Positions 1 through 32,000 of a DNA stretch of 32,000 nt are shown piece by piece. The notes beneath the pieces are model-generated. The model searched no databases. It was given only the letters and a program-made list of their open reading frames with translations, and had not been told where the DNA came from. This stretch comes from Thermodesulfobium narugense DSM 14796. Lineage in GTDB: Bacteria; Thermodesulfobiota; Thermodesulfobiia; Thermodesulfobiales; Thermodesulfobiaceae. The DNA lies in contig NC_015499.1 of assembly GCF_000212395.1 (NCBI RefSeq), positions 1,157,421 through 1,189,420 of the forward strand, in the 5' to 3' direction. How positions within the stretch are numbered: position 1 is the first letter of the stretch; each line of letters opens with the position of its first letter. The position numbers and the translations under genes are program-made.

Positions 1-1917
1 ATTGTCGTTTACATAAACTATTTTAAAGTTCTTGTCTGTAATCATCACAAAATCGCTTCCAGAATTAAGAGCCGTAGAAGTCATAGCGTTAAATCTTTCC
101 ATTTCAATTTTACCTAAAGCAAAACTTATGTCGCTACCTATTTCATTTAAAAGCTTTATTATATCTGGAGTAAAAAAATCCTTTTTAGCAGAACAACAAA
201 CTATTGAACCAATAACTTTATTATTTTTAAAAATTGGTATTGCTGCACAGGCATTCAGAAAGATAAAACCTTTAAACCTTTCCTTAATTTCTTCAGTCTT
301 TGATGAAGTTATTAAGTCATTATAATAAGAAATTTCTTTATTTTTTATTGAAAGAGCGCTAACAAAACCTTTTTCTATCAAAACATAAAACTCTTCTTTA
401 TAACTTTCTTCAATAAACTTTAAAAAGTCCCTATATTGAGTGCTAAAATCATCTTCTTGATAGTAGAAATTATAGAGTTTTAATTTATTCTCATCATCAA
501 TTACAGTAAAGTAAACAATTGAAAAACCAGCATCCTTTACCAATATTTCATTCATCATCTGATATAAATCCCTAATAGAGTCGGCTCTAACAATAAGTTG
601 ATTTATATCTGAAAGGGTCACATATAATCTTGTCAACTCTGATATCTTTTCTTGCTGGAGCTTTTCTTTGGTAATATCTCTTGAAAGTTCCACAAATCTA
701 TAAACTTTGTTATCAAAGAAAACTGGAATAAAAATAGTATCTAAGTAAAATACACTTTTATCTTTAGATTGCCTTACAACTTCGCACTCACATCTTTCTC
801 CCTTAGAAATCTTATCAATCAGCTCGTTGTAAAGATTTTCTGGATAAAAATCAGAAATAAACATCGACAGTTTGTTTCCTATAATCTCATCTGCACTATA
901 ACCAGAAATTTTTTCAACAGCCTTATTTACGTGCAGGATTGTTCCAGTTTCATCCGCTATTAAAAACCATTCCGGAGATTCTTCCATCGCCTCACTAAGT
1001 AGCTTTATATTTCTCTCTTTATCAATTTTTTCTAGAGCAAAAGAAATGTCAACCTTTATTTCATCAAGAATTCCCATATATTCTTCGCTGAATAGATCTG
1101 GTGTCCTTGAGTATATTATCAATATAAATTCAACTTTATTACCTTTAAAAAGCGGAATAGAACAAGCAGAACGAATTCCAAATTTTTTATGATATATTGC
1201 CCATGGACTCATTAATTCAGATTTTAAAGTGTCAGAGATCAGAAAAATATTTCCTGATCTATAAGCATTGCCCACTGTTCCTCTACCTTCAGGAATTTTT
1301 TCATCAACCGAAATAGTAACCTTTTTAAAGTTGTCAACTAGGACTTCAGGGATATTCTTTGCAAAAAACTTCAATCTAAAAAGTTTGTTAGAATCTATAT
1401 AACCAAGAAATGCGCCGGCGTAGCCGAGTTTATCGACTAATAAATCGCACAAAGCCTGAAGAAGTTCATCTTCTCTATCTATTTTTATAGCAAGCCTATT
1501 TATCTCTTTTATTGTGTATAAAATTGTATCAAGATTTTTCTCTTTCGATATTGGCTCTACTAGACCACTTATCTCAACAGATTTTTCATCTTTAGCCACA
1601 ACTGTTATATTAAGTCTAAGCCATATATAATTTTCCTCACTAGTCTTAAAACGAAATTCATACTTGAGACTTTCTCCGGCACCCATGGATAAGATTTTCT
1701 CAATAAGTTCATCTCTATCATCTGGAAATATGTTTTCAACAAAAAGATTATTCTCAACTAATCTTTTGTCACTAAATCCACCTATAGCTTTGTCCTTAGA
1801 GTTATCAAAAAAATTTAAGCTATCTATTATTAGACTTCTATTTTTAAAGATAAATTTAGAAGTAAACAATACCCCCGAAAGATTATTGATAATGGATAAA
1901 ATAATATTATTATCCAT
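1..1917 (-). CDS. Multi-domain PAS/GAF sensory signalling protein, N-terminal 639 codons; the 3' end runs off the left edge of the window
   Basis: Absent from the ORF track because it has no stop in the window. I checked every + strand triplet in phase with position 1 from 1 to 1917 and found no TTA/CTA/TCA, so the minus frame is open from ATG 1917..1915, with an in-frame TGA 6 codons upstream. The translation MDNNIILSIINNLSGV...KYEFRFKTSEENYIWLRLN...GYAGAFLGYID...GRGTVGNAYRSGN...IRSACSIPLF...ESPEWFLIADETGTILHVNKAVEKISGYSADEIIGN... shows alternating PAS-like and GAF-like blocks. The output domain lies outside the window. Confidence 0.75.
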   Translation of the reverse strand, partial: MDNNIILSIINNLSGVLFTSKFIFKNRSLIIDSLNFFDNSKDKAIGGFSDKRLVENNLFVENIFPDDRDELIEKILSMGAGESLKYEFRFKTSEENYIWLRLNITVVAKDEKSVEISGLVEPISKEKNLDTILYTIKEINRLAIKIDREDELLQALCDLLVDKLGYAGAFLGYIDSNKLFRLKFFAKNIPEVLVDNFKKVTISVDEKIPEGRGTVGNAYRSGNIFLISDTLKSELMSPWAIYHKKFGIRSACSIPLFKGNKVEFILIIYSRTPDLFSEEYMGILDEIKVDISFALEKIDKERNIKLLSEAMEESPEWFLIADETGTILHVNKAVEKISGYSADEIIGNKLSMFISDFYPENLYNELIDKISKGERCECEVVRQSKDKSVFYLDTIFIPVFFDNKVYRFVELSRDITKEKLQQEKISELTRLYVTLSDINQLIVRADSIRDLYQMMNEILVKDAGFSIVYFTVIDDENKLKLYNFYYQEDDFSTQYRDFLKFIEESYKEEFYVLIEKGFVSALSIKNKEISYYNDLITSSKTEEIKERFKGFIFLNACAAIPIFKNNKVIGSIVCCSAKKDFFTPDIIKLLNEIGSDISFALGKIEMERFNAMTSTALNSGSDFVMITDKNFKIVYVNDN

Positions 1918-1964
1918 ATTCGTTATTGAAGCTCAATACTTTTCCTCTATAAATCATTTTTATA

Positions 1965-3785
1965 TTATTTACCAGAAGGAATCCTTGCTTCCAGTGATAA
2001 TCTCTTTAAAAATTCTTCTATGCTCATTTGTCCTTCGTCTTTCATACCCCTTGTCCTAAGCGATATTAACTTTTCATCAAGTTCCTTTTTCCCTATCACC
2101 AATATATATGGAATCCTGTTTAACTCTGCATCCCTTATTCTGTACTTTAAGGTTTCGTTTCTTTTATCAACTTTAACCCTATAATCTTCTTTAGACAGCT
2201 TCTTTTCAACTTCAGAAGAATATTCTAAGAGTTCTGAGTCTTCCTTAACAGGAATAATTATTATTTGTATAGGAGAGAGCCAAGCTGGGAACACACCCGC
2301 ATAGTTTTCTATTAGCGCACCAAGGAATCTTTCCATACTTCCAACTACCGTTCTGTGAATCATCACAGGCCTTTTTTTAGTACCATCCTTATCGGCATAT
2401 TCAAGATTAAACCTCTCTGGAAGCGCAAAATCTACCTGAATAGTAGGACCAGTCCACTTTCGCCCAAGCGCATCTATTAGTTCTACTTGAATCTTTGGCC
2501 CGTAAAACGCACCATCTCCATCAATTATCTCGAATTCAATATTTTTTTGTTTAAGAGCACTAATCAATGAATTTGTTGCAAGATTCCACTGCTCATCTGT
2601 ACCTATCGAGCCATCAGGTCTGGTACCCACAGAAACTACATATTTAAATCCAAAAAGCTCCATCATATCCTTTGCAAAGTTGAGAACCCCTATTATTTCA
2701 TCCTGAAGCTGTTCATTCGTACAGAATATGTGAGCATCATCCTGAGTAAAACCTCTAACTCTCAAAAGGCCATGCAACGCTCCTGATCTCTCAAACCTAT
2801 ACACCGTTCCAAGTTCAAAAAATCTTATAGGCAAATCTCTATAGCTTCTAGTTTTAGAGTTGTATATCATCATATGACCAGGACAATTCATAGGCTTTAC
2901 TGCATATTCCTGCCCATCATTTTCAAATATGTACATATTTTCTTTGTAAAAATCAAAATGCCCTGAAATCTTCCAGATCTTTAAATTCATCATATGAGGA
3001 GTATAAACTATCTCATAACCCCTTTTAACGTGTTCCTTCCTTAAATAGTCTTCAATAATAGTTCTAATAACTCCCCCATTGGGATGCCACAGGATAAGAC
3101 CAGCTCCTACTTCATCAGCCATGCTATAAAGATCTAGTTCTTTACCTAATTTCCTGTGATCTCTTTTATATACTTCCTCCAACCAATTAAGATGATTTTT
3201 TAAGTCTTCTTCTGTCCAAAAAGCAGTTCCATATATTCTCTGGAGCATCTCCCTTTTTTCGTCACCCCTCCAATATGCTCCAGCTACATTTAGCAATTTA
3301 AAATGTTTTATCTGACCGGTAGAAGAAAGATGAGGTCCTCTACATAGATCTATAAAATTTCCCTGTTTGTATATGCACACGTCATCATCAGGAATATCTT
3401 TTATCAGCTCTAATTTATAATCTTCTTTAAGATCGGAAAATAATTTAATTGCATCTTCTTTCTTAAGACACATCTTTGTAATCTCAAGATCTCTTTGGGC
3501 TATTTCTTTCATCTTTTTTTCTATTATCTCAAGGTCTTCAGGCGTAAAGGGTTCTTTTCTATATATGTCATAATAAAAACCGTTTTCTATAGAGGGACCA
3601 ATTGCAAGCTTTGTTTCAGGAAAAAGTTCTTTTACAGCTTGAGCCAAAAGGTGGGCTGCAGAATGTCTTAAAACATCCAAAGATTCTTTATCTTTATCGG
3701 TAACAGGTTTTAAAGATTCTCCTTCTCTATAGTCTCTGAAATCAACAAGTTTATCGTTGTCTAGATAACAAATAATTTGAGACAT
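1965..3785 (-). CDS. thrS: Threonine--tRNA ligase (class II ThrRS)
   Basis: Long ORF with the editing-domain motif LRHSAAHLLAQA, class II core blocks (YRDLPIRFFELGTVYRFE, GLLRVRGFTQDDAHIF) and a C-terminal anticodon-binding domain. The track start is TTG at 3788. The ATG one codon later (3785..3783) lies 5 nt after GGAGG (ctGGAGGtcttgATG), so I prefer it. Confidence 0.93.
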   Translation of the reverse strand: MSQIICYLDNDKLVDFRDYREGESLKPVTDKDKESLDVLRHSAAHLLAQAVKELFPETKLAIGPSIENGFYYDIYRKEPFTPEDLEIIEKKMKEIAQRDLEITKMCLKKEDAIKLFSDLKEDYKLELIKDIPDDDVCIYKQGNFIDLCRGPHLSSTGQIKHFKLLNVAGAYWRGDEKREMLQRIYGTAFWTEEDLKNHLNWLEEVYKRDHRKLGKELDLYSMADEVGAGLILWHPNGGVIRTIIEDYLRKEHVKRGYEIVYTPHMMNLKIWKISGHFDFYKENMYIFENDGQEYAVKPMNCPGHMMIYNSKTRSYRDLPIRFFELGTVYRFERSGALHGLLRVRGFTQDDAHIFCTNEQLQDEIIGVLNFAKDMMELFGFKYVVSVGTRPDGSIGTDEQWNLATNSLISALKQKNIEFEIIDGDGAFYGPKIQVELIDALGRKWTGPTIQVDFALPERFNLEYADKDGTKKRPVMIHRTVVGSMERFLGALIENYAGVFPAWLSPIQIIIIPVKEDSELLEYSSEVEKKLSKEDYRVKVDKRNETLKYRIRDAELNRIPYILVIGKKELDEKLISLRTRGMKDEGQMSIEEFLKRLSLEARIPSGK

Positions 3786-3903
3786 CAAGACCTCCAGATT
3801 GTATTATTGATAGATAATTAAATATACCACAAATTTAATTAAAAGTTTATTGCATGAGGATTTAAAGATATTGAAAAAAGCTGACTAATGGGGGCACTTT
3901 GAA

Positions 3904-3979
3904 TGGTGGGCGGTGTAGGAATCGAACCTACGACCTCTTGCATGTCAAGCAAGCGTTCCAACCACTGAACTAACCGCCC
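3904..3979 (-). tRNA. tRNA-Val, anticodon GAC, CCA encoded
   Basis: The minus strand reads GGGCGGT TA GTTC AGTGGTTG GAAC G CTTGC TTGACAT GCAAG AGGTC GTAGG TTCGATT CCTAC ACCGCCC A CCA. This is a 76-nt cloverleaf with 7-bp acceptor, 4-bp D, 5-bp anticodon and 5-bp T stems, and a TTCGATT T-loop. The anticodon loop TTGACAT gives GAC. Confidence 0.93.
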
Positions 3980-3994
3980 TTCGAATATTGAAAT

Positions 3995-4021
3995 ATTATA
4001 TCATAAAACAAAAAGAGTCAA
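3995..4021 (-). promoter_or_regulatory. Sigma70-type promoter candidate for tRNA-Val (extended -10)
   Basis: The minus strand reads cagcTTGACTctttttgttttaTGaTATAATatttcaatattcga followed by the tRNA 5' end. -35 is TTGACT (4021..4016) and -10 is a consensus TATAAT (4000..3995) preceded by TGn. The spacer is only 15 nt. The -10 ends 15 nt before the mature tRNA 5' end. Confidence 0.55.
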
Positions 4022-4062
4022 GCTGATGATATTATAATATTATTTTCTCATTAAATAATTAT

Positions 4063-4947
4063 TTACTGTATACTCTTTAAAATTTTCTCGTATGACTCGT
4101 TTCTTTTAGAAAATTTATTTGAATACATTGATATATCAGCTCTTTTAAAGATACTTTCAAATTCTTCTTCTCTTGCATTTCCAACAGAATAGCCCATACT
4201 AAAATACAAAGGAACACTAATTCTATCCTTTAAATCTAAGTAAACTGATTTAATTCTCTGTATCAAATTTTCCATCAAATTAATATTTGCATGAGGAATA
4301 AGTATTGCAAACTCATCTCCTCCTACCCTACAAACTATATCGCTCTTACGAAAAGCCTTCCTAAGTATCTTAGCTATTCCTTGCAATGCCTTATCTCCAG
4401 CATGATGACCCAAAGAATCGTTGATTAACTTCATACCGTCTACGTCAAATACAAATACGCCTATCGGGTCCATTCTCCCATCACTATACTTTTTTATTTC
4501 ATTTTCAAAATAGTTTCTATTGTAAAGTCCCGTCAATTCATCGTGAAAACTTAAATATTTTAACTTTTCATTTTGTTGATATATATTTGACAAATCTTGA
4601 AAAACACAAAATCTATAAAAATTTTCATCAACTTTTACTAAATCCGAAATTAATAGAATATGCCTAAATTCATGATTTAATCTTTTTGTAAATACAAGAG
4701 AAATAGTATTTATCTTTTTTTCGAATTGTTCAATTAATCTTTTAATAATGTTATCGCCATCTTTACCAAAAAAACTATTATCCAGATTTATAGAATGATG
4801 TCCAAAAAAAGAAGAAAATTTTTTACTTTTTCCGATTATATTAAAACTTTCATCTATCACGCATATTACTAAGGAAGACAGATCAAAAAACACGCATTCT
4901 GAACTTTTAAGCGCTTTACATACTTTTTCCTGAATATCTTTCTCCAC
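4063..4947 (-). CDS. Diguanylate cyclase (GGDEF domain) with an N-terminal sensor region of unclear family
   Basis: 294-aa ORF with a GTG start after GGAGAGGAAG. The C-terminal GGDEF domain has an intact active site (RVGGDEFAIL). An RxxD inhibitory site lies 5 residues upstream (RKSD-IVCRV-GGDEF). Confidence 0.85.
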   Translation of the reverse strand: MEKDIQEKVCKALKSSECVFFDLSSLVICVIDESFNIIGKSKKFSSFFGHHSINLDNSFFGKDGDNIIKRLIEQFEKKINTISLVFTKRLNHEFRHILLISDLVKVDENFYRFCVFQDLSNIYQQNEKLKYLSFHDELTGLYNRNYFENEIKKYSDGRMDPIGVFVFDVDGMKLINDSLGHHAGDKALQGIAKILRKAFRKSDIVCRVGGDEFAILIPHANINLMENLIQRIKSVYLDLKDRISVPLYFSMGYSVGNAREEEFESIFKRADISMYSNKFSKRNESYEKILKSIQ

Positions 4948-4983
4948 CTTTCTTCCTCTCCGAAATAAATAAAAGTTTTCACA

Positions 4984-5012
4984 AAAATATCATTTTGTTA
5001 TAAGTTTGTCAA
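4984..5012 (-). promoter_or_regulatory. Sigma70-type promoter candidate for the GGDEF gene (extended -10)
   Basis: The minus strand reads TTGACAaacttataacaaaaTGaTATTTT. -35 is a consensus TTGACA (5012..5007), the spacer is 17 nt, and -10 is TATTTT (4989..4984) preceded by TGn. It lies about 35 nt upstream of the GTG start. Confidence 0.5.
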
Positions 5013-5042
5013 ATATTATTATTAAGTTTATTAAATAAAAAT

Positions 5043-5936
5043 TTATGAAACTCTTACAAAAAACTGCTGGTTATTTACAAATTCTACTCTTAGCAAATTT
5101 TCATCAAGTAGATAACTTATATATGCCAAAATAGAGAGTCTCATCAATACATTCGTAGCCATATCCTTTATTGTTATATTAAACTTATCGTATATAAGAT
5201 TTAGGAGCTCTATTTCAGATACTTCTTTGAAACAAATGTCTAAAATAAACTCTAAAATTTGATTAATAATTCTTTCATTTTCATTAAGAACGTCAAGATA
5301 GTTTTCAAAAAGGTCACCATGCGAAGGTATTATTCCCTTGAATTTAGAATTTTTTAAGAAATTAAGAGTTTGTAAAGTTCCTTTTATGTCCGAGTTAAGT
5401 GGTATTTTGTGCTTAGCTAAAAATTCATAAGAGATAAAAGAGTCAGCAGAGAAAAGATAGTTTTCAAATAAAATACCAATTTGTCCAAATGAATGACCAG
5501 GCAGCTCAACAATTTCAAAATTTATGTTTTCAAAGCTTATCTTGCCGTGATCAACAATTTTGTCAACATTAATTTTCTTACCAAGAAAGAATTTTTGATG
5601 AAGGATTTTAGGAGGATTGGCGCCACAAAAAAGATATATGGGTTCCATCAATGGATATTCCAGTATAGATTTAGCAGGAAGAGTTGAAAGCACTTCAGTA
5701 TTAAGATGTTTTACAAACCATGAAGCACCTCCAAAGTGATCGGCATGAGCGTGAGTAATAATTATTTTTTTGGGAATAATTTTCTCAGCGTCTAGTATTT
5801 TGAATGCTTTTTTTGCATTATCGTCATCAATTCCTGCATCAATCAATATAGCTTCCTTTTTTTCATTTAACAAAAAACCTATGTTTACATTGGATTTTAT
5901 ATACCCTAAGCGATCGTTTATATAAATTAATTGCAT
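5043..5936 (-). CDS. Metallo-beta-lactamase-fold hydrolase, substrate unknown
   Basis: Carries the HxHxDH zinc motif (IITHAHADHFGG) plus downstream His/Asp ligands (PGHSFG, PSHGD). The track start is ATG 5948. The internal ATG at 5936 lies 5 nt after GGAGG (atGGAGGtagttATG) and is preferred; the track ATG overlaps that SD. Confidence 0.8.
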   Translation of the reverse strand: MQLIYINDRLGYIKSNVNIGFLLNEKKEAILIDAGIDDDNAKKAFKILDAEKIIPKKIIITHAHADHFGGASWFVKHLNTEVLSTLPAKSILEYPLMEPIYLFCGANPPKILHQKFFLGKKINVDKIVDHGKISFENINFEIVELPGHSFGQIGILFENYLFSADSFISYEFLAKHKIPLNSDIKGTLQTLNFLKNSKFKGIIPSHGDLFENYLDVLNENERIINQILEFILDICFKEVSEIELLNLIYDKFNITIKDMATNVLMRLSILAYISYLLDENLLRVEFVNNQQFFVRVS

Positions 5937-5989
5937 AACTACCTCCATTAAAAGATAAATAAAATATTAAGCAAATTATAACTTTGTTT

Positions 5990-5998
5990 TGATAAAAT
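5990..5998 (+). promoter_or_regulatory. Extended -10 element (TGaTAAAAT) directly upstream of rarA; possible leaderless transcript
   Basis: tttTGaTAAAATaaaaatATG. The -10 ends 6 nt before the rarA ATG (6005). No SD-like purine run lies upstream, and the -35 (AGCAAA) is poor. Confidence 0.3.
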
Positions 5999-6004
5999 AA
6001 AAAT

Positions 6005-7267
6005 ATGAAAAACTTATTTGAAAGTGAAATTTCTTTGTCTCAAGCTATTCGTCCCAAAAACTTAGATGAATTCCTGGGACAAAGTCACCTATTAAGGAAA
6101 GATGGTACTATCTATAAAAGTATTGTAAACGCAAAATTAAGAAGTGTAATTTTATATGGACCACCCGGAGTAGGGAAAACTACCCTTGCAAAAATAATTG
6201 CCTCTTATTCAAAAGCTAATTTTGAAATCTTAAATGCAGTACTAAGTGGAGTACCAGAACTAAGAAAGATTATAGAAAAAGCAATAGATGACAAAAAAAG
6301 AGGCATAGAAACCTTACTTTTTGTGGACGAGGTTCACCGATGGAACAAAGCTCAACAAGATGCTCTGCTTCCTGTTTTAGAGGATAATACTATCAGATTC
6401 GTAGGAGCTACTGTCGAAAATCCTTTTTTCTATATAATTAAACCATTACTTTCAAGATCGCTGTTACTTACACTTCACCCTCTTAATAAAGAGGACCTTA
6501 GTAAGTTATTTGATAGAGCAATAAATTATTATAAGAGGTATAAAAATAAAGAAATTATTTTCGATATGCAAACAAAAGAATTAATAATCAACCTTGCACA
6601 AAAGGACGCAAGATATTTATTAAACATTATTGAACTAATCGTAGAATCTTCAGAAGAAGATACAATAAGGCTATCAAAAGATGCCTTAGATGGAATAATT
6701 GAAAAAAAGCTTTTGTTCGACAAATCTAGCGATCAACACTATGATACAATTTCTGCCTTTATAAAATCTATAAGGGGTAGCGATCCTGATGCTGCTATTT
6801 ACTATCTTGCTTTGATGCTAAACTCAGGAGAAGATCCAAGGTTTATAGCTCGAAGGCTTATAATTCTTGCATCAGAAGATATAGGCATGGCCGATCCATA
6901 TGCTATAACAATTGCTGTATCCACACTCGATGCAGTAAACTTTGTAGGTCTCCCAGAAGCAGAAATAAACCTTGCCCATGCCACAGTATATCTCGCGTGT
7001 GCGCCAAAAAGTAACACCGCATATATAGCGCTAAATAACGCAAAAAAATCCATTCAAGATGAAGAAATATTAAAAATACCAGAACACCTCAAAAATATTC
7101 ATACAGAAGATTTAAAAAATAGATACCTTTATCCTCACGACTTTCCAGATCACTTTGTGAGACAAAGGTATCTATCCGAAAATAAGAAATTTTACTACCC
7201 TTCAGATGTAGGCTTTGAAAAGAAAATAAAAGAGAGAATACAAAAATTATGGGGCGATGAAAAATAG
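6005..7267 (+). CDS. rarA: Replication-associated recombination protein A (AAA+ ATPase, MgsA/RarA family)
   Basis: 420 aa. The N-terminus has the typical RP.NLDEF.GQ.HLL block. Walker A is GPPGVGKTTLA and Walker B is LLFVDEVHRWNK. The C-terminal MgsA domain shows DQHYDTISAFIKSIRGSDPDAA.YYLA.M...GEDPRFIARRL. Confidence 0.93.
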   Translation: MKNLFESEISLSQAIRPKNLDEFLGQSHLLRKDGTIYKSIVNAKLRSVILYGPPGVGKTTLAKIIASYSKANFEILNAVLSGVPELRKIIEKAIDDKKRGIETLLFVDEVHRWNKAQQDALLPVLEDNTIRFVGATVENPFFYIIKPLLSRSLLLTLHPLNKEDLSKLFDRAINYYKRYKNKEIIFDMQTKELIINLAQKDARYLLNIIELIVESSEEDTIRLSKDALDGIIEKKLLFDKSSDQHYDTISAFIKSIRGSDPDAAIYYLALMLNSGEDPRFIARRLIILASEDIGMADPYAITIAVSTLDAVNFVGLPEAEINLAHATVYLACAPKSNTAYIALNNAKKSIQDEEILKIPEHLKNIHTEDLKNRYLYPHDFPDHFVRQRYLSENKKFYYPSDVGFEKKIKERIQKLWGDEK

Positions 7268-7268
7268 T

Positions 7269-7913
7269 TTATTTTTCAAAAACTGCTTTCATAACAACCA
7301 ACTCTTTTTCTTTGTTTCCAGGTGTTATCTCATATTTACATGAGTTAATCCTATTTACACCATATTTCCATGCTGCTAAAAATTCATTTAACGTTTTAAT
7401 TGGAAATTCATTTCCAGTCAATTTATAGTGCATTGGAACAATTTGTTTTGGATTAATCATATCTACAATCTTCAACACCTCATCTGGTCCAATTGTATAA
7501 AACCCACCTACAGGAATCAAAAGCAAATCAAGGCTTTCATATGGCTTCAAAGAACCCTTCGATGGAACTTCCCCTAAATCGCCCATGTGAGCAAGACTTA
7601 CTCCGTCAGCAGTTATTTTAAAAGCAACTACCTTACCTCTCTCCTTACCTGCATTGTCGTCATGGTTAAATATATGACCTTCAATAGAAAGATCTTTGAA
7701 TTCAAATTTGCCAGCATCCTTAAATACTTTCGGATTTCCTTTAACAACGTTAACCGCATTGTGATCAAAATGATCGTGAGATGTAAAAACTACATCAACT
7801 GGCACAGAAGGCAAAGGATATCCAACTTTTTCATTAAAGGGATCAAACATAAATCTTGTGCCAGCTTTTGTCTCACATACGAAACAGGAATGTCCAAAGT
7901 ATTCAATTTTCAT
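7269..7913 (-). CDS. MBL-fold metal-dependent hydrolase (UPF0173-like)
   Basis: 214 aa starting MKIEYFGHSCF, with an HDHFDH motif and a late His (PMHY). RBS: GGGAGGttaaaagATG. Its stop lies 1 nt from the convergent rarA stop. Confidence 0.8.
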   Translation of the reverse strand: MKIEYFGHSCFVCETKAGTRFMFDPFNEKVGYPLPSVPVDVVFTSHDHFDHNAVNVVKGNPKVFKDAGKFEFKDLSIEGHIFNHDDNAGKERGKVVAFKITADGVSLAHMGDLGEVPSKGSLKPYESLDLLLIPVGGFYTIGPDEVLKIVDMINPKQIVPMHYKLTGNEFPIKTLNEFLAAWKYGVNRINSCKYEITPGNKEKELVVMKAVFEK

Positions 7914-8080
7914 CTTTTAACCTCCCGAAAAAATAGAATTTTTTATTATTTTTCGTTTACAGATTTAACTACTTACTTAATTATTAAATATTATTTTAAA
8001 TCAAAAATAAATTAAAATGATAGAATAACCTTGTTACTTATGCTTTCATTTTCACGTATTCTTTTGAAGAGGTGATAATA

Positions 8081-9106
8081 ATGAAAATTTTGATTGCTGG
8101 AACTGGAGCTTTAGGAATGCTATTTGCAGCATATCTATCAGAAGAGCATGAAGTTCAGCTTTTTGGATTTAGTAAAAATGTAGACTTTATAAACAACAAT
8201 GGAATAAAAGTTCTAACACCGCACGGCACAAAAAATTATAAAAACGTTAGAGCATTTAGCAACCCAAAATCAATTGAAAATGAAAAGTTTGATCTATTAA
8301 TTACTGTCGTAAAATCTTTTGCCACAAAAGACTATTACGACGCTCTCGAAAGTGTAAGAACAAATATCTCTTATGCGCTTTCTTTTCAAAACGGTATAAA
8401 AAAGGAAGAAGAACTGATAAATTTTATAGGCAAAGATAGGGCCATCTCTTCAGCGTGTACCATAGGCGCAACTTTTACAGATAAAGGGGTTGTCAATTAT
8501 ACTTCTCCTGGCTCTATATGGCTTTCGTTATACGAAAAAACAAACTCATCCACAAAATTTCTTGAAGACTTATCTCAAACTTTTGCTGACATCAACTTCC
8601 CAGCAAACATTGAAAGTGACCCATACGGTCTTGTGTGGAACAAACTTGTATTTTACAGTGCAGGCGCAGCAGTAGGTTGTTTGACTTTGCTTCCATATCA
8701 TATGATATGGAGTTCAAATAGCCTTTGTAAAGTCTTTCTGGATGCATTAAAGGAAGGAAAAGTTATTGCAGAAAGCGAAGGAATAAAACTTTTTGATATG
8801 AAAGGACTTGAAGTAATTAGTTTAACCACTTCACTTAGTGAAGACGAGGCCACAGAGATATTGAACGGTAAAGCGAAACAACTCGAAACAAAAAACTTAA
8901 AGGATTTAAGGGTATCGATGTCTGTTGACATTTTAAGACAAAAGAAAACAGAACTAGAATTTACTTTAGGAGAGCTCTATCACAGAGGAGTAAAAAATAA
9001 ACTTATCACACCTGTAATTCACACATCATATCATGTGGTAAAGGGATTAGAAGAGCTTTATCTCAACAAAGAAAGAAATTTCTTGTATAAATACAGGTTA
9101 ATATAA
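8081..9106 (+). CDS. 2-dehydropantoate 2-reductase family (ApbA/PanE-like) NAD(P)-dependent oxidoreductase
   Basis: N-terminal Rossmann motif MKILIAGTGALG, plus family blocks VWNKLVFYSA and SMSVDILRQKKTELE (compare SM.QD....R.TEI). The track start is GTG 8072. The ATG at 8081 follows GAGGTG by 6 nt and is preferred. Confidence 0.75.
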   Translation: MKILIAGTGALGMLFAAYLSEEHEVQLFGFSKNVDFINNNGIKVLTPHGTKNYKNVRAFSNPKSIENEKFDLLITVVKSFATKDYYDALESVRTNISYALSFQNGIKKEEELINFIGKDRAISSACTIGATFTDKGVVNYTSPGSIWLSLYEKTNSSTKFLEDLSQTFADINFPANIESDPYGLVWNKLVFYSAGAAVGCLTLLPYHMIWSSNSLCKVFLDALKEGKVIAESEGIKLFDMKGLEVISLTTSLSEDEATEILNGKAKQLETKNLKDLRVSMSVDILRQKKTELEFTLGELYHRGVKNKLITPVIHTSYHVVKGLEELYLNKERNFLYKYRLI

Positions 9107-10477
9107 ATGACATCAAGAACAAAGGAAAATAAATATATCAAAAGGATCATGTTTATCTTTTTACTATTGTTGATATCTTTAGTAAGTTACAACTTTTTAC
9201 CACCTTTACAAGTACAAGCAGCCTACGCAGCTGACTCAAACGAAACAAACGTTTTAACGCTTGAAGATGCGCTCAAAATTGCAAAGGAAAACAACAAGAC
9301 CCTTCAAGCACAATACTATCAGATGCAATCTGCAAAGGAAACGTATATCCAAGCATTAGGTTATAGATTGCCAAATATTACAGGATCTCTTAGCTACGAA
9401 AGGATTAGAGCAATGTCAACAAATAATGCATCTTATGGCTCAAAGGATAATTTTTCTTACTCCTTAGATGCAAATCAGCTTCTTTATGATTTTGGAGCAA
9501 CAAATTCATACATTCAAAGCGCCTATCATTCATATAAGCAAAGCGAAAAACAATATCTTGACACATTGAGGCAAATAGAATACCAAGTAAAACAAAGCTA
9601 TTTAAATGTCTTATCTGCTGAACAACTTTATGACACCGCGAAAGAAGGTTTAGATCTTGCTAATTTAATCTTAAAATATACTCAATCGGAATTTGATGTA
9701 GGTTTAGTTGCCAGATCAGACGTTCTCTCAGCAGAAGTTGAGGTTCAAAACGCAAAGATTTCGCTTTTAAATGCTAAAAATCAAATTAACGTAAGTCTTG
9801 CAAATTTAGCAAATGTATTAGGTTACGATCCTAGAAAAAGCTTTACAATATCCAAAACAGCATATGAAACTCCTCCTAAAGCTATAGCATCAAACTTTGC
9901 AGATCAGATTTTTTCTATTGCAATAAAAAATAGACCAGATATTGCGGCAGCTATAGAAGGTATTGATGCTGCAAGATATACCCTAAAAAATCTTAAAAGT
10001 TCTCTATATCCTAAAATTAATCTTGTTGGCGACTATTCAAGAAGCGACACCAAGTTTCCACCCGAAAATTATTCATGGTTTTACGGCATTACAGCAACAA
10101 TAACTTTTTACAACGGCGGACAAAACCTTTCAAAAATCAGACAGGAACAGGATATTCTTAATTCTTTGATAAAAACAAAGGATAATTTGGAGGATTCTAT
10201 AAAACTAGCCGTGTGGACAGATATCTTGAACCTAAACAACGCTTATTCTACATTTGAGCTTTCTGACGCAGCTGTAAAAAGCGCTCTTGAGAACCTAAGA
10301 GTAAACGAAGCTCAATATAGAGAGGGATTAAATTCTATAATTGATCTTACAACAGCTAGAAATAATTATATTTCAGCAAAAAATCAAAGAATTATAAATG
10401 AATACAATTACTACCTTAGTCTCGCTGCCCTTGAGAGAGACCTGGGTGTAAAATTTTTTAATATTGAAAATTACTAA
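9107..10477 (+). CDS. TolC-family outer membrane efflux protein
   Basis: 456 aa. The signal peptide ends ...LQVQAAYA/ADS. The mature N-terminus LTLEDALKIAKENNKTLQA is typical of outer membrane factors, and the coiled-coil/beta pattern is internally duplicated. The ATG directly abuts the upstream TAA (TAAATG). Confidence 0.85.
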   Translation: MTSRTKENKYIKRIMFIFLLLLISLVSYNFLPPLQVQAAYAADSNETNVLTLEDALKIAKENNKTLQAQYYQMQSAKETYIQALGYRLPNITGSLSYERIRAMSTNNASYGSKDNFSYSLDANQLLYDFGATNSYIQSAYHSYKQSEKQYLDTLRQIEYQVKQSYLNVLSAEQLYDTAKEGLDLANLILKYTQSEFDVGLVARSDVLSAEVEVQNAKISLLNAKNQINVSLANLANVLGYDPRKSFTISKTAYETPPKAIASNFADQIFSIAIKNRPDIAAAIEGIDAARYTLKNLKSSLYPKINLVGDYSRSDTKFPPENYSWFYGITATITFYNGGQNLSKIRQEQDILNSLIKTKDNLEDSIKLAVWTDILNLNNAYSTFELSDAAVKSALENLRVNEAQYREGLNSIIDLTTARNNYISAKNQRIINEYNYYLSLAALERDLGVKFFNIENY

Positions 10478-10511
10478 TCTTAGGAAACAAATTATTGCAT
10501 AAGGAGGAGAA

Positions 10512-11618
10512 ATGTTAAAGTTCTTTAAAAAGAAAAAAGTAATAGCTATAACTGCCGCCTTAATAATAATTCTTGCAATTGTATTGTACGGTTATAACAC
10601 ATATATAAACAATATGAAAAAATTACAACAAGAAGTTAAAACGGCACAAGTAACAAAAAGGACTATTACAGAAGTGGTAAATTCAACTGGTACTATCAAT
10701 CCACAAGTTGGCGCTCAAATTAACGTAGGAGCTAGAATTACAGGACAAGTAATAAAACTAAACGTACAGGTAGGAAGCGTAGTTCAGGCAGGAGAGGTTT
10801 TGGCTGAAATTGACCCAAGACCACAAATAGCTGCTCTTGAACAAGCTAAGTCGAATTATCAAGCAGCCCTAAGTAACTATAATTATGCAAAGGTAACCTA
10901 TGAAAGATATGCCAAATTATTTGAAGAAGGGCTTATTTCAAAAGATAAATATGACAATGCAAAAGCTAACTATTTAGCCCAAAAGGGTGCCGTTGATGCC
11001 GCTAAGGCAGCTGTCAATACCGCACAGGTAAACCTTGAATACTGTACAATTACAGCTCCAATAAGCGGAATGGTTTCAGCAGTTACTACACACCAGGGAG
11101 AAACAGTAGTATCCGGATTGAACGCCCCAAACTTTGTAACAATTGATGACCTTGATAAGCTCGAAGTAGATGCCTCAGTTGACGAAACAGATATTGGAAA
11201 AGTAAAGGTGGGAATGCCTGCTACATTTACAGTTCTTGCTTATCCTGACAAAACGTTTACAGGAACTGTTGCAGCAATATATCCAACTTCAACTGTGGTA
11301 AGTAACGTTGTTTACTATACAACGGTAATAAAAATTGATTCAAATCCTGAACATCTTTTGAGGCCAGGGATGACTGCAAACGTAAATATAAAAGTTCAAG
11401 AAAAGAAAGATGTATTAGCAGTACCAAATCTTGCTCTAAAAACATTTGGTAATCAAACAGTGGTTTTTGTAGAAACAAGCCCAGGAGTTTTTGAAAAAAG
11501 AGTAGTTAAAACTGGCATTTCAGATCTAGATTACACTGAGATAACCAGCGGCCTAAAAGAAGGAGATAAAGTGATTGTCGGAGATATTCCAGAAAGCTTA
11601 CTAAAAAAGATAAAATGA
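10512..11618 (+). CDS. HlyD/MacA-type periplasmic adaptor (membrane fusion protein)
   Basis: 368 aa with an N-terminal TM anchor, a lipoyl-like motif (G.V..L.V.VG..V..G.VLAEID), a coiled-coil hairpin and a beta-barrel domain. RBS: AAGGAGGagaaATG. Confidence 0.88.
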   Translation: MLKFFKKKKVIAITAALIIILAIVLYGYNTYINNMKKLQQEVKTAQVTKRTITEVVNSTGTINPQVGAQINVGARITGQVIKLNVQVGSVVQAGEVLAEIDPRPQIAALEQAKSNYQAALSNYNYAKVTYERYAKLFEEGLISKDKYDNAKANYLAQKGAVDAAKAAVNTAQVNLEYCTITAPISGMVSAVTTHQGETVVSGLNAPNFVTIDDLDKLEVDASVDETDIGKVKVGMPATFTVLAYPDKTFTGTVAAIYPTSTVVSNVVYYTTVIKIDSNPEHLLRPGMTANVNIKVQEKKDVLAVPNLALKTFGNQTVVFVETSPGVFEKRVVKTGISDLDYTEITSGLKEGDKVIVGDIPESLLKKIK

Positions 11619-12355
11619 GCGAAAAAATTATAGAATTAGAAAACATACAGAAGGTTTATAAATCCGGCACTCTTGAAACTGTTGTTTTAAGAGGTATAAG
11701 CTTTGTCATCAACAAGGGTGAATTTGCTTCTATTATGGCACCATCCGGAAGTGGAAAAACAACTCTAATGAACATAATAGGGTTATTGGATAGACCCACA
11801 GGTGGAAAATACTTTCTGGATAACAAGGAGGTCTCAAAACTATCAGATAACGAACTAGCTCATTTAAGAAATCAATATATAGGCTTTATATTCCAACAAT
11901 TCCATCTTTTGCCCGATCTTACGGCAATTGAAAATGTCTTGCTTCCTTCTGTCTATGCAAAAAATCCTCCACCAGACATCAAGGATAGGGCTAAAAAATA
12001 TCTTGAAACAGTAGGTTTAGGAGAAAGATTAAATTTTTATCCATCTGAGCTATCAGGTGGTCAACAACAAAGAGTTGCTATAGCAAGGTCTCTTATCAAT
12101 AGTCCTAAGTTAATTCTTGCCGATGAACCAACAGGTAACCTTGATCCACAATCTGGCATGGAAATATTGTCTGTCTTCCAAAAGCTTAATGAAGAAGGCA
12201 TAACAATATTGATGGTCACCCACTCACCTGAAATTGCACTTTTTACAAAAAAGGTAATTACCCTTAGCTTTGGCAAAGTGCTTAAAGAAGATATTGTGAA
12301 AAATCCCAAATCTGCTCAGGAAGAATTACAAAAGATGTATGTGATTAATACATGA
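11615..12355 (+). CDS. ABC transporter ATP-binding protein, MacB/LolD-type
   Basis: Walker A APSGSGKTT, Q-loop FIFQQFHLL, signature LSGGQQQRVAIARSL, Walker B ILADEPTGNLD, H-loop VTHS. The start overlaps the upstream stop (ATGA). Confidence 0.92.
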   Translation: MSEKIIELENIQKVYKSGTLETVVLRGISFVINKGEFASIMAPSGSGKTTLMNIIGLLDRPTGGKYFLDNKEVSKLSDNELAHLRNQYIGFIFQQFHLLPDLTAIENVLLPSVYAKNPPPDIKDRAKKYLETVGLGERLNFYPSELSGGQQQRVAIARSLINSPKLILADEPTGNLDPQSGMEILSVFQKLNEEGITILMVTHSPEIALFTKKVITLSFGKVLKEDIVKNPKSAQEELQKMYVINT

Positions 12356-13560
12356 TTATAAAAATTCTTTCTTCAGCAATTAAAATAAACTTAAAACAAG
12401 GCTTGAAGGTTTTCATTATGATCTCTGGAATATCTCTTTGTATTCTTGTAATTACTTTAGTAACATCAATAAGCCTAGGTGCAAGGCAGCTTGTAAACGA
12501 AACTCTTCAGCAATTTGGCCCAACTTCTATAATAGTTTTTGCAGGTGGCAGAAGACAACCAGGACAGCCTTTCCAAAGATCTACAACTATGACATTAGAC
12601 GATGTTCGCTCAATAAAGGATCAAATAAGTGGCATTGTAGCAATAGATCCCGAAGCAAACAGCAATATGAATGCAAAATATGGAGCACAAAACATAGATA
12701 CTAATATCTCAGGTGCAACACCATCATTCACTACCGCATGGGATTGGAACGTAGCTGAAGGAAGATTTTTTACCGAAAGAGAAAATGCTTCCATGTCAAG
12801 GGTAGCTGTAATCGGAACTACAGTTGCAAAGCAGTTATTTCAAGGAGAAAATCCACTTGGTAAGCTTATCAGAATTGGCACTACACCATTTACAGTAATT
12901 GGAGTATTAAGTTCACTTGGCACTACACCAAATGGTATGGATAGAGACAATAGAATTGTAATTCCACTTAACACTATGTTAAAAAGAATGCTAAACCAAA
13001 CATATATAACAATGATGAGAATAAAATTTGCACCAGGCACTAATATTAACGTTGTAGCAGGAGAAATTAGTACAATCCTAAGATACAATCACAAACTTAC
13101 TGCATCAGGTCTTCCAGATGACTTTACAATCATAACTCCTGATCAAGTAATGGAATTCTTAAACAGAATAAATTCAACTTTAAATATTTTTCTCGTTGTT
13201 TCAACAATAGTTGCAATAGTTATAGGCTCTGTTGTTGTTTCAAATATAATGCAGGCATCTATTTCTGAAAGAGAAAAAGAGATTGCTCTTAGAAGAGCGT
13301 TTGGGGCTACAAAATCACTTATTGTAACACAAGTTTTCCTTGAAATATTTGTGATCAGCATTATTGGTTCAGTTTTTGGAGCAACCTTAGGGGCTTTACT
13401 GGGAGTAATAATGGAACATTTCACAGGAATTCACGTTTCAATTAGTCCATTGCTGTTTCTTGTCGCATTTAGCGTATCTACAATAATAGCATTAATTGCT
13501 GGAATTCAACCAGCAATAAAAGCTAGTTCATATGATCCAGCAGTGGTCTTACAAAGATGA
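12352..13560 (+). CDS. ABC transporter permease, FtsX/MacB-type (paralogue 1)
   Basis: 402 aa: TM1, a large periplasmic domain, then three C-terminal TM helices with the FtsX motif (E.EKEIALRRAFGATK). ATGA overlap with the ATPase gene. Confidence 0.88.
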   Translation: MIIKILSSAIKINLKQGLKVFIMISGISLCILVITLVTSISLGARQLVNETLQQFGPTSIIVFAGGRRQPGQPFQRSTTMTLDDVRSIKDQISGIVAIDPEANSNMNAKYGAQNIDTNISGATPSFTTAWDWNVAEGRFFTERENASMSRVAVIGTTVAKQLFQGENPLGKLIRIGTTPFTVIGVLSSLGTTPNGMDRDNRIVIPLNTMLKRMLNQTYITMMRIKFAPGTNINVVAGEISTILRYNHKLTASGLPDDFTIITPDQVMEFLNRINSTLNIFLVVSTIVAIVIGSVVVSNIMQASISEREKEIALRRAFGATKSLIVTQVFLEIFVISIIGSVFGATLGALLGVIMEHFTGIHVSISPLLFLVAFSVSTIIALIAGIQPAIKASSYDPAVVLQR

Positions 13561-14777
13561 ACAATTTCTTTATTAACTTTTCACAGGCTTTAAGAAGCAT
13601 CTCTAGAAGAAAAAGAAAGTCTATACTTGCTATTTTAGGTTTTTTAATCGGTATAAGCGCTACAGTCATAATTGCAAGTATAAGTTCTGGAGTAAAAGAG
13701 AAAACAATTGAACAGATAAAGAGTATGGGCAGCAATATGATAGTAGTTACAGCAGGACAGCTCAAAATAATGGGAAATAGACCACATCAGGTCGGAAACG
13801 TAACCACTCTTACTCCCCTGGACTATACAATTCTAAAAAAGGATCTACCAAATGCAAAAATTGCAGCAACACAACAAAAAACATTTACAGTAAAATTCTC
13901 TGATTACAGCGCACAAACTACTATTATAGGTGCAACTCCAAGTCTGTTTAGCGTAAGAGGATATACAGTAAGTATGGGAAGAGAATTTACTTCCAGAGAG
14001 AATAGGCTTCGTGAAAGAGTAGCGATAATTGGTAGAACAGTAATACAAAATCTAAATGCAATACCAGAACAGCTTCTTAATGCAACAATTTTCATAAACA
14101 ATATCCCTTTTAGAGTTATAGGAATACAAGACCCTGTAGGAATTGATATTGGCGGACAAGATGAAGACAATCAGATAATCATCCCACTTGATACAGCTTT
14201 AGATAGGGTTCTTAACGTTACATATATTAATAATATTTACATTAGCGCACCACAAGAATATCTTATGAGTTCATATAAAGACGAAGTAATTAGGATTCTC
14301 AGAAAAAATCACAAACTTACAGACGACCAACAAAACGATTTTACCGTTCAGGACCAAAGCGACATAATTGCAGCTCAAACGAAATCTACTCAGACACTTG
14401 ATAACCTTACTGTGGCACTGGCCATGATAGCAGTCTTCATTGGCGGGTTAGGAATTGCTGCTGTTTTACTTGTCGCAGTAAAAGAACGAACCAAAGAAAT
14501 AGGTGTTAGAAAATCATTTGGTGCTACAAAACAGGATATTCTCACACAATTTTTTATTGAAGCAGCAATACTTTCTGGTTCTGGAACAATTTGTGGTATA
14601 TTAATAGGTTTGCTAATAACTTTTATAATAACTTTGTTTACAAAAATGCCTTTTGTAGTTCCATTTAACATCTTAATTCCCTTAATATTTATAGCATTTT
14701 TAATGGGAGTATTATTTGGAACAATACCAGCAAAAAAAGCTGCAGAAGTAGATCCTATAAGAGCCATTTACTCATAA
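13557..14777 (+). CDS. ABC transporter permease, FtsX/MacB-type (paralogue 2)
   Basis: 406 aa with the same architecture (ERTKEIGVRKSFGATK). ATGA overlap with paralogue 1. Confidence 0.88.
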   Translation: MNNFFINFSQALRSISRRKRKSILAILGFLIGISATVIIASISSGVKEKTIEQIKSMGSNMIVVTAGQLKIMGNRPHQVGNVTTLTPLDYTILKKDLPNAKIAATQQKTFTVKFSDYSAQTTIIGATPSLFSVRGYTVSMGREFTSRENRLRERVAIIGRTVIQNLNAIPEQLLNATIFINNIPFRVIGIQDPVGIDIGGQDEDNQIIIPLDTALDRVLNVTYINNIYISAPQEYLMSSYKDEVIRILRKNHKLTDDQQNDFTVQDQSDIIAAQTKSTQTLDNLTVALAMIAVFIGGLGIAAVLLVAVKERTKEIGVRKSFGATKQDILTQFFIEAAILSGSGTICGILIGLLITFIITLFTKMPFVVPFNILIPLIFIAFLMGVLFGTIPAKKAAEVDPIRAIYS

Positions 14778-14829
14778 AAAACTTCTGAGATTTTTAATAT
14801 CAAAACCCCAGAAGTTTTAATTTTTATTT
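14778..14829 (+). terminator. Intrinsic terminator candidate after the efflux operon, between convergent genes
   Basis: aaaacttctg (14778..14787) pairs with cagaagtttt (14809..14818). An inner tttt/aaaa extension is possible. On the + strand aaTTTTTaTTTc follows. On the minus strand the downstream U-tract is poor. Confidence 0.55.
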
Positions 14830-14838
14830 CAAAATTAT

Positions 14839-15492
14839 TTATTGCTTCTTTAGCTCTTCATACCACAAAGCATTATGCTTCATTACGTACTCTTCATCAA
14901 TCATTCCATTCCCAAGCATTGTACCAAGTTCTTTTCTAGAACTAGGATTAATTGCTCCGAGATAAAAGTGGACAATAATTGCTGACCCCAAAAAAGTGCC
15001 GCAAAAAACGTGGACAATAATTGCTACTTGTATTAAATATCCTGGAAAAGATGCATAAAAGAACATCATCGAACCTGTAAGTCCAAGACATAAGGAAAAT
15101 ATAATTATTATCCAACCTAAAAGTTTTTGGCCTGCATTAATCTTGCCCTGTGGGGGTATTTCTTTTGCCTTTATAATTGGAGAAAGATATCCCCCAAAAA
15201 CCTTCATCCATTTTTTGTCTTCAGGAGTGAAAGTACTAATTAATTTCATAAAACCTGAAAATAATTTGAAGTTAAATATTGCATACAAAAGAGGCAGCAA
15301 AAGATAGAAAAAACCAAGATATTTATGAACAAAAGCAGCATTTCTGAGACTTCCAAAAGGTAGACTCATAACGTTCATTGGAGGATAAAACAATGACAAC
15401 CCAGTCCACAACATGGTTATAAAGGTTATAAGATGTAACCAATGAAATATTCGGGTAGCTTTTTTATGTTTTTCAATCATCCTCTTTGCCAT
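14839..15492 (-). CDS. fdnI: Formate dehydrogenase gamma subunit (cytochrome b, FdnI-type), copy 1
   Basis: 217 aa with four hydrophobic helices and conserved His (HWLH, HKYLG, HVFCG, HFYL). The ATG overlaps the fdnH TAA by 1 nt (TAATG). It is the last gene of the Cys-type operon. Confidence 0.85.
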   Translation of the reverse strand: MAKRMIEKHKKATRIFHWLHLITFITMLWTGLSLFYPPMNVMSLPFGSLRNAAFVHKYLGFFYLLLPLLYAIFNFKLFSGFMKLISTFTPEDKKWMKVFGGYLSPIIKAKEIPPQGKINAGQKLLGWIIIIFSLCLGLTGSMMFFYASFPGYLIQVAIIVHVFCGTFLGSAIIVHFYLGAINPSSRKELGTMLGNGMIDEEYVMKHNALWYEELKKQ

Positions 15493-16271
15493 TACTGATC
15501 GCCTCCTTTATTTCCTGCCTGTATAAGCCTGTGGAGAAACACAAGTCCAGCAGCACCGCCTAACATGACCAACCCCAGTGGGTGCATAATATTTTTCCAA
15601 ATGAGAGTATTTGCTGGAAAAACTGGATTTTTCGGCAATCCATATTTTTCGGGCTCATATTTAAGTATAGATAATACTCCTAGCCCTCCTAGTATGTTTT
15701 CTCCATAAAGATTTGCTTCTGTAAACCCTTCTTTTTTCAAGACCTCTACTCTTTCTTTACCTTGTTTTACAAGATCATCTCTTTTTCCAAAATAAAGTGC
15801 ACCACCTAAGCATGCCTTCACACATGCAGGAGTAGAAGTCTCGTCAGACTTACTGCCATCAATAACTCTTGAATAACACATATCGCATTTATTTATTACC
15901 TTACCAATTTGAGGAATTCCAAAGGGACATGCACTGTGACAATAACCACATGCTATACATTTGTTCACGTCAAAGGCAACTATCCCATTCTCTGCCTGAA
16001 AAAGAGCTCCACTTGGGCAGGCTTTTACACAGGCAGGCTCTCCACAATGAAAACATTGATACTTTAAAAAGTTAAAGTTCTGTTTTTCTGTGAAATCATC
16101 ATAAAAATTTATGATCATACGCGTATGCGGATTCAGGCTTGGTGGATTGGTATAAAAACCTGTAAAAGTAGTTGGATCGGTTTTCTGATCGTTCCATTGT
16201 TTACAAACAGACTGGCACCCTCTACAACCCATGCATTTAGAAGAATCAAACATATAGGCCACTCTTTCCAT
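15492..16271 (-). CDS. fdnH: Formate dehydrogenase iron-sulfur beta subunit (FdnH-type), copy 1
   Basis: 259 aa with ferredoxin-type Cys clusters (CMGCRGCQSVC, CFHCGEPACVKACP, CIACGYCHSACP, CDMCY) and a C-terminal TM anchor (LGLVMLGGAAGLVFL). The ATG lies 1 nt after the fdnG stop, and the SD GAGGAGGG sits inside the fdnG 3' end. Confidence 0.9.
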   Translation of the reverse strand: MERVAYMFDSSKCMGCRGCQSVCKQWNDQKTDPTTFTGFYTNPPSLNPHTRMIINFYDDFTEKQNFNFLKYQCFHCGEPACVKACPSGALFQAENGIVAFDVNKCIACGYCHSACPFGIPQIGKVINKCDMCYSRVIDGSKSDETSTPACVKACLGGALYFGKRDDLVKQGKERVEVLKKEGFTEANLYGENILGGLGVLSILKYEPEKYGLPKNPVFPANTLIWKNIMHPLGLVMLGGAAGLVFLHRLIQAGNKGGDQ

Positions 16272-16272
16272 C

Positions 16273-19269
16273 TTAGGCCCTCCTCAAGTTAATCATCAAA
16301 GCTTTTGATTCCTGAATCTCAGAAGTTGGATCTCCAACATTTTCAGTCATAAGATTAGCTGAAAAAATTTCATTTTTACCGCTATCAGGATCGATTCCTA
16401 CAAACCCCCAATGCCACGGTATACCTACTATATGAAACTTTTTGCCGTCAATTATCACAGGCTGCAACCTAGACGTTACACAAGCTTGAGCCTTTACTTT
16501 GCCCCTAATAGATTCAAGCTCTACTTTGTCTCCGTTTTTAATTCCAAGTTCTTTTGCTAATTCAGGATCTATTTCAGCAAATACTTGTGGCATTTCTTCA
16601 ACCAAAATTGGAATTTTTCTAGTTATAGATCCACTTTGATAGTGTTCAGTCAATCTATATGTAGTACATATATATGGATATTTCGGATCGTTTAAAGGAG
16701 CGTATTTATCAATATCTGATTTGAAAATTATAGCTACAGGATTATTTTGTACAGGACTTAAAAGATTTTTCACAGGAGCTTCAATAGGCTCATAGTGTTC
16801 TGGGAAAGGACCATCCTTAACCAGACCTGATGGCACAAAGAGTCTTCCTCCACCTTCTGGTATCATTATGAAAGGAGCATCACCACCAGGAGCATCCGGC
16901 GCCTTTGTTGGAAGAAAATCTGGCACATCTGGACCAGTCCATTTTTTTTGAGCAGCATCCCATTTTATAACAGTTAGTTTTGGATTCCAAGGTTTGCCTT
17001 CAAGATCACAGCTAGCTCTATTGTAAAGAATTCTTCTATTTACAGGCCAAGACCATGCCCACTCAGAATTAAGCCCTATTCCCTCTTTTTCAGGCTTTCT
17101 TCTTGCAGCCAGATTTCCAGCAGGAGGATACACACCAGAATATATCCAACAGCCACATGCCGTAGAACCGTCGTCTTTGAGAGCTGCAAAACTAACTAAC
17201 TGCTTTTTTGTACTTACCTCAAACCCATTAATCTCTTTTAAAACAGAATCGATATCATATTTATCTCCACCATAACCCCATGTTAAGTTAAGCATGCCTT
17301 CAGGTGAAGGAGTAGAAGGATCATCTTTAAACTGTTTTTTTAAACCAACCACTAGCTTATCCAATATAACCATATCTTCTTTTGATTCATACATAGGTTC
17401 TATTGCCTTATACCTCATCTGAAGCCATCTGGAAGTATTAGTAGCTGAGCCATCCTTCTCAACAAAGGATGAAACTGGCAACATAAAAACTTCAGTCTTT
17501 ATGCCTTTTGGATTTGCGCCCGGCCTTTTCCAGAAATTTGCAGTCTCAGTTTCAAAAAGATCTGCAACCATAAGCCACTCAAGATTTTCCAAAGCTTTGC
17601 CAGTTTTATCTCCAAGCGGACTTGATACCAGAGGATTTTGTCCCCAGATCATCATTCCCTTTATCCCCTCATTTTTATACAAATTATCCCAAATATACAT
17701 CCAGGAAGCAGGTTTGGACCACTTTGGAAGCCAATCATATCCAAAATCGTTTTCTTTTGTTGCCGCATCCCCAAACCATGCTTTAAGCATGCTGACGACA
17801 AATTTTGGTGCATTAGACCAATAACAATCAGGAAGTGTAATCTTTTTTAGATATTCTTTAAAATTTGGATGAAGTTTTTCATTGGGAGCTGCTAGATATC
17901 CGGGTAAAGAATTATACAAAAGAGCCATATCCGTTGAGCCTTGAACGTTAGTCTCACCCCTCATAGCATTTACACCACCACCAGCCATACCTATGTTACC
18001 TAATAAAAGTTGAATAATACAAAAAGCTCTAATGTTTTGTGTACCAATTGTGTGCTGAGTTAAACCCATTGCATACATCAATGTGCCAGATTTATCAGGC
18101 GCACCAGTGGAGCTATACAACTTAGCTATTTCAAGAAATGTTTCTTTGTTTATGCCTGTAACCTTCTCCACAACTTCAGGAGTATATCTAGAATAATGTA
18201 CTTTCATTTTTTGAAAAACACAGTTTGGATCTTTAAGGGTCATATCCCTTAGTGGCTTATTATCAGGTCCAGTTTGGTAGGCCCAGCTTGCATAATTATA
18301 GGTTTTACTTTTTATATCCCATCCTGAAAAGTATCCATCCTTAAAATCATATTCAGGTTTTAAAAGATATGAAGCATTTGTGTAGTGCTTTACATAAGTT
18401 TCTTGATATTTATTATTCTGAAGAATATAGTTTATCAAACCCCCGAAAAAGGCAATATCAGTTCCAGGCCTTATTTGCGCATAGATATTTGAAAGTGCAG
18501 AAGTTCTAGTAAATCTTGGATCTACAGAAATGACTTTCCCACCACGTTCTTTACACATATTAATATATCGCGCGCTGCCTGGATGATTTTCTGCAGGATT
18601 TCCACCACAAATCATTATTACATCAGAATTTTTCACATCTATTAGCGAATTTGTCATTGCCCCTCTCCCAAAACTAGGGCCTAATGCTGTAACAGTAGAA
18701 GAGTGGCAGATTCTTGCCTGATGTTCAAGATATACAATGCCTAATGCTCTAGCAAATTTAGCAAACAGATAACATTCATCAGTGCCGTGAGCTGCTCCTC
18801 CAAGCATCGCAAGCCCCTCAGTTCTATTTACTGTTACTCCGTTTGACGTCTTTACAAACGAACTATCTCTGGTTTTTTTGATTCTTTTGACAAGCTCAGA
18901 AATAGTCCAATCCCAGCTTTTCTCTTCCCACTTGTCAGAACCAGGAGCCCTATACATTGGTTTTTTCAACCTCAATGGGCTATCGTAAATACTAAAACAG
19001 GTAGAACCCTTTGCACAAAGCCCGCCTTCGCTATTTGGATTATCTGGATCACCTTCTATGTTTACCACTTTACCACCTTTGGAATATACCAACAGTCCAC
19101 ACCCAACCCCACAATAAATGCACACAGAATTAGTAACCTTGGTATCCTTTAGCTTAAAAGGTATACTTGCGTGCGCTAATTTTGGTACAGCTACATTACC
19201 ATCTAATACCATCATTGAAGCACTAACAAAGGAAAACTTAAGAAAATCCCTTCGATTAAATTTCCCCAT
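16273..19269 (-). CDS. fdnG: Formate dehydrogenase catalytic alpha subunit (Mo/W-bis-PGD, FdnG-type), cysteine isoform
   Basis: 998 aa. It has a twin-arginine signal MGKFNRRDFLKF and an N-terminal Fe-S motif CIYCGVGCG...CAKG. The active-site block is EHQARICHSSTV, with Cys188 encoded by TGC at 18706..18708. RBS: GGGAGtgaaatgaATG. Confidence 0.93.
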   Translation of the reverse strand: MGKFNRRDFLKFSFVSASMMVLDGNVAVPKLAHASIPFKLKDTKVTNSVCIYCGVGCGLLVYSKGGKVVNIEGDPDNPNSEGGLCAKGSTCFSIYDSPLRLKKPMYRAPGSDKWEEKSWDWTISELVKRIKKTRDSSFVKTSNGVTVNRTEGLAMLGGAAHGTDECYLFAKFARALGIVYLEHQARICHSSTVTALGPSFGRGAMTNSLIDVKNSDVIMICGGNPAENHPGSARYINMCKERGGKVISVDPRFTRTSALSNIYAQIRPGTDIAFFGGLINYILQNNKYQETYVKHYTNASYLLKPEYDFKDGYFSGWDIKSKTYNYASWAYQTGPDNKPLRDMTLKDPNCVFQKMKVHYSRYTPEVVEKVTGINKETFLEIAKLYSSTGAPDKSGTLMYAMGLTQHTIGTQNIRAFCIIQLLLGNIGMAGGGVNAMRGETNVQGSTDMALLYNSLPGYLAAPNEKLHPNFKEYLKKITLPDCYWSNAPKFVVSMLKAWFGDAATKENDFGYDWLPKWSKPASWMYIWDNLYKNEGIKGMMIWGQNPLVSSPLGDKTGKALENLEWLMVADLFETETANFWKRPGANPKGIKTEVFMLPVSSFVEKDGSATNTSRWLQMRYKAIEPMYESKEDMVILDKLVVGLKKQFKDDPSTPSPEGMLNLTWGYGGDKYDIDSVLKEINGFEVSTKKQLVSFAALKDDGSTACGCWIYSGVYPPAGNLAARRKPEKEGIGLNSEWAWSWPVNRRILYNRASCDLEGKPWNPKLTVIKWDAAQKKWTGPDVPDFLPTKAPDAPGGDAPFIMIPEGGGRLFVPSGLVKDGPFPEHYEPIEAPVKNLLSPVQNNPVAIIFKSDIDKYAPLNDPKYPYICTTYRLTEHYQSGSITRKIPILVEEMPQVFAEIDPELAKELGIKNGDKVELESIRGKVKAQACVTSRLQPVIIDGKKFHIVGIPWHWGFVGIDPDSGKNEIFSANLMTENVGDPTSEIQESKALMINLRRA

Positions 19270-19281
19270 TCATTTCACTCC

Positions 19282-19323
19282 CTTGATAGTGAATATATTT
19301 TTTAATTTCAAAACACTATCAAG
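19282..19323. promoter_or_regulatory. Perfect 10-bp inverted repeat (candidate operator or leader hairpin) directly upstream of the fdnG-Cys SD
   Basis: cttgatagtg (19282..19291) and cactatcaag (19314..19323) are exact reverse complements separated by 22 nt. On the minus strand this reads CTTGATAGTG-n22-CACTATCAAG-GGAG(SD). The distal arm contains a TTGATA -35-like hexamer, and a TATATT -10-like hexamer lies between the arms (19-nt spacer). Confidence 0.35.
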
Positions 19324-19519
19324 TTTATAATAACATATTAAATTGGTAAAATAATCATTATCAAATTTAAATATTTTAAAAAAATGCTTATAAATGCTTA
19401 TATAAATAAAATATTTTTATACCATCGTTATGAAAATCAGGAGTTTTTTACAAATTGAACATTTATAAGTAATTTTACAATAAAATATTATAAAAAAGAC
19501 TTATTATTAATAATAAATA

Positions 19520-20305
19520 TTATTTGCTAATCCAAGAAGCGGCGTAAAAAATCTTAAACCATGAAGGCCTAAAATCCATATCTTTCATCGATATGTCTAA
19601 ATTCCAGCTGGATAGATAAAGCAAGGGATAAAGGTGTGTATCCTCATTTTTCTCCCTTAAGTCAAGAACCTTTAAATACATCCCACAAGCTTCACAAACC
19701 TCTACTCTCCATCCAGGAAGCTCATCTGCGCTATAATATCTCATAGACTTTTGTTCTTCATCAGCACATAGAGGGCAAACTGTCCTCCTGTGTCCCCATC
19801 TCGTATAACAGGTAGAACACACCAAACTTTTTTTCCCGTCTCCCTCAATAAAGCCTATGCCAGCACTTGAACCACAAACAGGACAAACTGGCTCATACCA
19901 TTTTGCAAGGTTACATCTTTTCGAAAGTATTTCACCAATATAAGAATAGATAGAAGAATAAACTAGTAGCTTTACAAAACCAATTTTATCCTCAGATAAA
20001 TTCAATTTATCAAATATTGTCAAACTTTTTTCATCAAAACGTACTTTTTCCTTAATTCCAAAATCATCCTTTACAATTTTCGCCAAAAAATTTAAATCCT
20101 TTTTGTACATTTTTAATTTAAATAATTCTAAATAAGACCTTCCTTCGTCAAATACTTTTTTAAATTCTTCTGTATCAATGCTTTCTTCAGGTATAAAGTC
20201 AATTATTTTGGTCAACAAACTTTCCCTACAGGAATAGTATTTATCCCAAAATTCGACCACAGACTCTAATATTGGATACTTTTCAACAAATTTTGTTAAA
20301 TTCAT
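19520..20305 (-). CDS. fdhE: Formate dehydrogenase accessory protein FdhE
   Basis: 261 aa with four CxxC motifs in the C-terminal half (CPVCGS, CSTCYTRW, CPLCADE, CEACGMYLK), as in FdhE. RBS: GGAGGttatggATG. It lies between the two FDH operons. Confidence 0.8.
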   Translation of the reverse strand: MNLTKFVEKYPILESVVEFWDKYYSCRESLLTKIIDFIPEESIDTEEFKKVFDEGRSYLELFKLKMYKKDLNFLAKIVKDDFGIKEKVRFDEKSLTIFDKLNLSEDKIGFVKLLVYSSIYSYIGEILSKRCNLAKWYEPVCPVCGSSAGIGFIEGDGKKSLVCSTCYTRWGHRRTVCPLCADEEQKSMRYYSADELPGWRVEVCEACGMYLKVLDLREKNEDTHLYPLLYLSSWNLDISMKDMDFRPSWFKIFYAASWISK

Positions 20306-20398
20306 CCATAACCTCCAGTAATTTGACTAACTTAGACAAATTTTTAAAAACAAAATTATCAGTTCATAATTATTCTGCTATTATTAAACGTTAACAAG

Positions 20399-20436
20399 AT
20401 TTGAGTGCAAAGTCAAATTAGACTTTGCACTCAAAT
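20399..20436. terminator. Strong stem-loop between fdnI copy 2 and fdhE (terminator, attenuator or RNA-stability element)
   Basis: atttgagtgcaaagtc (20399..20414) and gactttgcactcaaat (20421..20436) form a perfect 16-bp stem with a 6-nt loop. It starts 55 nt after the fdnI-2 stop. On the coding (minus) strand the trailing U-tract is weak (aucuuguu). Confidence 0.5.
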
Positions 20437-20490
20437 TAAATTTTATTTACTTCTATTTAACACTTAATCTACTTAATTTTTAAAAGTTTA

Positions 20491-21141
20491 CTATTTTTTC
20501 AACTCCTCATACCACAGAGCATTGTGATGCTTCACATAATCTTCATCTATCATGCCGCTTCCAAGCATTGTCCCCAGTTCTTTGTTCGAAGTAGGATTGA
20601 TCGCAGCAAGGTAAAAATGAACTATTACTGCAGCCCCCAAGAATGTGCCACAAAATACGTGAATCATTATAGCTATTCGAACAAGTAGTCCAGGGAAAGA
20701 CGCATAATAGAACATTATCAATCCTGTTAAACCAAGCAAAATTGAAAACACTATTATTATCCACCCTAAAAGCTTTTGTCCTGCATTGTATTTCCCCTGA
20801 GGTGGGACTTCATCAGCCTTTATTATAGGATGCAAATAACCGCCCAATATAGAGAGCCATTTCTTATCCTCAGGCGTAAACGTACTAATTGTTTTAAAGA
20901 AATTGGAAAACAGTTTAAAGTTCCAAGAAACATAAATTATTGGAAGAATTACATAAAACCATCCAAGATATTTGTGAATAAAGGCTGCGTTTCTAAGACT
21001 TCCAAATGTCATGCCTAGCACATTAGTCCATGGATAAAACAAGGAAAATCCTGTCCATAACATGATTATAAAAGTTATAAGGTGCAGCCAGTGAAAAATC
21101 CTTGTATTCTTTTTGTGCTTCTCAATCTTATTTGCAGCCAC
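20491..21141 (-). CDS. fdnI: Formate dehydrogenase gamma subunit (cytochrome b, FdnI-type), copy 2
   Basis: 216 aa, collinear with copy 1 (for example KIEKHKKNTRIFHWLHLITFI). The GTG start overlaps the fdnH-2 TAG by 1 nt (TAGTG). Confidence 0.85.
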   Translation of the reverse strand: MAANKIEKHKKNTRIFHWLHLITFIIMLWTGFSLFYPWTNVLGMTFGSLRNAAFIHKYLGWFYVILPIIYVSWNFKLFSNFFKTISTFTPEDKKWLSILGGYLHPIIKADEVPPQGKYNAGQKLLGWIIIVFSILLGLTGLIMFYYASFPGLLVRIAIMIHVFCGTFLGAAVIVHFYLAAINPTSNKELGTMLGSGMIDEDYVKHHNALWYEELKK

Positions 21142-21920
21142 TACTGTTCACCTCCCTTTTTCCCCAGGTTGAGCGCCCTATGAAGCACAACAAGGCCAGC
21201 TGCGCCTCCTAGCATTATTACTCCCAAAGGATGCAATATCCCTTTCCACAAGCCAATATCATTAGGAAACACAGGTTCTTTTGGAAGACCATATTTTTCA
21301 GGAGAATATTTTAGTATAGCAAGAACTCCGAGCCCTCCAAGTATATTTTCTCCATAAAGATTGGCTTCCGTATAGCCTTTCTTTTTCAGAACCTCAACTC
21401 TTTTCTTACCTTGCTCAACCAAATCACTTCTCTTTCCAAAAGTAAGTGCACCTGCAGGGCAGCTTTTTACACATGCTGGAATAGAAGTCTTATCAGACTC
21501 AGAGCCTTCCATTACTCTTGAATAACACATGTCACATTTGTTTATTACCTTGCCAATTTGAGGAATTCCAAAGGGACATGCACTGTGACAATAACCACAA
21601 GCAATGCACTTATTTTCGTCAAATGCTACTATTCCGTTTTCCGCTTGGAAAAGAGCTCCGCTTGGACATACCTTTACACATGCAGGATCTCCGCAATGAA
21701 AACACTGATATTTCAAAAAGTTAAAATTTGGATCTGGAGTAAAGTTGTCATAAAATTTTATAATCATCCTCGTATCAGGATTCAGGCTGGGCGGATTGGT
21801 ATATACCCCCTTAAACGTCGTAGGAACAGTCTCTTGATCGTTCCATTCTTTACAAATACTTTGACATCCTCTACAACCCATGCACTTAGAAGAATCATAC
21901 ATATAGGCCACTCTTTCCAT
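21141..21920 (-). CDS. fdnH: Formate dehydrogenase iron-sulfur beta subunit (FdnH-type), copy 2
   Basis: 259 aa with the same Cys-cluster layout and C-terminal TM anchor as copy 1. The ATG lies 1 nt after the fdnG-2 stop. Confidence 0.9.
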   Translation of the reverse strand: MERVAYMYDSSKCMGCRGCQSICKEWNDQETVPTTFKGVYTNPPSLNPDTRMIIKFYDNFTPDPNFNFLKYQCFHCGDPACVKVCPSGALFQAENGIVAFDENKCIACGYCHSACPFGIPQIGKVINKCDMCYSRVMEGSESDKTSIPACVKSCPAGALTFGKRSDLVEQGKKRVEVLKKKGYTEANLYGENILGGLGVLAILKYSPEKYGLPKEPVFPNDIGLWKGILHPLGVIMLGGAAGLVVLHRALNLGKKGGEQ

Positions 21921-21921
21921 T

Positions 21922-24915
21922 TTAGGCCCTCCTCAAGTTAATCATCAAAGCTTTTGATTCTGGAATGAGGCTAGTCGGATCGCCAACATTCTCTGTTACA
22001 AGATTCGCAGCATAAGATTCGTCTTTACCACTATCTGGGTCTATACCAACAAAGCCCCAGTTCCATGGGATTCCAACTACATGATATTTTTTGCCGTTGA
22101 TTACCATAGGCTGAACTCTAGTAGTGACACATGCTTTTGCCTTAACTTTTCCCCTTATAGATTCCAATTCTACATCGTCGCCATCTTTAATTCCCAGCTC
22201 TTTAGCAAGCTCTGGATCAATCTCAGCAAATACTTGTGGCATTTCTTCTACAGTTACAGGTATTTTTCTTGTTATTGCACCAGATTGATAATGTTCTGCA
22301 ACTCTATAAGTAGTACAAATGTATGGATATTTTGGATCGTGAAGTGGAGCGTATTTGTCTATATTTGATTTGAATATCAAAGCAATTGGATTGTTTTGAA
22401 CAGGGTTTACTTTATTTTCAACAGGGGATTCAATTGGCTCATAGTGTTCAGGGAATGGCCCATCTTTTACCAGTCCGCCTGGCACAAATAGTCTGCCCTG
22501 CCCGCCAGTTAGCATGATAAAAGGCAAAGTACCTCCTGGATCTGTGGGAGCTTTTGTGGGCAAGAAATCAGGTACATCTCTTCCAACCCATTTTTTCTGT
22601 GACGAATCCCACTTTATTACATATTTTTCTGGATTCCATGGGTTGCCTTCTAGATCACATCCTGCTCTATTATATAAAATTCTTCTGTTCACAGGCCATG
22701 CCCAACCCCATTCAGGATTAAGTCCCAACCCTGTTTTTTCTGGCTTTCTTCTTTTCGCAAGGTTCCCAGCAGGCGGATACATTCCAGAGTATATCCAACA
22801 ACCACTCGTTGTAGAACCATCGTCTTTTAGCGCTGCAAAGCCCGGAACTTGTTTTTTAGTTGCTACTTCAAACCCATTAATTTCTTTAAATACCTCATCA
22901 GCGCTGTGGTTATGACCACCATAGTTCCACGTTAAATTCAGTATTGCTTCTGGATTTGGCGTTGACGGATCTGCTTTTACTAACTCTTTTATCTTATATA
23001 TCAGATCGTGCAATATTACAGAATCTTCCCTACACTCATATAGAGGCTCAACTGCCTTGTATCTCATCTGAAGCCATCTGGAGGTATTTGTAGCTGAACC
23101 GTCTTTCTCTACCATTGAAGCTACAGGCAATAAAAATACTTCCGTTTTAATACTCTTTGGATCTGCATGTGGTCTTTTCCAGAAATTAGCAGTCTCAGTC
23201 TCAAACAAATCTGCAACCATTAACCATTCTAGATTTTCAAGAGCCTTACCCGTTTTTTCAGCAAATGGGCTGGATACCAATGGGTTTTGACCCCAAATCA
23301 TCATTCCCTTAATTCCTTCTTTTTTGTATAAATTGTCCCATATGTGCATCCATGAAGCAGGCTTAGACCACTTTGGCAGCCAATTATACCCGAAATCATT
23401 TTCTTTTGTAGCTGCATCACCAAACCATGCCTTAAGCATGCTTATAATAAACTTCGGAGCATTAACCCAATAACTATCAGGAGCAATAGATTTTTTAATA
23501 AATTCCTGAAGATTTGGATGCAATTTGTCGTTTGGTGATGGCAAGTAACCTGGAAGGGTATGGAACAAAAGGCCCATATCAGTAGAACCCTGAACATTTG
23601 CCTCACCCCTCATAGCGTTTACCCCGCCACCAGCCATACCCATATTTCCTAACAGAAGCTGAATTATACAAAAGGCTCTGATGTTCTGCGTTCCCACAGT
23701 GTGTTGAGTAAGACCCATAGCATAAATTAAGCATCCTGACTTATCTGGTGCTCCTGTGGAAGAATAAACTTCAGCAATCTTTAGAAAAGTTTCTTTTTTC
23801 ATTCCAGTAACATTCTCGACTACTTCTGGCGTATATCTTGAGTAGTGCTTTGCCAGTCTTTGAAACACACAATTTGGATCTTGGAGTGTCATGTCTTTCA
23901 AGACTTTTTTATCTGGTCCTGTTTGAAATCCCCAGGTTGCATAATTGTACATCTTTTTTGCCTCATCCCATCCAGAAAAATGGCCATCTTTGAAGTCAAA
24001 TTCAGGATTCAACAACCATGAGGCATTAGTATAATTCTTAAGATAAATTTCCTGATATTTTTTGTTTTGAATTATATAGTTGATTAAACCACCAAAAAAT
24101 ACGATATCTGTTCCTGGTCTTATTGGCGAATATATATCAGAAAGCGAAGAAGTTCTCGTAAACCTTGGATCTACAGAAATAACTATCCCACCTGAATCCT
24201 TGCACATATTAATATATCTTGCTATAGCAGGGTGATTTTCAGCAGGATTTCCCCCACAAATCATAATTACATCTGAATTTCTTACATCAGTTAAAGGATT
24301 TGTCATTGCACCTCTTCCAAAACTTGGACCCAAACTGGTCACTGTGGAAGAGTGTCATATACGTGCCTGATGTTCAAGATAAACTATCCCAAGCGATCTT
24401 GCAAATTTAGACAATAGATAACATTCATCAGTATCATGGGATGCCCCTCCAAGCTGAACAAGACCTTCGGTTCTGTTTACTGGAACTCCCCCCACTTCCT
24501 TAACAAAGGTTTCATTCCTTGTTTTCAGGATTCTTTTTGCTACCTCATTAATAGTCCAGTCCCAGCTCTTTTCTTCCCATTTATCAGAACCAGGTGCTCT
24601 ATACATAGGTTTCTTCAATCTCAGAGGATTGGAATAAACGTAGAAAGACGTTGCACCTTTTGCACAAAGTCCGCCTTCGTTGTTAGGATTGTCAGGATCG
24701 CCTTCAATGTTTACTACTTTACCATCTTTTGCATAAACAAGAAGTCCACATCCTACACCACAGTAAATACATACTGAAGGACTTACTTTAGTGTCTTTTA
24801 ACTTGAAGGGTTTTACAGAAGCCTGTGCAGGCACAGCAATATTGCCGTCCATTACCATTGCTGTAGCGCCAGCAAACGTAAGCTTTAAGAAGTCCCTCCT
24901 TCTAAGCTTCCCCAT
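21922..24915 (-). CDS. fdnG: Formate dehydrogenase catalytic alpha subunit (FdnG-type), selenocysteine isoform; in-frame UGA at 24357..24355 read as Sec
   Basis: Track ORFs 24355..24915 and 21922..24342 are in the same frame. The junction reads CAT CAG GCA CGT ATA TGA CAC TCT TCC ACA GTG ACC, that is HQARI-U-HSSTVT. This is collinear with HQARICHSSTVT in the paralogue. It also has a Tat signal (MGKLRRRDFLKL), an Fe-S motif (CIYCGVGCG) and a SECIS-like hairpin immediately 3' of the UGA. Confidence 0.88.
24309..24354 (-). promoter_or_regulatory. SECIS-like mRNA stem-loop immediately downstream of the UGA codon
   Basis: mRNA: UGA CACUCUUCCA CA G(U)GACC AGUUUG GGUCC AAGUUU UGGAAGAG(G)UG. The lower stem is 10 bp with one bulged G. 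The apical helix is 4-5 bp with a possible bulged U. The 6-nt loop is centred about 19-24 nt after the UGA. Confidence 0.65.
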
Positions 24916-25126
24916 TCATTTCACTCCCTTTTTTGAGACATATATAAAAATAAATTAAAGAAAATAAGAATAAATAGCATTTTTATAAAAATTTACATAA
25001 CTTACTTTATATTTTACAACCCACTTTGATAAAAAAAACAACTATTTTTAATAAAACTTACTTATATTACACTAAATTATATTTATTTGTATTTTCCCAA
25101 TTTAGATATATTAAACACTTTTAAAA

Positions 25127-26497
25127 CTACACTAAAGCGCTAAAAATTATCTCAGAAAGCGTTGGGTGAGCATAAATTATGTTCTTTAGCTCAGTTACAT
25201 TTGCTTTACTTTGCATTGCAATAGCCATAATATGAACTAACTCGTATGCCATAGGACCTATAAACATGGCACCAAGTATAATCTCATCTTCAGAAGTAAG
25301 GACCTTAAAAAAGCCTGAATTTTGACCCATAATAAGTGCTTTTCCATTGCCTTTAAAAAATGCCCTGTATGTTTTATAAGAAATTCCTTTTGATTTCAGG
25401 TCTTCTTCTGTTAATCCAATACAACCTACACCAGGATCTGTAAATACCACCCTTGGCAAAAGTTCATAATTAACACACTCAGTTTCGCCAAGTATTTTTT
25501 TTGCAACAAATATTCCTTCTCTAGTAGCTACATTGGCTAGCATTGGAGTTTTTATAATATCTCCTACTGCATATACGTTACTGTTATTTATGCTAAAATC
25601 ATTCTCTGTAATTATGTAATCCCTTTCGGTTTTTGCATTAATAGCCTCCAAATTCAGATCCTTTGTATTAGGTCCTCTTCCTACAGAAACTAATATAATA
25701 TCCACAAGAGCCTCTTTAACTAAATTACTTTTTCTATTTTTAAAATTAACCAATATCTTTTCATCTTTGTTTTGAACATTTACAATCTCTGAATCAGTAT
25801 TTACAGATATATTTCTCTTTTTAAATTCTCTCAGAAGAGTGCGAGAAACCTCATCATCTTCTACTCCCATTATCTTAGGTAAAAATTCCACAATTGTTAC
25901 GTTTGATCCAAAATAATTTAGTAACGACGCAAACTCACAACCTACATATCCTCCTCCAACAACAAGAATGTCTTTTGGCAAGTTTTTCAACTTTAAAAGA
26001 CCGCTACTTGAAATAATTTTATTTTCATCGATATTCAAAGTTGAAAGACTTTTTGGATATGAGCCTGTTGCTAAAACAATGCTATCAGCAAAATAATCAA
26101 CACCGTCAACCCTTACTGCATTATTAGTTACCAGCATCCCCTTACCAAAGATCATATTAACTTTTGACCTTTTCAGTCTTGAAATTATTCCCTGTCTCAA
26201 TTGAGATTTCTGATCCTCTAAAAGCTTCACTGCATTAGAATACTCTATTCTGAAGTCAACATTGAAAACATCTTTGTATTCTTTCATTCTTTGTACCAAA
26301 TGAGCGCTTTCAACTAGCGACTTTACAGGAATACATCCTTCATTTAAACATGTACCGCCAATATTTTCTTCAGATTTATCTACCAAACATACACTTTTTC
26401 CTCTTTCTCCTAAATAAAGCGCACATTCATAGCCTGCTGGTCCAGCACCAAGAATAATCGCATCAAATTTATTTTCCAACCTCAACTTCTCCCACAA
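25127..26497 (-). CDS. lpdA: Dihydrolipoyl dehydrogenase (E3 / glycine cleavage L-protein)
   Basis: FAD motif ILGAGPAGY, redox disulfide GGTCLNEGCIPVK, NAD motif VVGGGYVGCEF, C-terminal HAHPTLSE. The track start is TTG 26497, which overlaps lipA by 16 nt. An alternative TTG at 26479 lies 2 nt after the lipA stop and gives M-ENKFDAIILGAG. Confidence 0.9.
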   Translation of the reverse strand: MWEKLRLENKFDAIILGAGPAGYECALYLGERGKSVCLVDKSEENIGGTCLNEGCIPVKSLVESAHLVQRMKEYKDVFNVDFRIEYSNAVKLLEDQKSQLRQGIISRLKRSKVNMIFGKGMLVTNNAVRVDGVDYFADSIVLATGSYPKSLSTLNIDENKIISSSGLLKLKNLPKDILVVGGGYVGCEFASLLNYFGSNVTIVEFLPKIMGVEDDEVSRTLLREFKKRNISVNTDSEIVNVQNKDEKILVNFKNRKSNLVKEALVDIILVSVGRGPNTKDLNLEAINAKTERDYIITENDFSINNSNVYAVGDIIKTPMLANVATREGIFVAKKILGETECVNYELLPRVVFTDPGVGCIGLTEEDLKSKGISYKTYRAFFKGNGKALIMGQNSGFFKVLTSEDEIILGAMFIGPMAYELVHIMAIAMQSKANVTELKNIIYAHPTLSEIIFSALV

Positions 26498-27351
26498 GAT
26501 AAATATTTTTGTGCGTTATATGAGCTTCTTACATATGGAGCACTTTCAACATGTTTAAAACCAAAGTTTCGTGCAATTTCTCCTATTTCTTCAAATTTGT
26601 CTGGATGAACGTATTCATAAACCTCGACATTCTTCAAACTTGGTCTTAAATATTGCCCTATACTAATAAAATCACAGTTAATTTTAATAAGCCTTTCAAA
26701 AACTTCCTTTAATTCGTCCATCGTTTCTCCCAAGCCAAGCATTATCCCAGTTTTTGTAAAGACATTTTGAGATAATTTTTTAACACTTTCTAAAACATAT
26801 AGGGATCTCTCAAATGAAGCCCCTTTCCTAATAGCATAAAGTCTTGGAACAGTTTCCAGATTGTGACCAAAAATCTCAGGATTTAACCCAATTACTGTTT
26901 TAATTGAATCAGTATCACCCTTGAAATCAGGCACTAAAACTTCGATAGTAACATTTGGATTAAGATTTCTAATAGCTTTTATAGTGTTTGCAAAGTGAAG
27001 TGCTCCGCCATCAAAAATGTCATCCCTAGTAGGGGATGTGATTACTACATGAGAAAGATTCAGTCTTTCTACAGCTTGAGCTACTCTTTCTGGCTCATAC
27101 GGATCTAAAGGTTTTAGTAAATTTTTATCCTTAGCTTTCTTTACATTACAAAATTCACAAGATCTCGTACATACATCACCCATTATTAGAAAAGTAGCAT
27201 GTCTATTACTAAAACACTCTGATATATTAGGACACCTTGCTTCTTCGCAAACAGTGTTTAACTCCAAATCTTTTAGTAAAACTCTTGTATAGTTCTCCGT
27301 CTTTTGACAAACTTTCTTATGAAGCCACGCAGGTTTCTTTTTCAATACCAT
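26482..27351 (-). CDS. lipA: Lipoyl synthase (radical SAM)
   Basis: N-terminus KKPAWLHKK, auxiliary cluster CEEARCPNISEC, radical-SAM motif CTRSCEFC. Overlaps the upstream gene by 35 nt. Confidence 0.92.
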   Translation of the reverse strand: MVLKKKPAWLHKKVCQKTENYTRVLLKDLELNTVCEEARCPNISECFSNRHATFLIMGDVCTRSCEFCNVKKAKDKNLLKPLDPYEPERVAQAVERLNLSHVVITSPTRDDIFDGGALHFANTIKAIRNLNPNVTIEVLVPDFKGDTDSIKTVIGLNPEIFGHNLETVPRLYAIRKGASFERSLYVLESVKKLSQNVFTKTGIMLGLGETMDELKEVFERLIKINCDFISIGQYLRPSLKNVEVYEYVHPDKFEEIGEIARNFGFKHVESAPYVRSSYNAQKYLSCGRS

Positions 27352-28105
27352 CCCTATTCCAACTTTCAGATAAATATTTTTTCTCTCTCAAAAAAGAAGC
27401 AAGCCTAATTTCCTCTTTTGTTGGTTCACAAAAATCTAAATCAACTTTCATTTCCTTACTAAAAAACGTTGCAAGACCTTTGAGTGCGCTCTCATAAGAT
27501 ATATCTTGAACCCAATCTTGAAGCGAATTTCCATGCTCATAAGGCTTAGAAAGATTTCTTCTACTCTTTACTGGGATAGAACCATGTTGGAATATTACAT
27601 CGTGAGAGCGCTTTTGTGCATTCCCCCCAACCTTTTGGCCATCTATTAAAATATCATACTTTTCCTTACCCTGATAACACAATATTGGGTTTTTCTCCGA
27701 ATCAGCATTTTCACACTCACATGCCCATTTGGCATTTAGATTTAAAGAATTATAGAAGTCCAACACAAAAGAAGTCAATTTTTTGTAAGAGTCAACTACA
27801 GACAAATTGCCCAAATGTTCTTGAGAACAAACAATAGAGTATGAAATTTCTTCATGATGGTACAAAGCATTCCCCCCCGTCAACCTTCTAACAAAAAAAC
27901 CTTCCTCGTGAGACAAAAAAACCTTGTTAATATCAGATATTTTTTGAAATCTCCCCACTGATAAAACTGAAGGATGCCAAAAATAAAATCTTATTACAGG
28001 TTCTCTTTTCTTTAAGAAGGTTAAATATAAAGCTTCGTCAATAGCCATATTATAATCACCACTTAATGGAGACGAAACTATAAATCTAAACCTCTTACAA
28101 GACAA
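27317..28105 (-). CDS. Lipoate-protein ligase / octanoyltransferase family protein (LplA/LipM-type catalytic domain only)
   Basis: 262 aa with the BPL/LplA/LipB blocks RRLTGGNALYHHEEISYSIV and KVGGNAQKR. It has no LplA C-terminal accessory domain. The TTG start follows AAGGAAGGGActtaga. Confidence 0.75.
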   Translation of the reverse strand: MSCKRFRFIVSSPLSGDYNMAIDEALYLTFLKKREPVIRFYFWHPSVLSVGRFQKISDINKVFLSHEEGFFVRRLTGGNALYHHEEISYSIVCSQEHLGNLSVVDSYKKLTSFVLDFYNSLNLNAKWACECENADSEKNPILCYQGKEKYDILIDGQKVGGNAQKRSHDVIFQHGSIPVKSRRNLSKPYEHGNSLQDWVQDISYESALKGLATFFSKEMKVDLDFCEPTKEEIRLASFLREKKYLSESWNRDGIEKETCVAS

Positions 28106-28203
28106 TCTAAGTCCCTTCCTTCTTAAATATTTAAGATATATAAATCATACTTTTTTATTAAATTATTCAATATTATACAGCTTATTCCAAAATTCATAAT
28201 ATT

Positions 28204-29637
28204 TTAAGCTTTAACAACTAAATCTTTAGCAGCTTTTGTTTCGTCTGGTCTTGAAATAACAGTTGTTTTGGGAAGTTCTTTAAAAGCTACAGGATTTTGC
28301 TCTGCTAATTTAACCGCATCAATAATAGCACCTATAAATTTATCAAGAGTTTCTTTCGATTCTGTTTCAGTTGGTTCAATCATAAAAGCTTCCTTTACTA
28401 TCAAAGGAAAATATATCGTAGGAGGATGAAACCCTCTATCTATAAGAAACTTTGCAAAGTCAAGAGCGCTTGCACCCTTTTTTGCCATTTCAGAAAGAGA
28501 AAACACGCACTCATGCATGCAAGTTCTATCGTATGGAAGCTTTAAATAACCCTTAAGTCTATTCATTACATAATTTGCATTCAAGACTGCCATTTCTGCA
28601 GAATATTTAATACCCTCAGTTCCAAGAAGTTTAATGTATAAATATGCCTTTAAAATAACAGCAAAGTTTCCAAAAAATGACGAAATGTGACCAATAGATT
28701 TATCTGAGTTCGATACGACTACTAGAGAGTCACCTTCTCTTTTTACCCTAGGAATAGGAAGAAAATCTTCAAGAAATTTCTTAACTCCTACCGGGCCAGC
28801 TCCAGGGCCTCCGCCGCCATGTGGAGTGCCAAAAGTCTTGTGCACGTTAACGTGTATAACGTCAAACCCCAAGTCACCCGGCCTGACCTTTCCCATTATT
28901 GCATTGAGGTTTGCACCATCATAGTACATTAATGCTCCAACAGAATGAGCTAAATCAGAAATCTCTTTTATGTTCTTCTCAAATAAACCCAAAGTATTAG
29001 GGCATGTCATCATTACTGCGGCCACATCAGTATCAAGATGTTTTTTTAGCTCATCTACATCCATTTCCCCTTCACTATTTGAAGGTATTGTAACTACCTC
29101 ATAGCCTACCATAGATGCACTTGCAGGATTTGTGCCGTGGGAAGAATCGGGTACAATAACTTTGGTTCTCTTTGAATTTCTTGATTTGTGATAGCTAGAG
29201 ATAATCATAATTCCAGTTAGCTCACCGTGAGCTCCAGCCATTGGATTAATAGTAGCATAGTCCATTCCTGTTATCTCACACAAAATGTCTTGGAAGTCTG
29301 AAATAAGTTCAAGAGCACCCTTACACCTATCAATACTATCTGGCAATATAGACAAAAATGGGTGAAGATTTAAAAATTCAGGGATATTTGCAGCTTTTTC
29401 TAAAATTTTTGGGTTATACTTCATCGTACAAGAACCCAATGGATAAAATTGAGTATCCACAGAAAAATTCAATCTGGAAAGATTGATAAAATGTCTTATA
29501 AGATCTAGTTCTGATACCTCAGGCAAATTAAGTTCTGATCGAGAAAGCTCACCTGGAAAATCTTTCAAATTTACGTCTGATTCAGGCAAGTTAAAAGACT
29601 TTCTACCGCTCTTCGACTCCTCAAATATTAATTTCAT
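28204..29637 (-). CDS. gcvPB: Glycine dehydrogenase (decarboxylating) subunit 2
   Basis: PLP-lysine block HVNVHKTFGTPHGGGGPG. I prefer the start MKLIFEESKSGR at ATG 29637..29635, which overlaps the gcvPA TGA (ATGA). The track start 29661 would add 8 residues inside gcvPA. Confidence 0.92.
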   Translation of the reverse strand: MKLIFEESKSGRKSFNLPESDVNLKDFPGELSRSELNLPEVSELDLIRHFINLSRLNFSVDTQFYPLGSCTMKYNPKILEKAANIPEFLNLHPFLSILPDSIDRCKGALELISDFQDILCEITGMDYATINPMAGAHGELTGIMIISSYHKSRNSKRTKVIVPDSSHGTNPASASMVGYEVVTIPSNSEGEMDVDELKKHLDTDVAAVMMTCPNTLGLFEKNIKEISDLAHSVGALMYYDGANLNAIMGKVRPGDLGFDVIHVNVHKTFGTPHGGGGPGAGPVGVKKFLEDFLPIPRVKREGDSLVVVSNSDKSIGHISSFFGNFAVILKAYLYIKLLGTEGIKYSAEMAVLNANYVMNRLKGYLKLPYDRTCMHECVFSLSEMAKKGASALDFAKFLIDRGFHPPTIYFPLIVKEAFMIEPTETESKETLDKFIGAIIDAVKLAEQNPVAFKELPKTTVISRPDETKAAKDLVVKA

Positions 29638-30956
29638 AACATGGCCTCCAAAATAGAGCATACGTTATCAATCTTTTCTTTTGACATCTTTTCAGTTATG
29701 TTTATCAAAATGTCTTTTTCTGAACCACCAAACAGGTATAGTGGAACCCCAAAAGCAATATTCTTTGATAATAGTGCTAAAAAAATCTCTTTAGCAGGCT
29801 TATTAAATTCGACAACAAATTCATTAAAAGTAGTTGCATTGTTCTTTATGTTTAAACCTAATTCTATCAACTTTTTCTTCATATATTCGCTTTTACTAAA
29901 ATTTATTTGAGCTAATTCTTTCAAGCCGTTTTTCCCAAGAGAACACAGATAAACCAGAGCCCTCAAAGCACATAGTCCTTCATTAGAGCATATATTAGAG
30001 GTCGCACGATGTCTTTTTATGTGTTGCTCTCTAGCTTGGAGAGTTAAAACGTAGGCTTTTTTATTATTTCTATCCAATGTTTCGCCCACAATCCTACCAG
30101 GCATATTTCTAATGTATGCCTTTTTGGTTACCAAAAAACCAAAATATGGTCCTCCAAACGAAAGCGGATTTCCAAGTGATTGTCCTTCACCAGTTGCAAT
30201 ATCTACTCCCATCTGGCCAGGCGTTTTAACAATTCCTAAAGAAATAGGATATACGCTTGATACTGCCAAAATTCCCTTTTCATGGGCAAAGTTGACAAGC
30301 TCAGTCCAATCATGAACGCTTCCATAAAAAGTTGGGTTTTGAAAAACAAAACAAGCCACGTCAGAATCAAGCATAAATTTTATCTTATCAAAATCTGGTT
30401 CAATCCCATTTGTTTCAACTTCGATTAATTCATATGGCAAAAATTTTAAATACGTCTTGACTATATTTCTGTATATTGGGTTAACGCTTTTGTCCATTAT
30501 TATCTTTTCTCTTCTAGTGATTCTAAGCGACATTAAAACAGCTTCTGCAAGAGCAGTTCCGCCATCGTAGAGAGAGGCATTTGTCACCTCAAGGTCAGTT
30601 AAATTACAAATAGCAGTCTGATACTCAAACAGCGCTTGTAGAGTTCCCTGAGAACATTCTGGTTGGTAAGGAGTATATGCAGTATAGAACTCAGATCTTG
30701 ATGCAACAAAATCAACCACACTTGGAATTATGTGATCGTATAGACCCGCACCAATAAAGTGATATGATATTAAATTATTTTTTTTGGCCAGATCTAAAAT
30801 ATGATTGTATCCTTCATGTTCAGAAATTCCTTTACCCAATTTTTTAAAATTAATTTCTTCGACAGGAAGATCTTTAAACAAATCATCAACTTCATTTACA
30901 TTACAAACAGAACACATTTCCTTTATGTCTTCTTGTGTATGTGGACAAAAATTCAT
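29634..30956 (-). CDS. gcvPA: Glycine dehydrogenase (decarboxylating) subunit 1
   Basis: 440 aa with the typical GcvPA blocks FIGAGLYDH.IP, YTPYQPE.SQG.LQ..FE.Q and NASLYDG.TA.AEA. The start lies 2 nt after the gcvH stop. Confidence 0.92.
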   Translation of the reverse strand: MNFCPHTQEDIKEMCSVCNVNEVDDLFKDLPVEEINFKKLGKGISEHEGYNHILDLAKKNNLISYHFIGAGLYDHIIPSVVDFVASRSEFYTAYTPYQPECSQGTLQALFEYQTAICNLTDLEVTNASLYDGGTALAEAVLMSLRITRREKIIMDKSVNPIYRNIVKTYLKFLPYELIEVETNGIEPDFDKIKFMLDSDVACFVFQNPTFYGSVHDWTELVNFAHEKGILAVSSVYPISLGIVKTPGQMGVDIATGEGQSLGNPLSFGGPYFGFLVTKKAYIRNMPGRIVGETLDRNNKKAYVLTLQAREQHIKRHRATSNICSNEGLCALRALVYLCSLGKNGLKELAQINFSKSEYMKKKLIELGLNIKNNATTFNEFVVEFNKPAKEIFLALLSKNIAFGVPLYLFGGSEKDILINITEKMSKEKIDNVCSILEAML

Positions 30957-30958
30957 TT

Positions 30959-31333
30959 TTAGTCCAGCTCCTTAATATAGTTTTCATATGATGCCTTGTC
31001 CATAAGATTATTAAGCTCGCTAGGGTCAGAAACCTTAACCTTTGCTATCCAACCTTCTTCTTCTGGACTCTTGTTTATAATTTCAGGTTCATTTTCCAAT
31101 TTACTATTCACTTCAATTATTTCTCCACTTACAGGAGCATACACATCACTAGCAGCTTTCACAGACTCAATAGTACAGAATATACTAAATTGCTTAATTT
31201 CAGTGCCAACTTCTGGCAATTCAACATAAGTAATATCTCCTAGCTGATGTTGAGCATAATCTGTAATTCCAATCGTTCCTACATTGCCATCTATTTCTAA
31301 CCACTCGTGATCTTTTGAATAATATCTTGACAC
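30959..31333 (-). CDS. gcvH: Glycine cleavage system H protein (lipoyl carrier)
   Basis: 124 aa with YSKDHEWLE and the lipoyl-lysine motif IESVKAASDVYAPVSGEI. The GTG start lies 7 nt after GGAGG. Confidence 0.93.
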   Translation of the reverse strand: MSRYYSKDHEWLEIDGNVGTIGITDYAQHQLGDITYVELPEVGTEIKQFSIFCTIESVKAASDVYAPVSGEIIEVNSKLENEPEIINKSPEEEGWIAKVKVSDPSELNNLMDKASYENYIKELD

Positions 31334-31366
31334 AGATATTCCTCCTTTTAAAGTAATATTTTTATT

Positions 31367-32000
31367 TTATTTTCTAAGAGATCCATCTTTATAAAACGGT
31401 ATTTTTTCAACTACAGCTTTAATTATTACTCTATCTTGAGACAATTCTAAAATTGTATTCTCACTACTATATTGAGGTTTTACATAGCCCATACCAATTC
31501 CCTTTCCTAGCGATGGGGAAAAGCCTCCACTAGTCACATATCCAATATCCATACCATCTGCAAAAATCTTATAACCATGTCTTGGAGCCCTTCTGCTATC
31601 ACAGACAAAACCTACTCTTATTTTTTCTAACTCAGTCTCTTTTTGTTTCAAAAGCGCTTCTTTGCCTACAAAATCTTTATCAAGGTGAACGAAATAAGAG
31701 AGATCAGCCTCTAATGGTGTAGTGTCTTCATCAAGATCACTACCATACAAAGGGTAACCCATTTCAAGTCTTAGCAAATCTCTTGCACCAAGCCCAGCAG
31801 GCTTTATTCTTTCATCTTTAAGTAAATCGTTCCAAACATCAACACAAATAGTTGACGGCATATATATCTCAAAGCCTAGTTCTCCCGTATATCCAGTTCT
31901 TGAAAGTATCACTTCTTGATTCATAAGGCTGGTTTTAGTAAAAGAAAAATATTTTAACTCATCTATAATCCCTGGAAAATATTTTCTTAACAGTTCTCTT
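31367..32000 (-). CDS. gcvT: Aminomethyltransferase (glycine cleavage T protein), C-terminal part; the start lies beyond the right edge
   Basis: The track ORF starts at an internal Met (31924). The same frame stays open to the window edge (...RELLRKYFPGIIDELKYFSFTKTSLMNQEVILSRTGYTGELGFEIY...), matching the GcvT core and C-terminal barrel. Confidence 0.88.
   Translation of the reverse strand, partial: RELLRKYFPGIIDELKYFSFTKTSLMNQEVILSRTGYTGELGFEIYMPSTICVDVWNDLLKDERIKPAGLGARDLLRLEMGYPLYGSDLDEDTTPLEADLSYFVHLDKDFVGKEALLKQKETELEKIRVGFVCDSRRAPRHGYKIFADGMDIGYVTSGGFSPSLGKGIGMGYVKPQYSSENTILELSQDRVIIKAVVEKIPFYKDGSLRK

Follow-up and report, generated by a model that had tools for sequence, protein, structure and literature searches.

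Tandem Sec-type and Cys-type fdnGHI operons around a single fdhE in Thermodesulfobium, with a proposed selenium-independent backup

A respiratory, Tat-exported formate dehydrogenase (FDH) operon of the FDH-N/O type, fdnGHI-fdhE, is duplicated in the hot-spring sulfate reducer Thermodesulfobium, and the set in which cysteine (Cys) replaces selenocysteine (Sec) is proposed to be a selenium-independent backup. We assign this reading a probability of about 0.6. The Cys enzyme would act as a stand-in for a presumably more active Sec enzyme, and selenium-dependent switching at this locus is plausible.

Organization of the locus and decoding of selenocysteine

On the minus strand of the window, meaning the whole 32-kb stretch of DNA that was analysed, fdnG(Sec)-fdnH-fdnI is followed by a hairpin and fdhE. 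After an AT-rich gap of 250 nt come fdnG(Cys)-fdnH-fdnI and, last, a canonical terminator. A sequence-only reading of this DNA had described a Sec set and a Cys set, each complete with alpha, beta and gamma subunits, on either side of one fdhE, and every element was found in its place. The features are as follows.

21922..24915, minus strand: fdnG-Sec, catalytic alpha subunit, 997 aa by translation
24355..24357, minus strand: in-frame TGA, Sec codon 187, 'HQARI*HSS', aligned with Cys188 of the paralog
24302..24360, minus strand: SECIS element, lower stem CUCUUCCA/UGGAAGAG, apical hairpin GACC-AGUUUG-GGUC
21141..21920, minus strand: fdnH copy 1, beta subunit, four [4Fe-4S] clusters; Pfam Fer4_11 and a weak Form-deh_trans match
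20491..21141, minus strand: fdnI copy 1, cytochrome b gamma subunit; Pfam PF01292
20401..20434, minus strand: inter-operon RNA hairpin, 14-bp stem, about -23 kcal/mol, without a U tract
19520..20305, minus strand: fdhE, sole accessory (maturation) gene; four CxxC motifs were read from the sequence
16273..19269, minus strand: fdnG-Cys, catalytic alpha subunit, 998 aa, Cys188 at 18706-18708, 'HQARICHSS'
15492..16271, minus strand: fdnH copy 2, 16 Cys, dN/dS 0.022
14839..15492, minus strand: fdnI copy 2, dN/dS 0.031
14773..14817, minus strand: intrinsic terminator 3' of the Cys operon, AACUUCUG...CAGAAGUU followed by U6

In the fdnG-Sec product, a Tat signal (RRDFLK) and a [4Fe-4S] Cys motif accompany Sec187-His188. 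On TIGR01553, its fragment after the TGA scored 964 bits (cut-off 814) and the fdnG-Cys product 1201.7 bits (cut-off 814.2); the best PDB matches of the latter were 1H0H, D. vulgaris FdhAB and 1KQF. The copy 1 products of fdnH and fdnI stayed under their cut-offs (TIGR01582, 222 bits against 334.7; TIGR01583, 114.9 against 115.85). In both copies, the 16 Cys of FdnH and the heme histidines of FdnI (His17/20, 56, 161, 175) were kept. In the case of fdhE, the Pfam model FdhE_central reached 27.7 (cut-off 27), FdhE_C 24 (cut-off 27) and TIGR01562 47 (cut-off 187.65); its orthologs are 80% identical, with dN/dS of 0.06-0.08.

The TGA of fdnG-Sec was retained in L082, L083, L089 and L090, and about 70 of the 79 outgroup homologues have TGA at the same site. 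SECIS_3 (Rfam RF01989) matched at this TGA with 38.5 bits (E = 6.6e-6), which is under the gathering score of 63, and also at the orthologous place in L089, L090 and L082, that is, in four genomes including the window. The same search gave no match in any of the Cys copies. The apical hairpin was present in the 3 Sec copies folded and absent from the Cys copies, and the lower stem (CUCUUC.../...GAGAG) persists in the Cys copy. For Thermodesulfobium, published work describes Sec-type hydrogenases in the genomes of isolates and a MAG with 4 predicted selenoprotein genes (PMC13582414, PMC12013277); the selABCD genes lie outside the window. The upstream copy retains the ancestral Sec (UGA187 and SECIS), and the downstream copy, located after fdhE, exchanged Sec for Cys and lost the apical hairpin of the SECIS. 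Such a Sec operon would sense selenium intrinsically: without Sec-tRNA, translation would halt at codon 187 and, after the example of Treponema primitia, uncoupled transcription would drop off downstream of this codon.

Distribution, origin and divergence of the two sets

Comparison of synteny, which the sequence-only reading had suggested, revealed the same Sec and Cys layout in every Thermodesulfobium genome or contig examined: L002, L082, L083, L084 and L088, which are partial contigs, and the complete L089 (T. acidiphilum CP020921.1) and L090 (T. sp. 4217-1). In the NJ tree, the Sec clade and the Cys clade of Thermodesulfobium are sisters; identity is 91-94% between orthologs and 75-81% between paralogs. 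The related outgroups mostly have the Sec form and a single GHI-(fdhE) operon. Because the two clades are sisters and the outgroups are of this kind, we conclude from the sequences that an old tandem duplication, confined to Thermodesulfobium, was followed by a Sec-to-Cys change. The earlier reading had also stressed that one fdhE is shared by the pair. A single fdhE does lie between the sets, but the G-H-(I)-fdhE order is the usual one in relatives.

The Cys operon might instead have been acquired horizontally, or be a decaying copy, rather than a selected in-genus duplicate. The nearest outgroup clade does include Cys-type relatives (Propionispira, P0003, P0005). However, the Cys clade groups with the Thermodesulfobium Sec clade and not with these outgroup Cys forms, and the Cys copy is 79% identical to its paralog as against 58-68% to the outgroups. 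Decay is contradicted by dN/dS of 0.02-0.04, by intact frames in 7 genomes and by cofactor ligands that are all kept. Both variants of this explanation are therefore extremely improbable. The ortholog dN/dS was 0.02-0.04 for both operons at dS >1 (0.024-0.035 for fdnG-Sec, 0.037-0.040 for fdnG-Cys), which indicates that both are under strong purifying selection and that both sets are functional.

Between the Sec and Cys paralogs, G, H and I are 79, 81 and 75% identical at the protein level and 74, 77 and 70% at the DNA level. The complete alpha-beta-gamma sets have diverged as sets, and both would depend on the single FdhE. The Sec/Cys change need not be the difference that was selected; the 124 type-specific fixed substitutions in FdnG would also fit other specialisation.

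It is conceivable that the isoenzymes are specialised for Mo or W, pH, temperature, formate level or a reaction direction, either oxidation of formate or reduction of CO2, with Sec/Cys being incidental. This would agree with the type-specific fixed differences, which number 124 in FdnG, 23 in FdnH and 27 in FdnI and are scattered along the proteins. Among solved structures, the nearest are FDHs of Desulfovibrio that contain W, the FDH isoenzymes of this genus respond to both metals, and related single-copy clusters, in Propionispira (L085) and in L092, include moeA together with transporter genes of the tungstate/molybdate type. Nevertheless, we regard this explanation as unlikely: the catalytic-ligand change precisely abolishes the selenium requirement, SECIS loss is confined to the Cys copy, Mo/W genes are absent from the Thermodesulfobium locus, and both known bacterial Sec/Cys FDH pairs have been interpreted as selenium backups (PMC3892789, PMC3315566).

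Control regions and the inter-operon hairpin

The following features lie upstream of the two fdnG genes.

24916..25126, minus strand: Sec-operon control region, from the lpdA stop to the fdnG-Sec ATG; the SD block 24916-24930 is common to the Cys copy
25051..25065, minus strand: palindromic motif ATAAGTAAGTTTTAT (ATAAR-N4-TTTTAT), 150 nt 5' of the fdnG-Sec ATG
19270..19519, minus strand: Cys-operon control region, 250 nt, GC 0.16
19490..19504, minus strand: distal ATAAR-N4-TTTTAT copy in the Cys control region
19406..19420, minus strand: proximal, fully palindromic motif copy ATAAAAATATTTTAT in the Cys control region
19327..19335, minus strand: candidate extended -10 element TGnTATTAT
19282..19323, minus strand: CTTGATAGTG-N22-CACTATCAAG, a perfect inverted repeat within the leader of the Cys operon, adjoining the SD

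As had been claimed, similarity of the flanks is limited to exactly 15 nt (AAGGGAGTGAAATGA) 5' of each fdnG ATG. Beyond this block, local alignment of the two flanks gave a score of 34, compared with 34.2 +/- 5.1 for shuffles. The claim that the upstream regions are unrelated holds for the alignment, but the ATAAR-N4-TTTTAT palindrome common to both had been missed. The further claim that each fdnG has its own control region was borne out, since these non-homologous regions are more conserved across species (identity of 0.75-0.95) than fourfold-degenerate sites (0.57-0.64). In a 5-genome alignment of the Sec control region, mean pairwise identity was 0.90 (-1..-45), 0.75, 0.67 and 0.76 (-136..-180), falling to 0.26 beyond -180; the fourfold-site identity of fdnG used for this comparison was 0.57. 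In the 7-genome alignment of the Cys control region, identity was 0.95 over -1..-45, where 40 of the 45 columns do not vary, and 0.82 over -46..-90.

The exact ATAAR-N4-TTTTAT pattern, a 15-bp palindrome defined post hoc, occurs only twice in the window, once 5' of each fdnG. On the Sec side, it was found at -150..-160 in all five genomes having that region. On the Cys side, the distal and proximal copies are spaced by 82-84 bp in 7/7 genomes. Its presence in both control regions hints at a common regulator on top of separate control, which might act on both operons through one site on the Sec side and two on the Cys side. If real, the shared palindrome favours co-regulation as much as reciprocal control.

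The TG and TATTAT of TGnTATTAT were identical in 7/7 aligned genomes, and we infer that this is a promoter element of the Cys operon. A sigma-70 scan was not enriched over shuffles, and the promoters and start sites given here are consensus guesses. The inverted repeat in the Cys leader showed one change (A to G, G-U compatible) and no compensatory change among the 7 genomes, with a nearly invariant spacer; the repeat may serve as an operator or form a hairpin in the 5'-UTR. With its own putative promoter and a strongly constrained leader including this 42-nt palindromic element, the Cys operon would be under separate control.

The same regions bear on the possibility that there is no switch, the operons being co-expressed, constitutively or in response to one signal (e.g., formate), for dosage or robustness only. 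The motif in both control regions, the identical translation-initiation block and the comparable purifying selection on both operons speak for it. Yet, the motif aside, the upstream regions are unrelated, with one site versus two and the 42-nt palindrome in the Cys leader only. Moreover, a pure dosage duplicate has no need to lose Sec, and no full-length Sec-operon product can be made without selenium. We consider the absence of a switch quite improbable and retain the selenium-independent backup as the preferred reading.

The inter-operon hairpin is conserved in 6 genomes. In L083, it shows two compensatory pair changes, and in the other genomes G-U wobbles allow pairing on the sense strand only; the SD of fdhE follows it by 17-19 nt in L082 and L083. 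The terminator of the Cys operon (fold energy -19 to -23 kcal/mol) is conserved in L002, L088, L089 and L090. The hairpin, unlike this terminator, lacks a U tract and is not a canonical terminator; it is a structure at the transcript level. Therefore, fdhE should be reachable for transcription from the Sec promoter, past the hairpin. No terminator was found between fdhE and the Cys operon.

Comparison with known systems

E. coli Fdn and Fdo (structure 1KQF) belong to the same enzyme family, as seen from the TIGR01553 scores and the match to 1KQF. In E. coli, FdnGHI and FdoGHI-fdhE likewise share one FdhE and show the GHI-fdhE order; both are Sec enzymes, encoded at separate loci and controlled by nitrate and anaerobiosis, not by selenium.

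The sequence-only reading had put forward the bacterial Sec/Cys pair as a model. The pair is real, but bacterial precedents had not been cited (PMC3892789, PMC3315566): selenium-driven Sec/Cys switching is already known in bacteria, and the Thermodesulfobium pair is not the first. The fdhF(Sec)/fdhF(Cys) genes of T. primitia are an experimentally selenium-controlled paralogous FDH pair (Matson et al. 2010; PMC3892789). When selenium is limiting, the level of the Cys transcript goes up, and the Sec transcript is truncated near the UGA/SECIS as translation-transcription coupling is lost (PMC3892789). Thermodesulfobium also has a bacterial paralogous FDH pair, one Sec and one Cys. However, the acetogen T. 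primitia has cytoplasmic enzymes of the FdhF/FDH-H type, whereas those of the sulfate reducer are Tat-exported, quinone-linked three-subunit enzymes of the FDH-N/O type; here, whole operons are duplicated around one fdhE.

The HDCR cluster of Acetobacterium woodii, fdhF1(Cys)-hycB1-fdhF2(Sec)-hycB2-fdhD, has copies that are 79% and 82% identical (PMC3315566). It resembles the present locus in its tandem catalytic and electron-transfer subunits, Sec and Cys, with a single accessory gene and with similar identities (79%/81% in Thermodesulfobium). It differs in encoding a soluble hydrogen-dependent CO2 reductase, in having fdhD and not fdhE, in lacking a cytochrome b subunit and in placing Cys before Sec.

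In Methanococcus (Fru/Frc, Vhu/Vhc, Fdh), Cys isoforms substitute for Sec ones upon selenium shortage, and a dedicated LysR-type regulator, HrsM, acts on intergenic control regions (PMC11097638, PMC5322559). These systems are archaeal and involve different enzymes, and no HrsM/LysR_Se gene lies within the window. The Thermodesulfobium palindrome is compatible with T-N11-A, the loose pattern of a LysR box.

Sec-to-Cys conversions of FdhA leave SECIS remnants in Cys forms of Sec ancestry (Zhang et al. 2006, PMC1794560), and the Thermodesulfobium Cys copy similarly holds part of the SECIS stem. The same survey found few Cys homologues of FdhA in organisms that use Sec (PMC1794560), whereas the Sec and Cys forms are maintained side by side throughout Thermodesulfobium.

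Layout of the locus and the encoded enzymes

The sequence-only reading described two formate dehydrogenase operons arranged around fdhE. The ORF map, translations and sequence reads matched this layout base for base. The operon with an in-frame TGA in fdnG (copy 1, Sec operon) and the operon with Cys at the same site (copy 2, Cys operon) consist of the following elements.

Features of the fdnGHI-fdhE locus (window coordinates)
21922..24915, minus strand: fdnG-Sec, in-frame TGA at codon 187 (24355-24357, 'HQARI*HSS')
21141..21920, minus strand: fdnH, copy 1
20491..21141, minus strand: fdnI, copy 1
20401..20434, minus strand: inter-operon hairpin, 14-bp stem
19520..20305, minus strand: fdhE
19270..19519, minus strand: gap between fdhE and fdnG-Cys, 250 nt, GC 0.16
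16273..19269, minus strand: fdnG-Cys, Cys at the TGA-equivalent site ('HQARICHSS')
15492..16271, minus strand: fdnH, copy 2
14839..15492, minus strand: fdnI, copy 2

The G, H and I genes of the two copies are 79/81/75% identical at the protein level and 74/77/70% identical at the DNA level. Both FdnG translations contain the twin-arginine motif RRDFLK, the CIYCGVGC...C [4Fe-4S] motif and the (U/C)H active-site pair, with a Pfam Molybdop_Fe4S4 match at the N-terminus. The FDH-N alpha equivalog TIGR01553 was matched with 1201.7 bits by the Cys copy and with 964.3 bits by the part of the Sec copy after the TGA (cut-off 814.2). The nearest solved structures to both proteins are the Desulfovibrio W/Sec formate dehydrogenases and E. 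coli Fdn-N (PDB 1H0H and 1KQF, E < 1e-260). In every genome, both FdnH copies retain the 16 cluster cysteines. FdnH has a Fer4_11 match and, in copy 1 only, a weak Form-deh_trans match; it reached 216-222 bits against TIGR01582, under the cut-off of 334.7. FdnI passes PF01292 and keeps its candidate heme His ligands in both copies in every genome; its TIGR01583 scores were 114.9 and 102.6 (cut-off 115.85). FdhE carries four CxxC motifs; it passes Pfam FdhE_central (27.7 vs. 27) and stays under the thresholds of FdhE_C (24 vs. 27) and TIGR01562 (47 vs. 187.65). Since FdnH, FdnI and FdhE fall under the NCBIfam equivalog cut-offs though their Pfam families match, they represent a divergent branch of the family. 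The order G-H-(I)-fdhE is usual among relatives. Fixed differences specific to the copy type number 124 in G, 23 in H and 27 in I, which indicates that the subunits diverged as two distinct sets.

The FDH operon is immediately preceded by a glycine-cleavage/lipoylation cluster (gcvT, H, P1, P2, lplA, lipA, lpdA; 25127-31924, minus strand). The genes gcvP-lipA-lplA-lpdA also stand next to fdnGHI-fdhE in the Negativicute Propionispira arboris (outgroup loci L085/L086 1-6604), and this is a linkage conserved across phyla. Converging toward the Cys operon are a panE-like gene and an efflux cluster of the TolC/HlyD/MacB type (8072-14777, plus strand). These genes and a tRNA-Val(GAC) at 3904-3979 (minus strand) are ordinary; synteny of the efflux cluster extends to all Thermodesulfobium loci.

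The selenocysteine codon and the origin of the Cys copy

T. acidiphilum (L089) and the genome of T. sp. 4217-1 (L090) have the complete tandem layout, in which both codon types, TGA and TGT/TGC, were read directly, and all other Thermodesulfobium contigs reached (L002, L082, L083, L084 and L088) have part of it. The synteny comparison proposed by the sequence-only reading gave both Sec and Cys codons in five genomes (the window, L082, L083, L089 and L090); L002 and L088 contribute Cys-only reads. At the protein level, the Cys FdnG cluster contains T. acidiphilum AWB10461.1, the T. sp. 4217-1 protein and fragments from T. narugense MAGs. The Sec cluster consists mainly of truncated calls of 794/806 aa, many of which are present in databases (P0002, P0135-P0148). 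The full-length 997-aa Sec product was called in at least one of GCA_003057965.1 and GCA_039822205.1, and GenBank also holds the T. acidiphilum Sec product as an 806-aa fragment (P0002). The five partial contigs, of metagenome/MAG origin, end within or beside the paralogous fdnG genes. Because of these contig breaks and truncated Sec entries, the pair is easily missed by automated surveys and annotation pipelines.

The TGA of fdnG-Sec is, as judged from the sequence, a selenocysteine codon. A match to SECIS_3 (Rfam RF01989) was located at 24302..24360 on the minus strand (38.5 bits, E = 6.6e-6), with orthologous matches in T. acidiphilum, T. sp. 4217-1 and one metagenome contig; in these four genomes, the scores were 33.6-38.5 bits (E 6.6e-6 to 1e-3), all below the gathering score of 63. 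The same search of the Cys copies gave no match in any of them. The apical hairpin GACC-AGUUUG-GGUC is kept in all three Sec copies folded and is replaced in the Cys copies. Coding constraint persists past the TGA, with a whole-gene dN/dS of about 0.03 for fdnG-Sec in four ortholog comparisons. [quoted passage not shown] Sec-type hydrogenases are described in Thermodesulfobium isolate genomes, and a Thermodesulfobium MAG is predicted to contain four selenoprotein genes (PMC13582414, PMC12013277).

The Cys fdnG retains, at 18650-18708 (minus strand), the lower stem of a former SECIS (CUCUUCUA.../...GGGAGAG). SECIS remnants of this kind were described by Zhang et al. 2006 (PMC1794560).

Orthologs share 91-94% identity, and the paralogs within each genome 75-81%. 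The neighbour-joining tree groups the Sec clade with the Cys clade as its sister; the outgroup closest to them is Negativicutes-like (58-68% identity, the range in which the protein search placed the relatives Thermosinus and Propionispira). At the corresponding site, 79 more distant homologues have TGA in about 70 cases and Cys in 6. No second GHI set was present at any outgroup locus compared, including three from the nearest clade. Taken together, the sister clades, the identities, the outgroup TGA and the single outgroup GHI set argue that an ancestral Sec-type fdnGHI-fdhE gained a second GHI after fdhE. The second set was thus acquired in the Thermodesulfobium ancestor, and that copy changed from Sec to Cys. 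Purifying selection acts strongly on both operons (dN/dS 0.02-0.04, dS above 1). These dN/dS values and the sister position of the two clades stand against horizontal acquisition, or decay, of the Cys copy, an explanation which is close to excluded. Recent gene conversion between the paralogs was ruled out (sliding identity 0.61-0.86, no tracts, saturated dS). The 8-mer pattern pre-filter produced an artefact in the FdnG-Cys contig scan, an apparent drop from one close relative to 53% identity.

Downstream of its single fdnGHI-fdhE, the nearest outgroup clade carries fdhD and an AFOR_N-domain gene (Propionispira locus L085:15362-22991 and a further single-copy locus, L092:15383-23006). The run continues with two moeA genes and an ABC transporter of the tungstate/molybdate type. 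The Thermodesulfobium operons have none of these genes beside them.

Transcript structure and control regions

The hairpin downstream of the first fdnI occurs in conserved form in six genomes (about -23 kcal/mol) and has no U tract. In L083, two of its base pairs carry compensatory changes, and other genomes have G-U wobbles that can form pairs on the sense strand only; in L082 and L083, the Shine-Dalgarno sequence (SD) of fdhE lies 17-19 nt downstream of it. At the 3' end of the Cys operon, a textbook terminator is conserved in the genomes compared (L002, L088, L089 and L090). The missing U tract, the covariation, the sense-strand wobbles and the presence of a textbook terminator elsewhere argue against a terminator, and the hairpin is read as a putative intercistronic RNA element for stability or processing. 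Consequently, transcription from the Sec promoter would be able to reach fdhE. The stretch from fdhE to the Cys fdnG showed no terminator-like hairpin. The hairpin was also considered as a member of a repeat family and rejected, as it is present in a single copy in the window.

Two Thermodesulfobium genomes carry a hicB/hicA toxin-antitoxin pair as an insertion in the interval from the first fdnI to fdhE (L002:3790-4610, L090:8370-8820). The insertion is flanked by a direct duplication of an approximately 75-nt segment containing the hairpin. The hairpin region may belong to the hicB/hicA cassette, or it could be a hot spot for insertion.

The control regions were aligned in five genomes for the Sec operon and in seven for the Cys operon; gapped identities were used, since 1-nt indels distort ungapped ones. 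The promoter-proximal 90 nt are 0.90 and 0.75 identical for Sec and 0.95 and 0.82 for Cys, and the fourfold-degenerate sites of adjacent genes lie below both (0.57-0.64). The two upstream regions are dissimilar and each is conserved across species, which bears out the earlier proposal that each isoenzyme has its own control region. Likeness upstream of the two start codons was said to end at 15 nt, and exactly 15 nt (AAGGGAGTGAAATGA) are identical before both ATGs. The further claim that the upstream regions are unrelated stands for overall similarity (local score 34, against 34.2 +/- 5.1 in shuffles) but not in full, because a palindrome, ATAAR-N4-TTTTAT, is common to both.

This 15-bp palindrome, missed by the sequence-only reading, is located 150-160 nt upstream of the Sec ATG, and two copies, 82-84 bp apart in every genome, precede the Cys ATG. 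It was found in none of the window's other intergenic regions. The two regions contain three sites, against 0.07 in shuffles; as the pattern was defined post hoc, after inspection of the regions, it should be taken as a lead rather than an established site. In the Cys leader, a candidate TGnTATTAT element has TG and TATTAT identical in 7/7 genomes. Downstream of it lies a perfect inverted repeat, CTTGATAGTG-N22-CACTATCAAG (19282-19323, minus strand), with a nearly invariant spacer that ends at the SD. The repeat shows one G-U-compatible change and no compensatory change in seven genomes, which leaves an RNA hairpin indistinguishable from a DNA operator. Neither leader gave an Rfam match to a riboswitch or known RNA even at E <= 5. 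Consensus scans for sigma-70 promoters and terminators showed no enrichment over shuffles, and promoters were therefore not placed by the sigma-70 scan.

The two paralogs share an identical 23-nt block, AAGGGAGTGAAATGAATGGGGAA, which comprises the SD, the spacer and the first codons (24908-24930 and 19262-19284, minus strand) and is nearly invariant across all genomes despite saturated synonymous sites. It includes an out-of-frame ATG 4 nt upstream of the true start.

The ATAAR-N4-TTTTAT sites are compatible with LysR-type boxes in their loose T-N11-A form; the selenium regulator of Methanococcus is the LysR-type HrsM/LysR_Se (PMC5322559). It is conceivable, and on balance doubtful, that these sites and the 42-nt palindromic Cys leader are bound by a selenium-responsive regulator, e.g., of the LysR_Se/HrsM type.

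A proposed selenium-independent backup isoenzyme and comparison with known systems

The best-supported reading is that the Cys enzyme would serve as a selenium-independent backup isoenzyme. In the absence of Sec-tRNA, no full-length FdnG would be produced from the Sec operon. In the same situation in T. primitia, transcription is truncated around the UGA/SECIS and the Cys paralog is raised (PMC3892789). The Cys operon would be served by its own constrained putative promoter and leader. Specialisation of the two isoenzymes for Mo/W or for another condition is an unlikely explanation of the pair, and plain co-expression of both operons is quite improbable. The literature search found no publications on this Thermodesulfobium locus. 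The earlier observation is confirmed, and its interpretation as a candidate selenium-dependent isoenzyme switch is partly supported.

Thermodesulfobium is a deep-branching thermoacidophilic sulfate reducer. To our knowledge, the Sec/Cys backup strategy has been found so far in methanogens, a termite-gut spirochete and an acetogen; if selenium controls the present locus, the strategy would reach a membrane-bound, energy-conserving formate dehydrogenase. We know of no established regulator of bacterial selenium sensing. If the palindromes were indeed regulator sites, this would be the first Sec/Cys switch of a respiratory (FDH-N-type) enzyme for which operators are defined, and a route to a bacterial selenium sensor. 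The compact locus, its natural variants across the genus and the delimited candidate operators make it useful for finding bacterial selenium sensing.

Two isoenzymes served by one FdhE are known from E. coli Fdn/Fdo. A Sec/Cys formate dehydrogenase pair is not in itself new for bacteria, since published bacterial systems provide the closest analogues. In T. primitia, the fdhF(Sec)/fdhF(Cys) pair was tested experimentally (PMC3892789); in the A. woodii HDCR cluster, a single fdhD is common to the Cys and Sec modules, which show 79% and 82% identity (PMC3315566). What appears to be new here is the predicted enzyme class (three-subunit, periplasmic and quinone-linked), together with the duplication of a whole operon around fdhE, its retention throughout a deep-branching genus, and the candidate cis-elements.

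Follow-up and report, generated by a model that had tools for sequence, protein, structure and literature searches.

Among bacterial selenoproteins, the alpha subunit of formate dehydrogenase (FdhA) is the most widespread, recorded in 822 organisms (PMC5029168), and reading the Thermodesulfobium enzyme as a selenocysteine (Sec) protein is already known, a textbook case catalogued for the genus. Sec utilization, with two selenoproteins, is recorded for T. narugense DSM 14796 (PMC5029168, Table S2), in a list defined by SelD/SelA/SelB, with the criteria being SelB or SelA plus SelD. The FdhA of Thermodesulfobium sp. clean6954 is listed with Sec in the context ...EHQARIUHSSTVTSLGPSFGRG... (PMC12013277, supplement); two small proteins are also listed for this strain. 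A group 4g hydrogenase of the Sec type is known from T. narugense (PMC13582414). Given these records, the locus described here adds nothing unexpected to the biology.

The nearest structural relatives of the encoded enzyme are the Sec-containing tungsten formate dehydrogenases of Desulfovibrio gigas (W-FDH, PDB 1H0H; E = 6.5e−285) and Desulfovibrio vulgaris (FdhAB, PDB 6SDR/8CM4; E of about 1e−279), with the chains 1H0H_A and 8CM4_A both matching at E of about 1e−280. The residues around Sec in these proteins (EHQARI-U-HS) are identical to those of the Thermodesulfobium alpha subunit. However, the Desulfovibrio enzymes are soluble alpha-beta dimers without cytochrome b, whereas the Thermodesulfobium operon has a putative gamma gene. 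Escherichia coli FdnG (Sec196; PDB 1KQF; E = 1.5e−262) belongs to the same equivalog, TIGR01553, and the E. coli fdnGHI and Thermodesulfobium operons share a Tat signal and a UGA at the corresponding codon, with putative genes in Thermodesulfobium for the beta (4Fe-4S) and gamma (cytochrome b) partners. The Thermodesulfobium locus differs in adding a tandem operon for a cysteine (Cys) paralog, in beta and gamma subunits that score under the curated cut-offs, and in its host, a sulfate-reducing thermophile whose phylum branches deeply.

The window analyzed is a 32,000-nucleotide stretch of DNA. On its minus strand, two open reading frames (ORFs) at 24355..24915 (186 amino acids) and 21922..24342 (806 amino acids) share one frame, and translation from 24915 to 21922 gave 997 codons in which the sole internal stop was codon 187, a TGA in the context ...EHQARI-stop-HSSTVT.... 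An earlier sequence-only reading had joined the two ORFs into one gene across this TGA, and the translation bore this out. The deduced alpha subunit is about 111 kDa, and a single polypeptide across the junction would be about 108 to 111 kDa. A Shine-Dalgarno sequence (GGGAG) lies upstream of the ATG at 24915, and the translation carries a Tat signal (RRDFLK, residues 5 to 10) and an N-terminal 4Fe-4S motif (CIYCGVGCG...C), with PF04879 (Molybdop_Fe4S4) matching the 186-amino-acid piece. The NCBIfam profile TIGR01553 was covered at positions 2 to 194 by the N-terminal piece (187.4 bits) and at positions 196 to 1008 by the C-terminal piece (973.4 bits; cut-off, 814.2), leaving position 195 alone uncovered between them. 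Alignment to solved structures placed the TGA on the Sec (printed X) of 1H0H and 8CM4/6SDR, within the metal-ligand motif QAR(I/V)-U/C-H, as expected from the earlier proposal that the TGA occupies the site of the Mo/W-ligating Sec/Cys. The joined gene encodes the alpha subunit of an FdnG-type formate dehydrogenase, with export expected through the Tat pathway. The locations of the features are collected in Table 1.

Table 1. Features of the tandem formate dehydrogenase operons in the window
Feature	Coordinates	Strand	Evidence
fdhA/fdnG-like Sec-type formate dehydrogenase alpha gene, complete (997 codons + TAA)	21922..24915	−	Translation, profiles
In-frame UGA, codon 187, putative Sec codon for Mo/W ligand	24355..24357	−	Alignment, conservation
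Putative SECIS hairpin, +6..+46	24312..24352	−	Folding, comparative constraint
Rfam RF01989 (SECIS_3) full-length match	24302..24360	−	38.5 bits; E = 1.9e−5 over window
fdhB, putative iron-sulfur beta subunit, Sec-type operon	21141..21920	−	TIGR01582, 222 bits (cut-off, 334.7)
fdhC, putative cytochrome b gamma subunit, Sec-type operon	20491..21141	−	TIGR01583, 114.9 bits (cut-off, 115.85)
FdhE-like accessory protein gene, between the operons	19520..20305	−	TIGR01562, C-terminal half only, E = 2e−12, under cut-off
Cys-type alpha paralog, 998 amino acids	16273..19269	−	TGC at 18708..18706 in place of UGA
fdhB2, Cys-type operon	15492..16271	−	Profile search
fdhC2, Cys-type operon	14839..15492	−	Profile search

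TIGR01582 and TIGR01583 were the top families for fdhB and fdhC, both with scores under the curated cut-offs. Gene callers divide the alpha gene into 186 amino acids plus 792, 794, or 806 amino acids, the two-fragment outcome that had been anticipated for automated annotation, and the 186-amino-acid piece has its own deposited protein record. As the gene is split in deposited or automatic models, metabolic reconstructions may count the alpha gene as broken. TGA terminates 5 of the 25 long ORFs in the window, which argues against a global reassignment of UGA.

The reference for SelB binding to a bacterial Sec insertion sequence (SECIS) is that of E. coli fdhF, which comprises the 40 nucleotides directly after the UGA; nucleotides 15 to 31 form its upper stem-loop, and bulged U17 and loop residues G23 and U24 contact SelB (PMC8659212). 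When the U of the Thermodesulfobium UGA (24357) is numbered +1, the minimum-energy fold (−16.8 kcal/mol) pairs +6..+13 with +39..+46 in an 8-bp lower stem (24352-24345/24319-24312) and +18..+21 with +28..+31 in a 4-bp upper stem, GACC/GGUC (24340-24337/24330-24327). The upper stem is short (4 to 5 bp) and offset by one register relative to most orthologs. It closes a hexaloop, AGUUUG, at +22..+27 (24336-24331; A22-G23-U24-U25-U26-G27, with G23 at 24335 and U24 at 24334), so that the apical loop of a two-tier hairpin does lie 19 to 24 nucleotides past the UGA, as first described. The bSECISearch model reportedly expects an apical loop about 16 to 37 nucleotides from the UGA and a stem-loop within the ORF right 3′ of it, and a hairpin at +6..+46 with its loop at +22..+27 has this spacing. 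The AGUUUG loop also conforms to that described for bacterial SelB-dependent SECIS elements (PMC13582414, PMC8659212). U17 (24341) could be bulged at a cost of 0.8 kcal/mol, the structure with a G16-C32 pair and bulged U17 having −14.9 kcal/mol compared with −15.7 kcal/mol without it.

Pairs of +3 and +4, abutting the UGA, do occur in the fold yet are unconserved. The fold energy did not exceed that of dinucleotide shuffles (z = −1.06 to −1.39) and failed to set the Sec site apart from the Cys paralog site (−16.8 versus −17.0 kcal/mol). Fold energy was therefore dropped as SECIS evidence, and the significance of the element is drawn from the comparative data.

Among Thermodesulfobium metagenomes and metagenome-assembled genomes (MAGs), all 16 loci examined have TGA at codon 187 of an otherwise open frame, and in the 10 that reach that far the next stop is codon 998; the 810 downstream codons hold neither a second stop nor a frameshift. 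A Thermodesulfobium-like MAG (L002; 77% identical) was the best match in the genome-contig search, and exact look-ups of the Cys paralog protein and of T. acidiphilum P0045 matched no contig. With dS at 1.0 to 1.26, dN/dS was 0.023 to 0.040 upstream of the UGA and 0.031 to 0.034 downstream. These values bear on whether the TGA is a nonsense mutation in a pseudogene whose function has passed to the Cys paralog. The fragmented gene calls, a functional Cys copy 5.65 kb away, and a hairpin energy within the chance range would all suit such a pseudogene. However, the TGA has been kept in all sampled Thermodesulfobium lineages at a dS of about 1 with the downstream codons intact, it is the majority state among orthologs across phyla, and the downstream dN/dS of 0.03 equals that upstream. 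The purifying selection past the UGA effectively refutes the pseudogene, the probability of which we regard as negligible.

Synonymous change was depleted directly after the UGA. Relative to locus L090, the 16 codons past the UGA showed no synonymous differences where 7.7 were expected (P = 5e−6), and no other 16-codon sliding window in the gene lacked them. In the L083 lineage, three synonymous changes were found: one at +27 within the apical loop, one at +33 within the internal loop, and one at +48, which pairs with A3 of the UGA in an unconserved pairing; the stable stem positions were spared. This pattern also weighs on a split gene, in which the 186-amino-acid FeS/Tat piece and the 806-amino-acid catalytic piece would be translated apart, by reinitiation at GTG 24342, and then assembled. 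That GTG lies 12 nucleotides past the TGA and opens the 806-amino-acid ORF. However, it has no Shine-Dalgarno sequence ahead of it and sits inside the conserved hairpin, where the synonymous-site constraint fits an RNA structure and no start site. The two products would moreover lack the metal-ligating residue and the neighboring His and Ser, and they are separated by exactly one profile position. Separate translation of two pieces thus appears extremely unlikely.

Across many phyla, 61 of 68 ortholog loci had TGA at the same codon and the other 7 had TGC or TGT. Within the TGA loci, the third-codon positions +21, +24, and +27 were near fixed (C in 49/61, U in 57/61, and G in 56/61, respectively), and the remaining third positions varied freely. 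A helix of +18..+21 with +27..+30 was paired in 87% of cells, compared with 27 to 56% for slid controls. The pair +18/+30, formed by two synonymous sites, covaried (CG, 24; UA, 16; GC, 3; GU, 3) with a score that was reached by none of 500 shuffles. RNAalifold returned no consensus structure over 52 distinct TGA sequences, a result attributable to the mixture of at least three SECIS classes, with GGUCU, AGUUU, and GCUCU apices; pairing was therefore counted on a named structure. Ortholog loci related to the Desulfovibrio tungsten enzymes, such as L074 (Desulfovibrionaceae) and L067 (Desulfomicrobium), fall in the GCUCU class, with a hairpin peaking at about +27..+29. Both synonymous sites and covariation thus reveal constraint on the RNA, as expected of a SECIS. 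Together with the conservation and the purifying selection, this argues for the initial proposal that the in-frame UGA is a probable Sec codon with its own SECIS, leaving the gene unbroken.

The Thermodesulfobium element has U17, G23, and U24 at the positions of the fdhF determinants, although its loop is AGUUUG, of 6 nucleotides, and that of fdhF is GGUC. U17, A22, G23, and U24 are also co-positioned with the SECIS of E. coli K-12 fdnG, with 36 of 54 nucleotides identical; U17, G23, and U24 are SelB determinants in E. coli (PMC8659212). When E. coli genomes were searched with the region by BLASTN, no match was obtained. In fdnG, the upper stem is GCA(A)/(U)UGC around AGUCUU, whereas Thermodesulfobium has GACC/GGUC with the hexaloop AGUUUG in another register. 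The match to Rfam SECIS_3 ran without gaps through the 59 positions of the model; the UGA fell on the model UGA and the CC-AGU-UGG apex was aligned, although several lower-stem pairs are noncanonical in the register of the model. At gathering thresholds, the Rfam search over the window returned only a tRNA; SECIS_3 appeared at E-value thresholds alone and did not reach its gathering score of 63, so the element is considered a related variant and no formal member of SECIS_3. Other weak Rfam matches in the window (mir-2814, Plastid-ycf2, Histone3, and others) were far under their gathering scores and were treated as chance.

The sequence-only reading had called for a search of the rest of the genome for selA, selB, selD, and tRNA-Sec. 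A selD gene (L099; TIGR00476, 311.8 bits) was found on contig SRR090707_13, from the same sequencing run as the window contig, SRR090707_44. This gene is itself interrupted by a UGA in frame, which occupies the canonical active site (CAG-U-AAKL) and is accompanied by a two-tier hairpin. Neither selA nor selB nor a tRNA-Sec was found in the window and the roughly 50 kb of contigs linked to it, and ARAGORN, run on the window, L001, and L099, identified no tRNA-Sec. When SelB from L046 was compared with the protein collection, none of the best 120 of 7939 matches was from Thermodesulfobium.

These data also bear on recoding of the UGA to a residue other than Sec, either Cys, by a tRNA-ReC-type (SelC*) tRNA, or Trp or Cys, by near-cognate readthrough. 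Such tRNA-ReC-like tRNAs, with SECIS-dependent UGA recoding, occur in some bacteria (PMC13582414). Against this, the same sequencing run contains selD, which has a UGA of its own, and the genus is catalogued as Sec utilizing by the SelB or SelA+SelD criteria; recoding to Cys would also be redundant, as a separate Cys-encoding paralog is present. We therefore consider non-Sec recoding very unlikely. Judged from the sequence, the locus very probably comprises one intact alpha gene for an FdnGHI-type formate dehydrogenase that would be periplasmic and membrane anchored, with UGA 187 read as Sec, the Mo/W ligand. The mRNA 3′ of the UGA would fold into the two-tier hairpin and display G23 and U24 in its apical loop, to which SelB-GTP carrying Sec-tRNA(Sec) could bind and bring the tRNA, in a site-specific manner, to the UGA occupying the A site of the ribosome. 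Delivery by SelB would compete with release factor 2, with UGA elsewhere in the window terminating genes. Codon 187 would be decoded cotranslationally, and SelB binding with actual insertion of selenium at this codon would yield the active-site Mo/W ligand in a Sec peptide predicted to be ARI-U-HSSTVTSLGPSFGR (tryptic form, I-U-HSSTVTSLGPSFGR).

The Cys-type fdhABC operon is a paralog without a selenium requirement, and its alpha protein shares 78.7% identity with the Sec-type protein. The Cys codon that had been noted 5.65 kb away was confirmed as a TGC within EHQARICHSSTVT, 5649 nucleotides from the TGA. At this site, lower-stem complementarity is kept, and the upper hairpin and G23/U24 are absent; its fold had a z score of −1.41, and SECIS_3 gave 18.3 bits, leaving the upper hairpin without a match. 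The Sec-type element is distinguished by its one-register-shifted GACC/GGUC stem, an AGUUUR hexaloop, and the subthreshold SECIS_3 score. A tentative and rather doubtful reading is that it represents a lineage-specific SECIS variant, that the tandem Sec-fdhABC/fdhE/Cys-fdhABC arrangement may act as a selenium-responsive isoenzyme switch, and that the Cys copy derives from a duplication within the Thermodesulfobium lineage with conversion of Sec to Cys, retaining a decaying SECIS lower stem; the Cys copy would then exemplify SECIS decay following Sec-to-Cys conversion. In Methanococcus maripaludis, paralogous Sec and Cys redox enzymes likewise occur within one genome, and Cys isoenzymes are used in selenium depletion (PMC11097638). 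The Thermodesulfobium operons, unlike those pairs, are in direct tandem. The Cys copy could serve as a backup under selenium scarcity, and the tandem operons offer a natural system for the response of a thermophilic sulfate reducer to the supply of selenium, and perhaps of W/Mo.

The UGA at codon 187 of the Sec-type alpha gene is, very probably, a selenocysteine (Sec) codon with its own SECIS, the hairpin that directs SelB, rather than a gene break. Translation of 24915..21922 (minus strand) gave 997 sense codons with a single interruption at this codon (...LEHQARI*HSSTVTSLGPSFGRGAMT...), confirming the sequence-only reading that the 186-aa and 806-aa ORFs share one frame; its coordinates for the TGA and for the TGC of the Cys paralogue, 5,649 nt away, were exact. 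Automated splitting of the gene, also forecast, was evident in called and deposited gene models. The 90%-identity cluster mates of the window proteins were from Thermodesulfobium narugense (MAGs), T. acidiphilum, and Thermodesulfobium sp., and those of the 186-aa piece included 11 more distinct variants, each ending at residue 186. The Escherichia coli K-12 fdnG gene is entered in RefSeq as a single CDS across its UGA. The split annotation of the Sec-type alpha gene is the sole practical consequence.

All 16 Thermodesulfobium loci fetched from metagenomes and MAGs carried TGA at codon 187, and in the 10 that extended far enough the next stop was always codon 998. Synonymous divergence from three Thermodesulfobium lineages was near saturation (dS, 0.97 to 1.26), and dN/dS was 0.023 to 0.040 upstream of the UGA and 0.031 to 0.034 downstream. 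Purifying selection on the 810 codons beyond the "stop" is therefore as strong as that on the first 186, which excludes a pseudogene. Since TGA is the ordinary stop of 5 of the 25 long ORFs in the window, any recoding is local. Separate translation of the 806-aa ORF from its own GTG is unlikely; this codon sits within the hairpin and lacks a Shine-Dalgarno sequence, unlike the true ATG, which is preceded by GGGAG, and the product would be without the metal ligand.

For comparison with PDB sequences using phmmer, the joined protein was the query, with Cys in place of U at residue 187. The top groups were the tungsten formate dehydrogenase (FDH) of Desulfovibrio gigas (1H0H; E value, 6.5e−285), D. 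vulgaris FdhAB, described as "selenocysteine-containing" (E value, ∼1e−279), and E. coli FDH-N FdnG (1KQF; E value, 1.5e−262). In the alignments, residue 187 fell on the X that denotes the crystallographic selenocysteine (EHQARI-X-HS), as expected from the earlier assignment of the UGA to the metal-ligating Sec/Cys. The N-terminal piece matched positions 2 to 194 of TIGR01553 (NCBIfam; formate dehydrogenase-N subunit alpha) and the C-terminal piece positions 196 to 1008 (973 bits; cut-off, 814), so the UGA occupies exactly one profile position. The subunit carries an N-terminal twin-arginine motif and has a predicted mass of 111 kDa (∼108 kDa without the signal). Downstream genes had FDH beta (TIGR01582) and FDH gamma (cytochrome b; TIGR01583) as their best families, with scores slightly below the curated cut-offs, and were followed by an FdhE-like gene and a second alpha-beta-gamma set with Cys. 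Judged by sequence, the protein belongs to the FdnG/FdhA family of Sec enzymes, all tested features agreeing except the beta and gamma partner scores.

RNAfold recovered the two-tier hairpin proposed 3′ of the UGA, with the hexaloop at +22 to +27 (U of UGA, +1, is position 24357). Its energy was −16.8 kcal/mol, with z of only −1.1 to −1.4 against dinucleotide shuffles, and the homologous segment of the Cys paralogue folded equally well (−17.0 kcal/mol) because lower-stem complementarity is kept. Hairpin stability alone is therefore no evidence; the lack of a stable hairpin had been offered as grounds for rejecting the SECIS, and while the hairpin does fold, this test is weak in both directions. 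An alternative pentaloop register was 7 kcal/mol worse than the hexaloop register, and a G27A change in the lineage of the Thermodesulfobium locus L083 settles the matter: the partner of C21 is G28 rather than G27, and the hexaloop is AGUUUR.

Positions of the principal features (window positions unless a locus is named; hairpin nucleotides counted from the U of UGA)
Feature	Position	Detail	Basis
186-aa ORF	24915..24355 (−)	same frame as 806-aa ORF	
806-aa ORF	24342..21922 (−)		
TGA, codon 187	24357..24355 (−)		
Lower stem	C6-A13 with U39-G46	8 bp	RNAfold
Internal loop	between lower and upper stems		RNAfold
Upper stem	G18-A19-C20-C21 with G28-G29-U30-C31		RNAfold
Hexaloop	A22-G23-U24-U25-U26-G27		RNAfold
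SECIS_3 match	24302..24360 (−)	full-length, gap-free	Rfam RF01989
Cys paralogue	19269..16273 (−)	TGC at 18708..18706	
Cys-copy homologous segment	18660-18708 (−)	8-bp complementarity CUCUUCU/GGGAGAG kept	
fdhABC operons	14839-24915 (−)	two complete, direct tandem, Sec-type then Cys-type, FdhE-like gene between	
selD	L099:9791-10852	GTG start after GGAGG	upstream in-frame reading
In-frame TGA of selD	L099:9836-9838	...VRCAG-U-AAKL...	

The match to the Rfam model SECIS_3, whose consensus is visibly the FdhA SECIS, scored 38.5 bits (E value, 2.1e−7 locally and 1.9e−5 for the whole window). As the gathering score of 63 was not reached, the element is a related variant rather than a SECIS_3 member. 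The Cys-paralogue site scored 18.3 bits (local E value, 0.17), with the upper hairpin skipped. U17, A22, G23, and U24 occupy identical positions in E. coli K-12 fdnG, whose 54-nt segment is identical to that of the window at 36 of 54 positions. In the E. coli SECIS, recognition by SelB is reported to depend on U17, G23, and U24 (PMC8659212), and bacterial SECIS generally have a G at loop position 1 or 2 (PMC13582414). The Cys paralogue lacks the upper stem, and its nucleotides 23 and 24 are C and A. By these sequence features, the window RNA is bacterial-SECIS-like and resembles SECIS_3 and the E. coli fdnG/fdhF elements.

The case for this putative SECIS is comparative rather than one of fold energy. 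Scanning of the species genomes in GTDB yielded 80 FdhA loci, and the motif was located in 68, with TGA in 61 and TGC or TGT in 7. Across the 61 TGA loci, three third-codon positions were nearly fixed (+21 C in 49, +24 U in 57, and +27 G in 56), whereas the remainder varied freely. In the helix of +18 to +21 with +27 to +30, 87% of cells were paired, against 27 to 56% with the partner slid. The +18/+30 pair, synonymous at both sites, covaried (CG, 24; UA, 16; GC, 3; GU, 3), with a score reached by 0 of 500 shuffles. At least three apex classes were present (GGUCU, AGUUU, and GCUCU); that of the window, AGUUU, also occurs in Ignavibacteria, Zixibacteria, and Bacteroidota loci. Relative to the Thermodesulfobium lineage L090, the 16 codons after the UGA had no synonymous differences (7.7 expected; P = 5e−6), and only this part of the gene contained a 16-codon sliding window without any. 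Three differences from the L083 lineage were found in these codons, at +27 (apical loop), +33 (internal loop), and +48, which in the fold pairs solely with A3 of the UGA, a pairing that is not conserved. Within 54 nt after the Sec codon, apices in L003 to L081, the FdhA orthologue loci, numbered 33 GGUCU, 13 AGUUU, 11 GCUCU, and 4 GGGCU/GGACU; in the GCUCU class the hairpin had moved to about +20 to +36, with the loop GGC. Lower stems of FdhA SECIS showed two registers, tracking the Ser (UCN or AGY) and Arg (AGR or CGN) codons.

The Sec and Cys (...LEHQARICHSSTVTALGPSFGRGAMT...) proteins are 78.7% identical, but identity is only ∼50% between either one and the nearest FdhA recovered from outside the Thermodesulfobium lineage, which places the duplication inside it. 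The tandem Sec/Cys order was conserved in a Thermodesulfobium-like MAG locus (L002:1-9391). The Cys copy has lost the upper hairpin and G23/U24, and its L002 counterpart lacks one of the lower-stem pairs as well; what is left has the look of a SECIS in decay following a switch from Sec to Cys. Given this, and outgroup FdhA orthologues that are mostly Sec-type, we read the Cys copy as a putative Sec-to-Cys convert. Possibly it serves under selenium scarcity, by analogy with the Sec/Cys isoenzymes of Methanococcus (PMC11097638). The window overlaps the Logan contig SRR090707_44, a short-read contig of the isolate that ends within the Sec-type alpha gene; the fdhABC duplication is the probable cause of this break in the assembly.

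No tRNA-Sec, selA, selB, or selD was found within the window or its flanks in locus L001. The sequence-only reading had proposed searching the rest of the genome for selD; with the Thermodesulfobium SelD printed in the deep-Sep supplement (PMC12013277) as the query, a homologue was identified on SRR090707_13 (L099; TIGR00476, 312 bits), from the sequencing run that also yielded the window's contig. The SelB homologue search covered the best 120 of 7,939 matches, none of which came from Thermodesulfobium. The selD TGA is followed by its own two-tier hairpin (loop AGGUG), and gene callers miss the first 165 nt of selD, leaving 283 aa. The gene is therefore a second canonical UGA selenoprotein gene in this organism. 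Peng et al. (2016), who defined the Sec trait by SelD/SelA/SelB, credited T. narugense DSM 14796 with Sec utilization and two known selenoproteins (PMC5029168, Table S2). A Sec-type group 4g hydrogenase is also described for T. narugense (PMC13582414). Deep-Sep classed Thermodesulfobiota as Sec utilizing (SelB or SelA plus SelD) and printed four selenoproteins for Thermodesulfobium sp. clean6954, including a Sec-containing SelD and the Sec-type FdhA orthologue of the window gene (PMC12013277). In L099:6978-15513, selD lies within an apparent ABC-transporter operon (HlyD-like gene, two ABC ATPases, selD, ABC-2 permease), with two TauE/SafE-family membrane protein genes directly downstream; a connection with the transport of selenium or sulfur anions is possible.

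Standard bacterial Sec insertion at codon 187 is the best-supported reading. SelB with GTP and Sec-tRNA(Sec) would bind the apical loop (G23/U24), placed about 11 to 20 nt into the mRNA behind the A-site UGA, and deliver Sec in competition with RF2; the ribosome would then unwind the SECIS, translating it as HSSTVTSLGPSFGRG, and Sec would provide the Mo/W bis-MGD cofactor with its sixth ligand. The finding is of a known kind: Thermodesulfobium and the FdhA orthologue already appear in published lists of selenoproteomes, and no bacterial selenoprotein is more common than FdhA (PMC5029168).

Elsewhere in the window, translations of 9107-14777 (plus strand) gave a TolC-like outer-membrane protein, an HlyD-type adaptor, an ABC ATPase, and two FtsX-type permeases, together resembling an unremarkable MacAB-like efflux system. 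A 294-aa protein whose C terminus carries the diguanylate cyclase motif GGDEF (RVGGDEF in translation) is encoded at 4063-4947 (minus strand), adjoining tRNA-Val (3904-3979) and the ThrRS gene.
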